A stretch of DNA of 46,347 bases from an uncultured Clostridia bacterium. Lineage in GTDB: Bacteria > Bacillota > Clostridia > Christensenellales > UBA1242. Where the stretch lies: assembly GCA_947589655.1 (NCBI GenBank), contig CANQCE010000001.1, positions 1-46,347 of the forward strand, in the 5' to 3' direction. Positions within the stretch are counted from its first letter, which is position 1; each line of letters starts with the position of its first letter. A program made the position numbers and the translations under genes. Under the pieces are notes generated by a model. That model saw nothing but the letters and a program-made list of their open reading frames with translations. It searched no databases and was not told the origin of the DNA. Positions 1-46,347 of the stretch are shown in pieces.

Positions 1-622
1 GCGAAACTCTTTTTTCTTGTCCGCCCTCCAAAATCACGGCAAACTCTGGCTGCATCTGCGCCAGCATGGATATTGCCCTGCGCGTTCTATCCACAGCAAG
101 CCCTTCAAAAATTTTGCCAATGCCATACAGAGCAATGACCATAAGCCCTTCAAGATGCTCGCTGACAAACGTTGCACCCACCACAGAGATTGTAAGCAAC
201 AAGTTCTCGTTGATTATGCCGCGAAAAAGTTGCGTGATTGCTTTGTAATAAGTTTTGTATCCCAAAATGAGTGTCGAGGCAACATACAATGTCCAATACG
301 CCCATGTTGGCATTTTGACGAAAAATATAATTAAGCCAATTGCAATGCCAACCGCAAGGCAGGCGATATCAAAGCATAGCCTTACCCTGTTTTTTGACAC
401 TTTTTCGGTCTTTTCATAGATTCTTGCTTGCGGCTCTAGTGTTTTTGTAAGTTCCACAATGTTTTGCAGCGCCGTTTCTGGACTGTCACTTTCAAAAGCA
501 AGTGTAGATTTAACAAAATCTATCTGCGCGTTTGAAACGCCGCTAAGTTTGTTAATTTCTTCTTGTAGCCCTCGTGCGCAATTTGGGCAATCCAGCCCCT
601 GAATTTTAACAACTTTTTTCAC
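1..622 (-). CDS. heavy-metal-translocating P-type ATPase, N-terminal part (5' end at 622, runs off the window edge)
   Basis: Not in the ORF track because it is truncated. The minus-strand frame is open from GTG at 622 to base 1. It translates to VKKVVKIQGLDCPNCARGLQEEINKLSGV..., an HMA-type CxxC metal-binding domain. Hydrophobic helices follow, then ENLLLTISVVGATFVSEHLEGLMVIALYGIGKIFEGLAVDRTRRAISMLAQMQPEFAVIL, typical of CadA/ZntA-type pumps. The start overlaps the upstream regulator's stop (GTGA). Confidence 0.8.
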   Translation of the reverse strand, partial: MKKVVKIQGLDCPNCARGLQEEINKLSGVSNAQIDFVKSTLAFESDSPETALQNIVELTKTLEPQARIYEKTEKVSKNRVRLCFDIACLAVGIAIGLIIFFVKMPTWAYWTLYVASTLILGYKTYYKAITQLFRGIINENLLLTISVVGATFVSEHLEGLMVIALYGIGKIFEGLAVDRTRRAISMLAQMQPEFAVILEGGQEKRVS

Positions 623-987
623 TTTTTCGCCTCCAAAATGTGCGTTTTGCAAAGTTTAAACACCTGCAAAACATGACTATCATCAAGGCTATACCAAACC
701 TCTTTTCCGCTTTTGCGCCCTTTTATAAGTTTCATCTCTTTTAAATTTTGCAGTTGATGCGAAACCGCCGATTTTGTCATGTTGAGAATTGCCGAAATAT
801 CACAAACGCACAGTTCATGCCTGCAAAGCAAGTTGATAATTTTCAATCTTGTGCTGTCCGAAAGTGCCTTGTAAAAATCTGCCATGTCCAAAAGCAAATC
901 TTCTTCCAGCATATCTTTTTGCGCCAACGCCACATTGTCTTCATGTATAACGTTGCAGTCGCACGCCCCACATTTACATCTGGTCAT
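619..987 (-). CDS. ArsR/SmtB-family metal-sensing transcriptional repressor (CadC-like)
   Basis: Winged-HTH signature LSDSTRLKIINLLCRHELCVCDISAILNMTKSAVSHQLQNLKEMKLIKGRKSGKEVWYSL. The N-terminus is Cys-rich (MTRCKCGACDCNV). The ATG at 987 follows AGGAGG (991-996), so it is preferred over the longer ORF start at 1041. Confidence 0.85.
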   Translation of the reverse strand: MTRCKCGACDCNVIHEDNVALAQKDMLEEDLLLDMADFYKALSDSTRLKIINLLCRHELCVCDISAILNMTKSAVSHQLQNLKEMKLIKGRKSGKEVWYSLDDSHVLQVFKLCKTHILEAKK

Positions 988-1048
988 TTTTCCTCCTAAT
1001 ATAATGCTTGTCAAAATCATATTTGTTGAAGAATTTATCAACCATTTT

Positions 1049-1070
1049 TAGTTGAATAATTGTTCAACTA
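1049..1070. promoter_or_regulatory. inverted-repeat operator 1 (TAGTTGAAtaattgTTCAACTA), probable ArsR/SmtB binding site
   Basis: Perfect 8-6-8 palindrome directly upstream of the ArsR-family gene. The TGAA...TTCA core resembles SmtB/CadC-type 12-2-12 operators. Confidence 0.5.
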
Positions 1071-1079
1071 TTATCAGTA

Positions 1080-1100
1080 TAGTTGAATAACCGTTCAACT
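1080..1100. promoter_or_regulatory. inverted-repeat operator 2 (TAGTTGAAtaaccgTTCAACT), second copy of the same site
   Basis: Near-identical copy of the 1049-1070 palindrome, placed 31 bp further upstream. Confidence 0.5.
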
Positions 1101-1215
1101 GTCAAGCAAATAATAAAAAAACTTGAAAATTTTTCAAGTTAAAATGCAAATTTTTAAAATGACAATTTTGGCGGCTTTTACATATTTATTAAAGAAAAAT
1201 AAATTCGGAGGAAAT

Positions 1216-1809
1216 ATGAGCAAAATGAAATTTGTTGCAGGTGACGAGCAGGGTCCACGCACTTTTGCACAAAGAATTTTTCATAAATTGGAAGACTTGC
1301 CACTGGAAACAAACACCAGAGGCAAGATGTTCTTCTGCTCTGGCGAGCAGACACCAGAAGATGTTTTTTCGCCAGCGGTGAAAGAACAAAAGAAGGTCAA
1401 ATCTGCGGCATCAGAGCAAAATAGCGGCGAGCAGGCAGAGAAAATTTACTCGCAAATGCAGGCGCTTGACGGTTTGTATGAAAATTTGCAGCGGTTAAAC
1501 GCAGAAACAAGGGACGATTTTAGAGAACTTCGCCAAGAACTTGAAATTGTCACCTTTGCAATGGGACGGATTGCACAAAATCTTTCACGCCCACGCCGCC
1601 CAAATCCGCCGCAAAATCTGCCACCAATAAGAGATTTTTGCCAAGGGCTTGTTTTTACAAACAGATATTTGCGTGATATTTTGTGGAATTTGCGTGTGCT
1701 GATGCGTTCTGTAAACAATCAAAACACACAACTGCAACTTTTTATAATCTACACAACTCTGTCCGCCCAGCGTCAGCAACTGGCCGAAATGCAAGCCAAC
1801 TGCCGATAA
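1216..1809 (+). CDS. hypothetical protein (coiled-coil centre, Pro-rich RPRRPNPPQNLPP segment)
   Basis: The ORF-track ORF is 1123-1809. The ATG at 1216 follows GGAGG (1206-1210) and is the likely start. No recognisable family motif. A hairpin terminator follows. Confidence 0.55.
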   Translation: MSKMKFVAGDEQGPRTFAQRIFHKLEDLPLETNTRGKMFFCSGEQTPEDVFSPAVKEQKKVKSAASEQNSGEQAEKIYSQMQALDGLYENLQRLNAETRDDFRELRQELEIVTFAMGRIAQNLSRPRRPNPPQNLPPIRDFCQGLVFTNRYLRDILWNLRVLMRSVNNQNTQLQLFIIYTTLSAQRQQLAEMQANCR

Positions 1810-1846
1810 AAAAGCACCTCGCAAAAGAGGTGTTTTTCTGTTTTTT
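1810..1846. terminator. bidirectional rho-independent terminator
   Basis: Stem CACCTC (1815-1820) / GAGGTG (1827-1832), flanked by an A-run and a T-run. It lies between convergent genes. Confidence 0.7.
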
Positions 1847-1848
1847 AA

Positions 1849-3102
1849 CTAAGCCTTTTTAACTCTGCCAAGGGTATTGTTGTCCGATTTTCTATCTTGC
1901 AACTCTTTTACAGGGTTTGCCTTGGTTTCAAAGCGATAGTCTTGCCCAAATTGGCTGATATGTTCCTCAACGATAACGTGCCCTGCCTCCTCGTTTGGCT
2001 TTGTGTTGACCTTGTTTTGATATTTAAAGAAGTTTGCCGTGCTTGGAACATCGTTCACATCCACATACCCCTCGCGATAGGCGGTGTTTTCCACTGTGCC
2101 ACGCAAAATTTTGCGGATATACTCTGTGTTGCTCTTGAACGAAATAAGTTCTGGGAACTCTGCCTCTGGGATGACGTCTTGCCAATCTTTTTTCTCATAT
2201 TTTCGCAAATTTTCAAGCGATGCATGAAGATGCGCAATCTCTTGCTCAAAAAACCTTTCCCAGATTTTCTTGACATTTGGGTCGCTTTCATCACTGAGCA
2301 TGGAATAATACAGATAACATTCAATATATTCATGCATAAGGCACATTTCAAACCAACTTGGGTTTGGGTCGATAAGGCTGCCATATTGTGAAACATGCTG
2401 TTCTTCAACCATGCCAATTTCGGTGTAAAGTTCTCTGCCCTTTTGGTTCTTGTAGAATGCGCCAAGGTTCATATAATAGTTCATGGTCTGCTGCTCAGCG
2501 GCAGTGATGATGCTCACTGCGCATTTTGTGAACGAATCCGCCTTTTTGTTGTTGATTGGTTGCCTCACGCTGTCATATGGGTGGCGATGATGCGAAATTG
2601 TTGGTCTGCCTGGCGTAATTTCGGTGTAATCGCCCACATAATCCTCCGCCTTTGCGCCCATATCGGTCTCTAAAAGGTTGGAATAGCGATAGAGGTGGTC
2701 AAAATCCTCCAAAAGTGCAAAATCCAGCGCTTCCTTCACATGCTTGTCCTTCACATGCTGCGCCAAAAAAGCAGTGAGGTCCACGGCAAGTTGTTCGTAG
2801 CCGATTGTGGTTTCCAACAAATTTTCGTCAAGCGGTTTTAACCCTGCAATCACCTTTTGTTGCTGCTGTTCACTGCGGCGGACAAGTGCCAGTTTTCTTC
2901 GCAAATCGTTATCCAAACAATTCCTGTGGAATTGGTGCGAGAACCAAACTGCCTCATATTCGGTGCCGTTCATCAAAATGCAGCGCACGCGTGTGTAAGG
3001 GCTGCTGCCAAACTTTTGATAAGGCTTGGGTGCCAAATCCTTCCAATCCATGATTATGCTTTCTAATTTCTTTGGTTTTTCCAAAAACGGATTAACTTTC
3101 AT
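1849..3102 (-). CDS. ferritin-like diiron-carboxylate domain protein, function unknown
   Basis: 417-aa ORF with the ordered pattern E (GYEQLAVDL), DxxH (LEDFDHLYRY), E (ITAAEQQTMNYY) and ExxH (MVEEQHVSQYG). This is the E/ExxH/E/ExxH layout of four-helix-bundle diiron proteins. About 100 aa flank the core at each end with no recognisable motif. Confidence 0.5.
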   Translation of the reverse strand: MKVNPFLEKPKKLESIIMDWKDLAPKPYQKFGSSPYTRVRCILMNGTEYEAVWFSHQFHRNCLDNDLRRKLALVRRSEQQQQKVIAGLKPLDENLLETTIGYEQLAVDLTAFLAQHVKDKHVKEALDFALLEDFDHLYRYSNLLETDMGAKAEDYVGDYTEITPGRPTISHHRHPYDSVRQPINNKKADSFTKCAVSIITAAEQQTMNYYMNLGAFYKNQKGRELYTEIGMVEEQHVSQYGSLIDPNPSWFEMCLMHEYIECYLYYSMLSDESDPNVKKIWERFFEQEIAHLHASLENLRKYEKKDWQDVIPEAEFPELISFKSNTEYIRKILRGTVENTAYREGYVDVNDVPSTANFFKYQNKVNTKPNEEAGHVIVEEHISQFGQDYRFETKANPVKELQDRKSDNNTLGRVKKA

Positions 3103-3206
3103 ATTTTTCCTCCACCAATCTATTTTTTACACAGAAAAAAAGTTTTATTCTTAAAAAACGATTGCAATATTTAAAATTCTACGCTAAAATAACTTTGAGG
3201 TGGATT

Positions 3207-4118
3207 ATGATTCTTGGAGGAAAAGAAATTGCAGAGCAAATAAAAAGTGACGTGGCAAGGCGTGTGCAAGAAGAATATGCCAGCAAAAACCTGCCAGTCC
3301 CTCGCCTGGCGTGCATAATTGTGGGAGACAATAAAGCCAGCGAGGTGTATGTTCGTCAAAAAAAGAACGCCTGCGAAAAATGTGGGATTGATTCCCTTAT
3401 TTTAACTTTGCCAGAAGAAACCGACAAAACTGAACTTATAAAACTTATAAAAAAACTTAATGGCGACAGCCGTGTTTCTGGCATTTTGGTGCAATTGCCG
3501 CTGCCAGAGCATTTGAAAAAGAATGAAAAAGAAATAATCAACACCATTTCGCCTGCCAAAGATGTTGACGGTTTAACAGCCGAAAATTTGGGCAAACTTG
3601 TTTCAAACACCAACAAAATTGCCCCTTGCACAGCCACAGGCGTTATGGAACTTTTAAAAACCACAGGAGTTTCTTTGGAGGGCAAAAAGGCTTGCGTGAT
3701 AGGCAGAAGCGAACTTGTGGGCAAAAGTTCTGCCCTGCTGCTTACAAATGCAAACGCAACAGTAACGTTGTGCCACAGCAAAACAAAAAACCTGAAAGAT
3801 GAAGTTTCGCAAGCAGATATTGTTGTTGTGGCGGTTGGAAAGCCAAAAATGATAACCGCTGATTACATAAAACAAGGCGCCATTGTTATTGATGTTGGAA
3901 TAAGCCGCACGCCGCAAGGGCTTGTTGGAGATGTTGACTTTGAAAATGTTAAAGACAAATGCTCTTACATCACGCCTGTTCCCGGTGGCGTTGGGCCATT
4001 GACTGTTGCATACCTTATGCAAAACACGCTTACGCTTCATGAACTCGCACAAGAAAAATCTTGCGGAAAACACACTTCAACCCATAGGGGAACTAAAAAT
4101 GGCAACTACTTATTATAA
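3207..4118 (+). CDS. folD: bifunctional 5,10-methylene-tetrahydrofolate dehydrogenase / methenyl-THF cyclohydrolase
   Basis: Motifs IIVGDNKASEVYVRQK, GILVQLPLPEHL, DVDG, PCTATGVMELL, VIGRSELVGKSSALLL, TVTLCHSKTKNL and PVPGGVGPLTVAYLMQNT. The start is chosen at MILGGKEIAEQIK (ATG 3207). Confidence 0.92.
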   Translation: MILGGKEIAEQIKSDVARRVQEEYASKNLPVPRLACIIVGDNKASEVYVRQKKNACEKCGIDSLILTLPEETDKTELIKLIKKLNGDSRVSGILVQLPLPEHLKKNEKEIINTISPAKDVDGLTAENLGKLVSNTNKIAPCTATGVMELLKTTGVSLEGKKACVIGRSELVGKSSALLLTNANATVTLCHSKTKNLKDEVSQADIVVVAVGKPKMITADYIKQGAIVIDVGISRTPQGLVGDVDFENVKDKCSYITPVPGGVGPLTVAYLMQNTLTLHELAQEKSCGKHTSTHRGTKNGNYLL

Positions 4119-4701
4119 AACTTTTGATTATTACAACCTGCAACCATCTGGCAGGCTGCACATGATAACCAATTTTAAAAGTATGCTGCAATCCACAGAT
4201 GTCACCTGCGGCCCTGCTTGTGCCATTATGGTTTTAAATTATCTTGGCGAAGCGGCACCCAGTGAAGAAGAAATGGCAAAACTTTGCAAAACAAGAAGGG
4301 TTCTGGGCACTCGGCTGAAAGATTTGATTGCTGGCATTAAAAAAGTGACGGCTCTTAAAGTGGTTTCGTCTTATAACACAAAAAACAAGAACGGAATTTC
4401 GTTTGAAACTTATCAGGATTTTAAAAATTTTGCCATTGCAAGCATAGACAAAAACATCCCAACCATTTTGGAAAATTGTGAATATGGTGGGCATTATCAA
4501 GTGCTAATTGGTTTTGATGAAGTAAACCCAAAAAATCCTGAAGAAGACATTTTGATTTTTGCCGACCCAAGCGATTTTTATGACGGCAAAAGAGATGGCT
4601 ACTTATACACATCGGCGGAAAGGTTTTATTATATGTGGTTTGATTATCGCTGCATGGAAAGGGCGGCAAGGTTTCGGGGCTATTTACAAATTTTAAAATA
4701 A
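4099..4701 (+). CDS. stand-alone papain-fold cysteine peptidase, C39-like family
   Basis: Candidate catalytic Cys in QSTDVTCGPACAIMVLNYLG, His in GGHYQVLIGFD and Asp in IFADPSD. The ATG at 4099 follows AGGGGA. No signal peptide and no ABC-transporter fusion. Its start overlaps the folD 3' end by 20 nt. Confidence 0.55.
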   Translation: MATTYYKTFDYYNLQPSGRLHMITNFKSMLQSTDVTCGPACAIMVLNYLGEAAPSEEEMAKLCKTRRVLGTRLKDLIAGIKKVTALKVVSSYNTKNKNGISFETYQDFKNFAIASIDKNIPTILENCEYGGHYQVLIGFDEVNPKNPEEDILIFADPSDFYDGKRDGYLYTSAERFYYMWFDYRCMERAARFRGYLQILK

Positions 4702-4704
4702 ATT

Positions 4705-4728
4705 TCACGCTTTAAGCGTGATTTTTTA
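4705..4728. terminator. hairpin terminator between convergent genes
   Basis: Stem TCACGCT (4705-4711), loop tta, stem AGCGTGA (4715-4721), then TTTTTT. The hairpin includes the stop codon of the minus-strand lipoprotein gene. Confidence 0.55.
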
Positions 4729-5575
4729 TTTGAAACTTGCTTTTTTCTTTGCGATTTTTCATTGCAATATACAAAATCCCCATAACTGCAAAAGTGACAA
4801 TAATGGCGGTCAAATACCAAATTGGCGTGTTTGGATAAGATACATAAAAAGTTATGGTGCTGTCGCTTTCAATCTCTTGCAAACTTCGTATAAAAACGTT
4901 GTGGCGGAAATTGTTGTCGTCATAATACAATTCCGATTTCAGCGTTTTTTGGGTGTGAGCATAATCGTAAATGAAAATGCTTTTGTCCAGCATTGAAAGA
5001 ATATCTGCCTGATTTTGGTCTGCCACATTGCACCATGCAGAAATTGCCATGCTGTTTATTTGTTTCAAGTTCTCCGCCGCCGCTTTGGATGAAACTGGAA
5101 AGTTGGTTTTCATTTGCATTTTGCGAAAGAAAAATCCTGTTGTTTTTGTGCGGCTTTCTTCTTTTTCGTATTCTTGTTCAGAAGTGACATTAAAGAACCT
5201 ATTTTGGGCATCAACATCGTCAAAGATAACAGAGAAGCCCAGCCCATCCACATCGGTGAAATAAGTAACATTGCCCACGCTGCTGCCCACCGTTTGCCTT
5301 TGCCTATATTGCTGCGCCAAAGCCCCTATATAAAGCGAAAGATAAAATCTGTAGGTGCGTATTTCGTTTTCGTTAAAGCCCTTTGCCTGCATAATTTCGG
5401 TGTTGACTGGGAAAACATACGATAGCCCTATTTTGCCAGAACTATCCACTTGGCGAATTATTCTAAAAGCATTTTTTTCGGCTATTAAATTTTCTTTTTC
5501 GGTTCCCCGCGAACAGCCTGCAAGCGACAAAACTAAACAAAGGCAAAGAAAAAGAGCATAAAAGGTTTTCTTCAT
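4712..5575 (-). CDS. lipoprotein with C-terminal transmembrane helix, function unknown
   Basis: Lipoprotein signal peptide MKKTFYALFLCLCLVLSLAGC (lipobox LAGC) and a C-terminal TM segment IWYLTAIIVTFAVMGILYIAM. It lies 36 nt downstream of the giant gene on the same strand, so it is probably co-transcribed. Confidence 0.75.
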   Translation of the reverse strand: MKKTFYALFLCLCLVLSLAGCSRGTEKENLIAEKNAFRIIRQVDSSGKIGLSYVFPVNTEIMQAKGFNENEIRTYRFYLSLYIGALAQQYRQRQTVGSSVGNVTYFTDVDGLGFSVIFDDVDAQNRFFNVTSEQEYEKEESRTKTTGFFFRKMQMKTNFPVSSKAAAENLKQINSMAISAWCNVADQNQADILSMLDKSIFIYDYAHTQKTLKSELYYDDNNFRHNVFIRSLQEIESDSTITFYVSYPNTPIWYLTAIIVTFAVMGILYIAMKNRKEKSKFQIKNHA

Positions 5576-5611
5576 AACCTATTTATACTCTTTTTTTAAT
5601 GCGTTTATTCT

Positions 5612-8600
5612 TTAATTGCCTGCTGAAATAACCGCATATATCCCTGCATCTGTTTTGTGAACGTTTGTCAATTTGGATGCATCATATTGGAATTCTCCGT
5701 TGTTCTTGTTTGTTTGTTGGTTAGACATATTTTGCCCCAAACATGCAATGCCAGCAACATAACACTGCAAACTGTTCTCGTCTGGAACAACAATTACAAT
5801 GTCCATGTTGTTTGTGCAATCACTCAAAGTGGCCTCACTGCCGTTTGTCACAGCGATGCCAGAAAGTTGCATTGCACCAAAACTCTTTTTGAAAGTGACT
5901 TGAATTTTGTCAACATTTGGCTCTGGCTCACTTTCTTCTCTCTGCTTGCCTGCCGTACAACTTGTAACGCTGGCATAATTTGTGTAAACAATTCCGCCAA
6001 CAAAGATAAGCTGGGCGGAGTTGTTGTCATCAATTTCAATGGACGTTTTCACAGAACAACCTGTAATTTTTGCATTGCCAGAGTTGATGCTTACAACCCC
6101 AGAATAAGCCATTGCCGTTCTGCTATCGCCGCCCGCGCCTGTATCGCCATAAAACTTGTTTTCAAAACTGGTAAGGTTTACGTTTTGCACCGTGCCGCTG
6201 TTTGTTATGGCCAAGCCAGAAATTAATGCATGATTGGAAATTTTTACAAACTCCCCACTGCCTTCCTTTCCAAATTTAATGCTTAAATTCAAATCTTTAA
6301 TAACGCCGTTGTTGCCAATGGCCCCGAACAATGCCGAGCCTTGTGTGTATGTTAAAGTTGTTATTTGTGTGCTTAACTTAACAGCGGTATCTTTACTGGC
6401 AATAGTGATGTCGCCACCTGTTCTGGCAAGTTCTTCTGTTTTGGATGATACATATTTCAAGGTTTGGTTGTTGCCGTCAAGTTCGCCGTTAAATGTGCCT
6501 TCAAACAAAATTCCTTCTATGTCATGCAAATCAATTTCTTCACTGTCATCCGCAATTTTAAAATAATATTTGTCAGTTTCCGTTCCGCTCACATAGCCTT
6601 CTGCGCTGTCGGCTTGCTGAGTATATTTGTTTAAATATTCATCTTTGCTCATTCTGTAAATAATGTTTTTAAATTGCTCTGCGGTTTTTATAATATATTG
6701 GTCGTTTTGTGTTCCCTCGCCACTTTCAAAAAGCCCAAAATCAACCTGTTCGCTATCAAGTTCTTCCGATTCCAAACTTATGTTGTTAAGTTTAATGCGG
6801 ATTGTTATGGAAACCCTCCCAATGATTGTTGGGCGGAAAACCCTATCGGTTGTTGTGTAAATTCTCACTGTTGGGGTTGCAGAATTGCCGTCTGCGGTTT
6901 TTTCGTTATAAGTTGCTTTAACAACAAATTCTGGTTTTTGCAACAATTTTGTTTCAATTTCAAAATATTCATTTTGAAGCAATATAATTATCTTGTCCGT
7001 TTGTTCATCCACAATTTCAAACAAGTCGGTCATGCCCAGAGCCTTTGTTACTGGGTTTTCGCCTTCCATCTCTTTAACAAATTCTGCTTTTAAACTGGAA
7101 TAGCGAATGTAATAAATTCCATCCCCATCGCCGTCTGAAGCTTGATACAAAATTTTTGCATAGGAACCGTTTCCTTCAACTTGTATAATTTCTTGAACAG
7201 TCACCTCTGTGCCTTTTTCAATGGTTGTTTCCGCTGTTTCCTCTAAATTTTGGTCTGTGTAAAGAGTCGTGTTGTCTTGAACAGTGTAGCGCAGCTTCAT
7301 TTTGTTCGCCGTGGTAGCCGATTTTAACGAGTTTTTATTAAAGTTCCATGTGAACTCGCCTGCTTGCGAATTCCAAGTTATACTCTGTCCTCCCTCCCAG
7401 CCAGAGCGTTGAAGCACAAAGTTTTCGCTTGTGTCGCTGGCAAGAGTTGAACCACCCTCTCTTGAAACAACAAATGTTACACTTGCACTTGCGTTGTCGC
7501 CAATAACAATATAGTCTCTAATATTTTGGTCGTCTTTTGTTGTGTGAACATAGTTGTCGCCGTTAGTTGCTTGTATGGCCGCTTGTTCTGCTTGCAAAAT
7601 ATAGAATTTGCTTGCACTGCTTGTGAACACAACTTGTTTTTGCTCATCTTGCAATGTAAAGGTTGCCGTTATTTTGTTTTGTTCGTTGCCTTCGATTTTG
7701 AAATATTCTTCAAAACTTAAAGTTTCTCGTTGAACGTCATAATTTGGTTCAAATGTATAATCCCCAAGGACAATTTTTGCAAGTTTGGTTATCTCTTGTG
7801 AACTTGTCACCGTAAACGAATTTACAACGTCATCAGCGTTGGCGGTGCCTTTTGTGGTTGTAACGCTTATGTTGTATGTGCCTTCCTTCATAGCCCCCGG
7901 CTGTTCGGTAAAGATGATTGTGTATGTTCCATTTTCAAGCGAAACTGTAAAGTCGCCTTCAATAACATTTTTGTCGTCATCTTTAACAATAAATCCGTAT
8001 TTTTCTTTAAAGTTTTCGGCTGGGGCGCTTGCATCACTTGGTGTGAATGTCCAGCTTAATTTGCCGTCAGTTATGCCTATATCTTGGTTGACCGACTCCA
8101 GCCTTGTTATGCCATCTTTGCTTGCACCATTGCCCATAAACACATGGCCGTCTGCCACAAACGAAACATCGCCACCAGCGTATCCACCTTCAACAAGGGT
8201 GATGTCCCCTTCGCTTTGTGTATCGTGAAGATATAGTGCCAACGCCTGAACAGTTGCTCTATACTTAACACCTTGCTGACTGTCCGCATCGTTTTTCTTC
8301 ATGTCGGAGAAGTCGAAATATGTGTTTGCGGTGTAATATGTGTCATAAGGGTCGCTGCCGATGTGTGGATATTGTTCGCCGTCAACAGTGTAAGATGTTA
8401 TATATCTTTCCACCACAACTCTGTAAATGATTTTTGCCTCTTTAGGCACTTCAATGAGTTGTCCGTCAACGGTTCTGCCTGTGACCGCATCCCATTTTAA
8501 CAATCCGTCTTCAAGGAGTAAGTTGTCTTTGTTAACGGCGTCCAAAGTTCCGCCCGATATTGTGCTTTGCTTGCTGCTGGCTGTTATATATTGTTTTGTT

Positions 8601-11600
8601 GTAATTTCGCCTGTGCTATCATCTAAGCACTTCATCAATTTAACATTGTATTGCTCGCCTTCTTCCACTTTGAAGTCTGCCGTGGAACCCAAAATTTGAA
8701 CGGTAAATGTTTTTGCCAAAGTTTCGCTTTGTTTGTATGTTTCTTCTGCCGAACCCAAATCCACCCAAGTTGTGCCAAGTTCATAGCCAAATTCCACCTT
8801 GCCCTTGTCCGCAACACTTCGCTCGTCTGCTTTTCGCCAAGTTTCGGTTGTGGCATCGTTGCTCAACAGATATGTATAAGGATTATCTTTGGAATAAGTA
8901 TCTTTCAATATCTTTTCGTTCTGTTCGCCTGCCAAAATTCCCAGTTCGCCAAGCTTGTTGCTTAAAGTTGGATTCGCAAGTTTGTAAACATTGTTCACCT
9001 GCACAATTTCGCTATCTATATAAGCAACATTTTGCGGCAAAATTTCACCAAGAATTATAAACTTAAGGTAATCGTAAAGGCCGTCACCAAAACGATTGTC
9101 GTCCATCGCAAATGTGGAGAGACGTTTTGAGCCGTCAATTTCTTCTGGCAGAATTTCGTCTGTATTGTTGCTATGTTTCTTCCAAACAACTGTTGTGTCG
9201 CGCGTGCGCTGAGTTTCCCACTCGAACACGCCGTCAACCACTCTGAACTGTGTAAAGCCCAAGAAGGTCACACGCCACAATTCCGATTTGCTCGAGCAAG
9301 AATATCCATTGCCCTGTGCGCAAATTTCAAATGGCTGTTCGCTGCTTGTTTCTTCTGAGAAGTCTTCGCCAAACACGCCAACAAAACAGTCGTCAAGTTT
9401 TGCGGAATTTTCGGTGTTCAGTGTTAAATAGAACATTAAATGTGTGCTGTCTTGTTGGGTGTCACCATTGCTGTCGCATTCGTAAACTGAGACAAATTTA
9501 TCAGGATTTTCGTCAAAGGTTGTAAGCACATATTTGGCTTCACCAGCCTGCACTCTCCACTGGTTTTCCACAATGCGATATCTCTTTGCCCCAACTTGAA
9601 CAAAGTATTGTTTTGCATCCTCAAAGTTTCCGCCCTGAGCAACAATTTTTGATTTTTGAACCACAACTTTATATGAGTTTGATATGTTTGTTTTGATATT
9701 ATCTTTTGGTTTTCTTAAAATTTGAACATCTGGTTCTTCGTTTACATTAATCTCGTTGACATCATTTGCCGAAAAACTATACCAATCGGAATTCAAAGTG
9801 TGGTAATTCCCAACAAGGCAATAGGACAAACTGTATTTGCCAGATTGCAAGGTTTCAAAAACGCTGTCAAAGAACGCCTTTTGATTGCCAATTCCAAAGC
9901 GTGCATTTTCAAGCTCTGATTTTAAGTTTGCAAGAAGTTCTCCGCCAGTTCCTCCTACGCTGGAAAGTTGACCCAGCGTCTCCAAAGGCGTGATGTCTTT
10001 AGAATGGCTAAATTCTTCCAAACTTGCCAGCAGATAAAGCGCATTTACATAATAAGTTTTAACAACTTTTGGCTCTGATACAGATTCAAAACGCAAACAG
10101 AACCTTACTTGCTCATTTTCTCTTGTGCTGATAAGGTCAGAAACCGTAAAGGTGAATGGGCTTGTGAACACATGTGATGTAACTTTTGCTGCAAGGCTTG
10201 GTGCATTGTAACTGCCTCCCTTTGGTGAAAGCATTGTAATAAAATTGTCCTCATCCTGCTCGTCTTGAACCCAATCAACTTGCAAAGCACCGTCTTTAAG
10301 TGTTAGTTTGCTTTTCACTTGATTGCGATGTATTTCCATTTTGCTGCCAGAGCCATCTATGTTTGTTGTTTTGTAGGTCTGTGGCGAAGAAAGCACAAAT
10401 GCGTCCTTTTTGTTTATGCTTTGAATTGCAACATAGTAACTGCCAGATGTTGTGAACTTGGTCGCCTCATATCTTGGAACATCGCCTTCTGTTTCATGCA
10501 TAGAGAAAGTGGACGTTTCGTCCCCTTCTTTTGGAACATTATACAAATATACATAATATGTTTCAACATTGTTGCCACCGCGCGACCAAACAATGTCCCC
10601 TTCTTGAAGTTGAATATTGCGAAGTTTTGCCAGTCTTGTAAAGGTTAAAGGAACCGCATCTCCTTCTTCTTTCTCCCAAGACGATACCCAGTTTGAGATG
10701 CTATAAACACCGTTTACCACTGCAATTTTTGAGAAAGATACATCTGCCTTGCCTTGCAGCGCAGCAAGTTCTTCGCTATCAAAAATTTCAAGTAAATTTA
10801 TGGCAAAAAGTTTTTTGTCAACTTTATCTTCTGCAAAGAAATCTATTGATTTCAATTTTTCTTTGTCTATAAACTTAACAATGTCATATTCAGCATTCTC
10901 GGCGTGCTGAACAACCCTTACATTAATGCCCAAAGTTTCTTTTGTGCCATCCTCATCGTCATCCACAAATGTTGCATAAGTGTTAATGTAGTCTTGTTTT
11001 ACAGTTTCGCTGTTGGTTTTTTCGCCAAGTTTAACAATGCTTTCAACTGCAAAATCGGTGATAACGCTAAATGAGAATTGGTCATAACTTTGTGAGCAAA
11101 CGCTCAGAACATTTTCGTCTGCACTTGCTTGCCATGCCCAGAAATACAGTTGCCCAGAGACTTCTCTGCCAAGAACGGCAGTAAGCCCAAGGAAGGAGTA
11201 TTCAAACACTTTGCTGTCGCCATCAATTTTTCCGTTGGTTAATGTTATTTCGTTCGCCTCACTTTTTTTAAGGCTGTCTGTCTCCAAGCCGACCAAAATT
11301 GTAATTTCGTCTTGTTCAATAACGCTGGAATTGAATGTGAATTGAATATTTTGCAAGTTTTCTTCGCTGTAACCAACCTTTGTCAAATCGTTAGTTTTAA
11401 GGAAGGACAAATCGGTTTCTTTTGTATGGAACACAACCGAATCAAAGCCAAAATCATGTTCCAAAGAGGTCACATCCCCTGCCAAAATTTGTGCTTCAAG
11501 TGCAAAATTGCCATTTGGACAATTCTCTTTAAATTTTTCTCCAAAAGCGTCTGTGGTTGTGTCAAGCAAATTCATTATGCCGTTGGAAGATGTTACTGTT

Positions 11601-14600
11601 CGCCAATCAGTAATTTGTGCCTCATTGTAATGCGAAATGAAGCGATATCTGTATTGGTTCTGGCTTTTGGTTGTCAAATACAAAAGCCCTTTGCTTACGT
11701 TAAAATCGGTTTTTTCGTCTATGGTGTTGCCATAAATTAGCGCCTTTATGTGTTTGGAAAGCGAGTAGTTTTTCTCGCCACTTGGCACTGAAATTATTTC
11801 CATTTCAAGTGGAACATCTGTTTTTAATTCTTCTTCCGAAACAATGCCGTTTTGAACAAGCAATGAATAGTTTCTGCCAAAAATTGTGTTAAGTTCAATT
11901 TTAACATCGCCTGACTCACTGTTTTTCACCCTGTATTCATATGGTTTGGCAATTTGCTTATCTTGCCTATACACCCTAAACAAATATTCTTTTGCTTCAT
12001 CAACCCTGTTCCAAACAAGGCTTAAAGAGTTGTCGTCTTTCGCTCTTTCAAGGCTAACTTTATCCACCGCGGCAAGCCTTGAAAGTGAATAAGAATATTC
12101 GTTCGCCTTGGACATAATGTATTTTGTTCTGTCGCCGTCTTTATATGGCTGAACAGCATATATATTCAAAGTATAAGAGGTGTCTTCGTTCCAATATCCG
12201 TCCTCTGGGATAGTAAATTCAAACACTGTTCCTTCTTCCGTGTTCTCGCCGACCACTTGATATGTGTGAGAGTTATATTCAACTATATAAATGGTGTTGT
12301 CGTTGTTAAGGTCGCTGGAAATTTTAAAGCCATATTCAGTTCTGGTAATATCTGAGCCTGTTTTAACTTGCTGCAAAACTGTATATGTTTCGCTGGAAAC
12401 ACTGTTTGGGCAAGCCAAAACATATGTTTCTCCATCCACAAAATTGTTTGCAAATGCACTGATAGTAATTGTGCCGCCGTCAGCCAGATTTTGTTCAATA
12501 AATTCTTTAAGCGAATATGTAATTGTGCCGTCTACACTGTCAGTGTCTGCCACAACATATTGCGTTTCTTCAGCCTCTGTGTTGTTCTTTTTGTATTTAA
12601 TTTCAAGAACAATTCCGCCAGCAAATTCTTTTGGTCTTGCCGTTTGTGCATTAAATGACAATTTAAGGTTTCTAGAGAACCCTCTGTTTTCTTCTGGTTC
12701 TTCCGCCGTCTGTTCATTGATGATGTTTCTTTCAAATTCCACGCCTGTCAGTTCGCTTGCACGCAGAACGGTTAAAGTTTTCTCTTGAGAAGGCAATGCC
12801 GCCTCGTTTTCGCCACCCTCGCAAAGCACATAAATTTGTATTTTAAGGGCCTGCGCCGTGCCGATAAGGTTTGCAAAATCTTGATAAGGAATTGTAAGTT
12901 TGTAAGCCTCCTCTTGGTAAGAAACCATTTGTTTTGTCAAAAGCGTGTTGTCGTTTAAAACAACTTGGAACACGGCTGAATTTCCGTAGTTGCCAGTTAT
13001 CTTTATTTCAATATTTGGATTCTGTCTATTTGCATCTCCAACATAGGCAAAAGTAAACTCCTTAATTTCTGGGATAGACAGTTTTTTAATGGTTTGTGTT
13101 GTTCCATAAACATAATAGTTGTTTTCCGTCTCGCCACTTAAAAGTGCTTGTGTGCCTTTTTCGTAATAAATTGTGTCGCCTTCAATTTTATGAGGTTTTA
13201 TGTGTGCAGCAACTTGAACTTGAACATCGCCAGCCGACAGTCCGCTGATAATCTCGCGCAAATCTTTAATGTCGTTAAGGTTTATCTGTGTGTTGGTTGT
13301 TTTGTAGGTTTTGTAAGAGCCTTCTGCATCTGCCCCTTGGAAGAACACCACATATTCAAGGCCGCCTATGTTGGCGCCAAATTCGCCCCAACTGATTAAA
13401 TTGCTTGCATATGTAACATTTTTCTCTGTTTCTTGTGCAAGTTTGCTCATTGTGAGCAACTTGTAAGAAACCTCAGCACTATCAAGATAATATGTCGTTT
13501 CGTTTTCATTCAAAGAAGGAACTTCGCCAGCACCAACAACGCTTATCTTGTATGTTCCCGTTTTGCCATCAAGTGTTATTGTTCCGTTATGTATTGTGCT
13601 TTCGGTTGTAGAGCCTTGTTCCTCCGCAAAAGTAACTTTAATGCCATGGTTATATGTGGAATTGTCATCCGCAGTGACAATTTTCAATTTAAGCGTGGCT
13701 TCTTCGGTTAATGTAACGCTTTCAACAGGCGAAAGTCTGTAAACATTAATTCTATTTGACATTGCCGAGGACAGATAATATGGGTTTGTAACTTCAACGT
13801 AAAAAGTGTAGGTTATAGATGGGGCGTAGTCAGAACTAGCAAACGTCACACCTTGAGCGTTGTAATCTTGTCCCCCCTCACTAAATTCCTCCGATGGAAT
13901 AACCTCTGTGTGGGCCCTGCCAGAAGCATCTGTCCAAGCCCTATAAATCACATATTTTGTTTCGGCAAGTTTGTCTGTTGCGACGCCTTCTGGCTTTGTC
14001 CAAGTAAGAGAATATGAATCGGCAGTATTTTTAAAAGATATTTCAATTGGGGCAATTTTCCCAACGTTTAACCCATCGCTGTTCAAAGATGAAAGTGAAA
14101 CATTTGTTACACCGTCTTCCGCAACGGTTGCATTGTTTTCGTATGCCCAAACTGAAAATTCAATGTTCTCTGTTACATCCAATATGTTCCGCAATTGTGC
14201 GTTTTCAAGTTTTTGAAGAATATCGGCAATTTTAATTGTAATATTGGTCATATTTGGATTATAAAATGCCTCATCGCCTGTAACTTCTTCTTCGGTTGTG
14301 TCGCCGCCAGTAACGCTTGTTCTTACAGTTGCTTTGTTTTCAGTTTTTTGCACTTCAATTAAAAGCGTGTATCTGTCTCCGCCAGCCGTGCAAGCCATTT
14401 CAACACAATAATAATCTGCGTTCGTAATTTGTGAGTGCGTGAATTTTAACTCGCCGTTTTTATACTCCAAATTTTCTGGGGCTGTCATGCGAGTGAAATT
14501 GAATTTTGCAGGTGTGCTGTCCAAATATATAGTCTGTGCAGCGGTAAACAAGTTGTTCCCCAAAATTTCTGTTCCAAGCAAAGTGAATTGAAGGTTAAAA

Positions 14601-17128
14601 CTGTTTTTGTCCGTTATGTCAACATAAACGCTGCCACCTTTATCTTGTGGAGTAATGTCTCCACTATCGATTCGCGCTTCAATTTTTCTTACACCAGTTT
14701 TAGCATTAAGTGTAACAGAGTTTGTTCTGCTATCAAAAACAAGGTCGTCATGCTTTACAGCCGCAAGCCTTTGAACCGTTATAATTTTTTCTGTGGTTGG
14801 CGTATGCACTTTTTCGTCTTTGCCATGCCCCACAACTTTAACTGTAAAAGTGCCAGAGGCAAATGCGTTATCAATGGCATAAATGCCGTCTTCTCTTTTG
14901 GCAATTGTTTGAGGTTGACCCTGAGAAAGCCCATTGTTTACAGTTATTTCGTAACTTACAGTGTCCTTATCGTCACCTTCAATTTTAACAAAATAGCCGT
15001 CAGTTTGGCGTTGCGTTTTTAATGATGCATCAAAGCCAAAATAAACGCTGCCGTGTTCAAGTTGCCTTGAAAGAGAGAAGAATTTGTTTAAACTTCCTCT
15101 GGATGAAACATCGGTTGGCTGAGTTGCCACAGCAAACACTTTAACAAAGTAAAAGCCTTCTTTGCTAAATGTGTATTCTGGCGAAGAAACAGTAACTACC
15201 TCTTTTTTAACAGATTCCTCTGGTTGAAAACCTGGCTTTTCATATTCTTCTTTATATTCGTTAAATGTGTAAATCTCCAAGCGATATTGTGCGTTGCTTT
15301 CGCCCTGCCATTTATATGTCCAGCCGTCAATATCGTTTTCCGCCTTTTGTGGCACGCCAAGTTCCTTAAATGCTTGTGAGGTTTTGCTGGAAATGCTTGT
15401 AAGAGGGTTCTCTGCAAAGGCCTCAATTTCAAATTTGTGCAAGCTCTCTTGTGCCTGATAAATGTTTTCAATGGCGCCGTCAAGGGTGAATTTTAACATT
15501 CCATTATCGGCACTTTGGAACTCGGTTGAAATGTTATCCCATGTGCTGCCGTTAAAATGGCGCAAGGTGTATGTTTTTGCATTTGCAACAGGTTGAAATG
15601 TAAGCACAGAAGCCCCTTCAACATAACTGTGAGAAATGCCACCAACAAATGCCTCCAACTTTTCAAAAGTTTTCGTCTCGCTGGCATCTGAATTGATTAC
15701 AAAAACATCTTCCCCATTTATTTTGTTGTTTTGCAGCGAAGGCAACTGCGTAATTGAAAATTCTTGCACGCCTGTTCCGCTTGCTGCTATTTCAAAATCC
15801 TTCGTTTTTTTGTTCGTTGTGTCAAAGCCAGAGTATATGGCAGTGGCTGCCCCAGAAACTGCAAATTTTGTTTGAACAGCACAATCTGTTTCAATGCCTG
15901 CTCTCACATTAAAGGTGCTTGAATTTGCCTCGTTGTTGCCAAGCCCTTCAAATGTGGAAATTTTTTCAAGTTTATAAATTTTGCCTATCGAAATTTCATC
16001 ACTCTTGTAATAGAACGCCCCATTTGAAACGGCATCCACATAAATGGTGGCATCCCAAAGCCCTGCATCAAGTGCTGGGAGTTCGGTTAGCAAATTGTTT
16101 GTAAGGCTTGTGAATGTAAAGGTTTTCTCGGTATCCTCATTTTTCAGTTTTAGGTTATAACTTTGTGCATATGTAATTGGAGAAATTGCCAATCTGCCGC
16201 CTGATTGCTGGTCAAAATTATAGTTGACCACAGGGGGCTGCAATTTTATAATGGAAACCTCGTCACTCTCTTTTGCAAGCAGTTTATCTGCGGCATCGTA
16301 AACCAAAACGCTGGCAGTGTGCCTTCCGCTTTCGGCACGAGACAGCCTGTCGTTTAAATCTATTTCAGTTTCGGTTTGCTGCTCGCCCAAAACTGCCCCA
16401 TCAAACTTAACCTGATATTTTGCACCTTCAACGGCACTCCAAGAAAGTTTTCCGTTTGCAAATGAAAAATCGCTTTGCGCAAGGTTTGGCATATAGCCGT
16501 AATAAACTGTAACGGCTTCGGTTTCTGCGCCGTCATCAAAATATCCCTTTGCGGCGGCTTTAACTTTAAGGTTATAAACGCCTTCTTCGGTTGGTTTAAA
16601 AGTTGTTCCAGTAACCCTTTGATTTATTTCTTTAACCTCGTCCGCTTGCCCAAGTCCGCTATCTGCATAAGAGGTGAAAGTTCCTGAAACTATGTATTCT
16701 TCTGCTGCTGTTGGGGTGGTTTCACCATCAAAATATTCCACCACAGCATCCCAAAGCAAATTGCCATCTTTATCAGCACGAAAATTTGCTGGCGCATCAA
16801 ACGGCTTTTTAATCACCAATTGCATGCTTGCCAAACTGCTTTTATCGTGCACAGCCATAACATTGGTTTTGCCATAAGCGTTGCCAACAGGGGTTGCCAC
16901 CCTATCTGTAACCGTGAAAAGCGAAGTGTTGGAAATTTGATATTTCACGCCCAGCTTGTCCACACCAGTAACCTGCAAATAATCGTCAAGCACTATGCTG
17001 CCGCCTGCCGAAACTGCAACTTCTGTTTCCGTGAATTTTGCTTCCACCTTTTTGAACGAACAAGCCATCAAAACGCCTGAAAGCATAAGCGTGAACACGG
17101 AAAGTAAAATCAAATTTAATTTTTTCAT
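5612..17128 (-). CDS. giant (about 3,838 aa) cell-surface lipoprotein with N-terminal Big_2-like Ig domain, dozens of divergent FN3/Ig-like modules and a C-terminal GLUG-repeat beta-helix-like domain
   Basis: One uninterrupted 11.5 kb ORF. The ATG at 17128 follows AGGTG and gives MKKLNLILLSVFTLMLSGVLMAC (lipobox LMAC). A module signature recurs throughout, e.g. GKLSWSAVEGAKYQVKF, SLSLVWNRVDEAKEYLFRVY, SLTWTKPEG...KYVIYRAW, GDIVWSRGGNNVETYYVYLY and GLLKWDAVTG. The C-terminus has FEGTFNGELDGNNQTL, then repeated G-x-x-G/N-x-G-x-I-x-x-C strands (ISGLAITNSGTVQNV, FVGGIVYTNYASVTSC). Confidence 0.9.
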   Translation of the reverse strand: MKKLNLILLSVFTLMLSGVLMACSFKKVEAKFTETEVAVSAGGSIVLDDYLQVTGVDKLGVKYQISNTSLFTVTDRVATPVGNAYGKTNVMAVHDKSSLASMQLVIKKPFDAPANFRADKDGNLLWDAVVEYFDGETTPTAAEEYIVSGTFTSYADSGLGQADEVKEINQRVTGTTFKPTEEGVYNLKVKAAAKGYFDDGAETEAVTVYYGYMPNLAQSDFSFANGKLSWSAVEGAKYQVKFDGAVLGEQQTETEIDLNDRLSRAESGRHTASVLVYDAADKLLAKESDEVSIIKLQPPVVNYNFDQQSGGRLAISPITYAQSYNLKLKNEDTEKTFTFTSLTNNLLTELPALDAGLWDATIYVDAVSNGAFYYKSDEISIGKIYKLEKISTFEGLGNNEANSSTFNVRAGIETDCAVQTKFAVSGAATAIYSGFDTTNKKTKDFEIAASGTGVQEFSITQLPSLQNNKINGEDVFVINSDASETKTFEKLEAFVGGISHSYVEGASVLTFQPVANAKTYTLRHFNGSTWDNISTEFQSADNGMLKFTLDGAIENIYQAQESLHKFEIEAFAENPLTSISSKTSQAFKELGVPQKAENDIDGWTYKWQGESNAQYRLEIYTFNEYKEEYEKPGFQPEESVKKEVVTVSSPEYTFSKEGFYFVKVFAVATQPTDVSSRGSLNKFFSLSRQLEHGSVYFGFDASLKTQRQTDGYFVKIEGDDKDTVSYEITVNNGLSQGQPQTIAKREDGIYAIDNAFASGTFTVKVVGHGKDEKVHTPTTEKIITVQRLAAVKHDDLVFDSRTNSVTLNAKTGVRKIEARIDSGDITPQDKGGSVYVDITDKNSFNLQFTLLGTEILGNNLFTAAQTIYLDSTPAKFNFTRMTAPENLEYKNGELKFTHSQITNADYYCVEMACTAGGDRYTLLIEVQKTENKATVRTSVTGGDTTEEEVTGDEAFYNPNMTNITIKIADILQKLENAQLRNILDVTENIEFSVWAYENNATVAEDGVTNVSLSSLNSDGLNVGKIAPIEISFKNTADSYSLTWTKPEGVATDKLAETKYVIYRAWTDASGRAHTEVIPSEEFSEGGQDYNAQGVTFASSDYAPSITYTFYVEVTNPYYLSSAMSNRINVYRLSPVESVTLTEEATLKLKIVTADDNSTYNHGIKVTFAEEQGSTTESTIHNGTITLDGKTGTYKISVVGAGEVPSLNENETTYYLDSAEVSYKLLTMSKLAQETEKNVTYASNLISWGEFGANIGGLEYVVFFQGADAEGSYKTYKTTNTQINLNDIKDLREIISGLSAGDVQVQVAAHIKPHKIEGDTIYYEKGTQALLSGETENNYYVYGTTQTIKKLSIPEIKEFTFAYVGDANRQNPNIEIKITGNYGNSAVFQVVLNDNTLLTKQMVSYQEEAYKLTIPYQDFANLIGTAQALKIQIYVLCEGGENEAALPSQEKTLTVLRASELTGVEFERNIINEQTAEEPEENRGFSRNLKLSFNAQTARPKEFAGGIVLEIKYKKNNTEAEETQYVVADTDSVDGTITYSLKEFIEQNLADGGTITISAFANNFVDGETYVLACPNSVSSETYTVLQQVKTGSDITRTEYGFKISSDLNNDNTIYIVEYNSHTYQVVGENTEEGTVFEFTIPEDGYWNEDTSYTLNIYAVQPYKDGDRTKYIMSKANEYSYSLSRLAAVDKVSLERAKDDNSLSLVWNRVDEAKEYLFRVYRQDKQIAKPYEYRVKNSESGDVKIELNTIFGRNYSLLVQNGIVSEEELKTDVPLEMEIISVPSGEKNYSLSKHIKALIYGNTIDEKTDFNVSKGLLYLTTKSQNQYRYRFISHYNEAQITDWRTVTSSNGIMNLLDTTTDAFGEKFKENCPNGNFALEAQILAGDVTSLEHDFGFDSVVFHTKETDLSFLKTNDLTKVGYSEENLQNIQFTFNSSVIEQDEITILVGLETDSLKKSEANEITLTNGKIDGDSKVFEYSFLGLTAVLGREVSGQLYFWAWQASADENVLSVCSQSYDQFSFSVITDFAVESIVKLGEKTNSETVKQDYINTYATFVDDDEDGTKETLGINVRVVQHAENAEYDIVKFIDKEKLKSIDFFAEDKVDKKLFAINLLEIFDSEELAALQGKADVSFSKIAVVNGVYSISNWVSSWEKEEGDAVPLTFTRLAKLRNIQLQEGDIVWSRGGNNVETYYVYLYNVPKEGDETSTFSMHETEGDVPRYEATKFTTSGSYYVAIQSINKKDAFVLSSPQTYKTTNIDGSGSKMEIHRNQVKSKLTLKDGALQVDWVQDEQDEDNFITMLSPKGGSYNAPSLAAKVTSHVFTSPFTFTVSDLISTRENEQVRFCLRFESVSEPKVVKTYYVNALYLLASLEEFSHSKDITPLETLGQLSSVGGTGGELLANLKSELENARFGIGNQKAFFDSVFETLQSGKYSLSYCLVGNYHTLNSDWYSFSANDVNEINVNEEPDVQILRKPKDNIKTNISNSYKVVVQKSKIVAQGGNFEDAKQYFVQVGAKRYRIVENQWRVQAGEAKYVLTTFDENPDKFVSVYECDSNGDTQQDSTHLMFYLTLNTENSAKLDDCFVGVFGEDFSEETSSEQPFEICAQGNGYSCSSKSELWRVTFLGFTQFRVVDGVFEWETQRTRDTTVVWKKHSNNTDEILPEEIDGSKRLSTFAMDDNRFGDGLYDYLKFIILGEILPQNVAYIDSEIVQVNNVYKLANPTLSNKLGELGILAGEQNEKILKDTYSKDNPYTYLLSNDATTETWRKADERSVADKGKVEFGYELGTTWVDLGSAEETYKQSETLAKTFTVQILGSTADFKVEEGEQYNVKLMKCLDDSTGEITTKQYITASSKQSTISGGTLDAVNKDNLLLEDGLLKWDAVTGRTVDGQLIEVPKEAKIIYRVVVERYITSYTVDGEQYPHIGSDPYDTYYTANTYFDFSDMKKNDADSQQGVKYRATVQALALYLHDTQSEGDITLVEGGYAGGDVSFVADGHVFMGNGASKDGITRLESVNQDIGITDGKLSWTFTPSDASAPAENFKEKYGFIVKDDDKNVIEGDFTVSLENGTYTIIFTEQPGAMKEGTYNISVTTTKGTANADDVVNSFTVTSSQEITKLAKIVLGDYTFEPNYDVQRETLSFEEYFKIEGNEQNKITATFTLQDEQKQVVFTSSASKFYILQAEQAAIQATNGDNYVHTTKDDQNIRDYIVIGDNASASVTFVVSREGGSTLASDTSENFVLQRSGWEGGQSITWNSQAGEFTWNFNKNSLKSATTANKMKLRYTVQDNTTLYTDQNLEETAETTIEKGTEVTVQEIIQVEGNGSYAKILYQASDGDGDGIYYIRYSSLKAEFVKEMEGENPVTKALGMTDLFEIVDEQTDKIIILLQNEYFEIETKLLQKPEFVVKATYNEKTADGNSATPTVRIYTTTDRVFRPTIIGRVSITIRIKLNNISLESEELDSEQVDFGLFESGEGTQNDQYIIKTAEQFKNIIYRMSKDEYLNKYTQQADSAEGYVSGTETDKYYFKIADDSEEIDLHDIEGILFEGTFNGELDGNNQTLKYVSSKTEELARTGGDITIASKDTAVKLSTQITTLTYTQGSALFGAIGNNGVIKDLNLSIKFGKEGSGEFVKISNHALISGLAITNSGTVQNVNLTSFENKFYGDTGAGGDSRTAMAYSGVVSINSGNAKITGCSVKTSIEIDDNNSAQLIFVGGIVYTNYASVTSCTAGKQREESEPEPNVDKIQVTFKKSFGAMQLSGIAVTNGSEATLSDCTNNMDIVIVVPDENSLQCYVAGIACLGQNMSNQQTNKNNGEFQYDASKLTNVHKTDAGIYAVISAGN

Positions 17129-17179
17129 ATAACACCTCATTTTTTTCTCTTGGGTGAGTCGGTCACAATTTACAAGATT

Positions 17180-17209
17180 ATTCTAACACTTTTGCTTTGA
17201 ATTTATCAA
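17180..17209 (-). promoter_or_regulatory. candidate sigma-A promoter of the giant surface-protein gene
   Basis: On the minus strand: TTGATA, 18-nt spacer, TGtTAGAAT (extended -10). The -10 lies about 50 nt upstream of the ATG at 17128. Confidence 0.3.
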
Positions 17210-17361
17210 ATAAATAACAAAAGATTTTTATAATATATATAAAATATTTTGTAAAAAAAAATTTGTCAGCCACGTTATAAAGCGAAAAAATTGTAAAAAT
17301 CAACCTAAAATATTTTTTCATCACGCACTGTCGGTGTTTTAAATATTTTTATAAAAAAAAG

Positions 17362-17409
17362 AAAAATAGCAAAAAAATTGCATTTTTTATTAAATTTTTG
17401 CTATTTTTT
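17362..17409 (-). terminator. AT-rich hairpin, possible terminator of the upstream 155-aa gene
   Basis: Perfect 14-bp inverted repeat AAAAATAGCAAAAA (17362-17375) / TTTTTGCTATTTTT (17396-17409). On the minus strand a T-run follows it. The stem is weak because it is almost all A/T. Confidence 0.3.
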
Positions 17410-17445
17410 TGCAATTTTTTATATTTTTTTGAAAAAATCATTTTT

Positions 17446-17913
17446 TTAATTTATCATGTTGACTTTAAAAAAATTCTCTTTTAAAAATTTTAAAGAACTT
17501 TTTTTGTTGTCCAAAACAAGCAGCAAATCATCTTTAATTTTGTTGTCTGCAACAGTGTTTATAACAGTGGAAACATCCAAAATGCCAATTTCAAGCAGTT
17601 CAATGTCTGAAAGCACCCCTTTGTTAAAATCTTGGGTGTAGTTGATGCTTGCCGCCGTCAAGAACTTGCGAGAGGAGTTGTAAAACTTGTTCTCTCCGCC
17701 CATTTGTATAAGAATTTTGCTTAATATTTTGCAATTTTTAAGTTCATTTTCATAAAGTTTTTTCAAAACACCCTGAAACTGGGGTTTTAAGTTTTCACAA
17801 AGCGTAAACTGATAAAAAAATTGCATAAACGAGGAAAAGCATCCCTTTGAACCTGCATATAAATTTTGCACAAGCCCTTGGTAATAGGAATTTTTCACAT
17901 ATTTTTCTTTCAC
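17446..17913 (-). CDS. hypothetical protein (155 aa)
   Basis: Clean ORF, same strand as its neighbours. It has only a vague resemblance to four-helix-bundle ferritin-like proteins (NLYAGSKGCFSSFMQFFYQ ... YENELKNCKILSKILIQMGGE), and the usual metal ligands are not conserved. No firm call. Confidence 0.5.
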   Translation of the reverse strand: MKEKYVKNSYYQGLVQNLYAGSKGCFSSFMQFFYQFTLCENLKPQFQGVLKKLYENELKNCKILSKILIQMGGENKFYNSSRKFLTAASINYTQDFNKGVLSDIELLEIGILDVSTVINTVADNKIKDDLLLVLDNKKSSLKFLKENFFKVNMIN

Positions 17914-17949
17914 AAAAATTCTTATGCAAAGTTTTCAATTTTTGACATT

Positions 17950-18834
17950 TCAAACCAAATCTTTAAACAAATCTTCCATTCCATTTAACCATGTTGGGAA
18001 CTTTACAAATTTTTGGTTATCAAGCCCAGAAATGCCAATTTTTGAAAATTTTAAGCAAAAACACGCCAATTTTTGCCTATTTTTATGAAATTTTTTGTTA
18101 ATTTCATTTTCTCCGTATTTTCCATCGCCAATTATTGGGTGCCCCAAATGTGCCAAATGCGCCCTGATTTGATGCGTTTTGCCAGTGAGCAGTTCCACAA
18201 AAACAAGACTGCTTTCTTCTGTTGCTTTTACAGTTTTAACCCTTGTTGATATTGGCACGCTGCCACGAGTGGGTTTGTCCAAAATTTTCACTTCAGAGCG
18301 TTTGCTATCTTTAATTAAAAAGGCATCAAAACGCTTGTCAACATTGAACCTTCCCACAACTTCGGCGGCATAAAATTTTTGCACAAGTTTTTGTTTGAAT
18401 GTATTTTTTAAAATTTATTCTGCCTGTTCTGTTTTGGCAAAGACCACAAGACCTTCTGTGTTCCTATCCAGCCTGTGCACCGCAATGACATTAAGTTCCC
18501 CAGCAAGCCCATTTTGCCCTGCGGTTTCAATTCCAGAGAATTTATAAACCACCAAAACATTTTCATCTTCAAAAATTTTTTCGTATTTGCTTTCAAACTC
18601 TTTTTCTTGATAAAAAATTGTGACTCGTTGACCTTTTAACAGGTTTATATTCTTCTTTTCTGCCTTGCCATCCACTTTTACATCTTTATTTTTCATCATT
18701 TTGTTGGCTTGTGAAAATGAAAAACCGTAGTCGCCCAGCAGCGTGAGCAATTTTTTCTCTTTTTCTACTATAATTTCTTTTTTCTGCATATATATTTGTT
18801 GAAGGTCGTGCCCTTTTTGCACTCCTTCATTCAT
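17950..18834 (-). pseudogene. RluA-family 23S/tRNA pseudouridine synthase with S4 domain, interrupted by one in-frame TAA
   Basis: ORFs 18415-18834 and 17950-18384 are in the same frame. The joined sequence reads ...AVHRLDRNTEGLVVFAKTEQAE*ILKNTFKQKLVQKFYAAEVVG...GKTHQIRAHLAHLGHPIIGDGKYG, i.e. a continuous RluA-family protein with the catalytic HRLD motif. The stop lies at 18415-18417. Confidence 0.75.
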
Positions 18835-18877
18835 TTTACAACTGCAAATTTATTTTTGCAAGCAAACAAGGGGGAAT

Positions 18878-19126
18878 ATGGAAAGCATTTGCATTGAAGA
18901 TAGAAAAAAAATTTCAATTAGTGGGGCGAGCAAAGTGGTTTCTTCCACCAGCACTCAAGCCGTGGTTGAAGTTGGCGGTAGCAATGTGGTAATCACTGGA
19001 ACAGACATGGAAGTGACACATTTGGACATTGAAAACAAGCAGGTTTCATTTTCTGGCAATATTGTTGGCATTAAATACACCCAAAAAGCGGAAAAAACCA
19101 ATCTGCTGAAAAGGCTGTTTAAATAA
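18878..19126 (+). CDS. yabP: sporulation protein YabP
   Basis: 82 aa. The pattern IEDRKKISISGASKVVSSTSTQAVVEVGGSNVVITGTDMEVTHLDIENKQVSFSGNIVGIKY matches the YabP family layout. RBS AGGGGGA. yabQ follows immediately. Confidence 0.8.
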   Translation: MESICIEDRKKISISGASKVVSSTSTQAVVEVGGSNVVITGTDMEVTHLDIENKQVSFSGNIVGIKYTQKAEKTNLLKRLFK

Positions 19127-19507
19127 ATGCTGTATGAAACGCTGGCGCAGCCGCTGATTTTTTTAATCATGAGCGCAGGGGGCCTTGCCGCGGGGTTTTT
19201 GTTTGATGTCAAAAATGTTGCTCTTGCAATTTTGTTCCAAAAAAAGAAAAACAAACTTTTTTCACGCATTTTTTCGCATATTTTGATGTTTTTTGCGTGT
19301 TTTTTCGCTTTTTCTTTATTTTTATATCTAAATTTACGGACAAACTACGGCGAATTTAGAAACTTTGGCTTGCTGGCTTTTTTGTTGTCTTTTTGTTTGG
19401 AAAGGTTTTTTATAGAAAATTTTGTTGCAATTCCAGTAGCCAAATGTTACAATAAAATAAAGGCAAAACATGGAAGAAAAGCAAACAGAAAAAAACAGCA
19501 TATTTAA
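19127..19507 (+). CDS. yabQ: spore cortex biosynthesis protein YabQ (polytopic membrane protein)
   Basis: The ATG abuts the yabP stop. The protein is a small hydrophobic one with NYGEFRNFGLLAFLLSFCLERFF, resembling the YabQ G-x-x-R-x-Y/F motif region. Synteny with yabP supports the call. Confidence 0.65.
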   Translation: MLYETLAQPLIFLIMSAGGLAAGFLFDVKNVALAILFQKKKNKLFSRIFSHILMFFACFFAFSLFLYLNLRTNYGEFRNFGLLAFLLSFCLERFFIENFVAIPVAKCYNKIKAKHGRKANRKKQHI

Positions 19508-19706
19508 AATTACGGCAATTGTATTGTCTGTGCTTTTGATTGTTGCGATAATTGTTCAAATTATTGTTTTGGTTGTTATTAAAAACAAAACCGAAAAGTT
19601 AAAGAATAAAAATGACAACCTCCCAAGCATTGCACAGACGCAGGAAGAAATGCTAATAGAAGATGCCGAATATCTTTTGTGCAAAAGTTTGATAGATAAA
19701 ATGTGA
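19470..19706 (+). CDS. small single-pass membrane protein (occupies the divIC/ftsB position after yabP-yabQ; identity unproven)
   Basis: 78 aa with one TM helix (IFKITAIVLSVLLIVAIIVQIIVLVVI) and a charged tail. It overlaps yabQ by 38 nt and the convergent cvpA 3' end by 54 nt, which lowers confidence. Confidence 0.35.
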   Translation: MEEKQTEKNSIFKITAIVLSVLLIVAIIVQIIVLVVIKNKTEKLKNKNDNLPSIAQTQEEMLIEDAEYLLCKSLIDKM

Positions 19707-20318
19707 CAACTTTCCACTCTGCACAAATCTTAACAACCATTGGTTCATAAGCAAATTTGACGTTATTGTTAAAATTATAAACACCAGCGAGAATATCAAA
19801 AGCCCCTTTGCTATGCCGATTACACCTCCTAAAATGCGGTTCCCAAAAGAAAGTCCGCATTTTTTTATAAATTTTTCAATAATCAGCCGCAATAATTTTA
19901 AAACAACACTCAGTAGCAAAAATAGCACTATAAAAGATAGCACTTTTAAAAACACAGCCGTTAAAGTTGGGGCGAGAATTTGCCCAGCGCTTAAATTTCC
20001 GTCAATTACAAGTTCTGGCAATAATTTTGATAAAAACAAACTGAAAATAAGCCCAATTTTCGTTTGCGCAAGTGCCGATTGAAGTTGGGCTACGGATGAA
20101 AAAGTTCCAGGAACGGCGCCGTTCAAAAAGGTTGTAAGCGTGTTGAAAACGGCCTTTCCAGCAAAACTTTCAACAAACGGATAAACAATGTTTGCAAGTT
20201 GCCACGCAACAAATGCCACAAAAAACAGGCCTAAAAGCGAGAAAAGCATGCTCACCGCACCTTTAAAGCATCCTTTAATAAAATAATAGACAAAAATTGC
20301 AATGCACACAATGTCCAT
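19653..20318 (-). CDS. cvpA: CvpA-family (colicin V production) membrane protein
   Basis: N-terminus MDIVCIAIFVYYFIKGCFKGAVSMLFSLLGLFFVAFVAW and a four-TM layout typical of CvpA. Confidence 0.8.
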   Translation of the reverse strand: MDIVCIAIFVYYFIKGCFKGAVSMLFSLLGLFFVAFVAWQLANIVYPFVESFAGKAVFNTLTTFLNGAVPGTFSSVAQLQSALAQTKIGLIFSLFLSKLLPELVIDGNLSAGQILAPTLTAVFLKVLSFIVLFLLLSVVLKLLRLIIEKFIKKCGLSFGNRILGGVIGIAKGLLIFSLVFIILTITSNLLMNQWLLRFVQSGKLSHFIYQTFAQKIFGIFY

Positions 20319-20347
20319 GCGAAAATTTTTGCCTATTTTTTTTGTTT

Positions 20348-21046
20348 TTACAATAGTTTTTGCAAATTTTTCAGTTTGGTTTGGCTTAAAGAAGGCACTT
20401 TCTCCAGCCTATACTTAATTCCAAGTTGTTGATATTTTTTCTTTGCCATATCGTGATAAGGAAGCAGTTCCACTTTTTCCACATTGTTTAACTTGGAAGC
20501 GAATTCTTTTAGCGCCAAAACATTTTTTTCGGTATCGTTAAACCCCGGCACAATAACTTGGCGCAGCCACAACTTTACGCCTTTTTGCTGACATTTTTGC
20601 AAAAAAGCATTAAATTTTTTCATATTCTTGCCAACAAGCGCAGTGTATTTCTCCTCGTCAAGTTCCTTAACATCCAAAAGCACAAGGTCCGTATTGTCCA
20701 AAAGTTCGTCACTCGCCTGACCATAGCCAGAGGTGTCCAAGCAGGTGTGAAAACCCTCCGCCTTGCAAACTTTAAAAAATTCTGTTACAAACTTTTCCTG
20801 CATTAGCGGCTCTCCGCCTGAAACCGTCACGCCGCCACCATTTTGAAAATAGGTTTTGTATCTTCTTATAATTTTTATAAGTTGTTTGGGCGTATATTGC
20901 ATTTTTGTTTCGTTCAAGTTCCACATCTCTGGATTATGGCAATAGGCACATCGCAAAGGACAGCCCTGCAAAAAAACAACAAACCTGACACCTGGTCCGT
21001 CAACTAGCCCCATGCTTTCAAAACTTGCAATATTCCCTTTAACCAT
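20348..21046 (-). CDS. pflA: pyruvate formate-lyase activating enzyme (radical SAM)
   Basis: SFESMGLVDGPGVRFVVFLQGCPLRCAYCHNPE (CxxxCxxC cluster) and GGGVTVSGGEPL. It sits directly downstream of pflB. The ATG at 21046 (MVKGNIAS) is preferred over the TTG at 21058. Confidence 0.92.
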   Translation of the reverse strand: MVKGNIASFESMGLVDGPGVRFVVFLQGCPLRCAYCHNPEMWNLNETKMQYTPKQLIKIIRRYKTYFQNGGGVTVSGGEPLMQEKFVTEFFKVCKAEGFHTCLDTSGYGQASDELLDNTDLVLLDVKELDEEKYTALVGKNMKKFNAFLQKCQQKGVKLWLRQVIVPGFNDTEKNVLALKEFASKLNNVEKVELLPYHDMAKKKYQQLGIKYRLEKVPSLSQTKLKNLQKLL

Positions 21047-21163
21047 TTTTATTCCCAAAAAATTTTTATTTTAATATTTTTTTAAATATTTTTTCGCCTT
21101 TTATTTAAGATTTCTCAGCATTTTTTGATATTTTTTATTTTTTTTATTTTTTTTTGTTAATTT

Positions 21164-23398
21164 TTATCTGCTTTCATGAAAAGTTCTTGAAATAACTTCT
21201 TCTTGATGAGACCTTGAAAGACGATTGAAATTAACCGCATAACCAGAAACCCTGATTGTAAGAGTTGGATATTTCCAAGGGTTGTTCATGGCATCTATTA
21301 AAAGTTCGCGATTTAAAACATTTACGTTTAAATGTTGCGCGTGCTGAACAAAGTAGCCATCCAAAATCCCCACCAAATTTTCTATTCTGCTTTGCTCGTC
21401 ATGCCCCAGTGCATTAGGCACTATGGAAAAGGTGTTTGAAATGCCATCTTGGCAGCAGTTGCAATAAGGTATTTTTGCCACAGAGTTTAACGATGCAAGA
21501 GCGCCACTGCTATCGCGGTCATGCATTGGGTTGGCCCCTGGGGCAAAAGGCTCGCCTGCCTTGCGACCATCTGGCGTTGCCCCAGTCTTTTTGCCATACA
21601 TAACATTGGATGTGATTGTTAAAAGTGAGAGGGTGTGCTTGGCATCCCTATACAATTTGTGCTTTTGCAAACATTTAAAGAAATATTTTATAAGGTCAAT
21701 GCCAAGTTTGTCCACGCGGTCATCATCGTTGCCATATTTTGGAAAATCGCCCTTCACTTTAAAGTCAACAATTAGCCCCTCTTTGTTCCTTACAGGTTCA
21801 ACCTTAGCATATTTAATTGCTGACAGGCTGTCCGTGACAACAGAATATCCTGCCGCACCAAAAGCCATAAGCCTTTCAACGTGCGTATCGTGCAGAGCCA
21901 TTTCTTCGCGCTCATATGCATATTTATCGTGCATAAAGTGGATTATGTTCAAGGCATCCACGTAGGTGCTTGCAACCTTGTTTAAGGCCTTCTTAAAATT
22001 TGCATATACATTTTCAAAAGTTAAAATTTTCTCGGTGTTCTTTTGCAATCCTTCCACAACAAGAGCGCCAGAAACTTCGTCATAGCCGCCGTTTAAAGAA
22101 TACAAAAGTGCTTTTGCCAAATTGCATCTTGCCCCAAAAAATTGCATTTGCTTGCCAACTTTCATTGCTGAAACGCAACACGCTATTGCGTAATCATTGC
22201 CATATATTGGGCGCATAACGTCATCGCCCTCGTATTGAATGGCGTCTGTTAAAATGGAAATTTTTGCACAATACTTTTTAAAGTTCTCTGGCAGTTTATC
22301 CGACCACAGCACCGTTAAATTTGGCTCTGGCGAAGGCTTTAAGTTGATAAGCGTTTGTAAATATCGGAAAGAATTTTTTGTCACCAAACTTTTTTTATCA
22401 GATGCCATGCCAGCAACGCTTTCGGTCACCCAAGTTGGGTCTCCGCCAAAAATTTCATCATAATCAGGGGTTCTTAAATGGCGCACCAAGCGGAGTTTTA
22501 TAACAAACTGGTCAACAAGTTCCTGTGCCTGAGCCTCTGTAAGTTTGCCTTCATTCATATCACGTTCTATGTAAATATCCAAAAATGTGGATGTTCTGCC
22601 CAAACTCATTGCAGCGCCGTTGTTTTCTTTAACGCTTGCAAGGTATGCAAAATATAGCCATTGAAAAGCCTCTTGCGCATTTTGGGCTGGCAAGGAAATG
22701 TCAAAGCCATAACTTTGTGCCATTTGTTTTAATTCTTCAAGCGCTTTGCATTGCTCAGACACTTCTTCGCGCAGACGGATGTTTTCTTCGCTGGAAATAT
22801 CAATTGAAAGTTTGTCCTTTTGCTTTTGTTCAATTAAAAAGTCCACGCCATACAGCGCAACGCGGCGATAATCCCCAATGATTCTTCCGCGGCCGTAGGT
22901 GTCGGGCAGGCCAGTGATAAGTCCGTTATGGCGAGCCGCACGTATCTGCGGCGTGTAAGCATCAAAAACCCCATCATTATGCGTTTTGCGATATTTGAAA
23001 AAGTGCTTTTTTATCTCTGGCGAAAGTTCTCTGCCATAAGCAGCGAGCGCCTTTTCTGCCATCCTTGTGCCGCCATAAAGATTGACAATTCGTTTTAGCG
23101 GTGCATCTGTTTGAAGCCCAAATATAACCTCGTTCCTTTTATCTATGTAGCCCGGTTTGAAAGAGGTAATTCCAGAAACGGCGTGCGTTTCCACATCCAG
23201 CAAGCCTGCCTTTGCCTCCTCGGACAAAAGTTGTTCACATTTTTGCCAAACTTTTTGAGTTCTTGGCGATATCCCTTCAAGAAAACTTTCGTCTCCGCGA
23301 TATTCTTTAAAGTTAGACAAAATAAAGTTAGAAACATTAATTTCCTCTTTCCATTTGTTCCCTTTAAAACCTCTCCACGCTTCTATATTTTTATCCAT
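21164..23398 (-). CDS. pflB: pyruvate formate-lyase (formate C-acetyltransferase), glycyl-radical enzyme
   Basis: 744 aa. It has the glycyl-radical motif [11 protein letters not shown] near the C-terminus and an active-site CC in [18 protein letters not shown] lies upstream of the ATG at 23398. Confidence 0.95.
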
Positions 23399-23516
23399 TG
23401 TTTTTTCTCCATTTTAATATTGTGTGTGTTAATATAAAAAATACAACACATAGATTACCTATATATTGTATTATATCAGATTTGGGCAAGTCAATTTTTT
23501 GGCACCAAAATTTTGT

Positions 23517-23975
23517 TTAAGCGTTGTTTCCCACAAGGTTATTTACAAAACCTGCAAATTCTTCCATGGTCTTGCCGTTTAAATCCACATATATGCAACG
23601 CCCTTGAAAAACTCCGCTGTTGCCGCGAAAACAGTTAAAGCCATAAACATTTGAATCGACTTTAAACATAAGTTCGTCAAAAGGCAAATCGTTAACTGTA
23701 ATAGTTTGCCCAAACTTTAATGTAATGTAAGTGCCATCACTGTGCAACTGGTTGAAATCATCGGCGAACACAACGGAAAGCGCTGGCAGAGTGATGGAGT
23801 TTTGAAATAAATTTTCAATCTGCTCGCCTAACTGCTGCGTTTGTTCTTGTGACAAAACAACCTCTTGACCATTATAGTCAAGGCTTATATCTTGCACAAA
23901 AGGCAATGTTTCGTTTACTTGAAAGAATGACATTATCATCATTGGCACCCCTAAAACAAAGAAAAGAAACCTCAT
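23517..23975 (-). CDS. secreted/exported hypothetical protein
   Basis: The ATG at 23975 lies 5 nt after GGAGG. Signal-peptide-like N-terminus MRFLFFVLGVPMMIMSFFQV. No family motif recognised. Confidence 0.6.
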   Translation of the reverse strand: MRFLFFVLGVPMMIMSFFQVNETLPFVQDISLDYNGQEVVLSQEQTQQLGEQIENLFQNSITLPALSVVFADDFNQLHSDGTYITLKFGQTITVNDLPFDELMFKVDSNVYGFNCFRGNSGVFQGRCIYVDLNGKTMEEFAGFVNNLVGNNA

Positions 23976-24019
23976 TTTAACCTCCAAAAATATTGTTTCT
24001 TTTCTTTTATAAAATATTC

Positions 24020-25831
24020 TTATTCTTCTTCAAATTGGCTGTTATACAAATCGGCATAAAATCCATTTGCCGCCAATAGTTGCTCGTGATTTCCGCTCTC
24101 CACAATGTCGCCATCCTTGAGCACAAAAATTATGTCGGCGTTTTTGATTGTTGAAAGCCTGTGTGCAATTATGAAAGATGTTCTGCCTTCCATAACCTTA
24201 TCCATGGCCTGTTGCAAGAGCACTTCCGTTCGTGTATCCACGGAACTTGTTGCCTCGTCCAAAATCATCATTGGGCAATTTTCCAGCATTGTTCTGGCAA
24301 TGGTTAAAAGTTGTTTTTGCCCAGCCGAAAGATTTACCGCATCGTCTATAATTGTGTCGTAGCCGTGCGAAAGTGTTTGAATAAAATGGTCCACGCCAAC
24401 TTTTTTGCAGGCTTCAACAATTTGTTCATCTGTTATGTTCTCGGTGTTGTATCTTAAATTTTCTTTTATTGTCCCTTCAAACAGCCATGTGTCTTGAAGC
24501 ACCATGCCAAAAAGTTTATGCACATTTTCTCGCTTGATATCTTTAATTGACACGCCATCAATTTTAATGTCGCCAGAGTTTATCTCGTAAAAACGCATCA
24601 AAAGGTTAACCAAAGTGGTTTTGCCTGCACCTGTTGGGCCGACAATTGCCACCTTTTGCCCAGCCTTAATTTCTGCTGAGAAATCTTTGATAATTGTTTT
24701 GTTTTTATCGTAACCGAACACCACGTGCTGAAAACTTACATCACCCTTCACATTTTCAAGCACCAGGGTTTTGCCACTTTCGTCTGCAAGTTCTTTTGCC
24801 TCCAAAAATTCAAACACACGGTCACTGGCTGCTGAAGTGGATTGCAGGCTTGTAAGCGATTGTGCAATTTGCGAAAGTGGATTTGCAAACAAGCGGACAT
24901 AAATCATAAATGCGGTAATCGTGCCCAAATCTTCGCCGCGGTAGATTGCCAGAATTGCGCCAACAATCACCACTGCAACAAAGCCAAAATTGCCAACAAA
25001 TCCCATGATTGGCCCCATCACGCCTGAAATAAACTGCGATTTCCAACCGCTTGTGTAAAGGCGTTTGTTTATGCGATGGAACTCTTTTTCAGTCTGCTCT
25101 TTTGCATTGAAAAGTTGCACAACGTTGTGCCCAGAATAAACTTCTTCGGCGTGAGCGTTAAGTTCCGCCAAATTCTTCTGGTTTTGAACAAAATACTTTT
25201 GCGAGTGCGTTAAAAAGATAAGCGAAAATGAAAAGCCAATGATTGTTGCGCCAATAACCGTCAGTGCCAAAATCCACTCTGTAACAAACATCATGATAAA
25301 CACGCCAAGGAACAAAATTGTGCTGTGGAAAAGGTTGCCTATGCTTTGGTTCATGCTCTGCCCAACTTGGTCAACATCGTTCGTCACACGGCTTAAAATG
25401 TCACCAAACATGTGGGTGTCAAAATAATTTAACGGCATTCTGTTAATTTTGTGCGAGATATCGTGGCGAAACTTTCTTGTAACTTTTTGAGTTACCGTTG
25501 TTAAAATGAATTGTTGGAAATAAGTTAAAATTGCCCCAGCAACGTAAATGATAACCAAGAAAATTGCAATGTCGGTCACCGCTTTTGTATCAACACTGCC
25601 GGTTGTTCTTAAACCTTGAACAATTAAATTGGTTATATCAGAAATTTTATTTGGCCCTATTATCTGGAAGACCACGCCAACGGCGCCAAGTGCAATGGCA
25701 AGAGCCATCCACCACCAATATTTGCGGCAGTATAAAAGCAGTTTCACCATTGCCCTTTTAAATGAACCTTTTTCTGCTTTTTGTCTGCGCTTTTTTGTTT
25801 CTACAACTTCTGTTTTTACTTTCTTTGCCAT
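24020..25831 (-). CDS. ABC exporter, fused permease/ATPase subunit (heterodimeric multidrug/lipid-exporter type)
   Basis: Six-TM N-terminal half, Walker A GPTGAGKTT, signature LSAGQKQLL, Walker B MILDEATS and H-loop IIAHRLST. Confidence 0.9.
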   Translation of the reverse strand: MAKKVKTEVVETKKRRQKAEKGSFKRAMVKLLLYCRKYWWWMALAIALGAVGVVFQIIGPNKISDITNLIVQGLRTTGSVDTKAVTDIAIFLVIIYVAGAILTYFQQFILTTVTQKVTRKFRHDISHKINRMPLNYFDTHMFGDILSRVTNDVDQVGQSMNQSIGNLFHSTILFLGVFIMMFVTEWILALTVIGATIIGFSFSLIFLTHSQKYFVQNQKNLAELNAHAEEVYSGHNVVQLFNAKEQTEKEFHRINKRLYTSGWKSQFISGVMGPIMGFVGNFGFVAVVIVGAILAIYRGEDLGTITAFMIYVRLFANPLSQIAQSLTSLQSTSAASDRVFEFLEAKELADESGKTLVLENVKGDVSFQHVVFGYDKNKTIIKDFSAEIKAGQKVAIVGPTGAGKTTLVNLLMRFYEINSGDIKIDGVSIKDIKRENVHKLFGMVLQDTWLFEGTIKENLRYNTENITDEQIVEACKKVGVDHFIQTLSHGYDTIIDDAVNLSAGQKQLLTIARTMLENCPMMILDEATSSVDTRTEVLLQQAMDKVMEGRTSFIIAHRLSTIKNADIIFVLKDGDIVESGNHEQLLAANGFYADLYNSQFEEE

Positions 25832-25832
25832 A

Positions 25833-27557
25833 TCACAATTCCTCCTGTGAAAGTTGTGAAAGGGCTATCTCTTGATAAACTGGGCAATTGTGGATAAGTT
25901 CATCATGCGTGCCCATGCCAACCATGTTGCCGTTATCCAGCACAATAATTTTGTCGGCATCTTTAATTGTTCCAATGCGCTGTGCAACAATAAATTTCGT
26001 GGCATTATCTGTGTGTTTTTTAAGTGCCGTGCGCAATTTTCTGTCAGTTTTAAAATCCAAAGCAGAAAAACTGTCGTCAAAAATGAAAATTTCAGGTTTG
26101 CGCGCAATGGCTCTTGCAATGGAAAGGCGTTGCTTTTGCCCACCAGATACATTTGTTCCGCCCTGTGCAATTGGGCTATCTAGCCCCTTCCCCATGCGTG
26201 AAACAAAATTGCTTGCTTGTGCCACAGAAATGGCCGATTTTAGCCCTTCTTCGTCTGCGTTGTTGTCCCCAAAATTGACATTACTCCTCACTGTGCCTTT
26301 AAACAAAACTCCGCGCTGTGGAACATAGCCTATTTTTTTATTCAAGGTTTCAAAATCGTAATCTTTAACATTAACGCCATCCAAATAAACGTTGCCTTCG
26401 GTGGCATCGTAAAGCCTTGGAATAAGGTTGATAAGCGTGCTTTTTCCGCTGCCTGTTGAGCCAATAAACGCAATTGTCTGCCCCTGCTTTGCTTCAAAAG
26501 AGATGTTGTGCAGAACGTATTCGTCTGCCTCTGGATATTTAAACGAAACATTTTCAAAAACAACCGATGTTTTGCCGTCAAAGTTTTCATCTTTATAGCA
26601 ACCCGGAATTATGCTGTCTTTGGTGTCCAAAACCTCATTTATTCTTCGTGCAGAAACAAGCGCACGTGGCATCATGATAAAAATCATGATAAGCAGCATA
26701 AACGCCATTATAATTTGCATGGAAAAACTCATAAACTTGCTCATTGAACCCACAGTGAGCGGCGTGACAATGTAAGCACCTATCCAATAAATTGCCAAAC
26801 TAAGCCCACTCATTAAAAGGTTCATAAATGGGCTCATAATTGCCATAACACGCCCAGCAAACAGATTGGTTTTTGTTAAAATCTGGTTGTATTTGCCAAA
26901 TTTTGCGTTTTGATATTCCTCTGCGTTAGATGCGCGTATAACCCTGATGCCAGTAAGGTTTTCTCTTGTAACACGGTTGATATCGTCAGTCAACTTTTGA
27001 ACCTTTTTGAATTTTGGCAGAGCAATAAGCACAACAATTGTTACCATTAAAACAAGGGACACAATTACAACCGCCGTGGAAACTGTCCACTGCCAACTGG
27101 AATCCACAATTTTTGTTATTGCCCAAACAGCCATGATTGGCGCTTTGATAAGTGCCTGCAAGCCCAAGGCAATAAAAAATTGAACATTCATAATATCGTT
27201 TGTTGTTCTGTTGATAAGGCTGGCGGTGGAAAATTTGTTAATTTCTGCAAGCGAGAAGTCTTGAATTTTTGAATACACCTTCACGCGCAAATTGTAAGAA
27301 AGCCTTGATGCCAAATTTGCCACCAAAAACCCAACAACAATGGCACTTGCCAAACTGCCAAACGCACAAGCAAGCATAAATCCGCCATTTTTAAGCACAG
27401 ACGACATAACAATGTTTTCGCCAACTATTTCGTTTATCATCGCTTCGCTATATTCTGGCAAGGTTAAATCCAGCCAAACTTGCAAAACCACAAAACCCAC
27501 AATAGCGGCTATAACAAGATAATCTATCCATTTTAAATATTTCAGTAATTTCAGCAT
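25833..27557 (-). CDS. ABC exporter, fused permease/ATPase subunit (partner of 24020-25831)
   Basis: Walker A GSTGSGKST, signature VSGGQKQRLSIARA and Walker B IFIFDDSFSALD. There is a 1-nt gap to the downstream partner gene. Confidence 0.9.
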   Translation of the reverse strand: MLKLLKYLKWIDYLVIAAIVGFVVLQVWLDLTLPEYSEAMINEIVGENIVMSSVLKNGGFMLACAFGSLASAIVVGFLVANLASRLSYNLRVKVYSKIQDFSLAEINKFSTASLINRTTNDIMNVQFFIALGLQALIKAPIMAVWAITKIVDSSWQWTVSTAVVIVSLVLMVTIVVLIALPKFKKVQKLTDDINRVTRENLTGIRVIRASNAEEYQNAKFGKYNQILTKTNLFAGRVMAIMSPFMNLLMSGLSLAIYWIGAYIVTPLTVGSMSKFMSFSMQIIMAFMLLIMIFIMMPRALVSARRINEVLDTKDSIIPGCYKDENFDGKTSVVFENVSFKYPEADEYVLHNISFEAKQGQTIAFIGSTGSGKSTLINLIPRLYDATEGNVYLDGVNVKDYDFETLNKKIGYVPQRGVLFKGTVRSNVNFGDNNADEEGLKSAISVAQASNFVSRMGKGLDSPIAQGGTNVSGGQKQRLSIARAIARKPEIFIFDDSFSALDFKTDRKLRTALKKHTDNATKFIVAQRIGTIKDADKIIVLDNGNMVGMGTHDELIHNCPVYQEIALSQLSQEEL

Positions 27558-27650
27558 GTTTCACCCCTATCAAACCGCTTAAAAAAGCCAATTTAAACCT
27601 ATTATACCTCAGAAAATTTTCATTTGCAAACAAATTTTAATATGTTTGTA

Positions 27651-27687
27651 ATAAAAAATATGTCTATAATTTATTAGACATATTTTT
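27651..27687. terminator. rho-independent terminator closing the ESCRT-like operon (bidirectional shape)
   Basis: Perfect 10-bp stem AATATGTCTA (27657-27666) / TAGACATATT (27675-27684) with an 8-nt loop, flanked by A- and T-runs. It lies a few nt beyond the stop codon (27691-27693) that ends the operon's last gene. Confidence 0.6.
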
Positions 27688-27690
27688 AAA

Positions 27691-30600
27691 TTATTCTTCG
27701 CTTGGCAATTGCCATTTTAAAATTGGGGCTTGTCCAGTTTGCAAAAGCCAAACTTCTTCGTCAAACCCAAACTTTGCATCATATGGGGCATTTATAATTT
27801 CGCAGTTCTGCTCGCCGCCAAAGCCGCCAATCTCGCCACAAACATTTCCATCATTTGCTATTGCGTAGCAATATTGCATCCTGCCGGAAAGTTGCCCGAT
27901 GATTTGCCCATTTTTTAAGGTTGTGCTAATGCTCACTTGGCAGTAACTGTGTTGAACCGCATCCGCTGTTGCATGCGTGTATCTGCCATATAAGCCGCCA
28001 ACATATCCCTGTTTGCCTTCCGCCGTTATGCTACCAACCGCATAGTTGTTTTGCGAACTAAATTGCCCCTCGCCAATCAGTCCGCCGGCAACAACATTTT
28101 TTGCTTGCCCAGTTACATTAATCTGCGCATTGCTGAACACCTCTTTAACCGCATTATTCTTGCTGGAATCTTTTGCCAAAGCGCCGCCCACAACAACATT
28201 GCCGCTTGCCGCTTGCACATTAATTTGCCCAACATAAGAACTTTGCCATATTAGCGCGTTCTTTTTTTCGCTTGTGTTCTGCCCAACAATTCCGCCAACT
28301 GTCACATCTTTTTCAACCGTCAAGATTATTGTAACTCCGCTGGCACAATTTTTAATTTCTCCCACATTTTTGCCAACAATTCCGCCAACCACTTTGGCAT
28401 TTGTTAAGTTGACATTTCCATTTACAGTGCAATTTTCAATTTCTCCGCTGTTGATTTGTGCAAGTCCGCCAAATATGGAGTATTTCTGAGAAGTGGCATC
28501 AATTACAATGTTCAAATTTTCAACCGTGCCGACATTTTCCTTTAAAAGCGCAGTTTTCAAACCACTTATTGTATGCCCATTTCCGTTTAAACTGCCATAA
28601 AGTTTTATGCTTTTCCAAGTTCTATCTTTCATGTCCAAATCTTTTTCTAACACAAAACTGTAATGCCCTGCATTGTGCAAAAGTGTGGAGAATTCTTTCT
28701 CATTATTTATCTTCATTGTGTTTGGCACAAGATAAAAACTCAGCACAAAAAGTATCACATTTGTCAGCCCCAGCCCAAACAGCGTTAAGAACGCCCTTGC
28801 ATTTCTCTTTTCCAGAACACTTTTCTTAAGCACATAAAAAGTGAAATTGCCAATGGCAATGCAAACGCTGTAAATCATGGTGACAATCAAAAACGTCTCG
28901 TTAAAATACAGATACACCTGTTTTGGCGAGAAAAGCGAAACAATTAATAGCAGCGATGAAAACGCCAGCGGAAAAAACTCCAAAAAGATGCACAAAAATT
29001 TGAGCAGAACCATTCGCCTTCTGGCATTTTCCAAAACATCTTCTCGTGTTTTTATGCCTTTCTTTTCAGGTTCAACATTTATCGTTTTCAAGGACGGCTC
29101 TCTGCCCATTACAGAAAGCACGCTCACAGAGGTGTCAAGTGATAGGTCAAGTGCAGACAACCTTGTTTTAACCCTTGATACAACATCTTCGAACTGGTCA
29201 TAATCTCGGCATTTTTGTATCTCTTGCAAATTTTGTTCAAGCGGTTTAAGTTGCAAGCGATAGTAGTCCACGCCCTTTTTGGCTTTAAGCCCCTCTTGTT
29301 TTTCTATTTCCAGCAAAATTTTTTGATTTCTCATCAAAAAGTCGTTAAGCCTATCCATTATGCCTTTTTTATCATAATCATCAGGAACAAACTCTGAGCG
29401 CTCACCTTGATATAGGTTTGCGCGGCTAACAACGCCAGCGTAAAACTCGTCATGCTCGTCATCGCCAAGTTCAAGCAGCGTTTCCCACTCTGGCAAAGTG
29501 TCTGCCTTTGCTTTGGATGTTACAAGTTCTTGGTCGGTGCGGCAGTGGCATTTTATTTTTATAAGTTGCCAGTAAAGTTCCACCTTATCGGCACATTTTG
29601 AAATTGCAATGGTCATGTATTTTTCGGCTGGCTTAAAATATCGCCAAGCCTGAAATTTTTCTGCTATATCTTTGCAAAGTGCCCCTAACTTTTCGCCGTC
29701 CGACATATAAGAAAGATAAAAATCAATTTGTGCCTGCGCCTCTTGTAAATCAAAGAAAACAACTGGCATAATTTTGCTGATAACCGCACTGACAAAAGCA
29801 TCTCTGGCGTTTTGATTCATGTATTTAAGTGTGTCTTCAAGTTGCTGGCGGTCACGGTAAGTTAAAATGTCTTTTGTGCTTTTAAAGTTCCTCATTAATA
29901 TTGCAAGGTTGCTTTGTTCGTGCCCAGCATCAAGTTCCAAAATTTTATTGTAATAATCTTTATCGTCACTTTTCTGAGCAAGAGAAAAGTAAAAGTTAAT
30001 GAACCTGTCAACATCTTCTTTGTCAAAACATTTAACAACTTTTTGAACAAGTTCGCTGTCCAGCGTTTCTATTGCTTTGTTTTCTGCCGCAGATATAAAA
30101 TCTTCGCGGCTAGGGGTTTTATACGAGGCAAGTTCCAACAAAAACTGGTTGTAAAACTCCGCACTGTCCTGCTGCATTACAAGTTTTTCCCATCTTTCAA
30201 CAAAGTCCTCGGCAAAATTTTTGCTGGCATATCTTAAAATGTTTGAAATTTGTTCTCTGTCCGAAAAATTGCTCAGTTTTTCAAAGAATTCGTCCTCTGT
30301 TCTAATTTTTTTATCACAGAGCAGGCGCGCAAACAAAAGTTCGCTGCTGTATGGGTTTTCTTCCAAAGTTTCGTCCAAAATTTTGTCTGCCGTTTGAAAA
30401 TCGCCATTTTTTAATGCAAGAAACAGCCACTTTGTTTTGCCCTCGCTGCTAACCTCCACATTTTCAACACTGTAATGGCCAAGTTCGTTTGGAGAGATGC
30501 TTTCAACATTGGCATATTCTTTTTTCTTTGGATTAACTCTTTTTAAATTGATAGTTTCAATTTTGGCAGTTTCGATTGCCGCATTTTTTTCTTCAGTTTT

Positions 30601-31443
30601 TACAAGAGTTTCCAAATCTTGAAGCAAAGAAACGGAGTTTATATCAAAAACGCTTTTGCAATTTTGCAAAGTAGGCGGCAACTGCTCTTTTTTTATCTTT
30701 TTCACATCCACTATTAAAATAAGGCTTGTGGATGTTTTTTGTTTTTTGGAAATTCTTAAATTGTATCTTTCTATAATGTGGCGAAAAACGCCCAAGTCGG
30801 TCAAGGAATTTAACTGAAGAATGAGCATTTTACTTGTTTCTAATGCACGGAAAGTATCTTCTTCGTTCTCTTTTGTTTGCAAAAAAAGATTGTAATAAGA
30901 AAGTTCCAATTTGTTTAAAAGTTCGGCAATATTGTTATGTATTTGTGGGTTTTCATCCCCAGCCGTGCAAAAAATGACGTCATACAGTTGCTTTGACGAT
31001 GACATCTCATATGTTCGCTTAATTCTGTCCACCCTTTTTGCCAAATCGGTGTAACTTTTCGCTTCTTCTGGTGGGGCAAGTTCAACCGCCTTTAAAAAAT
31101 CTGAATCGCTTGAAAGGGAAGGTATGCTGTCCGCAAAAAAGCGTGGGCGTCTGGAAGTGCCCCTTTTGTTCGTGAACAAAACTATTTGATTTTTTGCAAG
31201 TGCTTTGCCAAAATAACCTTGAAAAGACAGAGGATACTGCTCGATGATGTTTTTAAATTGTTCCACAGCCTCATCGAACCTGAAGCCTCTGGAAAGTTCG
31301 TTTGCCAAAGCAATTAAAACTTCTTCCTCTTTAGAGGAATTTTCGTCAACATACAAAGAGCCACAGAACATACATTTAACCATGTTCTGCCCAACAACTT
31401 TATATTTTTTGCCTCCGCAGTTGTTGCAAACCCTTTCTCTCAT
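27691..31443 (-). CDS. 1,250-aa multidomain membrane protein: N-terminal zinc ribbon, long cytoplasmic TPR-like helical region, 3 TM helices, extracellular GLUG-repeat domain
   Basis: The ATG at 31443 follows AAGGA. Zinc ribbon CNNCGG...CMFCGSLY. TPR-like segments FRFDEAVEQFKNIIEQYPLSFQGYFGKALAK and GDFQTADKILDETLEENPYSSELLFARLL. TM block RRRMVLLKFLCIFLEFFPLAFSSLLLIVSLF / FLIVTMIYSVCIAIGNFTFYVL / AFLTLFGLGLTNVILFVLSFYLV. The positive-inside rule gives N-in/C-out. The C-terminus has YGSLNGNGHTISGL, then GGLAQINSGEIENC, VGGIVGKNVGEIKNC, VGGIVGQN, VAGGLIGEG and YVGGLYG (GLUG repeats). Confidence 0.85.
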   Translation of the reverse strand: MRERVCNNCGGKKYKVVGQNMVKCMFCGSLYVDENSSKEEEVLIALANELSRGFRFDEAVEQFKNIIEQYPLSFQGYFGKALAKNQIVLFTNKRGTSRRPRFFADSIPSLSSDSDFLKAVELAPPEEAKSYTDLAKRVDRIKRTYEMSSSKQLYDVIFCTAGDENPQIHNNIAELLNKLELSYYNLFLQTKENEEDTFRALETSKMLILQLNSLTDLGVFRHIIERYNLRISKKQKTSTSLILIVDVKKIKKEQLPPTLQNCKSVFDINSVSLLQDLETLVKTEEKNAAIETAKIETINLKRVNPKKKEYANVESISPNELGHYSVENVEVSSEGKTKWLFLALKNGDFQTADKILDETLEENPYSSELLFARLLCDKKIRTEDEFFEKLSNFSDREQISNILRYASKNFAEDFVERWEKLVMQQDSAEFYNQFLLELASYKTPSREDFISAAENKAIETLDSELVQKVVKCFDKEDVDRFINFYFSLAQKSDDKDYYNKILELDAGHEQSNLAILMRNFKSTKDILTYRDRQQLEDTLKYMNQNARDAFVSAVISKIMPVVFFDLQEAQAQIDFYLSYMSDGEKLGALCKDIAEKFQAWRYFKPAEKYMTIAISKCADKVELYWQLIKIKCHCRTDQELVTSKAKADTLPEWETLLELGDDEHDEFYAGVVSRANLYQGERSEFVPDDYDKKGIMDRLNDFLMRNQKILLEIEKQEGLKAKKGVDYYRLQLKPLEQNLQEIQKCRDYDQFEDVVSRVKTRLSALDLSLDTSVSVLSVMGREPSLKTINVEPEKKGIKTREDVLENARRRMVLLKFLCIFLEFFPLAFSSLLLIVSLFSPKQVYLYFNETFLIVTMIYSVCIAIGNFTFYVLKKSVLEKRNARAFLTLFGLGLTNVILFVLSFYLVPNTMKINNEKEFSTLLHNAGHYSFVLEKDLDMKDRTWKSIKLYGSLNGNGHTISGLKTALLKENVGTVENLNIVIDATSQKYSIFGGLAQINSGEIENCTVNGNVNLTNAKVVGGIVGKNVGEIKNCASGVTIILTVEKDVTVGGIVGQNTSEKKNALIWQSSYVGQINVQAASGNVVVGGALAKDSSKNNAVKEVFSNAQINVTGQAKNVVAGGLIGEGQFSSQNNYAVGSITAEGKQGYVGGLYGRYTHATADAVQHSYCQVSISTTLKNGQIIGQLSGRMQYCYAIANDGNVCGEIGGFGGEQNCEIINAPYDAKFGFDEEVWLLQTGQAPILKWQLPSEE

Positions 31444-31452
31444 CAAACATCC

Positions 31453-32601
31453 TTATTTCTTTTTTGTAGTTTTTCTCTTTAAAACATAGCCGTTAAGTTC
31501 TTGGTTATATTTTTCAAATTCAGCCATCTCTTTTGGCGTTACACTTGGCGGCATGGTTTCAAGCACACGCGTGAAATCTTCGTTTGTGACTAAAACAACT
31601 TTGTCGGTGGCAATGGCCTTTAAAAGAGGCTCGTCTTTGGCACGGTCGCAAAGTTCTTCAATGTCGGCGCCGCTATAATTTTCCGTTTGCGCAACAATTT
31701 TGTCTATATCAAAATTTTTGGCAACAGGCACGCCCTTCATGTTCTTTTCAAGCATAAATTTTCTGGCTGGCGCATCTGGAAGTGGAAGATAAATTTTCTG
31801 CGAAAAACGGCCAGAGCGCATGGCGGCAGTGTCCACATCCCAAGGCCTGTTGGTTGCGCCCAAAAGCAAAAGATTTGGGTTTCTTCCGGCAAAGCCGTCA
31901 ATTTGCTGCAAAAACTCGTTCACGCGCTTATCGTTGTGTGTGTCAATTCCACGTTTGCCGAACAAGCCATCCATTTCGTCAATAAAAATAATTGCCCTGT
32001 CTTGTTTGTTGGCTTCTTCAAACAGGGAGTTTATGTTTTTCTCACTTTCGCCCACCCATTTGCTGACAATATCTGAGCCCTTTACAGCATAAAATTTGGC
32101 TTGTGCCTCGTTTGCTATCGCTTTTGCAATCATGGTCTTTCCAGTTCCCGGTGGACCATACAAAAGGATTCCGCCGCCCGATTTTTTGCCATACATTTTA
32201 TACTTTTCTGGATATTTAACAGGGTTCAGCATTTTTATTGTAATTGCCCTTTTAACATCTTCAAGGCCAGCAACATCATCAAAACTGATGTTTGGAATTT
32301 GTGCCGTCTGCCACTGCTTGATGTCTTCGTCTTGTTCCTGTTTTAAGTCTTTTTTCTCTTGTTTTGCTGCCTTTGTGCTGTTGCCAAGGTTATCCGAAAT
32401 TTTAACCAATCCGCGTGCCCTTTCCATGCGAACTTCTTTCAGTTTCCCTTGGCTCTGCTTTGCCATTTGCATCATTGTTTCGCTGGCGAGCAAAAAATTA
32501 CGCTTTGCCAAGGCAACATTGCCCTGATTTCGCGCCTCTTTGCCCTTTCTCATGTAAAGTTCAAATGTGTCAGAAAGCACATTGATGTTTGTTTCTTTCA
32601 T
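31453..32601 (-). CDS. Vps4-like (meiotic-clade) AAA+ ATPase with MIT-like N-terminal helical domain
   Basis: The ATG at 32601 lies 5 nt after GGAG. Walker A GPPGTGKT and Walker B IIFIDEMD. Pore loop SKWVGESEKNINSLFEEA (compare Vps4 SKWMGESEK). LLGATNRPWDVDTAAMRSGRFSQKIYLPLPD (compare Vps4 LGATNIPW...RRFE.RIYIPLPD). C-terminal PPSVTPKEMAEFEKYNQELNG (compare the Vps4/spastin C-terminal helix SV...L..Y..W...FG). The N-terminal roughly 60 aa are helical and A/K/R-rich (KGKEARNQGNVALAKRNFLLASETMMQMAK). Confidence 0.85.
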   Translation of the reverse strand: MKETNINVLSDTFELYMRKGKEARNQGNVALAKRNFLLASETMMQMAKQSQGKLKEVRMERARGLVKISDNLGNSTKAAKQEKKDLKQEQDEDIKQWQTAQIPNISFDDVAGLEDVKRAITIKMLNPVKYPEKYKMYGKKSGGGILLYGPPGTGKTMIAKAIANEAQAKFYAVKGSDIVSKWVGESEKNINSLFEEANKQDRAIIFIDEMDGLFGKRGIDTHNDKRVNEFLQQIDGFAGRNPNLLLLGATNRPWDVDTAAMRSGRFSQKIYLPLPDAPARKFMLEKNMKGVPVAKNFDIDKIVAQTENYSGADIEELCDRAKDEPLLKAIATDKVVLVTNEDFTRVLETMPPSVTPKEMAEFEKYNQELNGYVLKRKTTKKK

Positions 32602-32613
32602 TTGCACTCCAAT

Positions 32614-33216
32614 TTATTTGTTATCGGCCTCGCTGTCAATCTTCTTGCGGATTTCTTCCATTTCTTTGTCGATATTTTCAGATGAAAGTTCGTCTTGGCT
32701 GGCTTGTTCCATGATGAACTTTTCAAGTTCTTTATCGCTCATGGCGTTGCCGTCTTTGTCTTTGCCTGCATTGTAGAAAGTTTCTTGGCTCATCTGCATA
32801 AAGTTGTCCATTTGGTCAGTTTGAGTTTCAACTGCAAGCATGGCTTCTTCAAACTGTGCCTGAATTTTGGTGAACTCTTTGGCATCAGCAAGTTTGCTCA
32901 TCTCCCTTGAGATATCGCTCATGCCACGAAGAAATTCGGATGTCATCATGGTAACATCTTTCATTTGAGCGGTAATTTCAAAATTCAAAAGCATTTCTTG
33001 TGCACGCTTTTGCTGCTGAACTGTCATTTTATAGCCAGAAAGCGCCAAGTTGAATTGTGCGTCAAGACCTTTCATTTTTGCACGTTTTGCCGCATCAATG
33101 AAAACCTGCTTTTGGTCTTCCAAGCGGTTAATCTGCTTGTTCATTGTGTTGATTGTTCTTTTAATCAACATCTTCTTTTCAATTTCTTTTTGTTGTTTAG
33201 ATTTAAAAATTCCCAT
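32614..33216 (-). CDS. ESCRT-III superfamily protein, Snf7/CHMP-like paralog A (200 aa)
   Basis: The N-terminus MGIFKSKQQKE resembles CHMP MGLFGK. The helical-hairpin region KQINRLEDQKQVFIDAAKRAKMKGLDAQFNLALSGYKMTVQQQKRAQ parallels CHMP2/3 (R.l.r....l....k.aakkG......iLAk..vr.rk). MSKLADAKEFTKIQAQFEEAMLAVETQTDQMDNFM parallels the Mn.p.i..im.eFe.q....e...e.m.d block. Acidic C-terminal tail DELSSENIDKEMEEIRKKIDSE. Confidence 0.7.
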   Translation of the reverse strand: MGIFKSKQQKEIEKKMLIKRTINTMNKQINRLEDQKQVFIDAAKRAKMKGLDAQFNLALSGYKMTVQQQKRAQEMLLNFEITAQMKDVTMMTSEFLRGMSDISREMSKLADAKEFTKIQAQFEEAMLAVETQTDQMDNFMQMSQETFYNAGKDKDGNAMSDKELEKFIMEQASQDELSSENIDKEMEEIRKKIDSEADNK

Positions 33217-33219
33217 TTT

Positions 33220-33828
33220 TTATTCCTCCATTTTAATTTTTTTCTTTTTTATTGGCTCAGCATTTTCTTCTAGCAAATCTTTTTGGTCGTTTAAAACATT
33301 TTCTTTTTCAAACAAGGTTAAAATCTCGTCTTCGGTTTTGCCAATGCCATAAATTGGTTGGTTAAGTTCATATGCCGATTGAACCTCTGTGAAAAGTTCG
33401 TCAGCCGAGGTGAGCACATCTTCCGAGGCAATTCTTGTTTGCAAGGCTTTGTTCAAAAATTTTGCCAATCTTTTTTGGTCAACCAGAAGTTCGCTTAAAG
33501 GCACTTTGGTTTGAGTTTTAAAGAATGTGTTGCTATCGTATGCCTCTTTAAGTTTGTTCATAAGCCTTATGTTGTAAAGCAAATACATACCTCGTTCAAT
33601 GCAAGTTTGCTTTTCTTCGTTCAGGTGCGAAATCTTTTTGGCGTAGAAAAGTTGCAAATCTTTGCTCTTTTCTTTTTTGCCCTTGTCAATAAGCGCGTCA
33701 ATTTCTTTCAGTTTTTGATAAACTTCCGCCTCCACCGTTCGCTCTTGCCGCTCTAATTCGCATATGGAATTAACAAGGTCCTCTCGGTTTAAGTTTTTAA
33801 ATTTGTTTCTTCTAAATGGCCACCACAT
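33220..33828 (-). CDS. ESCRT-III superfamily protein, Snf7/CHMP4-like paralog B (202 aa)
   Basis: The aromatic N-terminus MWWPFRRNKF is comparable to the Snf7 N-terminal membrane-insertion motif. All-helical coiled-coil core with LQLFYAKKISHLNEEKQTCIERGMYLLYNIRLMNKLKEAYDS (compare Snf7 AL.aLrrKK..E.ql..i.g....ie.q...le.a..n). The tail is acidic then basic. It is the same size as paralog A and separated from it by 3 nt. Confidence 0.6.
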   Translation of the reverse strand: MWWPFRRNKFKNLNREDLVNSICELERQERTVEAEVYQKLKEIDALIDKGKKEKSKDLQLFYAKKISHLNEEKQTCIERGMYLLYNIRLMNKLKEAYDSNTFFKTQTKVPLSELLVDQKRLAKFLNKALQTRIASEDVLTSADELFTEVQSAYELNQPIYGIGKTEDEILTLFEKENVLNDQKDLLEENAEPIKKKKIKMEE

Positions 33829-33831
33829 ACG

Positions 33832-34191
33832 CTAATACTGTTCCCCCTCTTTTATTTTGTAAATCCTCTCTAACAAGTCTTGATATCTTTTCTTTTGGTC
33901 CTCATCTGCCAAGGCAAGCGCCTTTTCGCACTCTGGCAAATATATTGCACTTTTGTATTTAACTGGCTCGGAATATAAAATGTCTTCATTTGAAATTTCA
34001 AACTTTGCCAGCATAAGCCCCCACCACGCATCTGCACAATCGGGGTCAAGTTCCAGCGCCAATTGAAAGTTCATGTTTGCCTGCTTGAAAAAGCCCTCTT
34101 TTAAATTTAAATAGCCAAGCGTCAACTCTTTTAAAGTGCTTTCTTTGTTTTGCTCTGGCACATTTTTTGATGTTAAATAGGTGCGTTTCAT
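33832..34191 (-). CDS. small TPR-like protein (119 aa)
   Basis: GYLNLKEGFFKQANMNFQLALELDPDCADAWWGLMLAKFEI is a TPR-type helix pair. The same W/F-G-x-x-L-A-K signature recurs in the 1,250-aa protein of the operon. An ATGA overlap with the upstream gene implies translational coupling. Confidence 0.65.
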   Translation of the reverse strand: MKRTYLTSKNVPEQNKESTLKELTLGYLNLKEGFFKQANMNFQLALELDPDCADAWWGLMLAKFEISNEDILYSEPVKYKSAIYLPECEKALALADEDQKKRYQDLLERIYKIKEGEQY

Positions 34192-34598
34192 CCGTTTTGT
34201 TCATCCTTCTTGCGTTGTATTATGTAGGCTTCAATTTCTTCCAGCACCCTAAAACACGTTTCTTGAGTGTTGTCTTTTGCCACCATAATTTTAAGGTCGT
34301 CAAGTTTGTTGGCAATTTTTGTGTCAACAAGTTGCACCTTGTCATTTGTGGTCGGATTGAAAAACCTGATTGTGTCTTTCACCTCCACAAGCCTGCGGCA
34401 AAGTGCATCGTTGCCGTTTGCATAAACAATTATGCTCTCCACATTTGCCACCATGTTTTCAATAAACTTTTTGTTCTTTATAATGCCGCGCGAGCCGCCA
34501 CGCTTTTCGTCAAGCGGCTTTTTTATGTATTCACGAACAATGTAGAAAACCGCAAGCCCAACAATGACAATTAAAGTGATAATGTATAATGCAAGCAT
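34188..34598 (-). CDS. N-terminally membrane-anchored protein (136 aa), function unknown
   Basis: TM helix MLALYIITLIVIVGLAVFYIV, then a basic stretch and a soluble helical domain. A strong RBS GGAGGGGG lies just upstream of the ATG. Confidence 0.65.
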   Translation of the reverse strand: MLALYIITLIVIVGLAVFYIVREYIKKPLDEKRGGSRGIIKNKKFIENMVANVESIIVYANGNDALCRRLVEVKDTIRFFNPTTNDKVQLVDTKIANKLDDLKIMVAKDNTQETCFRVLEEIEAYIIQRKKDEQNG

Positions 34599-34610
34599 AT
34601 TTCCCCCTCC

Positions 34611-35423
34611 TTATAACCTTGTCCCACAAGAAGAACAAAACTTTGAATTTTCTGGATTGACATTTCCACAAACAGGGCAAATATTTTTGCTGTTTGTTTT
34701 AAGCCCACACTCTGGGCAGAATTTGGCACCTTCGCTTAAAACCGCACCGCATCCTGCGCAAATATTGGTTTGTTTTCCGCTTTTTAACGCCTGCAATCTT
34801 TTTAAGTCTTCGCCATCTATAATAATGTTAAGAATGTTAAACGAAAACACGGCAATTCCATACTCGCTTTGCAACTTGTGCGACAGTTGCCCCAAAATTT
34901 TGTCCGACATCTCTTTTTTGCAATTGGAAAGTTGATTGTATGGCACACGATGTTGTTTTATGTAATCTAAAAGGCACAATTCTGTAACCGAAACAACATT
35001 AGATTGCAAACGCTCTTGCAATGCTTCCGCCGTTAAATTTTGAGAAACACCAATCAAATACAAGTAGCACTTTCTTGGGTCGCCAATTTGAACTTCAAAA
35101 TCGCCACTGAAACCAACGCGGTAATTTTCGCCGGCAAACTCGTCAAAAAATGTGAACTTTTGCGCCGTTCCCCAAAGCAATTTAAGTTTTGCCGTTTTGC
35201 TCATAAAAAGCACTTCAAGCACACTGTTTTCATCCGTTTCTTTTTCCAAAAAGTCAGAAATTTGATACTTTCCAGATTTTAAAGTTTGAAGCATTTGCCC
35301 ATCTTTGATAAGAATTGCATTGTGAGTTTCTGGCACAATAAGTGTCGTTTTAGGGCTTTGAACCGCCACTCTGGTGAAAAGTTGGGAATTACTCCCAGAA
35401 AACTGAATTCTATTTTGTTCCAT
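34611..35423 (-). CDS. SPFH (Band_7_1 / B. subtilis YdjI-like) domain protein with two C-terminal zinc ribbons
   Basis: The N-terminal pattern TLIVPETHNAILIKDGQMLQTLKSGKYQI...VLFMSKTAKLKLLWGT...YRVGFSGDFEVQIGDPRKCY...GIAVFSFNILNI resembles the YdjI/'virion core protein'-type SPFH family. The C-terminus ICAGCGAVLSEGAKFCPECG...ICPVCGNVNPENSKFCSSCG has two CxxC-N-CxxC ribbons. Confidence 0.65.
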   Translation of the reverse strand: MEQNRIQFSGSNSQLFTRVAVQSPKTTLIVPETHNAILIKDGQMLQTLKSGKYQISDFLEKETDENSVLEVLFMSKTAKLKLLWGTAQKFTFFDEFAGENYRVGFSGDFEVQIGDPRKCYLYLIGVSQNLTAEALQERLQSNVVSVTELCLLDYIKQHRVPYNQLSNCKKEMSDKILGQLSHKLQSEYGIAVFSFNILNIIIDGEDLKRLQALKSGKQTNICAGCGAVLSEGAKFCPECGLKTNSKNICPVCGNVNPENSKFCSSCGTRL

Positions 35424-35458
35424 TTTCCCTCTAAAATAGCATATAGTTACTCACAATT

Positions 35459-35488
35459 AGTATAACAAAATTTTTTTATCAAAGTCAA
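35459..35488 (-). promoter_or_regulatory. candidate sigma-A promoter of the seven-gene ESCRT-like operon
   Basis: On the minus strand: TTGACT, 18-nt spacer, TGtTATACT (extended -10). The -10 lies about 35 nt upstream of the ATG at 35423, which has RBS GAGGGA. Confidence 0.4.
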
Positions 35489-35599
35489 CAAACAACAAAA
35501 GAAATAAAAATTTTTGTCGAAATTCGGCTCTTGAACAAAAATTTATCCACATTTAAACAAAAATGAGTGTTATTCATATAAAAATTTAAGGAGTTTTAT

Positions 35600-36064
35600 A
35601 TGCAAAACAATATTGATAAACAAATTTTTAAATATCTAACCAGTCACAATGCCTCTGCCACAGCAAAAATTGAAGGCGGAAGCGCATATCCGCAAATTAC
35701 TGGCGTAGTGGAGTTTTATCAGTTACAAAACGGCGTTTTGGTTGTTGCGGACATAGACAATCTGCCGCAAACAGAAACAAACATTTTTGCCTTTCATATT
35801 CACGAGGGTGGCTCGTGCGAGAACGATTTTTCGCTAACTGGTGGGCATTACAATCCGCAAGGGGCAATGCATCCAAGCCACGCTGGCGATATGCCGCCAC
35901 TTTTTTCAAACGGCGGCAGTGCGTGGCAGGCCTTTTTTACAAACAGAATTTCTGTGAACGAAATAATTGGCAAAACGGTTATCATTCACGACAAGGTTGA
36001 CGATTTTACATCGCAACCGTCTGGAAATTCTGGGAACAAAATTGCCTGTGGAGAAATTAAATGA
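35600..36064 (+). CDS. sodC: Cu/Zn superoxide dismutase family protein, no signal peptide
   Basis: FAFHIHEGGSC, GGHYNPQG, HPSHAGDMPPL, VIIHDKVDDFTSQPSGNSGNKIACGEI. All Cu/Zn ligand positions appear to be present. The N-terminus MQNNIDKQIFKYLTSHNASA is not hydrophobic. Confidence 0.85.
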   Translation: MQNNIDKQIFKYLTSHNASATAKIEGGSAYPQITGVVEFYQLQNGVLVVADIDNLPQTETNIFAFHIHEGGSCENDFSLTGGHYNPQGAMHPSHAGDMPPLFSNGGSAWQAFFTNRISVNEIIGKTVIIHDKVDDFTSQPSGNSGNKIACGEIK

Positions 36065-36092
36065 AAAAGCACGGTTTTATCCGTGCTTTTTT
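36064..36092. terminator. bidirectional rho-independent terminator
   Basis: Stem GCACGG (36069-36074) / CCGTGC (36081-36086) with an A-run before and a T-run after. It lies between convergent sodC and the amidase gene. Confidence 0.7.
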
Positions 36093-36093
36093 A

Positions 36094-37125
36094 TTAATAA
36101 ATTGTTGCAATGGCGTTCCAGGTGTTTGGTCCAACAATTCCGTCCAGCGCCAGACCTTTTGTTGTTTGATACTGCCGCACTGCTTGCAAAGTTCTCTCGC
36201 CAAAAATGCCGTCAATGTTGCCAACATCAATCTGATTGCTGGAAAGAAGTTGTTGCAAAAACCTCACATACGCCCCACGGCTGCCCTGCCTGACAGTTGG
36301 ATAAGGTGCAAGTGTAAGCAGTGTGCGCCAAGTGTTCTGCCCAACAACGCCATCCACTGCAAGTGAGTTGTCTTGTTGGAACTGCCTAACGGCACTTTCT
36401 GTATTCGCGCCAAAAATGCCGTCAACTGCAAGATTGGCACCATATCCGTTTAACAAGAACTGCAAAAGAAAAACAAAATTGTTGTCATCTCCGCGGCGAA
36501 TTGTTGGGTAGTTCGCCAAATTGTCGCGCGGCAGATATTCCACCCCTAAAAAGTCGCACACGCCTTGGCAAGCCTCCTCGCCAACCTCGGTCTGCCACAA
36601 AGGGTTTAACATTCGGCGTGCTTCTTCCAGATTGGTCATAAACCCAGCCTCAATCAATGCTGATGGGCAGTTTACGCCAGAAAGCACCCCAACATCCAAA
36701 GTTTTAACTCCTCGCCCATTTTGTGGCGTGCCTTCAAGCAAATTTTCGTAAATATCTTGCGCCAGTGCACGGCTTTGGTTTGCACGCGGATTGGTTAAAG
36801 AATAAAAAACTTCAACGCCGGAGGTGTTATTAAATTCTTCGCCAAATGCGTTATACGCAAAAGTGACAAGCGCCGTCAAGTTCTGCCGGTTTATTCGCCT
36901 TACACGCTCAGAAATGCTTATGTCGGCATTTTCTGGCTTGACATCATAAACCGAAAACCCATTGCGCAAATCCGCCTCCAAAAATTTGTTTTTCGCTGCC
37001 CTGTTAAATTCGTTTTCCAAAATGGACCTATTAAGTCCCGGCACAACTGGCGTTCGCTTGCCAGGTGTTGGCGGCTGTGTGCCATGTTCATCGTTACCGC
37101 CTATGTAATAAATTTCGTTTGGCAT
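36094..37125 (-). CDS. MurNAc-L-alanine amidase (Amidase_3-like) with two C-terminal PG_binding_1 repeats
   Basis: Amidase-like core SGVEVFYSL...ALIEAGFMTNLEEARRM. Two peptidoglycan-binding repeats: FLLQFLLNGYGANLAVDGIFGANTESAVRQFQQDNSLAVDGVVGQNTWRTL and VRFLQQLLSS...IDGIFGERTLQAVRQYQTTKGLALDGIVGPNTWNAI. No signal peptide. Confidence 0.65.
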   Translation of the reverse strand: MPNEIYYIGGNDEHGTQPPTPGKRTPVVPGLNRSILENEFNRAAKNKFLEADLRNGFSVYDVKPENADISISERVRRINRQNLTALVTFAYNAFGEEFNNTSGVEVFYSLTNPRANQSRALAQDIYENLLEGTPQNGRGVKTLDVGVLSGVNCPSALIEAGFMTNLEEARRMLNPLWQTEVGEEACQGVCDFLGVEYLPRDNLANYPTIRRGDDNNFVFLLQFLLNGYGANLAVDGIFGANTESAVRQFQQDNSLAVDGVVGQNTWRTLLTLAPYPTVRQGSRGAYVRFLQQLLSSNQIDVGNIDGIFGERTLQAVRQYQTTKGLALDGIVGPNTWNAIATIY

Positions 37126-37229
37126 AAAATTCTCCTTTTCAGCATTTTATATGAAAATTACTTAAATAAATTGAATAAATTTAATTGTAGAAAGTTGACA
37201 TTATTTTTTAAAAGTATTATCATATCCCC

Positions 37230-39227
37230 ATGAAAAATAAAGAAAATGTGGTAAAAGAGATTTCTCTTAACAGAATTATTCTGCCAATTATGTTTATATT
37301 CATTTCCGTGTTCTTGGAAATGGTAAATTTTTTGTATATCGGCTTTAAGTCTGGCTCTGGCGCCCAACTGGTGTTCCCAGCCCAGTGGCTGTTTAACATT
37401 GGTGCAATTTTGGCAATTGCTGGGCTTATTTATCTTGTAAAAAGCCCTAAAGCAATGATTCCAATCTTCTTTTTGTTTTTATCACTCCAAATTGGCATAA
37501 ATGCTTTAAGTGCCAACATTTACGGAATTTTTGGCGACATATTTTCTATGGACTACATCAAACTTGGCAGAGAGGCTGGTGCTGCTGTTCGTTGGGAATA
37601 TATCGATTTTGGCTCAATTGCGATTTACTTTTCAATTTTGGCTGTTGTTATTGTGGCAGTGGTGCTGCTCTTTAAATTCAACAAACGCAAAGTTCACTTA
37701 AAAAGGTTGTCGGCTTTAAGTTTTTCGCTAATACTTGTTCTTCTTGTGGAGGCGTGCGGCATTACAAGTTATTCCTGCCAAATTGTTGCCGTTACAAATG
37801 CAGATTCTGAAACCATAGAGAACAACACAAGTTATCTTTATGAAAGTTTTGCTTTTAAAACCGAGGCTTATAAAGAATTTGGCTATTATGGTTTTTATTT
37901 GAAAAACCTTTGGGATATGTGTTTTGGGAACGTTAAAGCAAACGATGATGAGGTTGAAGAACTTAAAACATATATAGAAGAAGGCAAAACCACTTTTGAT
38001 GAACTTGATGGGCGTTTGGCTGACGACAATTTGATTGTAATCCTTTGCGAAAGCCACGAGTGGTTTGGATATGACCCAATTAACACCCCTAATGTTTGGA
38101 ACCTTATAAATGGCGGCGCAAACGCTTGTGTGTTCGACAATTATCACTCCCATAACAAAACCAACATAAGCGAAGGCATTGTTATGGCTGGCAACAAGGC
38201 CCAGCAAAACGATTTAAGCACCCTTGTTAAACATTATGGATACGATTACGCATACACTTTGCCAAAGCTTTTCAAGGCTGCCCATGCCGACAAAACAGAG
38301 GTCAAGGCAACATATTTCCACACTTGGAAACGCTCGTTCTATGACCGTGACGACACATATTTGGAAGACGGCTACGGCTTTGACGAATACATTTCTGTGG
38401 ACCAATATTCAAAGTATAACTCCAAATTCTTTGGCGATTGGGTTTGCGACAGCGATTTTATTGAAGAATTTAAAGACGATTTTGTTCCTGACCTTCAGGG
38501 CAATGGAAAATTTTTAAGTTTCTTTGCCACAATGACAACACATGGAACTTACGATTATGACAACCCTCGCTACAGTGACCTTTATGAAAAATATGACGAA
38601 AATTACGACGATTTTAAAGCCTGGTTTGAAGATTATTATGCTGAAAAATATGTTATCCCAAAAGATGAAGAATCCCTTTTGCAATTCCGCAGATACAAAG
38701 TTGGCATGATGGAATTTGACAGAACAATCGGCAAAATTTTTGACTTGTTAAAAGAAAAGAATCATCTTGATGATACAACAGTTGTTATGTTCGCCGACCA
38801 CAATGCATACATTGAAAACTTAACTTACAAACTTAAAAATGTTGAAAAAACCGACTTCTCAAACACAAAGGTTCACAATGTTCCGCTTATAATTTACAAT
38901 TCAAAACTCACGCCGGGAACATATTCCAATTTCTGCAACACTTACGATGTTTTCCCAACCATCGCTGAACTTCATGGGCTGTGCTACAACAAAAATTTGG
39001 CGCAAGGATACAACCTGTTCTCCGACAGTATAAAAAATTCGTTCTTTGCTTCCAATTTGGGTGGGATGTTCACAGATAAGTTTTACAGCAAAAACATTTC
39101 AGACGTGGTTTCGCTTAAAGAAAACTTTACAGCAGATGACCTTGCACAGTTCAAAAGCCAAGCAGAAAGGTTTTATCAGCGACAGAAAAAGTTAGAGGCC
39201 ATATATGTTAAAAACTTGGCAATTTAA
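37230..39227 (+). CDS. LTA synthase (LtaS) / sulfatase-family membrane protein
   Basis: Five N-terminal TM helices followed by an extracellular alkaline-phosphatase-superfamily domain (LIVILCESHEW, TMTTHGTYDY, VVMFADHNAY). The architecture is typical of LtaS-family phosphoglycerol transferases. Confidence 0.75.
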   Translation: MKNKENVVKEISLNRIILPIMFIFISVFLEMVNFLYIGFKSGSGAQLVFPAQWLFNIGAILAIAGLIYLVKSPKAMIPIFFLFLSLQIGINALSANIYGIFGDIFSMDYIKLGREAGAAVRWEYIDFGSIAIYFSILAVVIVAVVLLFKFNKRKVHLKRLSALSFSLILVLLVEACGITSYSCQIVAVTNADSETIENNTSYLYESFAFKTEAYKEFGYYGFYLKNLWDMCFGNVKANDDEVEELKTYIEEGKTTFDELDGRLADDNLIVILCESHEWFGYDPINTPNVWNLINGGANACVFDNYHSHNKTNISEGIVMAGNKAQQNDLSTLVKHYGYDYAYTLPKLFKAAHADKTEVKATYFHTWKRSFYDRDDTYLEDGYGFDEYISVDQYSKYNSKFFGDWVCDSDFIEEFKDDFVPDLQGNGKFLSFFATMTTHGTYDYDNPRYSDLYEKYDENYDDFKAWFEDYYAEKYVIPKDEESLLQFRRYKVGMMEFDRTIGKIFDLLKEKNHLDDTTVVMFADHNAYIENLTYKLKNVEKTDFSNTKVHNVPLIIYNSKLTPGTYSNFCNTYDVFPTIAELHGLCYNKNLAQGYNLFSDSIKNSFFASNLGGMFTDKFYSKNISDVVSLKENFTADDLAQFKSQAERFYQRQKKLEAIYVKNLAI

Positions 39228-39228
39228 A

Positions 39229-39256
39229 GGCAGCAATTATTGCTGCTTTTTATTTT
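39229..39256 (+). terminator. rho-independent terminator after the LtaS-family gene
   Basis: GCAGCAAT / ATTGCTGC inverted repeat (39230-39246), followed by TTTTTATTTTTT. Confidence 0.6.
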
Positions 39257-39301
39257 TTAAAAACTGTTGTTTTTTTACGCACAATTTGTTAAAATAATGC
39301 C

Positions 39302-40633
39302 ATGGAAAAATGCATAGCTTCCATTGCAACGCCTTTGGGCAAAGGTGCAATATCTATAATTAGGATGAGTGGCAAAGATTGTTTAAAAATTGCCCTCAAA
39401 ATTTTTCATGCAAAAAATCTGGAAAATGTTGAACCTCGCCACATGTATTTTGGGCAATTGGAACTTTCTGCAAATGCAGTGGAACAATGCCTTATGGTGT
39501 TTTTTAAAGCACCGTTTTCTTACACTGGCGAAGATGTTGTAGAGTTCCAAATTCACGGAGGCGTTTTAATTGCGCAAAAAGTGCTTGAAAGGTGTTTGGC
39601 TGCAGGCGCAATTTTGGCTGAGCCGGGCGAATTCTCCAAGCGTGCCTTTATAAACGGAAAAATAACATTAGATAAAGCCGAGGCCATTGCAAGCGAAATA
39701 AACGCCGAAACCGAAGGCGAACTTTTCAGCAGTTTGCAGGTGACAAATGGGCTTTTGGCGGACAAAATTTTAAAAGCACAAGACGAACTTAAATTGTTGC
39801 TTGCGCAACTTGAAGTTGGCATGGATTATCCAGACGAAACCGAAGAAGTGCGCCTAAAGGAAGATGTGTTTGAAAAATTGCAAGCAATAAAACACGACAT
39901 CTGCGAAATTTTGGACAATTCGCACGCGGCAAAATATTTACGCAACGGAATTAATGTGGCACTTATTGGTCGCACAAATGTGGGCAAAAGCAGCATTATG
40001 AACGCCTTGCTTGGACAAGAGAGGGCCATTGTTACAGATATTCAAGGCACAACCAGAGACAGCCTTGTGGAAAGTTTTTCTCATAACGGAATTAAAATTA
40101 ACCTATACGACACCGCTGGTATCCGCGAGACCAAAGATAAAGTTGAACAGATTGGCATAACAAAAAGTAAGCAAAGCCTGCAGCAAGCGGATGTGGTGTT
40201 GTTTGTTTTGGATGGCAGCCAAAAGTTACATAAAGATGATGAACAAATTGCAAAACTCATTGGCGAAAAGCCGTTTATCTGCGTTGTGAACAAAATGGAC
40301 AAGCAGCGCGTGCTGGAAAAGCAAAAAAACGAAATTGAAGTTTCTGCCCTTATTAGAAAGAACATTAAAGCGTTAAAAGACAAAATTGTAGATTTGGTTA
40401 TAACAAAAGAAATTGACTTTAACAAACTTGTGCTTTCTAACGAGCGCCAAGGACAAATTTTAAATGAAGCCGTTGCACTTTTGGAAAAAGCAATTGTGGA
40501 AAAAAATCAAACATTAGACATAACCTCAATGCTGATTAAAAATGTTTGGAATTGCTTGGGAAAAATTACAGGAAATACAGAAAACGAAGATATTATTGAC
40601 CTTATTTTTTCAAAATTTTGTTTGGGAAAATAA
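39302..40633 (+). CDS. mnmE: tRNA modification GTPase MnmE (TrmE)
   Basis: N-terminus IASIATPLGKGAISIIRMSG, G-domain GRTNVGKSS / DTAGIRET / NKMD, and the C-terminal FCLGK motif. Confidence 0.95.
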   Translation: MEKCIASIATPLGKGAISIIRMSGKDCLKIALKIFHAKNLENVEPRHMYFGQLELSANAVEQCLMVFFKAPFSYTGEDVVEFQIHGGVLIAQKVLERCLAAGAILAEPGEFSKRAFINGKITLDKAEAIASEINAETEGELFSSLQVTNGLLADKILKAQDELKLLLAQLEVGMDYPDETEEVRLKEDVFEKLQAIKHDICEILDNSHAAKYLRNGINVALIGRTNVGKSSIMNALLGQERAIVTDIQGTTRDSLVESFSHNGIKINLYDTAGIRETKDKVEQIGITKSKQSLQQADVVLFVLDGSQKLHKDDEQIAKLIGEKPFICVVNKMDKQRVLEKQKNEIEVSALIRKNIKALKDKIVDLVITKEIDFNKLVLSNERQGQILNEAVALLEKAIVEKNQTLDITSMLIKNVWNCLGKITGNTENEDIIDLIFSKFCLGK

Positions 40634-40758
40634 TAAAAAAATTAAAATAATTAAAAAATCCTATTTTAAATGTAAAAAAATATATTAAAAAATTAATAAA
40701 AATAAATTTTAATTGTTTTTTTAATAATTTTAAAAATAAAAATTAAAAGGCAAAAAAT

Positions 40759-42633
40759 ATGGCAAAAAATATAGAAAAATTTGATAGCATAGTGATTGGT
40801 GCTGGGCACGCAGGATGTGAGGCAGCACTTGCTCTTGCACGCACAAACAACAAAACCTTGCTTCTTACAATCAGCCTTGATGCCATAGCCTTTTTGGCCT
40901 GCAACCCTTCAATTGGCGGAACGGCAAAAGGTCAACTTGTTGCAGAAGTGGATGCTCTTGGCGGCGAAATGGGCATAATTGCAGATAAAACCGCACTGCA
41001 AATTCGCATGTTAAACCGCGGCAAAGGGCCCGCCGTGCAAAGTTTGCGAGTGCAATCCGATAAAAACGCCTACCACAGCGAAATGAAAAAAGTCCTGGAA
41101 AATGAGCCTAATTTGTTTGTGCGTCAAGGCGAGGTTGCAAGTGTAACCATGGACAAAGATAAAAAATTTGTCACCACCACACTTGGGCTTACATATCAGG
41201 CAAAGAGCATTGTTTTCGCAACTGGGGTTTATCTTAAAAGCGATGTTATCATTGGGCAAAGCCGCGAGCACATCGGCCCAAACGGCTTTAAGAACTCATC
41301 CAAACTTTCGGAAAGCCTTGAAAATCTTGGCATAAAACTTTTGCGTTTTAAAACTGGCACGCCTGTTCGCTTGCACGCCAGAAGTGTGGATTTTTCTAAA
41401 ATGGAATTGCAAAAAGGCGAGGAAGACATTTTAAGTTTCTCCAACATGACCGAAGGAAAAGTGGAGAACAAAGCGGTTTGTCACTTAACATACACCACTC
41501 CAAAAACACACGAAATTATAAGGAAAAATTTAGATAAAGCCCCTGCCATTTCTGGAGAAATTAAAGGTATTGGCCCACGTTATTGCCCTTCCATAGAAAC
41601 CAAAGTTGTTCGTTTTGCAGATAGAGAACGCCATCAACTTTTTCTTGAACCTGAAGCGCTGGACACGCAAGAACTTTATCTTCAAGGCTTTTCAACTTCC
41701 ATGCCAGCAGATTTGCAAAAAGACATGGTTCACTCTGTGATAGGCTTGGAGAAAGCGGAAATCATGCGCGATGCCTACGCCATTGAATACGATTGCATTG
41801 AACCCACTCAACTGAAACCAACTTTGGAGTTAAAAAGTATCAGCGGGTTGTTCTTTGCCGGCCAAATTAATGGCACAAGCGGATACGAAGAAGCCGCTGC
41901 GCAAGGAATTATTGCTGGCATCAACGCAAGTTTATTCAACAAAAACAAACCTCAACTTATTTTAAAGAGAAGTGATGCATATATTGGCGTTTTAATTGAC
42001 GACATTGTAACCAAAGGCACAAACGAACCTTATCGCATGATGACCAGCCGTGCAGAATACAGATTGTGGCTGCGTCAAGACAATGCGGATGTGCGCCTAA
42101 CAGAAATTGGAAGGAAAGTTGGGCTTGTAAGCGATGAAAGATATAAAAAATATCAAGAAAAGTGCAAAAAAATTGAAAAAATAGTAGAAAAATTGCATCA
42201 AAAAGTTAAAATTGATGAAAAATTGCAAAAATTGTTTGAAGAAAATGGCGAAAACTTGCCAAAAGAAAACCAAACATTTCTTTCGCTTATGCGCCGAACA
42301 AATATTGATATTTTTAAATTAAACGATGTTTATCATCTTTTTGATGAAACCGACAAACGCTTGCTGGAAACCGTAAACACAAAAATCAAATATGAGGGCT
42401 ACTTAAAACAGCAACAAGAAGACATTGACAAAATGTTGGCAAACGAAAATGTGCTTATTCCAGAAAACTTTGATTATATGTCGGTTAAAGGTTTAAGAGA
42501 AGAAGCCAAAGAAAAACTATCTCAAATAAAGCCAATCAGCATTGGGCAAGCCTCACGAATTTCAGGGGTGTCCCCAGCCGACATCTCCGTGCTTTCAATT
42601 TTAGTAAAAAGGGCAAAAAATCAAAAAAAATAG
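40759..42633 (+). CDS. mnmG: tRNA uridine 5-carboxymethylaminomethyl modification enzyme MnmG (GidA)
   Basis: FAD fold FDSIVIGAGHAGCEAALALAR, SCNPSIGG-like CNPSIGGTAKG, GPRYCPSIE, FFAGQINGTSGYEEAAAQG. Confidence 0.95.
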   Translation: MAKNIEKFDSIVIGAGHAGCEAALALARTNNKTLLLTISLDAIAFLACNPSIGGTAKGQLVAEVDALGGEMGIIADKTALQIRMLNRGKGPAVQSLRVQSDKNAYHSEMKKVLENEPNLFVRQGEVASVTMDKDKKFVTTTLGLTYQAKSIVFATGVYLKSDVIIGQSREHIGPNGFKNSSKLSESLENLGIKLLRFKTGTPVRLHARSVDFSKMELQKGEEDILSFSNMTEGKVENKAVCHLTYTTPKTHEIIRKNLDKAPAISGEIKGIGPRYCPSIETKVVRFADRERHQLFLEPEALDTQELYLQGFSTSMPADLQKDMVHSVIGLEKAEIMRDAYAIEYDCIEPTQLKPTLELKSISGLFFAGQINGTSGYEEAAAQGIIAGINASLFNKNKPQLILKRSDAYIGVLIDDIVTKGTNEPYRMMTSRAEYRLWLRQDNADVRLTEIGRKVGLVSDERYKKYQEKCKKIEKIVEKLHQKVKIDEKLQKLFEENGENLPKENQTFLSLMRRTNIDIFKLNDVYHLFDETDKRLLETVNTKIKYEGYLKQQQEDIDKMLANENVLIPENFDYMSVKGLREEAKEKLSQIKPISIGQASRISGVSPADISVLSILVKRAKNQKK

Positions 42634-42640
42634 GTGAAAA

Positions 42641-43333
42641 ATGCAGTTTTTAAGCGAAATTTTTAGAAAAAACGATATAATTATCAACAAAAATCAAGAA
42701 AATCAATTTGATTTGTTTTTTCATTACCTTGTTCAAGAGAACGAAAAATTCAACCTTACCGCAATAACTGACGAGCGCGAAGTTGTGGTAAAGCATTTCT
42801 TGGACAGTGTGTTGCCGGCAGACCAAATTCCACAAAACGCAAAAGTGGTGGACATTGGCAGCGGTGCAGGTTTTCCAGCCGTTCCATTAAAGATTGTTCG
42901 CCCTGACATTGATTTGTGTATGGTTGATAGCCTGAACAAGCGCGTGAATTTTTTAAATGAGGCAATCTCAATGTTAAATTTAACCAAAACTCGCGCAATA
43001 CACGCTCGCGCCGAAGATTTTGCACAAAAAAATCGCGAAACTTTTGATATCGCCGTTGCCAGAGCCGTTGCCCCTTTAAACACGCTGGTGGAATATTTAC
43101 TCCCGCTTATAAAAATTGGCGGACAAGCAATCATTTACAAATCCTCAAAATTAGACGAAGAACTTGCCATTTCAAAAAACGCCATATCAATTTTGGGCGC
43201 AAAAGTGGAAAATTGTTTGGAGTTTAACATTGAAGATTTACAAAGAAGAATTTTGATATTAGAAAAAACAAACAAAACTCCTGCAAAATATCCTCGCGGA
43301 CAAAACAAACCAAAAACCAATCCGATTGTCTAA
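42641..43333 (+). CDS. rsmG: 16S rRNA (guanine527-N7)-methyltransferase RsmG (GidB)
   Basis: NLTAITDEREVVVKHFLDS, SAM motif VVDIGSGAGFPAVPLKI, ARAVAPL. Synteny after mnmG supports the call. Confidence 0.92.
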   Translation: MQFLSEIFRKNDIIINKNQENQFDLFFHYLVQENEKFNLTAITDEREVVVKHFLDSVLPADQIPQNAKVVDIGSGAGFPAVPLKIVRPDIDLCMVDSLNKRVNFLNEAISMLNLTKTRAIHARAEDFAQKNRETFDIAVARAVAPLNTLVEYLLPLIKIGGQAIIYKSSKLDEELAISKNAISILGAKVENCLEFNIEDLQRRILILEKTNKTPAKYPRGQNKPKTNPIV

Positions 43334-43462
43334 AAAAATTAAAAAAGTAAAGAAAAATTCATCAAATTTGCTATTTTTTATGTTTTTTATTGAATTTTCT
43401 TTATTTTTTTTTATCTTTATTGTATAATTTTATTGAATTTATTAAATTAAAAAGGATGAAAT

Positions 43463-44302
43463 ATGGGTAAAATTATTGCTTTTGCAAACCAAAAAGGTGG
43501 CGTTGGAAAAACCACAACCTGCATAAATGTTGCAACTTACATGGCACTTATGGGCAAAAAGGTTTTGCTTGTAGATGTTGACCCTCAAGGCAATGCAACA
43601 AGTGCCGTTGGCATAAATAAAACCAAAGAACTCAAAACAATTTACGACCTTATTGGCGGTGAAAGCGCTTATGACGAAGTAATACAGCCAACAATTGTAG
43701 AAAATTTGTATATCATTCCTTCAACAGTCGATTTGGCTGGCGCTGAGGTGGAACTTATACAAATTCCTCAACGAGAAAAGGTTATTAAGCGCATTTTGGA
43801 CGAAATAAAAGACGCATACGACTTTATTTTAATAGATTGTCCACCTTCGCTCGCCCTTATAACCGTGAACGCTTTAACGGCTGCCGACAGTTTGATTGTG
43901 CCTATTCAGTGCGAATTTTTTGCTCTGGAAGGCTTAACACAACTTATGAATACCGTGCGGCTTATAAAATATCATCTAAATCCAAATTTGGATATTGAAG
44001 GCGTTGTTATGACAATGAAAGACAAAAGATATAACCTTACAAATCAAGTCAGCAACGAAATTATCAAATTTTTCAACAAAAAGGTTTATTTAACAACCAT
44101 TCCAAGAAATATCCGTTTGGCAGAGGCGCCAAGCCATGGTTTGCCAGTTGCTTTATATGATGCAAATTCCAAAGGTGCCGAGGCATATCTCAGCCTTGCA
44201 GAAGAAATTTTAAAAAGAAATAAAACACCTTATAACAAAATTTCAAAGTTAAGAAAAATAAAATTTAAAGGAGGAAATGTAGAAGAAAATGGTGAACAAT
44301 AA
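43463..44302 (+). CDS. parA: chromosome partitioning ATPase ParA/Soj
   Basis: Deviant Walker A IAFANQKGGVGKTTT, DVDPQGNAT, ILIDCPPSL, TIPRNIRLAEAPSHG. Confidence 0.93.
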   Translation: MGKIIAFANQKGGVGKTTTCINVATYMALMGKKVLLVDVDPQGNATSAVGINKTKELKTIYDLIGGESAYDEVIQPTIVENLYIIPSTVDLAGAEVELIQIPQREKVIKRILDEIKDAYDFILIDCPPSLALITVNALTAADSLIVPIQCEFFALEGLTQLMNTVRLIKYHLNPNLDIEGVVMTMKDKRYNLTNQVSNEIIKFFNKKVYLTTIPRNIRLAEAPSHGLPVALYDANSKGAEAYLSLAEEILKRNKTPYNKISKLRKIKFKGGNVEENGEQ

Positions 44303-45233
44303 AGGATTAGGAAAAGGGCTAAACGCCTTATTTGGCATTTATGATGAGGATGATAGTTATAAAAACATAACTACACAAAAAGTGACCGAGGGTAATGGTG
44401 GTGTGCTTGAAATAGACATTACTAAGATAAAGCCAAACCCAAATCAGCCAAGAAAAAATTTTGATGAAGATGCTTTAAAAGAGCTTGCTGCTTCTATAAA
44501 GGTTCACGGCATAGTTCAGCCTATTGTGTTGAATAAACAACCAAATGGCGAATACATGATTATCGCCGGTGAACGTCGTTGGAGGGCCGCTCAACTTTGT
44601 GGGCTTACAAAAGTTCCTGCAATAGTTAAAAACTACACAGAAAAACAAATTAAAGAAATCAGTATTATCGAGAACCTTCAAAGGGAAGATTTAAACCCTG
44701 TAGAGGCAGCAAGAGCGATTAAACAACTCATGGATGAATACCACTTAACTCAAGAAGTTGTTTCAGAACGAATTGGCAAAAGCCGCTCAAACATTGCTAA
44801 CACTTTGCGATTGTTAACTTTATATCCAGACGTTGTGGATATGATTGAAAAAGGCAAACTTTCTGCTGGCCATGCAAGATGTTTGGTTGTTGTGGAAGAC
44901 CCAACCACGCAAATAAAATTGGCGCAAATGGTTGTAGATAAAAATTTAAGCGTGCGCGAACTTGAAAAAGCAGTTAAAAACTACACAAATCCTACAAAAA
45001 AAGTTGTAATAAAGCAAGAACAGTCAATAGAATTAAAAGAACTGATTGTTCAAATGCAAAAAACGTTTGCAACAAAAGTCTCCGCAATAGGCAATGACAG
45101 CAAAGGGCGAATTTATATAGATTATTATTCCAGAGACGATTTAGATAGAATAGCTGAATTGCTAGAATTGTTAAATAAAAAAGAAATGACCCTTCAAGAT
45201 TTACAAAACTACAATAGGCGCAAGGGAAAATAA
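44289..45233 (+). CDS. parB: chromosome partitioning protein ParB/Spo0J
   Basis: GLGKGLNALFG, PNPNQPRK, QPIVL, IIAGERRWRAAQLCG (arginine patch GERRxRA), HTH LTQEEVSERIGKSRSNIANTLRLL. It overlaps parA by 14 nt. Confidence 0.93.
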   Translation: MVNNKGLGKGLNALFGIYDEDDSYKNITTQKVTEGNGGVLEIDITKIKPNPNQPRKNFDEDALKELAASIKVHGIVQPIVLNKQPNGEYMIIAGERRWRAAQLCGLTKVPAIVKNYTEKQIKEISIIENLQREDLNPVEAARAIKQLMDEYHLTQEVVSERIGKSRSNIANTLRLLTLYPDVVDMIEKGKLSAGHARCLVVVEDPTTQIKLAQMVVDKNLSVRELEKAVKNYTNPTKKVVIKQEQSIELKELIVQMQKTFATKVSAIGNDSKGRIYIDYYSRDDLDRIAELLELLNKKEMTLQDLQNYNRRKGK

Positions 45234-45252
45234 TGAAAAAAAAGCAAAAAAA

Positions 45253-45268
45253 TGTTTCACGTGAAACA
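45253..45268. other. parS centromere site 1 (TGTTTCACGTGAAACA, perfect consensus)
   Basis: Exact match to the Firmicute parS consensus TGTTNCACGTGAAACA, about 20 nt after the parB stop. It is embedded in a 30-bp perfect palindrome AAAAAAATGTTTCAC/GTGAAACATTTTTTT. Confidence 0.9.
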
Positions 45269-45383
45269 TTTTTTTGTTAAAAAAGTGGCCCATAAACATT
45301 TCACAGGCCAATTTGCAAAAGTTTTTGTTTTTAAAACATCCAACGACATTCAAGCCCATACATAGAACAACCATAAGTTGAAA

Positions 45384-45399
45384 TGTTTCACGTGAAACA
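45384..45399. other. parS centromere site 2 (TGTTTCACGTGAAACA, perfect consensus)
   Basis: Second exact 16-bp parS, 131 bp downstream of the first (start to start) and about 75 nt upstream of the rubrerythrin start. Confidence 0.9.
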
Positions 45400-45474
45400 T
45401 TTTATTTTTAATTGACTAGTAGGGGCAGTTTATTCTATAATTATTATGTTCTAAATTACAAATGGAGGTATTAT

Positions 45475-46020
45475 ATGAAACAATCACTTAAAGGCACAAA
45501 AACAGAGCAAAATCTCATGGAGGCATTTGCTGGAGAAAGCCAAGCTAGAAACAAGTATACTTTTTATGCTTCGCAAGCAAAAAAGGACGGCTACGAACAG
45601 ATTGCAGAAATCTTTTCAACAACAGCAGACAATGAAAAAGAGCACGCAAAACTTTGGTTCAAAGAATTGCACGGCGGTGCTGTGCCATCAACCGTTGAAA
45701 ATCTGTTAGATGCAGCGGCAGGAGAGCATGGCGAGTGGACACAAATGTATAAGAGAATGGCTGCCGAGGCTAGAGAAGAAGGCTTTGCTAATATAGCATA
45801 TAAATTTGAAGCGGTTGCCGCTATAGAAAAACGCCATGAAGAAAGATACAAAAAACTGTCCAAATTGATAGCCGAAAAGAAAGTCTTCCAAAAATCAACT
45901 AAAAAGATGTGGATTTGCAGAAACTGCGGACATATCCACGTTGGAGACTCTGCCCCAGAGGTTTGCCCAGTGTGCAACCATCCAAAGGCATTCTTTGAAG
46001 TTTTTAACGAACAATTTTAA
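45475..46020 (+). CDS. rbr: rubrerythrin (diiron domain plus C-terminal rubredoxin-like domain)
   Basis: The ATG at 45475 follows GGAGG. LKGTKTEQNLMEAFAGESQARNKYTFYA, DNEKEHAKLWF, AAAGEHGEW, EKRHEERY, and C-terminal CRNCGH...CPVCNHP. Confidence 0.92.
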   Translation: MKQSLKGTKTEQNLMEAFAGESQARNKYTFYASQAKKDGYEQIAEIFSTTADNEKEHAKLWFKELHGGAVPSTVENLLDAAAGEHGEWTQMYKRMAAEAREEGFANIAYKFEAVAAIEKRHEERYKKLSKLIAEKKVFQKSTKKMWICRNCGHIHVGDSAPEVCPVCNHPKAFFEVFNEQF

Positions 46021-46063
46021 TTTATTCATACAACCAATTTTAATTTCTTCATACAATTAATTT

Positions 46064-46091
46064 AAAAAAGACGGCGCAAAGCCGTCTTTTT
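46064..46091 (+). terminator. rho-independent terminator after rbr
   Basis: Stem GACGGC (46070-46075), loop gcaaa, stem GCCGTC (46081-46086), then TTTTT. Confidence 0.75.
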
Positions 46092-46133
46092 AGTTATGTT
46101 ATCATGATAAAACCGACATAAATAAGCACAAAT

Positions 46134-46166
46134 TTAAAAAAATCAGCAAAGAATGTTTGCCGATTT
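46134..46166 (-). terminator. probable terminator of the truncated minus-strand gene at the window end
   Basis: Imperfect 9-bp stem ATCAGCAAA (46142-46150) / TTTGCCGAT (46156-46164) with one mismatch. On the minus strand a T-run follows it. Confidence 0.45.
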
Positions 46167-46170
46167 TTAT

Positions 46171-46347
46171 TTAATCAAAGAAAGGGTCATGTTTGTATAA
46201 ATCAAGAAGGAAGAATTCGGTAACTAGGCGTATAAGTTCCCCAGCGGTTGGCTTTTCGTCAATGCCATACAGGTTTGCCCCAAACATTTTGTTCAGAGCG
46301 GCAAAACTTTTGGTAAACGCTGTGTTGTCTATTGCTGAACGGATGCT
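46171..46347 (-). CDS. C-terminal 58 codons of an unidentified protein (5' part lies outside the window)
   Basis: The minus-strand frame is open from the window edge to the TAA at 46171-46173. It translates to SIRSAIDNTAFTKSFAALNKMFGANLYGIDEKPTAGELIRLVTEFFLLDLYKHDPFFD*. No family recognised. Confidence 0.5.
   Translation of the reverse strand, partial: SIRSAIDNTAFTKSFAALNKMFGANLYGIDEKPTAGELIRLVTEFFLLDLYKHDPFFD

Follow-up and report, generated by a model that had tools for sequence, protein, structure and literature searches.

To our knowledge, reviews place the ESCRT-III/Vps4 machinery, which cuts and repairs membranes, outside the bacteria. A seven-gene operon in a gut bacterium of the Clostridia, located in a stretch of 46,347 nucleotides (the window), raises the question of whether such a machinery is encoded there. 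Its features are as follows (positions within the window):

35459-35488, minus strand: promoter-like site, TTGACT, 18-nt spacer, TG-extended TATACT (consensus match only)
34611-35423, minus strand: G1, SPFH domain (Band_7_1, residues ~70-205) and two C-terminal zinc ribbons (219-270)
34188-34598, minus strand: G2, 136 aa, N-terminal TM helix (1-26; hydropathy) and basic C-terminal domain
33832-34191, minus strand: G3, 119 aa, weak TPR protein
33220-33828, minus strand: G4, 202 aa, all-helical, aromatic/basic N-terminus (MWWPFRRNKFK)
32614-33216, minus strand: G5, 200 aa, all-helical, by its profiles Snf7-family ESCRT-III, nearest the Vps2/CHMP2 (A-type) group
32638-32673, minus strand: MIM1-like amphipathic helix at the C-terminus of G5 (residues 182-193, IDKEMEEIRKKI)
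31453-32607, minus strand: G6, 384 aa, MIT-like N-terminus, one AAA cassette (147-276), AAA_lid_3, Vps4_C-like helix (340-370)
32338-32577, minus strand: MIT-like three-helix region of G6 (residues ~11-90; family profile)
27691-31446, minus strand: G7, 1251 aa, zinc ribbon (1-35), TPR (42-84), degenerate TIR (~139-275), TPR/helical region, three TM segments (811-908), GLUG (912-1251)
30622-31032, minus strand: degenerate TIR-like domain of G7 (residues ~139-275; hhalign)
28723-29016, minus strand: transmembrane region of G7, hydrophobic segments 811-841, 848-873 and 883-908 (hydropathy)
27694-28713, minus strand: GLUG-repeat domain of G7, putatively extracellular (Pfam Glug, 25.0 bits; cutoff 20.5)
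27649-27686, minus strand: terminator-like hairpin, A/U-rich, 13 bp, followed by a U-tract, after the G7 stop codon

All seven open reading frames lie in the same direction on the minus strand between 27691 and 35423, with gaps of 12, -4, 3, 3, 6 and 6 nt from G1 to G7, so that the tightly packed operon described in the original prediction is borne out, as is the domain content of its proteins in domain searches, hydropathy analysis and AF2 models. A promoter-like site fitting the anticipated sigma-A-like promoter lies ~36 nt upstream of G1; it agrees with the consensus at 10/12 positions, is the best minus-strand sigma-70-like site of the region and the sole one on this strand with a TG extension. 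The hairpin begins 8 nt past the G7 stop codon, in a 96-nt stretch with an MFE of -16.4 kcal/mol (z = -3.15 versus shuffles). Hairpin and U-run were thus correctly recognized, but calling the terminator strong was an overstatement, since the stem is A/U-rich with two G-C pairs only, which is also why a consensus scanner overlooked it.

The G5 family comprises 321 clusters in an exhaustive search. Pfam Snf7 is matched by 15/93 family members (best E=1.4e-9), the Snf7 cutoff is reached or exceeded by two distant members, and the Pfam families that recur among the matches of these 93 do not include PspA. Against the PDB, the family profile finds CHMP2A first (E=9.8e-6, residues 7-143), followed by CHMP1B, CHMP3, CdvB and Vps24, and does not match PspA/Vipp1. 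A tblastn search of 7.3 Gb of plasmids returned one G5 match (E=1e-8), which belongs to an ESCRT locus of Thermococcus; the family recognizes this protein, Tp_188 (hmmsearch, E=1.8e-27), and hhalign against it gives a probability of 98.9% (E=3e-17; reversed controls ~0.1). Judged by these profiles, G5 is a divergent Snf7-family ESCRT-III protein rather than a generic coiled coil, and lies closer to Snf7/CHMP than to PspA, as had been proposed. A direct Pfam Snf7 match was found neither for the window G5 nor for G4. The AF2 model of G5 shows the predicted ESCRT-III-like layout (α1/α2 hairpin, α4, α5, α6), but Foldseek with the models of G4 and G5 gave nothing significant (best E=0.15-0.16; pLDDT 65-67). 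Within their final 35 residues, 95% of 80 Clostridial orthologs show the pattern of the MIM1-like helix, h-x3-h-x2-h-[KR][KR], versus 0.8% of shuffled tails, suggesting that this helix may bind a MIT domain.

Of the two Snf7/CHMP-like proteins originally proposed, G5 is therefore well placed, while G4 can be graded only as a probable, more divergent second ESCRT-III subunit, because each single test is weak, though consistent with the others. In the AF2 model a helical hairpin (15-52/56-99) is followed by shorter helices, and the best Foldseek match is to CdvB2 filaments (probability 0.92), which at E=0.16 is not significant. Alignment of G4 with the G5 family by hhalign yielded E=2e-4 in one run and 0.003-0.009 in another, and with Tp_201, a paralog from the Thermococcus ESCRT locus, E=1.8e-4 (reversed control 0.7).

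The AAA cassette of G6 is 45% identical to the verified cassette of yeast Vps4, compared with 39.7% for p97 D2, and the pore loop reads SKWVGESEK, as against SKWMGESEK in yeast Vps4. The CdvC model spans G6 end to end (residues 11-369), while the AAA core profiles of NCBIfam score CdvC and CDC48 equally. In neighbour-joining trees with few references (CdvC, katanin, spastin and PAN left out), G6 joins yeast and archaeal Vps4, and all Cdc48 D1/D2 cassettes fall outside, with bootstrap values of 97% (HMM-guided) and 70% (MAFFT); within this thin sampling, G6 thus goes with Vps4 and not with Cdc48 or FtsH. With the N-terminal family profile, 2mpk (chitin synthase 1, E=4e-3) comes first among the PDB matches, and VPS4B entries (2cpt, 4u7y and 2zam, E=0.5-4) come next; Pfam MIT is matched by 6/24 orthologs (best E=1.9e-4). 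Vps4_C reaches 19.5 bits in the window G6 (cutoff 21.3) and exceeds the cutoff in two Planctomycetota orthologs. Since MIT and Vps4_C of the window protein lie just under their Pfam cutoffs, both domains are supported at the family level. By cassette identity, architecture and tree, G6 is a Vps4-like ATPase, as expected.

G7 had been described as a Zn-ribbon/TPR/3-TM/GLUG protein, which is correct but overlooks a degenerate TIR domain. Pfam does not detect TIR in G7 itself; in hhalign, the segment from the window lineage aligns with the TIR_2-positive region of distant partners (99.1%, E=8e-19; reversed control E=0.38). The conserved glutamate of the VKNEW motif is replaced by Leu or Ile in the window lineage, so that the domain appears to have lost its putative catalytic residue and is taken to be catalytically dead. 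In related Clostridia, TIR_2 scores over the Pfam cutoff in 9/9 scanned G7-related partners (33-41 bits), and with WxxNEW intact the domain looks catalytically competent; many of these loci encode two such TIR_2-bearing paralogs. An RRR motif before TM1 and a K/R-rich TM2-TM3 loop suggest, by the positive-inside rule, that the N-terminus of G7 is inside and its C-terminus, and with it GLUG, outside. The proposed GLUG domain itself is well supported, with matches in 19/22 orthologs (best E=1e-11), and the first PDB match of its profile is IgA1 protease (E=1e-10).

Among the accessory proteins, G1 matches PF13421 with 50.7 bits (cutoff 24), as well as Zn_Ribbon_1 and DZR, and its Band-7 domain with C-terminal zinc ribbons agrees with the proposed YdjI-like identity; hydropathy revealed no TM segment. 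G2, for which domain and family profile searches found no match, probably has its basic C-terminal domain in the cytoplasm, and the TPR matches of G3 range from E=0.004 to 0.035.

The gene set is conserved across the 80 species-level Clostridial loci sampled (per-gene counts refer to 70 or 79). G5 is followed by G6 in 70/70 loci and directly preceded by G4 in 75/79; G1 is found in 69/70 and G2 in 66/70, while G3 (51/70) is missing from the group with 54-66% identity and is thus confined to the closer lineage. Given this conservation, the arrangement is not fortuitous. The locus is single-copy and syntenic in essentially every sampled species of the lineage and has conserved housekeeping flanks; its setting is chromosomal housekeeping and not a defence island. 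Beyond the Clostridia, genes of the G5 and G6 families (Snf7-like and MIT-AAA) are adjacent in two Planctomycetota loci (L081, L087) and a few genes apart in a Phycisphaerae locus (L086), which has one PspC neighbour.

A Vps4-like gene paired with a TPR/TM gene has been noted before in other bacterial phyla, as a pair only (Ravi et al., 2024, mSystems; PMC11237479). G6 and G7 constitute this same pair, in which a Vps4-like ATPase of MIT type precedes a large TPR and multi-TM protein, but here and in the examined Planctomycetota loci Snf7-family genes are immediate neighbours of the ATPase gene, and the TPR/TM partner carries TIR and, in the lineage of the window, also a GLUG ectodomain. Band-7 with a C-terminal zinc ribbon is the architecture of a pspA-operon partner (PMC11237479), YdjI is reported to bring PspA to the membrane, and one type of archaeal ESCRT system also includes SPFH + zinc-ribbon proteins (PMC10936438). 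Like B. subtilis pspA-ydjGHI, the operon combines an ESCRT-III-superfamily filament protein with such a protein and a membrane protein; it differs in that its filament proteins are two and of Snf7 type rather than PspA_IM30, and in its dedicated Vps4-like ATPase, which Psp systems lack. A close system is archaeal ESCRT-III/Vps4 of the euryarchaeal "Main" clade (Makarova et al., 2024), exemplified by the Thermococcus peptonophilus plasmid locus NZ_CP014751.1, in which several ~200-aa ESCRT-III paralogs lie beside a single-cassette MIT/Vps4_C ATPase; its Vps4 is 33% identical to G6, and the G5 and, weakly, G4 matches described above are to its proteins. In contrast to the archaeal systems, it is found here in a bacterium whose contig also carries peptidoglycan and LTA-type genes, and the operon lacks winged-helix (ESCRT-II-like), Cas2-like/DUF3568, kinase and phosphatase genes, its accessories being SPFH with zinc ribbons, a TM protein, a TPR protein and the TPR-TIR-TM-GLUG adaptor. 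With eukaryotic ESCRT-III (CHMP2/Vps2-type) and Vps4 it shares the MIM1-like end helix and the pore-loop motif, and CHMP2A is the best solved-structure match of G5; the searches run found none of the ESCRT-0, -I, -II, Bro1 and Vta1 components of the eukaryotic system, a beta-domain insertion is not evident in G6, judged from its length, and the system would act at a bacterial plasma membrane beneath a cell wall.

We consider it probable that these seven genes specify a bacterial membrane-remodelling machine of ESCRT-III/Vps4 type, likeliest for membrane maintenance or repair. G5 and G4 would co-polymerise on the cytoplasmic membrane face, anchored by their aromatic/basic N-termini and recruited by a platform of G1 and single-pass G2. 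G6 would dock on G5 at its MIM1-like helix and pull subunits out of the polymer at the expense of ATP, leading to its turnover, constriction and disassembly. With its cytoplasmic zinc ribbon, TPR, dead TIR and helical scaffold, G7 may nucleate the machine or fix its position, and the GLUG ectodomain may touch the cell envelope; G3 would be a lineage-specific TPR accessory. Homology, domain architectures and the conserved gene set are what the sequences show, whereas polymerisation, MIT-MIM docking, disassembly by ATP and the parts played by G1, G2 and G7 are inferred.

That the resemblance is superficial, the ~200-aa proteins being generic coiled coils and the ATPase a Cdc48/FtsH-like chaperone for unrelated membrane-protein quality control, is very improbable. 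The missing direct Snf7 match, the Foldseek result and the NCBIfam tie would fit it, but the G5 profile matches (E down to 1e-27), the position of G6 among Vps4-type ATPases and G5-G6 adjacency across two phyla already disfavour it. A machine for reverse-topology scission rather than repair, acting in extracellular vesicle budding or in a late step such as final abscission in division or sporulation, is a minority possibility to be taken seriously: archaea and eukaryotes use Snf7-type ESCRT-III and Vps4 to divide and to release vesicles (PMC7615534; PMC10936438), minimal Asgard systems likewise have two ESCRT-III subunits (PMC11804906), exposed GLUG could tether the machine to a specific place on the cell wall, and the operon is not far from mnmE, in the region that contains the GC-skew minimum. 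Against scission, the operon has no link to FtsZ, divisome or sporulation genes, and its SPFH/zinc-ribbon partner, together with PspC in L086, indicates a Psp-type stress/repair context.

Less likely still is an anti-phage or conflict system, in which the TIR membrane protein would be the sensor for infection or a damaged envelope, with the ESCRT-III/Vps4 module either repairing the damage or carrying out an abortive response at the membrane. The intact TIR_2 partners and their paralog pairs, Ser/Thr kinases beside the Planctomycetota modules and fusions of distant G5-family members to a RuvB-like AAA and NERD nuclease, or to FtsK ATPases, all found elsewhere in the family, would fit such a role equally well, and G6 shares generic AAA similarity with the defence ATPase IetA. 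Defence islands tend to be patchy and variable, whereas this locus is near-universal in the sampled lineage; PADLOC gave no defence matches for G1-G5 or G7, no homologs were found in 50,697 phage records, the plasmid search gave the one archaeal match only, and the TIR of the window lineage lacks the putative catalytic glutamate.

The physiological task of the membrane-remodelling machine is most probably to maintain or repair the cytoplasmic membrane when the envelope is stressed, a guess by analogy that is guided by the likeness to PspA/YdjI and the single PspC neighbour. A gut bacterium of the Clostridia would thus possess a conserved operon for an ESCRT-III and Vps4-like machinery, contrary to the view of bacteria held in reviews.

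The operon at 27691-35423 comprises seven genes, numbered G1 to G7 in the order of transcription, which follow one another with intergenic gaps of 12, -4, 3, 3, 6 and 6 nt, all as minus-strand ORFs, confirming the tightly packed, co-directional arrangement of the original prediction. The single strong hairpin terminator that it also proposed stands in part: a hairpin with a U-run is present behind G7, but "strong" says too much for a hairpin that is A/U-rich.

Features of the operon, in the order of transcription
35488-35459, minus strand: promoter-like site, TTGACT-18-TATACT with TG extension, the best on the strand, just upstream of G1
34611-35423, minus strand: G1, 270 aa, SPFH protein with zinc ribbons
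34188-34598, minus strand: G2, 136 aa, transmembrane (TM) protein
33832-34191, minus strand: G3, 119 aa, TPR protein
33220-33828, minus strand: G4, 202 aa, helical protein
32614-33216, minus strand: G5, 200 aa, helical protein
31453-32607, minus strand: G6, 384 aa, AAA ATPase
27691-31446, minus strand: G7, 1251 aa, zinc ribbon/TPR/TIR/TM/GLUG protein
From 8 nt past the G7 stop codon, minus strand: terminator-like hairpin of 13 bp, then a U-run; z = -3.15

G5 on its own has zero Pfam matches, and a profile of its close homologs (88% mean identity) retrieved nothing relevant from the PDB. An exhaustive search extended the G5 family to 321 clusters at the 50% identity level. Pfam Snf7 is matched individually by 15 of 93 diverse members (best E=1.4e-9), and its gathering cutoff is reached or exceeded by two distant ones, P0340 and P0361. 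For the 93-sequence family profile, human CHMP2A ranks first in the PDB (E=9.8e-6; residues 7-143 against 4-143), ahead of CHMP1B, CHMP3, CdvB and Vps24, and PspA/Vipp1 is absent at E<=10. PspA_IM30 (PF04012) is matched by neither G4 nor G5 and is absent from the recurrent families of the 93 G5 homologs, and PspA/Vipp1 was also absent when the PDB was searched by sequence with G4. A PspA-type identity of the filament proteins was ruled out on these grounds, Vipp1 appearing solely as a non-significant Foldseek match.

A tblastn search of 7.3 Gb of plasmid sequence with G5 gave a single match, a 188-aa protein of a Thermococcus peptonophilus plasmid (NZ_CP014751.1; E=1e-8). The same locus also holds two more ~200-aa proteins, a Ser/Thr kinase, an ATPase with AAA and Vps4_C domains (35.8 bits for Vps4_C) and a PP2C phosphatase, a layout that corresponds to the euryarchaeal "Main" ESCRT clade as described by Makarova et al. 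2024 (PMC10936438). The G5-family profile matches the Thermococcus protein over its full length (hmmsearch, E=1.8e-27), and hhalign aligns family and protein with a probability of 98.9% (E=3e-17; reversed control, E=0.13). Judged by these profile comparisons, G5 is a Snf7-family ESCRT-III protein, as had been anticipated when it was placed closer to Snf7/CHMP than to PspA: the family profile leads to CHMP2A and to the protein of an archaeal ESCRT locus, and never to PspA.

The AF2 model of G5 (pLDDT 67) contains helices at residues 7-48, 52-106, 112-151, 161-173 and 180-198, in which alpha1 and alpha2 form a long hairpin that is followed by alpha4, a short alpha5 and a helix at the end. With this model Foldseek placed CdvB, Asgard ESCRT-IIIB, CHMP1B and Vipp1 at E values of at least 0.2, amid generic helical bundles. 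Since zero significant Foldseek matches were obtained with the AF2 models of G4 and G5, structure is not used as primary evidence for either protein. The terminal helix bears the motif IDKE[ML]EE[LI][KR]KK in 95% of 80 Clostridial G5 orthologs, against 0.8% of shuffled tails. The MIM1 consensus is (D/E)xxLxxRLxxL(K/R), which the helix fits, but with E in place of R. In its sequence the helix resembles the MIM1 of the late-acting Vps2/CHMP2/CHMP1 subunits, which binds the Vps4 MIT domain in a helical Type-1 interaction (PMC9477494). A strict MIM1 regex is matched by 14-23% of the wider G5 family, so that the canonical MIM1 is a feature of the Clostridial clade.

For G4, zero matches were found in Pfam and zero in the PDB by sequence. 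Pfam likewise fails to recognise the equivalent paralogs of the genuine archaeal (Thermococcus) ESCRT locus, and its silence on G4 is therefore uninformative. The G4 family aligns collinearly with the G5 family at an hhalign probability of 45% (E=2e-4), and at 4-10% (E=0.003-0.009) with another match-state setting; with Tp_201, a different ~200-aa Thermococcus paralog, it aligns at 48.5% (E=1.8e-4 over 117 columns; control, E=0.7). Among the Foldseek matches of the AF2 model, archaeal CdvB/CdvB2 account for 8 of the top 14, with probabilities of up to 0.93 (0.92 for the top CdvB2 matches) and non-significant E values of at least 0.16. The placement of G4 directly before G5 in 75/79 loci fits as well. 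Each test is weak, and all of them point in the same direction, which makes G4 a probable second ESCRT-III protein; of the two expected in the operon, G5 is borne out.

G6 consists of one AAA cassette with AAA_lid_3, its Walker B motif, DEMD, lies around residues 210-211, and the NCBIfam CdvC model covers residues 11-369. Vps4_C scores 19.5 bits in the G6 of the window, just under the cutoff of 21.3, which is passed by two of the three Planctomycetota orthologs scanned (26.5 and 22.3 bits); the Thermococcus reference ATPase reaches 35.8 bits. Pfam MIT is not matched by the G6 of the window and is matched by 6 of 24 orthologs (best E=1.9e-4). A profile of the first ~95 residues found chitin synthase 1 (2mpk) at the top of the PDB matches (E=4e-3), and the VPS4B entries 2cpt, 4u7y and 2zam next (E=0.5-4); these are MIT-domain structures. 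The matches are weakly consistent with an MIT domain at the N-terminus of G6.

NCBIfam scores for G6 are tied between CdvC (1.7e-73) and CDC48 (3.9e-73), and since profile scores cannot split the two, trees were built with named references. These were taken from plasmid records and PDB output and comprised Vps4-type ATPases of Thermococcus and Halomicrobium, Cdc48 of Rhizobium and Natrononativus (D1, D2), E. coli FtsH, human p97 D1 and D2, and yeast Vps4, whose sequence was confirmed by 100% identity with PDB 6bmf. A neighbour-joining (NJ) tree of the cassette unites the G6 family and the archaeal Vps4-type ATPases with 97% bootstrap support; in the tree from an independent MAFFT alignment to which yeast Vps4 was added, yeast Vps4 forms a clade with the G6 family and archaeal Vps4 at 70%, all Cdc48 cassettes lying outside. 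Compared with yeast Vps4, G6 shows 45.0% identity, with p97 D2 39.7%, with FtsH 36.1% and with Thermococcus Vps4 35.8%, and its pore loop SKWVGESEK matches SKWMGESEK of yeast. On trees with few references, thin sampling and a distance method only, G6 is a Vps4-like ATPase, grouping with Vps4 and not with Cdc48 or FtsH; the original assignment of G6 to a Vps4-like clade thus agrees with the NJ trees, in which it joined neither FtsH, CbbX nor another non-Vps4 clade.

In several distant Clostridia loci the G6 orthologs are 100-320 residues longer than G6 of the window (481-531 aa in L058, L062, L065, L067, L070, L073, L076 and L077; 704 aa at L066:2439-4550), and as the position of Walker A is unchanged, the additional residues form a C-terminal extension. 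Four of these loci, L058, L062, L067 and L070, are also without a separate G7-related gene. On a Halomicrobium salinisoli plasmid (NZ_CP084464.1, L090:5284-7266), a 430-aa "ATP-binding protein" aligns with 98% of G6, the N-terminal region included; its gene is directly preceded by a 225-aa hypothetical gene, and the neighbourhood also encodes a PQQ beta-propeller protein and a PP2C phosphatase. This locus probably belongs to the haloarchaeal Vps4-type systems that Makarova et al. 2024 described.

A genome scan from a six-sequence G5 alignment, with a reach confined to Clostridia, yielded 80 species-level loci, all in Clostridia MAGs, with G5 identities from 93% down to 54%. Among the loci with enough flanking sequence, G6 is found within 6 kb downstream of G5 in 70/70, G1 accompanies G5 in 69/70 and G2 in 66/70, and G4 is immediately upstream of G5 in 75/79. 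Any G7-related gene is present in 61/65 loci, a full-length G7 in 47/65 and G3 in 51/70. These counts define a core of G1-G2-G4-G5-(TIR/TPR partner)-G6, and the gene combination, which was expected to be conserved, keeps its core partners in nearly all of the loci counted. Between G5 and G6, which are 6 nt apart in the window, an insertion of about 930 nt is present in L006, L010 and L011, and one of about 460-490 nt in L026 and L029.

Remoter members of the G5 family occur in Planctomycetota and Phycisphaerae MAGs, where the Snf7-like gene is located near G6-family ATPases that score 321-371 bits against the G6 model and have an MIT-like N-terminus at E=1e-7 to 2e-13. Three such loci (L081:6748-14800, L087:5189-9734 and L086:3691-11628) contain a gene of the G5 family and one or two MIT-AAA ATPases of the G6 family, the pair being adjacent in L081 and L087 and a few genes apart in L086, as well as two extra ~200-aa helical proteins without Pfam recognition and a conserved upstream protein of ~265-275 aa. 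Ser/Thr kinases flank two modules of this type; an RDD domain is present in one kinase and zinc ribbons in another. The Snf7-like gene of L086 has a PspC gene as its neighbour. The layout of the three loci resembles that of the kinase-containing archaeal "Main" ESCRT loci. Since the Clostridia and the Planctomycetota loci both carry it, the pairing of a Snf7-like gene with an MIT-AAA gene is conserved across two bacterial phyla. Linkage to ESCRT-III genes is criterion ii of Makarova et al. 2024 (PMC10936438), and such linkage was found for G6, after G5 in all 70 Clostridial loci and near G5-family genes in Planctomycetota.

Distant members of the G5 family also form the N-terminal ~190 residues of fusion proteins (P0291, P0352, P0370, P0302, P0311, P0361, P0296, P0301 and P0305), in which the C-terminal partner is a RuvB-like AAA+ with winged helix and NERD nuclease, a RuvB-like AAA+ alone, or FtsK_alpha with an FtsK/SpoIIIE ATPase. 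In the locus L088:2336-4699, the genes for a 386-aa AAA of the G6 family and a free-standing 192-aa member of the G5 family (hhalign probability 99.9%) stand directly before that of a RuvB-NERD fusion. Such Snf7-like fusions are undescribed in the papers found by our literature search.

Among the accessory proteins, G1 combines Band_7_1 (PF13421, 50.7 bits) with two C-terminal zinc ribbons and has no TM segment. The SPFH partner in the pspA operon of B. subtilis has the same Band-7 and zinc-ribbon architecture (Ravi et al. 2024, PMC11237479), so that the proposed likeness of G1 to YdjI, here a likeness of domain architecture taken from the published description, holds for a protein encoded beside a filament protein. 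Proteins with SPFH, coiled-coil and zinc-ribbon parts are known from one archaeal ESCRT system type, and YdjI is cited as localising PspA to the membrane (Makarova et al., PMC10936438). G2 has a single N-terminal TM helix followed by a basic domain, and G3 is a weak TPR protein of the closer lineage only.

G7 has three hydrophobic segments within residues 811-908, and from the placement of positive charges the first ~810 residues are predicted to be cytoplasmic and the last ~340 to lie outside the cell. Its C-terminal domain is Glug (25.0 bits, cutoff 20.5; 19 of 22 orthologs positive), with the IgA1 protease as top PDB match (E=1e-10), in keeping with the GLUG ectodomain described originally, the outside location following from the predicted topology. 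The cytoplasmic part opens with a zinc ribbon and TPR, and includes a degenerate TIR domain at residues about 139-275 that had been overlooked. In the genomes with 54-66% identity, zinc ribbon, TPR and then TIR_2 (33-41 bits, Pfam cutoff 28) were found in all nine G7-related partners scanned, several with extra TPR matches past the TIR, and hhalign aligns the segment of the window lineage with the TIR_2-positive region of these partners at 99.1% probability (E=8e-19; reversed control, E=0.38). The catalytic glutamate of TIR domains sits in a WxxxE motif. Opposite the WVKNEWSRF of the partners stands FRHIIERY or LKNLYDRF in the window lineage, with Leu or Ile aligned to the glutamate, and because the Trp and Glu of the WVKNEW motif are lost, the TIR of G7 is probably non-catalytic. 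G7 as an active TIR enzyme was dropped, given the absence of the catalytic glutamate. In Coproplasma-type genomes the TIR/TPR partner gene is tandemly duplicated and sits between G5 and G6 (L061:10689-12347 and 12423-14171; also L064, L069, L071, L074, L078 and L080). Most of these duplicated TIRs look catalytically competent, with FDVF[IL]S and WVKNEW kept; the window lineage, by contrast, has one long, TIR-degenerate, GLUG-bearing G7, placed after G6.

Close homologs belong to MAGs of uncultured gut Clostridia, one source being named "Candidatus Caccovivens", and remoter relatives to MAGs of "Candidatus Coproplasma" and of the Christensenellaceae type. The flanks are ordinary chromosomal genes, namely folD, pflB, two ABC exporters, a Cu/Zn SOD, an Amidase_3 with peptidoglycan-binding domains, an LtaS-like sulfatase and mnmE. 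A mis-binned archaeal contig was ruled out by the amidase, the sulfatase, folD, pflB and mnmE on the same 46-kb contig, and an origin from a mobile element or a defence island by the conserved synteny together with no phage match, one archaeal plasmid match and none from PADLOC. The cumulative GC skew has its minimum at about 36-38 kb of the window, and gene orientation flips from mostly minus to mostly plus at ~35.4-39.3 kb, with mnmE next (39302-40633); skew minimum, orientation switch and mnmE position suggest that the operon is close to the replication origin. A giant ORF of 3842 aa, without a Pfam match at E<=1e-5, occupies 5612-17140 on the minus strand.

From homology and established ESCRT biology, G4 and G5 would polymerise on the inner face of the membrane, and G6 hexamers would dock via their MIT domains on the tail helix of G5 and extract subunits, leading to remodelling and recycling. 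Recruitment of the polymer would fall to an SPFH platform of G1 and G2, in the way that YdjI recruits PspA, and G7 may position or nucleate the machine, its GLUG domain coupling it to the cell envelope. Three points make membrane maintenance or repair the favoured role: the links to SPFH/YdjI and PspC, the synteny with housekeeping genes, and a TIR that in the window lineage has apparently lost catalysis. Vesicle budding or a division step is plausible for the same machinery. The system may also serve in conflict or immunity, as related loci carry intact TIR domains, kinases and nuclease fusions; of the seven proteins, G6 alone had matches in PADLOC-DB v2, to the AAA models IetA and TRIP13, and these reflect generic AAA similarity, while G1-G5 and G7 had none.

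In recent reviews, bacteria are described as having no clear Vps4 homologue and ESCRT-III of the PspA/Vipp1 type only, and Snf7-type ESCRT-III is assigned to archaea and eukaryotes (PMC7615534, PMC7619361, PMC10936438, PMC8281802). Ravi et al. 2024 (PMC11237479) described a "MIT+Vps4-AAA -> TPR+TM(s)" pair that moved from archaea into five bacterial phyla, Firmicutes not among them, and in which snf7 is displaced. G6-G7 matches this pair, but divergent Snf7-family genes lie beside the ATPase here and in the Planctomycetota loci examined. A paper describing this operon was not found in our literature searches. We classify the operon as a bacterial ESCRT-III/Vps4 system with a distinctive accessory set, a conserved bacterial locus with both ESCRT-III and Vps4 parts, contrary to the reviews, and, because relatives are present in Planctomycetota, not a one-off. 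This changes the phyletic picture for dating the coupling of ESCRT-III to its ATPase, and the seven genes make a compact set from which ATP-driven ESCRT remodelling could be reconstituted. The accessory logic, an SPFH and zinc-ribbon platform and a TPR-TIR-TM adaptor with a predicted extracellular GLUG domain, is undescribed for any ESCRT system. The operon also raises the question of whether scission of the ESCRT type serves a gut Firmicute in repairing its membrane, releasing vesicles or dividing. Tentatively, and with slightly less than even confidence, we propose that bacteria, at least a whole gut Clostridia lineage and Planctomycetota, possess Snf7-type ESCRT-III and a dedicated Vps4-type ATPase as genuine machinery maintained by vertical descent, which would work as a two-subunit, ATP-recycled membrane scission or repair system with SPFH and TIR/TPR transmembrane adaptors connected to it. 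If this is true, the partnership of ESCRT-III and Vps4 would not be an archaeal-eukaryotic invention: it would either be far older or have passed repeatedly between domains, and through the TIR link membrane repair of the ESCRT type would be connected in bacteria with sensing of the immune type.

Follow-up and report, generated by a model that had tools for sequence, protein, structure and literature searches.

Several bacterial membrane proteins are encoded together with a protein of the ESCRT-III superfamily, among them PspB/PspC, LiaI and the YdjG/YdjH/YdjI set of Bacillus subtilis, and they are thought to recruit that protein to the membrane (PMC8581546; PMC11237479). A bacterial Vps4-like ATPase gene has also been described that adjoins a gene for a TPR-containing membrane protein, and action near the membrane was suggested (PMC11237479). 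In archaea, Snf7/Vps4 systems have been linked to vesicle release, and Snf7/Vps4 drives the division of Sulfolobus (reviewed in PMC7619361). Here we analyzed a 46,347-nt stretch of DNA (the window) from an uncultured Clostridia bacterium, in which a seven-gene cluster encodes a 1,250-aa membrane protein, BIG. Like the Psp, Lia and Ydj membrane proteins, by their description, BIG is encoded with a protein of the ESCRT-III superfamily. Those systems have PspA or LiaH rather than a Snf7-type protein and no Vps4-like ATPase, whereas the BIG operon has both, and whereas snf7 is displaced in the case of PMC11237479, the Snf7-type gene is retained here. We put it at about an even chance that BIG spans the membrane as an accessory subunit in a bacterial membrane-remodeling module.

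The gene, with its stop codon, occupies 27691..31443 (all features below lie on the minus strand), within an open reading frame that spans 27691..31446. The probable start is the ATG at 31443, which has an RBS-like AAGGA 6 nt upstream and from which residues are numbered. The 1,250-aa reading frame proposed in the first-pass annotation is real. BIG is identical to a database protein (P0001, 1,250 aa), and the database search returned 100 full-length homologues with 33 to 77% identity. The seven genes are tightly packed (gaps of 3 to 12 nt and one 4-nt overlap), and a promoter-like site, a consensus match only, lies upstream of the cluster at 35459..35488 (TTGACT, 18 nt, TATACT plus a TG extension; 10/12 matches). 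BIG had been called the last gene of the operon, which is not established: the 133-nt gap between BIG and two ABC-exporter genes contains a promoter-like site, but no terminator-like site was found in it.

Upstream of BIG, the module comprises six genes. The first encodes an SPFH protein that has a double zinc ribbon at its C terminus (34611..35423; Pfam Band_7_1, 2.3e-13, plus Zn_Ribbon_1 and DZR). It is followed by two small proteins, one of 136 aa with a single N-terminal TM helix (34188..34598), whose gene overlaps the next by 4 nt at its 3′ end and whose L067 homologue is without the TM helix, and a TPR protein of 119 aa (33832..34191) that is a paralogue of BIG residues 50-142. The next product, a coiled-coil protein of 202 aa (33220..33828), is 71 to 89% identical across the clade; it had no Pfam or PDB match and no similarity to the Snf7-like profile, and one weak bridge was found through a Snf7-like protein in L060. 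These searches did not place it in ESCRT-III, of which it is possibly a divergent paralogue. The 200-aa protein (32614..33216) is of the Snf7 type, as its family profile matched CHMP2A (E 5.6e-6) and, more weakly, CHMP3, CHMP1B and CdvB, and Pfam Snf7 was found in 14/89 distant homologues, colinear across nearly the whole model. The 384-aa AAA ATPase (31453..32607) is Vps4/CdvC-like: its residues 11-369 aligned end-to-end with positions 7-366 of the 370 in NCBIfam CdvC, at 205 bits against a cut-off of 650. Vps4_C likewise scored below its cut-off (19.5 versus 21.3 bits) but was above it in the L067 orthologue. In its AAA core the ATPase resembles Cdc48 D2 and Vps4 equally, and the MIT-like N terminus is without a Pfam match of its own. 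The earlier description of the neighborhood as ESCRT-like machinery is borne out for the Snf7-type protein, and the ATPase has its end-to-end CdvC alignment.

The N-terminal part of BIG, predicted to be cytoplasmic (AlphaFold model, pLDDT 83), begins with a zinc ribbon and a TPR module, continues with a TIR-derived domain and a flexible linker, and ends in an α-solenoid of ∼350 aa and a helical stalk. The zinc ribbon (aa 1-33; 31345..31443), with three short strands in the model, had been recognized from its CxxC...CxxC pattern, and C6, C9, C24 and C27 are indeed invariant or conserved in ≥90% of 34 to 89 homologues. A TPR and "F/WGxxLAK" module with a β-hairpin and helices follows (aa 37-147; 31003..31335). 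Pfam TPR_14 matched residues 42-82 above its cut-off (24.9 versus 23.5 bits) and was found in 32/38 family members, which supports the TPR assignment, and the signature said to be common to BIG and the small TPR protein at 33832-34191 was confirmed by BLASTP (BIG residues 50-142 versus residues 30-114; 29% identity, E 2e-5). The same module precedes TIR_2 in the P0227 and L059 proteins.

The first-pass annotation read the following region as part of about 800 aa of helical repeats, which is inaccurate, and it overlooked a TIR-derived α/β domain at aa 152-291 (30571..30990). In the AlphaFold model this region has five strands alternating with helices, and by hhalign it aligned to the TIR_2 domain that Pfam verifies in P0227 (probability 96.3%, E 1.9e-9); it also aligned to the TIR_2 of the L067 orthologue, while direct searches of Pfam and PDB gave no sequence match. 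The position of the catalytic Glu of TIR is Ile in BIG and Leu, Val or Ile in the family (alignment A4), so that this residue is absent from every BIG family member. Judged from these alignments, the domain is homologous to TIR_2 and apparently degenerate. The linker behind it (aa 292-333; 30445..30570) was modeled with low confidence, but it contains the conserved motif [ED]LG[HNS]YxV[EDQ]N (aa 319-328; 30460-30489), in which G322 and N328 are invariant even though pLDDT is below 50 at aa 322-331. Helical sequence then resumes in an all-α TPR-like solenoid (aa 334-680; 29404..30444; helices at pLDDT 80 to 95), for which Foldseek returned generic TPR solenoids only (APC/C, IFT-A, SKI3, OGT; E ∼1e-5, low TM-scores) and in which 20% of the columns are ≥90% conserved. 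A stalk of three long helices in the model (H692-720, H722-744 and H748-764; 29152..29370) leads to the membrane.

Three TM helices (aa 812-838, 850-872 and 883-906; 28726..29010) were identified from hydropathy, model helices and positive-inside counts. Over 34 sequences, K+R averaged 4.9 ahead of TM1 and 4.8 within loop 2, against 1.0 within loop 1 and 1.2 beyond TM3, and the number of TM helices is odd both in BIG and in the distant L067 orthologue, which has one. These data agree with the N-in/C-out orientation proposed earlier, and because of the charge distribution and the odd TM number the GLUG region is predicted to lie outside rather than in the cytoplasm. BIG would accordingly place its N-terminal 810 residues in the cytoplasm and a β-helix of ∼340 aa outside, in the cell-wall zone.

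The ectodomain is a GLUG-type right-handed β-helix (aa 909-1217, with a cap to aa 1250; 27694..28719). The GLUG repeats and the NGNGHTISGL entry motif (aa 953-962) noted at first reading held up: the model has a pLDDT of 96.2 and a pTM of 0.91, Foldseek matched it to 3n6z (E 1.4e-6), to the Streptococcus pneumoniae IgA1 protease (5.9e-4) and to SRRP, and there are seven GG-rung motifs at a spacing of 28 to 36 aa, a number reached in 0/2,000 shuffles (maximum, two). Pfam Glug stayed below the cut-off in BIG itself (15.6 versus 20.5 bits) but matched 17/38 of its relatives (best E 8e-8); Glug or Pectate_lyase_5 was matched among these relatives. No conserved polar pocket was identified in the β-helix. 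Identity in the ectodomain was 33%, compared with ∼50% in the solenoid and 82% in the zinc ribbon, the best-conserved region of the protein (34 sequences), and this faster evolution fits surface exposure.

We then considered gene linkage in 57 genome species, all of one clade of uncultured gut Clostridia, and one metagenome contig. Wherever the DNA extends far enough upstream (54/54 loci), all seven genes are present and their order is unchanged. That BIG should co-occur with the ATPase and Snf7-like genes had been put forward as a check, and this was also seen from the other side: starting from the Snf7-like protein, 10/10 places keep a TPR protein of 1,238 to 1,258 aa after the ATPase. L067 encodes a distant full-length orthologue of 1,347 aa (hhalign probability 100%, E 6.8e-44), whose TIR_2 is intact and which has a single TM and a GLUG/Peptidase_M26_N ectodomain. 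Its gene stands 5′ of the other genes in the same SPFH-x-202-Snf7-Vps4-like module. The gene order differs there, with the BIG-type gene at the opposite end, and linkage therefore outlasts gene reshuffling. A third and more distant module (L063) has a protein with a ZnR-TPR-TIR-like head after the ATPase, in which hydropathy detected no TM helix, so by this measure the shared head is not always part of a transmembrane receptor. No adjacent BIG homologue was detectable at the L084/85 core modules or, as far as the contigs reach, at L061/62. The core module is evidently able to work without BIG, which is therefore an accessory subunit rather than an obligatory adaptor. Overall, the adaptor role first proposed is partly supported.

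Since the BIG gene is always accompanied by those for the SPFH protein, the Snf7-type protein and the Vps4-like ATPase, BIG probably tells the membrane-remodeling machine where or when to act, a function that rests on gene context and architecture. More specifically, we consider the evidence evenly balanced for BIG serving this ESCRT-III/Vps4-like system as a receptor-like subunit for targeting or sensing; its binding, ligand and signaling direction are inferred. The β-helix would bind a wall, glycan or foreign surface ligand, and the cytoplasmic platform would dock to the core module. The likeliest handle for docking would be the zinc ribbon plus TPR module, because it is best conserved and because similar zinc-ribbon heads are found on other accessory proteins of related operons. 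BIG might thereby fix where, or on which outside event, the ESCRT-III-like polymer assembles, and the Vps4-like ATPase would then turn the polymer over. This coupling had been labeled "inside-out," but an extracellular cue leading to cytoplasmic assembly, as it was described, is outside-in.

A conflict-system sensor against phages or other invaders would use similar parts: the ectodomain would detect a damaged wall or an adsorbing phage, oligomerization of the TIR platform would follow, and the core would then repair or shed the attacked membrane patch. In the closest outgroup relatives the TIR_2 is indeed canonical and retains the WxxxE Glu; the L067 outgroup module also has a trypsin-like protease and a BrxL-like ATPase, the latter found in L061 too and the former in L060 and L084; L059 has four ZnR-TPR-TIR_2 paralogues with a Band_7_1 protein; and among distant Snf7-like homologues there are fusions with NERD nucleases that have RuvB-like AAA domains and fusions with FtsK/SpoIIIE domains, while some adjoin SNF2 helicases or an HTH_17 gene. 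The fast-evolving ectodomain points the same way. However, PADLOC models matched neither BIG nor its small partners, no BIG family relatives were found on the viral contigs searched, and the family has lost the catalytic Glu throughout. The locus is vertically conserved in 57 species between housekeeping flanks (PFL, LtaS-like, amidase), with ESCRT-III-like genes that are 72 to 93% identical, unlike typical defense islands. We regard such a sensor, of which the window's clade would carry a domesticated version with a dead TIR, as unlikely. It is quite unlikely that BIG is instead a selected cargo of a machine that buds vesicles or remodels membrane, displaying an adhesive β-helix on vesicles or the surface. 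In surface proteins, GLUG and Pectate_lyase_5 β-helices serve for adhesion or for holding a substrate, the large cytoplasmic tail, whose flexible linker bears a conserved linear motif, resembles a cargo-sorting signal, and the archaeal vesicle link (PMC7619361) suits this role, but a conserved 800-residue scaffold far exceeds the needs of a sorting signal, and the conservation of the zinc ribbon and its recurrence on other accessory proteins argue against it.

The clade-wide, vertically inherited and highly conserved core, the neighboring Amidase_3/PG_binding protein and LtaS-like sulfatase, and the precedent of Sulfolobus division (PMC7619361) would be in line with a wall-coupled factor for division or envelope growth, whose ectodomain reads septal peptidoglycan or teichoic-acid status and positions the polymer for scission in the style of CdvA-CdvB. 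In the window, however, the flanking wall genes are encoded on the opposite strand or do not belong to the operon, and outgroup modules with proteases and BrxL-like ATPases are unlike division machinery, which makes this role very unlikely. Inherited synteny in a single clade could account for the conserved order, and in most loci synteny extends to the ABC-exporter and PFL genes downstream, so BIG might be a surface or wall-associated protein that has no relation to the module and is co-transcribed with it without functional coupling. We find this highly improbable given that the L067 orthologue is linked to the same core in a different order and genomic setting, that L063 has its ZnR-TPR-TIR-like protein after the ATPase, that a paralogue of the BIG TPR module is an operon gene, that the BIG gene has its own RBS and a gap of 9 nt to the ATPase gene, and that the ABC genes are missing from at least five loci but the BIG gene from none.

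Considered as a targeting subunit, BIG can be set beside several known proteins. The Psp, Lia and Ydj anchors are small and without a TPR/TIR scaffold or large ectodomain, although the BIG operon itself has a YdjI-type Band_7_1 and zinc-ribbon protein. Compared by description with the TPR-containing membrane protein of PMC11237479, BIG is set apart by its three TM helices, zinc ribbon, TIR-derived domain and GLUG ectodomain. CdvA, ESCRT-II/Vps25 and LEM2-CHMP7 define the sites of ESCRT-III action and are functional analogues only. LEM2 is an integral membrane protein, and such factors nucleate ESCRT-III where it is needed; they rely on winged-helix or MSC domains together with binding peptides that are known, none of which were found in BIG, and have no homology to it. 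In design, BIG resembles a receptor, with a repeat ectodomain, a TM segment and what may be a cytosolic TIR-derived oligomerization platform. Toll-like receptors follow the same parts logic, with a solenoid ectodomain outside, a TIR-family domain inside and TM helices between, but have the opposite chain order and LRRs instead of a β-helix. The TIR domain of BIG, unlike theirs, is ∼500 residues from the membrane and apparently degenerate, so the likeness is one of analogy, not orthology. With GLUG β-helix proteins such as 3n6z (BACOVA_03286) and the Gram-positive metallo-IgA1 proteases (6xja, 7uvk), BIG shares the right-handed fold, GG-rung repeats, a "DGNGHxI" entry motif and a predicted extracellular location (Pfam families compared: Glug PF07581, Peptidase_M26_N and Pectate_lyase_5, the last from Lactobacillus reuteri SRRP, 5nxk). 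The nearest structural relatives of this β-helix are adhesive or substrate-holding and have no known catalytic site. BIG, unlike GLUG surface proteins and IgA1 proteases, is without a protease domain, signal peptide or sortase signal, and its β-helix forms the C-terminal ectodomain of a protein that has three TM helices and, in the cytoplasm, a scaffold of 810 aa. The closest homologues of its head (zinc ribbon, TPR/"WGxxL," TIR, then TPR; hhalign probability 99 to 100%) are P0227 and its L059 paralogues and the 1,347-aa L067 protein, which are single-pass proteins of other Firmicutes. Unlike the BIG family, they retain the Glu of WxxxE, and their TIR domains score high enough to pass the Pfam TIR_2 cut-off. 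The L059 proteins differ in their ectodomains and are not encoded near Snf7/AAA genes, but they are, like the L067 protein and BIG, associated with Band_7_1 SPFH genes, and the L067 protein additionally has the solenoid, TM segment and GLUG ectodomain of BIG.

Seven closely spaced genes run from 35423 down to 27691, with intergenic gaps of 3 to 12 nt and one 4-nt overlap, and the gene for the 1,250-aa protein (BIG; 27691-31443, minus strand) is the 3′-most of them. That overlap (ATGA, 34188-34191) joins the genes for a 136-aa TM protein and a 119-aa TPR protein and suggests that their translation is coupled. The mechanical open reading frame of BIG begins at a TTG one codon before the ATG at 31443; AAGGA lies 6 nt and the stop codon of the ATPase gene 9 nt before this ATG. 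We numbered residues from the ATG, giving 1,250 aa, and a database protein (P0001) likewise has 1,250 residues. Two MsbA-like ABC exporter genes (24020-27557, minus strand) follow 133 nt downstream of BIG, and the gap contains one promoter-like site and no terminator-like site. The genes flanking the operon in the window are housekeeping genes. A Cu/Zn superoxide dismutase gene (35600-36064, plus strand) adjoins the operon in this presumed anaerobe, and past it, at 36094-39227, lie genes for an Amidase_3 protein, which bears three peptidoglycan-binding repeats, and for an LtaS-like sulfatase. Elsewhere in the window, a pseudouridine synthase (PF00849; 17950-18834, minus strand) is split across the neighboring ORFs 18415-18834 and 17950-18384; a frameshift, pseudogene formation, or misassembly accounts for the split.

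We scanned one genome per species and found 57 loci, all in uncultured gut Clostridia, "Candidatus Caccovivens" included. When one metagenome contig was added, the six upstream genes were present in unchanged order in 54 of 58 loci, and the remaining four loci ended at contig ends. Co-occurrence of BIG with the ATPase and Snf7-like genes, which the first-pass annotation had left to be checked, was thus seen at all 54 informative loci; starting from the Snf7-like side, a TPR protein of 1,238 to 1,258 aa followed the ATPase in 10 of 10 places. The ABC exporter genes were found downstream in 48 of the 58 loci and were clearly missing in at least five, where a pyruvate formate-lyase gene directly follows BIG. 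The metagenome scan returned in-clade loci only, and a scan of viral contigs with the BIG alignment returned no relatives.

In the product of the first operon gene, an SPFH domain (Band_7_1) is combined with a double zinc ribbon. This makes it a protein of the YdjI type, whose Band_7_1/zinc-ribbon SPFH member in B. subtilis ties PspA to the membrane (PMC8581546). The ATPase (31453-32607) aligned end to end with the NCBIfam model for CdvC (residues 11-369 versus 7-366 of 370), but its score of 205 bits fell below the cut-off of 650. Its Vps4_C score was subthreshold (19.5 versus 21.3 bits), and that of the ortholog at L067, a distant locus, was 29.9 bits and over the cut-off. No MIT match was found with Pfam in the N-terminal 100 aa of the ATPase, and its AAA core resembles Cdc48 D2 just as closely.

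The 200-aa Snf7-like protein (32614-33216) has no direct match in Pfam. A word-indexed search with this protein recovered only close relatives without Pfam labels, so that an exhaustive representative search was needed; this yielded 321 representative relatives. A profile built from 89 of them matched CHMP2A (E = 5.6e-6, residues 8-143 versus 5-143) and, more weakly, CHMP3, CHMP1B, CdvB, and an Asgard ESCRT-IIIB, all of them colinearly. Pfam Snf7 was matched by 14 of the 89 homologs (best E value, 1.4e-9), with coverage of positions 5-164 of 171, and there was no PspA or Vipp1 entry among the profile matches. Because CHMP and Pfam Snf7 matches were obtained and PspA and Vipp1 were absent, we assign the 200-aa protein, on the strength of these profiles, as a Snf7-type ESCRT-III. 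Its family retains a C-terminal IxxxLxxL consensus, which we take to resemble an MIM1 helix.

The 202-aa coiled-coil protein (33220-33828, minus strand) is 71 to 89% identical across the clade, and with this low-diversity clade profile, nothing was found among PDB sequences. We considered it as a relative of the Snf7-like family, but since hhalign gave a probability of only 3%, we do not call it an ESCRT-III. One weak bridge runs via the Snf7-like protein of another locus, L060, with no other Pfam, PDB, or profile link. The N terminus of the 202-aa protein (MWWPFRRNKFK...) and its length recall ESCRT-III. Single-sequence searches of Pfam and NCBIfam left the TIR-like region, the MIT-like N terminus, and the 200- and 202-aa proteins without a match, and those of the PDB gave chance-level matches only.

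For the cytoplasmic part of BIG, an AlphaFold model of residues 1 to 809 (pLDDT, 83) begins with a zinc ribbon and a TPR pair, followed by a beta-hairpin and two helices. Next come a five-strand alpha/beta domain (residues 152-291) and a linker of low confidence (292-333), and after these an all-alpha solenoid (334-680) and three long helices (692-764). The first-pass annotation had described about 800 aa of helical repeats, a description that does not fit the hairpin, alpha/beta domain, and linker in this model. It had correctly recognized an N-terminal CxxC...CxxC ribbon: C6-x2-C9 and C24-x2-C27 are present in the translation, and the four cysteines are invariant or at least 90% conserved in alignments of 34 to 89 homologs. 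The predicted ribbon has short strands at 14-18, 21-24, and 30-32 and two CxxC knuckles. TPR_14 matched residues 42 to 82 at 24.9 bits, just over the Pfam cut-off of 23.5, and matched 32 of 38 family members; Foldseek placed residues 334 to 680 with TPR solenoids. The Pfam match and the alpha-solenoid fold together bear out the TPR call, and the signature proposed to be common to BIG and the 119-aa TPR protein extends over ∼90 residues at 29% identity (E = 2e-5). Family identity was 82% in the zinc ribbon, about 50% in the TPR module and solenoid, 31 to 34% in the alpha/beta domain, and 33% in the ectodomain. Within the linker, the motif [ED]LG[HNS]YxV[EDQ]N (residues 319-328; 30460-30489), preceded by PxKKEY, is conserved although the model treats its region as disordered. 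Short docking motifs show this kind of pattern, and we regard the stretch as a candidate docking peptide.

The one substantive correction to the earlier account, which otherwise largely holds up, concerns the alpha/beta domain at 152-291, which that account had omitted. Foldseek with the 809-residue cytoplasmic model returned only generic TPR solenoids and left this domain without assignment; we dropped this route and assigned the domain via a distant sequence relative. A profile of the cytoplasmic region retrieved one such protein, P0227, in which a zinc ribbon and TPR precede a Pfam-verified TIR_2 domain (158-280; 42.9 bits), with further TPR, one TM segment, and an ectodomain after it. The first 400 residues of BIG aligned with P0227 at an hhalign probability of 99.1% and the alpha/beta domain with its residues 152 to 296 at 96.3% (E = 1.9e-9); the domain is also colinear with the TIR_2 domain of the L067 ortholog. 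Pfam TIR had no match at E ≤ 10 for residues 150 to 295 or in 38 family members, and the low-diversity clade profile of the domain had no match among PDB sequences. Judged by the alignments with P0227 and the L067 ortholog, the domain is TIR derived. The catalytic Glu of the WxxxE motif (WVKNEW in P0227 and L067), found in NADase-competent TIR domains, is replaced by Ile in BIG, and its position is occupied by Leu, Val, or Ile in 35 of 35 sequences of the family alignment of the domain (A4). Because of this replacement, the domain is probably no NADase, a reading tempered by the family's conserved D/E two positions past the lost Glu.

Hydropathy analysis identified three hydrophobic segments in BIG. 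Among 34 family members, the mean number of K+R residues was high ahead of TM1 (4.9) and in loop 2 (4.8) and low in loop 1 (1.0) and behind TM3 (1.2), a distribution which together with the lack of a signal peptide predicts an N-in/C-out topology. Hydropathy, model helices, and K+R counts agree on the three TM helices and the orientation first proposed. An AlphaFold model of residues 799 to 1250, built with 89 sequences (pLDDT, 96.2; pTM, 0.91), contains three long helices and, behind them, a parallel beta-helix. In Foldseek searches of the PDB, the beta-helix matched 3n6z (BACOVA_03286; E = 1.4e-6; TM-score of 0.41 query normalized and 0.52 target normalized), 6xja (E = 5.9e-4), and 6xjb (rmsd of 3.6 over 306 columns). 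Its PDB neighbors fall into three groups, namely BACOVA_03286, the IgA1-protease beta-helices of S. pneumoniae and G. haemolysans, and the binding region of an L. reuteri SRRP. A search of viral structures found generic beta-helices only. The ectodomain has seven GG rungs, 28 to 36 aa apart save for one gap of 57, a count that none of 2,000 shuffles reached or even approached. Pfam Glug (PF07581) matched residues 1019 to 1040 below its curated cut-off (15.6 versus 20.5 bits) and was found in 17 of 38 family members at E ≤ 0.05 (best, 8.1e-8); Pectate_lyase_5 was found in 7 of the 38. The proposed GLUG repeats are therefore upheld by the fold, the GG rungs, and the relatives, but BIG itself stays under the Glug cut-off. 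Structurally, we group its ectodomain with the GLUG/IgA1-protease beta-helices.

Beyond the clade, a core recurs around distant Snf7-like proteins. Besides the Snf7-like protein itself, it contains a Vps4-like AAA ATPase, a ∼200-aa protein, a small protein, and an SPFH protein that carries a zinc ribbon everywhere except at locus L063; the accessory genes vary. L067 encodes a 1,347-aa full-length ortholog of BIG (hhalign probability, 100%; E = 6.8e-44; residues 6-1112). This ortholog has one TM helix and an ectodomain of the Peptidase_M26_N/GLUG type, and its TIR_2 domain scores over the Pfam cut-off and retains the Glu. Its gene lies upstream of the SPFH gene, not downstream of the ATPase gene. 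The L067 operon goes on to a trypsin-like protease and a BrxL-like ATPase; its homolog of the 136-aa protein lacks a TM helix, and a separate 119-aa gene is absent. At L063, a 1,207-aa protein encoded after the ATPase has the ZnR-TPR-TIR-like head in common with BIG (probability, 86%; E = 4.7e-6) and carries LRR_5 repeats. As this protein has no TM helix by hydropathy, we dropped the argument that a receptor family is proven by a shared head carrying different ectodomains. At L084/85, the core is accompanied by LRR proteins and by a trypsin-like protease that has a zinc-ribbon head and a TM anchor, and no BIG homolog was detected; in the L084 protease, the zinc ribbon is N terminal and the TM helix C terminal. 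In related modules, the large TPR protein is replaced or joined by a trypsin-like protease, a BrxL-like (BREX Lon-type) ATPase, or both (L067:9997-12183, L084:11788-12708, L060:2097-3020, and L061:5151-6581).

In another Firmicute, four paralogous ZnR-TPR-TIR_2 proteins, P0227 among them, surround a 590-aa Band_7_1 gene (L059:3642-17225). Hydropathy gives P0227 a single TM helix, and we group the head of BIG with such uncharacterized membrane proteins of Firmicutes that have the ZnR-TPR-TIR_2 arrangement. Snf7-like and AAA genes are absent within 10 kb of this locus, which suggests an association of TIR with SPFH proteins that does not depend on ESCRT-III. More distant Snf7-like domains are fused N terminally to RuvB-like AAA or FtsK/SpoIIIE ATPase domains (P0278, P0339, P0357, P0289, and P0298; P0283, P0288, P0290, P0292, and P0294; L063:6093-7886); the RuvB-like fusions P0278, P0339, and P0357 also carry a NERD nuclease. 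We know of no description of such fusions of Snf7 to nucleic acid motors.

With the architecture of BIG, its predicted topology, and the homology of its parts in place, and with an ESCRT-type nature indicated for two partners, we weighed what the protein might do. Because the core exists without it, BIG is an accessory protein. Our leading proposal, which we regard as evenly poised between right and wrong, is that BIG would be the targeting or sensing subunit of a bacterial ESCRT module. It would dock on the core via its conserved head, its beta-helix would bind something in the wall zone or outside, and the two together would set the place or trigger of ESCRT-III-like assembly. The earlier reading of BIG as a possible ESCRT adaptor is plausible, and it is strengthened by comparative genomics. 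Under one rival, unrelated co-transcription, BIG would share no more than an operon with its partners, and its significance would be minor if it were a hitch-hiking adhesin; its linkage to the core, however, survives reshuffling in the second lineage, that of L067. BIG might also be cargo or serve in display, or it might be a division factor.

A role as a defense sensor is a further rival. The outgroup versions keep an intact TIR domain, proteases, and BrxL-like ATPases, which suggests that the module descends from a stress or conflict system, and the window's clade has a stripped-down version with a degenerate TIR domain, fixed in a housekeeping locus. For this clade, we rejected a mobile defense island in view of the housekeeping flanks and vertical conservation, and retained it as a hypothesis of ancestry. 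PADLOC-DB had no match for BIG or five partners and only generic AAA matches (IetA and TRIP13) for the ATPase. A bolder and rather improbable scenario makes BIG the receptor arm of an outside-in ESCRT pathway in the style of Toll-like receptors, descended from an active-TIR conflict system. Here, a wall, host-glycan, or phage ligand would cluster the GLUG beta-helix and the TM helices would transmit the signal. The TIR-derived/TPR/zinc-ribbon platforms would then come together and nucleate the Snf7-type polymer on an SPFH microdomain, and the Vps4-like ATPase would remodel the polymer to cut or repair membrane.

Snf7-type ESCRT-III has been reviewed as archaeal and eukaryotic (PMC8281802) and the Vps4-like ATPase as apparently absent from bacteria (PMC7619361), and a survey reports scattered bacterial cases (PMC11237479). 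Our literature search found no paper describing BIG or its operon. In the window, an operon (31453-35423, minus strand) combines a Snf7-type ESCRT-III, a CdvC/Vps4-like AAA ATPase, and a YdjI-type SPFH/zinc-ribbon protein in a bacterium, and it is conserved in at least 57 species of uncultured gut Clostridia. BIG also connects ESCRT-III and SPFH scaffolds with membrane proteins that carry TIR domains, along a single evolutionary series: at one end are versions with proteases and an intact TIR domain, at the other a housekeeping version whose TIR domain is probably dead. BIG is the sole component of the module predicted to span the membrane and reach outside. If, as a targeting or sensing subunit, it targets or triggers the polymer, its ectodomain, zinc-ribbon/TPR head, and linear motif would offer a handle on where prokaryotic ESCRT-III-family polymers assemble. 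In such a role, BIG would functionally resemble PspBC, LiaI, and YdjGHI of bacteria, as well as CdvA and LEM2, without homology to any of them.

Follow-up and report, generated by a model that had tools for sequence, protein, structure and literature searches.

A conserved seven-gene operon of Christensenellales that probably encodes an ESCRT-III/Vps4-type membrane-remodelling machine

The DNA analysed here, referred to as the window, is a stretch of 46,347 nt from an uncultured Clostridia bacterium (Christensenellales; UBA1242; assembly GCA_947589655.1, contig CANQCE010000001.1). On its minus strand, as are all the features discussed below, lie two adjoining genes that start with ATG and are separated by 3 nt, the first encoding a protein of 202 aa that starts MWWPFRRNKFKN (protein B, 33220..33828) and the second a protein of 200 aa that starts MGIFKSKQQKE (protein A, 32614..33216). 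A first-pass annotation had described them as a tandem pair of Snf7/CHMP-like proteins, and the sequence strings it quoted are all found in the corresponding open reading frames. It overlooked that the pair lies in a seven-gene operon, together with genes for an SPFH protein, a transmembrane (TM) protein, a TPR protein and a giant surface protein. The order is SPFH/zinc-ribbon protein, single-pass TM protein, TPR protein, B, A, ATPase and giant protein, with intergenic gaps of -4 to 12 nt, the ATPase gene beginning 6 nt past A. In the 176-nt gap upstream of the SPFH gene, the first of the operon, a consensus scan picked out a candidate promoter (35459..35488) consisting of TTGACT, an 18-nt spacer and a TG-extended TATACT, a pattern match of 10/12 positions plus TG. 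The surroundings are those of a chromosome, with housekeeping genes and, at the right end of the window, oriC-proximal markers.

The first protein of the operon (270 aa, 34611..35423) has an SPFH domain (Pfam Band_7_1, 2.3e-13) and two C-terminal zinc ribbons (Zn_Ribbon_1, 1.6e-13; DZR, 2.1e-9) and contains neither a TM helix nor a hydrophobic segment, which makes it a candidate YdjI-like scaffold. The protein of 136 aa that follows (34188..34598) has no Pfam or NCBIfam match and is a candidate membrane anchor, with one predicted TM helix at residues 3-21; its gene overlaps by 4 nt that of a small TPR-like protein of 119 aa (33832..34191), identified by weak TPR matches. In BLAST, the latter aligns with residues 51-143 and 603-675 of the giant protein (E=3e-4 and 4e-4), suggesting that it is a free-standing copy of a module repeated there, and in some loci the module is found only as part of the giant gene. 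The giant protein (1251 aa, 27691..31446) displays an N-terminal zinc ribbon (C-x2-C...C-x2-C at residue 7), TPR-like repeats (TPR_14, 2.7e-5), three predicted TM helices (818-907) and C-terminal GLUG-type repeats, weakly matched and predicted to be extracellular.

The ATPase, a protein of 384 aa (31453..32607), had been called Vps4-like. Pfam finds in it an AAA domain (residues 147-276, 2.8e-41) and AAA_lid_3, and the NCBIfam CdvC model aligns over the full length (11-369 against 7-366 of 370, E=1.2e-60) with 205 bits against an equivalog cut-off of 650, a score that does not support orthology to Vps4. Its architecture is nevertheless that of Vps4 and CdvC, in which a single AAA domain is followed by a Vps4-type C-terminal helix, here at residues ~340-370 (31498..31590), where Pfam Vps4_C scores 22.1 bits on a C-terminal fragment (cut-off 21.3) and 19.5 bits on the whole protein. 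At the other end, residues ~8-75 (32383..32586) would form a three-helix MIT-like domain, as seen with a profile of orthologues (A6) that matches 2mpk, an MIT domain from the chitin synthase of an oomycete, at E=0.0066, and the MIT domains of VPS4A/VPS4B at E 0.5-0.9. The Pfam MIT model (PF04212) is matched by four of 22 orthologues (best E 1.5e-4) and not by the window sequence alone. The HMM scores of other families are similar (CDC48, 222 bits; PAN, 205; FtsH, 197), the core is 41% identical to VPS4A and 36% to p97 D2, the best PDB matches are p97/Cdc48 D2 domains, and in the C-terminal part katanin and D2-only p97 come out about level. The arginine-finger (SRH) region reads RSGRF, as in the classic AAA clade. 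Judged by sequence, the ATPase appears Vps4-like in architecture, with a core between Vps4 and Cdc48-D2; what holds of the earlier description is the putative MIT-like N-terminal domain and the Vps4-type helix, while the score lies below the CdvC cut-off and the protein is as near to Cdc48/p97 D2 as to the Vps4 clade. The ATPase is also the only protein of the operon with PADLOC matches, to the IetA/IteA defence ATPases; these concern the generic AAA core, and assignment to a known defence system was rejected on that ground.

As a single sequence, protein A has no match in Pfam, NCBIfam, PADLOC, PHROGs or the PDB, nor has its close-family profile in the PDB. Its family extends to 550 database clusters at E<=1e-3, and the wider-family profile A3 retrieves CHMP2A (7zcg_B) as top PDB match (E=1.4e-6, positions 10-150 against 7-143), next CHMP1B, CHMP3, CdvB and Vps24, ESCRT-III proteins accounting for nine of 19 PDB matches. 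In agreement with this, 17 of 96 relatives of A match Pfam Snf7 (PF03357; best E 1.4e-9), each of the other Pfam families listed being matched by a single relative, and none matches PspA_IM30 (PF04012), the comparison that the first-pass annotation had proposed. A chain leads from the A1 profile to P0365 (E=1.5e-16) and from there to Snf7 at 28.9 bits (gathering cut-off 27.3), and hhalign aligns family A with CHMP2A at a probability of 93%, reversed decoys and PspA remaining at noise, in a register that is stable as the family deepens (E 0.06, 0.006 and 2e-7). Protein A is therefore, on the evidence of its family profiles, a real Snf7-family ESCRT-III protein, nearest to the CHMP2/CHMP3 (Vps2/24) class, which bears out a likeness previously noted by eye. 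The assignment is transitive, via relatives of 23-53% identity, A itself being only ~15% identical to CHMP2A. A PspA/Vipp1-type identity was rejected for both A and B: there are no PF04012 matches (none among 30 relatives of B either), and hhalign and hmmsearch comparisons with an E. coli PspA reference stay at noise level.

The AlphaFold2 models of A and B are almost entirely helical, as had been claimed. That of A, of moderate confidence (pLDDT 67.7), has helices at residues 7-48, 52-106, 112-148, 161-173 and 180-198, which fits an alpha1-alpha2 hairpin and three more helices. Foldseek results were counted as supporting evidence only, for A as for B; in the search of the PDB with A the best E is 0.11, not significant, and generic helical bundles are mixed in, the ESCRT-III matches (E of at least 0.11) including CdvB (probability 0.8) and Asgard ESCRT-IIIB (probability 0.96, TM 0.49/0.57). 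The charge distribution is that of a basic core with an acidic tail, net +9 over residues 1-50 and -13 over residues 101-200 (family means +8.9 N-terminal and -11.3 C-terminal). Residues 1-7, MGIFKSK (33196..33216), are hydrophobic and basic and represent a candidate membrane-insertion element: F4, K5, S6 and K7 are invariant among close relatives, and the consensus M-x-x-F-K-S-K is still present at 40-50% identity. At the C-terminus, residues 179-193, SENIDKEMEEIRKKI (32638..32682), coincide with the last predicted helix and form a putative amphipathic MIM1-like helix, whose resemblance to the MIM1 motif, (D/E)xxLxxRLxxL(K/R), had been proposed. The helix is conserved and its spacing fits, the hydrophobic and terminal-basic positions being retained in I182-x3-M186-x2-I189-R190, but Glu185 replaces the MIM1 Arg. 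The tail consensus at ~40% identity is D-x-x-I-[DE]-K-E-[LM]-x-x-[LI]-[KR]-K-K, and a strict MIM1 regular expression is found in the last 32 aa of 22 of 100 A-family representatives, as against 0 of 480 internal windows.

Protein B is probably a highly diverged ESCRT-III-fold partner of A. Its family comprises 400 database clusters at E<=1e-3. The single sequence has no match in Pfam, NCBIfam, PADLOC, PHROGs or the PDB, and neither a close profile (A2) nor a broad one (A5; 30 sequences, 42-83% identity) gives a significant Pfam or PDB match, the broad profile producing chance matches only, including a SusD homologue and BBE; comparisons with Snf7, CHMP4B, CHMP2A, CHMP3 and PspA give no signal above reversed controls. 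The AlphaFold2 model, again of moderate confidence (overall pLDDT 64.2), has a hairpin of helices 15-52 and 56-99 (pLDDT 78-85), several shorter helices and a helix at 166-189, the part outside the hairpin having a pLDDT of 43-64. CdvB2 filaments head its Foldseek list (probability 0.82-0.90 for most chains, TM 0.40-0.45, E 0.24), in which Vipp1, CHMP3, CHMP2A-CHMP3 and Ist1 are also prominent, with a best E of 0.19, not significant; as with A, the list contains generic helical bundles too. The two proteins had been called paralogs, which stays only probable: BLAST finds no similarity (E=0.3), hhalign no match between profiles of close relatives, and HMM-to-sequence cross-searches of the two families over all open reading frames of 80 loci are negative. 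With family A, hhalign aligns B colinearly over ~158 columns (E=3e-3 and 7e-4), above all 120 shuffles, a weak link (probability 10-26%, z about 3-5 against shuffles) that runs from the common M-x-x-F-K-S-K N-terminus to the acidic tail. Divergent B orthologues start MWPFKSK, thereby sharing the N-terminal motif of A, and the B family has a charge asymmetry of +3.7 N-terminal and -11.1 C-terminal. The first-pass annotation had staked its reading on an ESCRT-III profile match and a predicted hairpin; A has both, the match by way of its family, while for B, with the hairpin, a weak link to family A and no significant match to an ESCRT-III model, the term Snf7-like is only probable.

Among 80 Christensenellales loci, A and the ATPase occur together in 79, and they do so also in distant Bacillota and Acetothermia loci. 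The operon as a whole is kept in about 70-79 of the 80 (SPFH 74, TM 69, TPR 57, B 77, A 80, ATPase 79, giant 72), and the flanking SOD, amidase, LTA-synthase-like and MnmE genes in only 0-2; because the operon genes recur and the flanking genes do not, the gene set is a conserved unit across Christensenellales. The giant proteins of the 72 loci are 21-51% identical, and B is directly upstream of A in all the loci that have it but one (L054). In most Christensenellales loci, and in the distant Bacillota and Acetothermia ones, the AAA gene is directly preceded by a Snf7-like gene, the giant gene intervening between the two in some divergent Christensenellales loci. A genome scan with A4, an alignment narrower than the very divergent A3, showed that at least 153 species-level genomes of gut Christensenellales carry the family, and the order of the genes is stable. 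An origin from a phage or mobile element was rejected in view of the absence of relatives on viral contigs, the housekeeping context and the oriC-proximal markers.

Other Bacillota and Acetothermia have related modules, in which two or three Snf7-like paralogs go with Band_7_1 and an AAA ATPase; several contigs with distant relatives are too short to inform. Band_7_1 is present in L083, L086, L088 and L090, and the analogues of the giant protein are LRR_5, DUF6273 or WG_beta_rep proteins. Trypsin-like proteases lie beside or within the modules in L082, L083, L086 and L090, and RuvB-like ATPases are fused or adjacent to a Snf7-like domain. Also found next to or inside such modules are genes for NERD, for a TIR_2 protein, for a phospholipase of the patatin type and for Ser/Thr kinases along with PP2C, as well as HepT/Polbeta toxin-antitoxin genes; genes of an FHA-kinase and a phosphatase are seen in some distant bacterial loci.

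Compared with the eukaryotic system, the family A profile is colinear with CHMP2A over alpha1-alpha4, and A shares with CHMP2A/CHMP3 a size of ~200 aa, a basic core and acidic tail, a hydrophobic/basic N-terminus and, at the C-terminus, a predicted helix whose spacing fits MIM1; the ATPase resembles VPS4 in its putative MIT-like domain, its single AAA domain and its Vps4_C helix. The differences are that the host is bacterial, that no ESCRT-0/I/II or ubiquitin components are present in the window and that the SPFH, TM, TPR and giant surface proteins are unrelated to eukaryotic ESCRT components. Moreover, the ATPase appears to be without the beta-domain insertion of VPS4, its lid aligning gapless to p97 D2 and its alignment to VPS4A ending at 316, and VPS4 has RRRF in the SRH where the window ATPase has RSGRF. 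The archaeal Cdv/ESCRT loci are similar in layout, with ESCRT-III gene(s) directly upstream of an MIT-AAA ATPase in one operon and multiple paralogs per locus, and the structures that the A and B models match best in fold include CdvB and CdvB2. However, no winged-helix (ESCRT-II/CdvB-type), CdvA-like, adaptin-appendage or GOLD domains were detected in the window, and the ATPase is far under the equivalog cut-off for archaeal CdvC. Sulfolobus CdvB uses a MIM2-type motif, whereas the tail of A is MIM1-like. The archaeal 'Main' and 'Halo_FHA' types resemble some of the distant bacterial loci in their FHA-kinase/phosphatase genes. SPFH/zinc-ribbon proteins occur in archaeal ESCRT loci, including those of the 'Meth_adaptin' type, which, like the window, combine a zinc-ribbon-bearing SPFH protein with a further zinc-ribbon protein and with a protein whose extracytoplasmic domain is linked to a TM segment (Makarova et al. 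2024, PMC10936438).

Within bacteria, a comparable partnership is that of PspA with YdjG, YdjH and YdjI in Bacillus subtilis, where YdjI and YdjH recruit PspA to the membrane (PMC8581546). There too, an ESCRT-III-superfamily protein goes with small membrane proteins and a soluble Band_7_1/SPFH protein with a C-terminal zinc finger, YdjI being of the same SPFH subfamily (PF13421) as the window protein. In contrast to the Psp operon, the polymer-type protein of the window is Snf7-type rather than PspA_IM30, and the Bacillus operon is without a Vps4-like ATPase, a second ESCRT-III-like gene and a giant TPR/surface protein. VPS4-like AAA+ genes that adjoin a 'TPR repeat and 6TM' gene have been reported in several bacterial lineages, as have occasional bacterial Snf7 homologues near AAA+ ATPases, and it was concluded that snf7 had been displaced in the bacterial VPS4-like loci (Ravi et al., bioRxiv 10.1101/2020.09.24.301986). 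As far as loci compared by description can tell, the window resembles the former in that a TPR-plus-TM giant gene follows the ATPase gene, and differs in having two ESCRT-III-like genes upstream, which are invisible to single-sequence Pfam. With its MIT-AAA protein and SPFH partner it differs also from the reported Snf7-AAA+ associations, in which the AAA+ protein has two domains and the operons are those of ABC transporters.

An ESCRT system has been defined by vps4 and ESCRT-III genes together (PMC10936438), and this is the arrangement found here, where an ESCRT-III gene and the gene of an MIT-bearing Vps4-like ATPase share a conserved neighbourhood. We estimate at roughly 0.7 the probability that the locus is a seven-gene bacterial operon for an ESCRT-III/Vps4-type membrane-remodelling machine. 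In the model that we favour, A and B would co-polymerise at the cytoplasmic face of the membrane, where the soluble SPFH protein of YdjI type, together with the small TM protein, would recruit and anchor them, just as PspA in Bacillus subtilis depends on YdjI and YdjH, and TPR modules, free and on the giant protein, might act as adaptor or cargo links. A hexamer of the ATPase would dock via its MIT domain on the MIM1-like helix of A and extract subunits, which could result in polymer turnover and in membrane constriction or repair. As for the output, we rank sorting or budding of membrane bearing the giant protein, or membrane repair, above cytokinetic abscission. A stronger version, that this is a bona fide bacterial ESCRT machine, in which Snf7-type subunits are remodelled by an MIT-bearing Vps4-like ATPase, which was acquired from archaea or is as ancient as the archaeal systems and which performs ATP-driven, reverse-topology scission of membranes in Christensenellales and other Bacillota, is put forward tentatively, at slightly less than even odds. 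If true, scission could serve the budding of giant-protein vesicles, the export of DNA vesicles (in view of the relatives with FtsK/RuvB fusions) or final abscission.

The same machine might instead belong to an envelope-stress, membrane-damage or anti-phage/conflict system, patching or shedding membrane in a PspA-like manner rather than acting in constitutive sorting or division. The proteases, RuvB-like ATPases, NERD, TIR_2, patatin, kinase/PP2C and HepT/Polbeta genes of the distant modules point in this direction, as do the SPFH partner, whose YdjI type cooperates with PspA when Bacillus responds to stress, and the resemblance in generic AAA core between the ATPase and IetA/IteA. The latter is, however, explained by the common AAA fold, and the other proteins of the operon have no PADLOC match. 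Neither the operon of the window nor any of the 80 related Christensenellales loci has such effector genes, the context is chromosomal and housekeeping, the family is absent from viral contigs, and its occurrence in at least 153 species genomes with stable order is a pattern commoner among core cellular functions than among defence islands, so that we regard this possibility as rather doubtful.

We are about as sceptical of a reading in which A alone is ESCRT-III, while B, not related to it, would be a coiled-coil protein serving as adaptor or nucleator, a functionally CdvA-like or ESCRT-II/Vps20-like bridge between A and the membrane or the SPFH/TPR partners that does not enter the polymer. 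It would account for the lack of Pfam and PDB matches even with the 30-sequence profile, of signal to Snf7, CHMP4B, CHMP2A, CHMP3 or PspA beyond reversed controls and of A-B matches in HMM cross-searches. It would also fit the distant modules, in which the position of B is held by a 203-aa protein undetected by either profile (L083) or by proteins of 291-344 aa (L086, L088 and L090), two clear A-type paralogs being present in L085 and L088. Yet the size of B and its predicted hairpin-plus-helices agree with ESCRT-III, structures of which are prominent in its Foldseek list, its charge asymmetry is as in A, and the colinear alignment to family A beats all shuffles. More improbable still is a merely incidental ESCRT likeness, with the ATPase a Cdc48/FtsH-like unfoldase (e.g. 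for quality control of the giant protein) and A and B structural coiled coils that do not interact with it. The p97/Cdc48 D2 domains among the top PDB matches, the similar CdvC and CDC48 scores, the classic-clade-like SRH and the modest MIT support (E=0.007 with the profile, 4/22 orthologues) could be cited in its favour, but it leaves unexplained why most of the Christensenellales loci, and the distant ones too, should have a Snf7-like gene directly before the AAA gene, and why the tail of A should carry a motif of MIM1 type that is enriched family-wide. We know of no purpose of this motif besides MIT binding. The single AAA domain, the above-threshold Vps4_C match and the full-length CdvC alignment also speak for an ESCRT-III/Vps4-type machine.

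A literature search found no specific prior description of the operon. Current reviews restrict the combination of Snf7-type ESCRT-III with a Vps4-like ATPase to archaea and eukaryotes, and it is stated that bacteria appear to lack a Vps4-like ATPase and to operate the PspA/Vipp1 branch alone (PMC7619361). With a Snf7-type subunit bearing a MIM1-like tail beside an MIT-AAA ATPase, the operon would be a counter-example, bearing on when the ESCRT-III/Vps4 partnership originated or on how frequent inter-domain transfer has been; transfer from archaea is plausible because Christensenellales share the gut with methanogens. The operon also connects the SPFH-PspA partnership of Bacillus to the SPFH proteins of archaeal ESCRT loci, and a cultivable carrier, if found, would give a bacterial host for studies of ESCRT mechanics. 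Finally, the fusions of FtsK and RuvB-NERD to a Snf7-like domain suggest that ESCRT-III-like polymers are coupled to DNA motors, a connection that had gone unnoticed.

Proteins A and B are encoded by two minus-strand ORFs that start with ATG and are separated, as the first-pass annotation had claimed, by 3 nt (B, 202 aa, 33220..33828; A, 200 aa, 32614..33216), and all the sequence strings quoted there are found in these ORFs. Both proteins are near-wholly helical by structure prediction and widely conserved. Their genes are the fourth and fifth of a seven-gene run on the minus strand with intergenic gaps of -4 to 12 nt, which starts with genes for an SPFH/zinc-ribbon protein (35423..34611), a single-pass membrane protein (34598..34188) and a small TPR-like protein of 119 aa (34191..33832), and ends, after B and A, with an AAA ATPase (32607..31453) and a giant protein of 1251 aa (31446..27691). 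Upstream of the SPFH gene, pattern matching picked out a candidate promoter-like sequence whose -10 element carries the TG extension.

Taken as a single sequence, A has no match in Pfam, NCBIfam or PDB, and a profile built from its nearest homologs, at 81-92% identity, matches no PDB entry. When 1.84 billion representatives were searched exhaustively with a profile, 357 relatives emerged, and an alignment of A with 95 full-length ones (23-53% identity to A) gave a profile whose PDB search returned human CHMP2A (E=1.4e-6), covering nearly the whole core, followed by CHMP1B, CHMP3, CdvB, Vps24 and CHMP1A, so that ESCRT-III proteins represent 9 of the 19 matches. When the 96 members of this alignment were scanned singly, 17 matched Pfam Snf7 (best E 1.4e-9), any other Pfam family listed was matched by one member apiece and PspA_IM30 by none, a result in favour of Snf7 in the comparison that the first-pass annotation had proposed. 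One relative, P0365 (E=1.5e-16 with the close-family profile), scores above the Snf7 gathering score. Alignment of the family to full-length CHMP2A with hhalign gave a probability of 93%, with a register that is constant across close, medium and broad alignments of A (E 0.06, 0.006 and 2e-7, respectively); this alignment agrees with the PDB search. Reversed decoys and E. coli PspA gave noise-level scores. On the strength of the family profile, the Snf7 matches and hhalign, A is therefore a Snf7/CHMP-type ESCRT-III protein nearest to the Vps2/CHMP2 class, which bears out its original by-eye alignment to CHMP2/CHMP3.

Further hallmarks of the family are recognizable in the sequence of A. The N-terminal part is strongly basic and the C-terminal part acidic, a charge split found family-wide, the MGxFKSK N-terminus is conserved and the hydrophobic and basic spacing of the C-terminal helix fits MIM1. 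Of 100 family representatives, 22 carry the strict MIM1 consensus within their final 32 residues, at a constant distance from the C-terminus, compared with 0 of 480 internal control windows. The MIM1-like spacing of the tail proposed earlier is upheld, and a Glu occupies the Arg position in the window protein, which makes its motif MIM1-like and non-canonical. The AF2 model of A, of moderate confidence (pLDDT 67.7), displays the expected hairpin and three helices, and its Foldseek matches include CdvB, CHMP1B, Vipp1 and Asgard ESCRT-IIIB, none of them statistically significant.

Whether B is a Snf7-like paralog of A, as had also been put forward, is less clear-cut. No similarity to A was found by BLAST or with close-family profiles, a profile of B orthologs (down to 42% identity, taken from 80 genomic loci) matched nothing meaningful in PDB or Pfam, and the B family gave no signal against Snf7, CHMP4B, CHMP2A, CHMP3 or PspA. 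On the other hand, AF2 confidently predicts a hairpin of helices 15-52 and 56-99 (pLDDT 78-85) with shorter helices after it, and CdvB2 filaments (probability 0.9, TM 0.41-0.45), Vipp1, CHMP3 and CHMP2A-CHMP3 are prominent in the Foldseek list of this model, with a best E of only 0.19-0.24. Profile-profile comparison of the B and A families gave a colinear alignment of ~158 columns (E=3e-3 and 7e-4), spanning from a common M-x-x-F-K-S-K N-terminus to the acidic tail, with a score of 25.8 that was reached by none of 120 shuffles (column shuffles scored 13.1±2.3 and block shuffles 16.7±2.8). The charge asymmetry of B is the same as in A. Together, the hairpin, the Foldseek list, the profile alignment to A and the charge asymmetry favour an ESCRT-III fold, and we consider it moderately probable that B is a diverged ESCRT-III paralog. 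In a distant Firmicutes locus (L083:8377-8988), a gene in the B position directly upstream of a Snf7-like gene encodes a 203-aa protein undetected by the A or B profile (E>0.2), whose start MFWRKNKNKK echoes the MWWPFRRNKFKN of B.

The adjacent ATPase had been described as Vps4-like, which holds for its architecture but not for its family-level score. According to Pfam it has a single AAA domain and lid, the CdvC model spans its full length (residues 11-369) and the Vps4 C-terminal helix clears its Pfam threshold when the C-terminal fragment is scanned alone. The N-terminal ~75 residues have a conserved three-helix pattern; the top PDB match of the ortholog profile is a MIT domain (2mpk, E=0.0066), followed by the MIT domains of VPS4A and VPS4B, and Pfam MIT is matched by 4 of 22 orthologs. 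However, the protein is below the cut-off of the CdvC family (205 vs 650 bits), with similar scores for CDC48, PAN and FtsH, and its nearest solved relatives are p97/Cdc48 D2. Core identity is 41% with VPS4A and 36% with p97 D2. The domain architecture predicted from these profiles is nevertheless Vps4-like.

MIT domains are TPR-like helical bundles and it may be speculated, for this reason, that the TPR modules of the operon are additional binders of ESCRT-III tails. The small TPR protein amounts to a stand-alone version of a module that recurs within the giant protein's cytoplasmic part; the segments of the giant protein homologous to it include at least residues 51-143 and 603-675 (BLAST E ~3e-4), and in some related loci the module is present solely within the giant gene. 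Besides three TM helices, the giant protein carries GLUG-type C-terminal repeats that are predicted to be extracellular. The SPFH protein resembles B. subtilis YdjI in that it belongs to the Band_7_1 subfamily, is soluble and carries C-terminal zinc ribbons. In B. subtilis, YdjI and the membrane proteins YdjG and YdjH bring PspA to the membrane (PMC8581546).

A genome scan recovered A relatives from at least 153 species-level genomes. Viral contigs yielded none, and the window itself is chromosomal, near a mnmG-rsmG-parAB region. The 80 loci retrieved all come from gut Christensenellales-type Clostridia (Candidatus Caccovivens, Candidatus Coproplasma, Christensenella and Catabacter). A is present in all 80, the ATPase in 79, B in 77, the SPFH protein in 74, the giant protein in 72, the TM protein in 69 and the TPR protein in 57, while the genes flanking the SPFH side (superoxide-dismutase-like, amidase, LTA-synthase-like and MnmE) are found in only 0-2.

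Comparable modules, found in other Bacillota and in a genome of Candidatus Acetothermia, house more distant relatives of A (25-38% identity) and comprise Band_7_1, a single-domain AAA ATPase, giant surface-repeat proteins and two to three Snf7-like paralogs. Trypsin-like proteases recur as an extra component, and kinase, patatin or TIR genes lie beside some modules: FHA-Ser/Thr kinase, PP2C and RCC1-repeat genes in L083, a kinase and a patatin phospholipase in L089 (Candidatus Acetothermia) and a TIR_2 protein in L090 (companion genes at L083:3089-6762 and 11408-15608, L089:9864-15415 and L090:3447-4229 and 12228-13382). These companions resemble bacterial conflict systems as well as the kinase/FHA associations of certain archaeal ESCRT loci. 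The A-family Snf7-like domain is also the N-terminal domain of fusion proteins (P0298, P0300, P0301, P0304, P0309, P0312, P0314, P0315, P0324 and P0374; genes at L086:9001-11403, L088:9001-10863 and L082:245-2089), the partner being an FtsK_alpha/FtsK_SpoIIIE DNA translocase or a RuvB-like ATPase (RuvB_N/RuvB_C, sometimes with a NERD nuclease), and it stands where the membrane anchor of FtsK is usual. At least two fusion genes (L086 and L088) belong to modules that also encode Band_7_1, a single-domain AAA ATPase and an unfused Snf7-like protein. L090 has its Snf7-like and RuvB-like parts in two adjoining genes.

What has been established is the family to which A belongs, the domains that make up the ATPase, and the existence and conservation of the operon; the following scenario is a proposal. 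A, probably with B, would polymerise at the cytoplasmic side of the membrane, where the SPFH and small TM proteins would recruit and anchor the polymer and the TPR modules tie this polymer to the giant membrane protein. The ATPase would dock via its MIT-like domain on the MIM1-like tail and pull out subunits, thereby driving remodelling. Three biological roles are suggested: sorting or vesicle budding, by the giant surface protein that is constantly present; a damage response, by the YdjI-type SPFH protein together with the conflict-type genes of distant modules; and action at membrane necks traversed by DNA, by the FtsK fusions.

Archaeal ESCRT loci with SPFH/zinc-ribbon partners have been reported (Makarova et al., PMC10936438), and a 2025 review states that bacteria appear to lack a Vps4-like ATPase (PMC7619361). 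Ravi et al. described VPS4-like genes that, in some bacteria, adjoin a 'TPR repeat and 6TM' gene, inferred that snf7 had been displaced in such loci and noted occasional bacterial Snf7 homologs close to other AAA+ proteins (bioRxiv 10.1101/2020.09.24.301986). Our findings suggest that this lineage, at least, does have Snf7-type genes, whose divergence hides them from single-sequence searches. A targeted literature search found no description of this bacterial ESCRT-III/Vps4-like system, and the locus would be a new bacterial variant of ESCRT-III/Vps4 systems.

Elsewhere in the window, the largest gene is a single 3842-aa ORF (5612-17140, minus strand) that lacks any Pfam match at E<=0.001. The cumulative GC skew has its minimum near 36-38 kb (features at ~36000-40000 and 39302-45233), where gene orientation turns from mostly minus to plus strand, with mnmE, mnmG, rsmG, parA and parB homologs downstream; these three features suggest a replication origin region a few kb from the ESCRT-like operon, a proximity that is not conserved (MnmE lies within 8 kb in only 2 of 80 related loci). 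A heterodimeric ABC exporter pair (ABC_membrane and ABC_tran, twice; 24020-27557, minus strand) lies 133 nt past the giant gene and co-occurs frequently on that side, its genes being found in 54 and 49 of the 80 loci, which may reflect functional linkage or mere lineage synteny. A similar pair (L085:13121-16820) is found in GCA_965647235.1 near a minimal module made up of an AAA ATPase gene and two Snf7-like genes in tandem (L085:11516-12991). This module is directly upstream of a homolog of SpoIVA, a spore-coat morphogenetic ATPase, a position that may point to some connection with the membranes of engulfment or sporulation.
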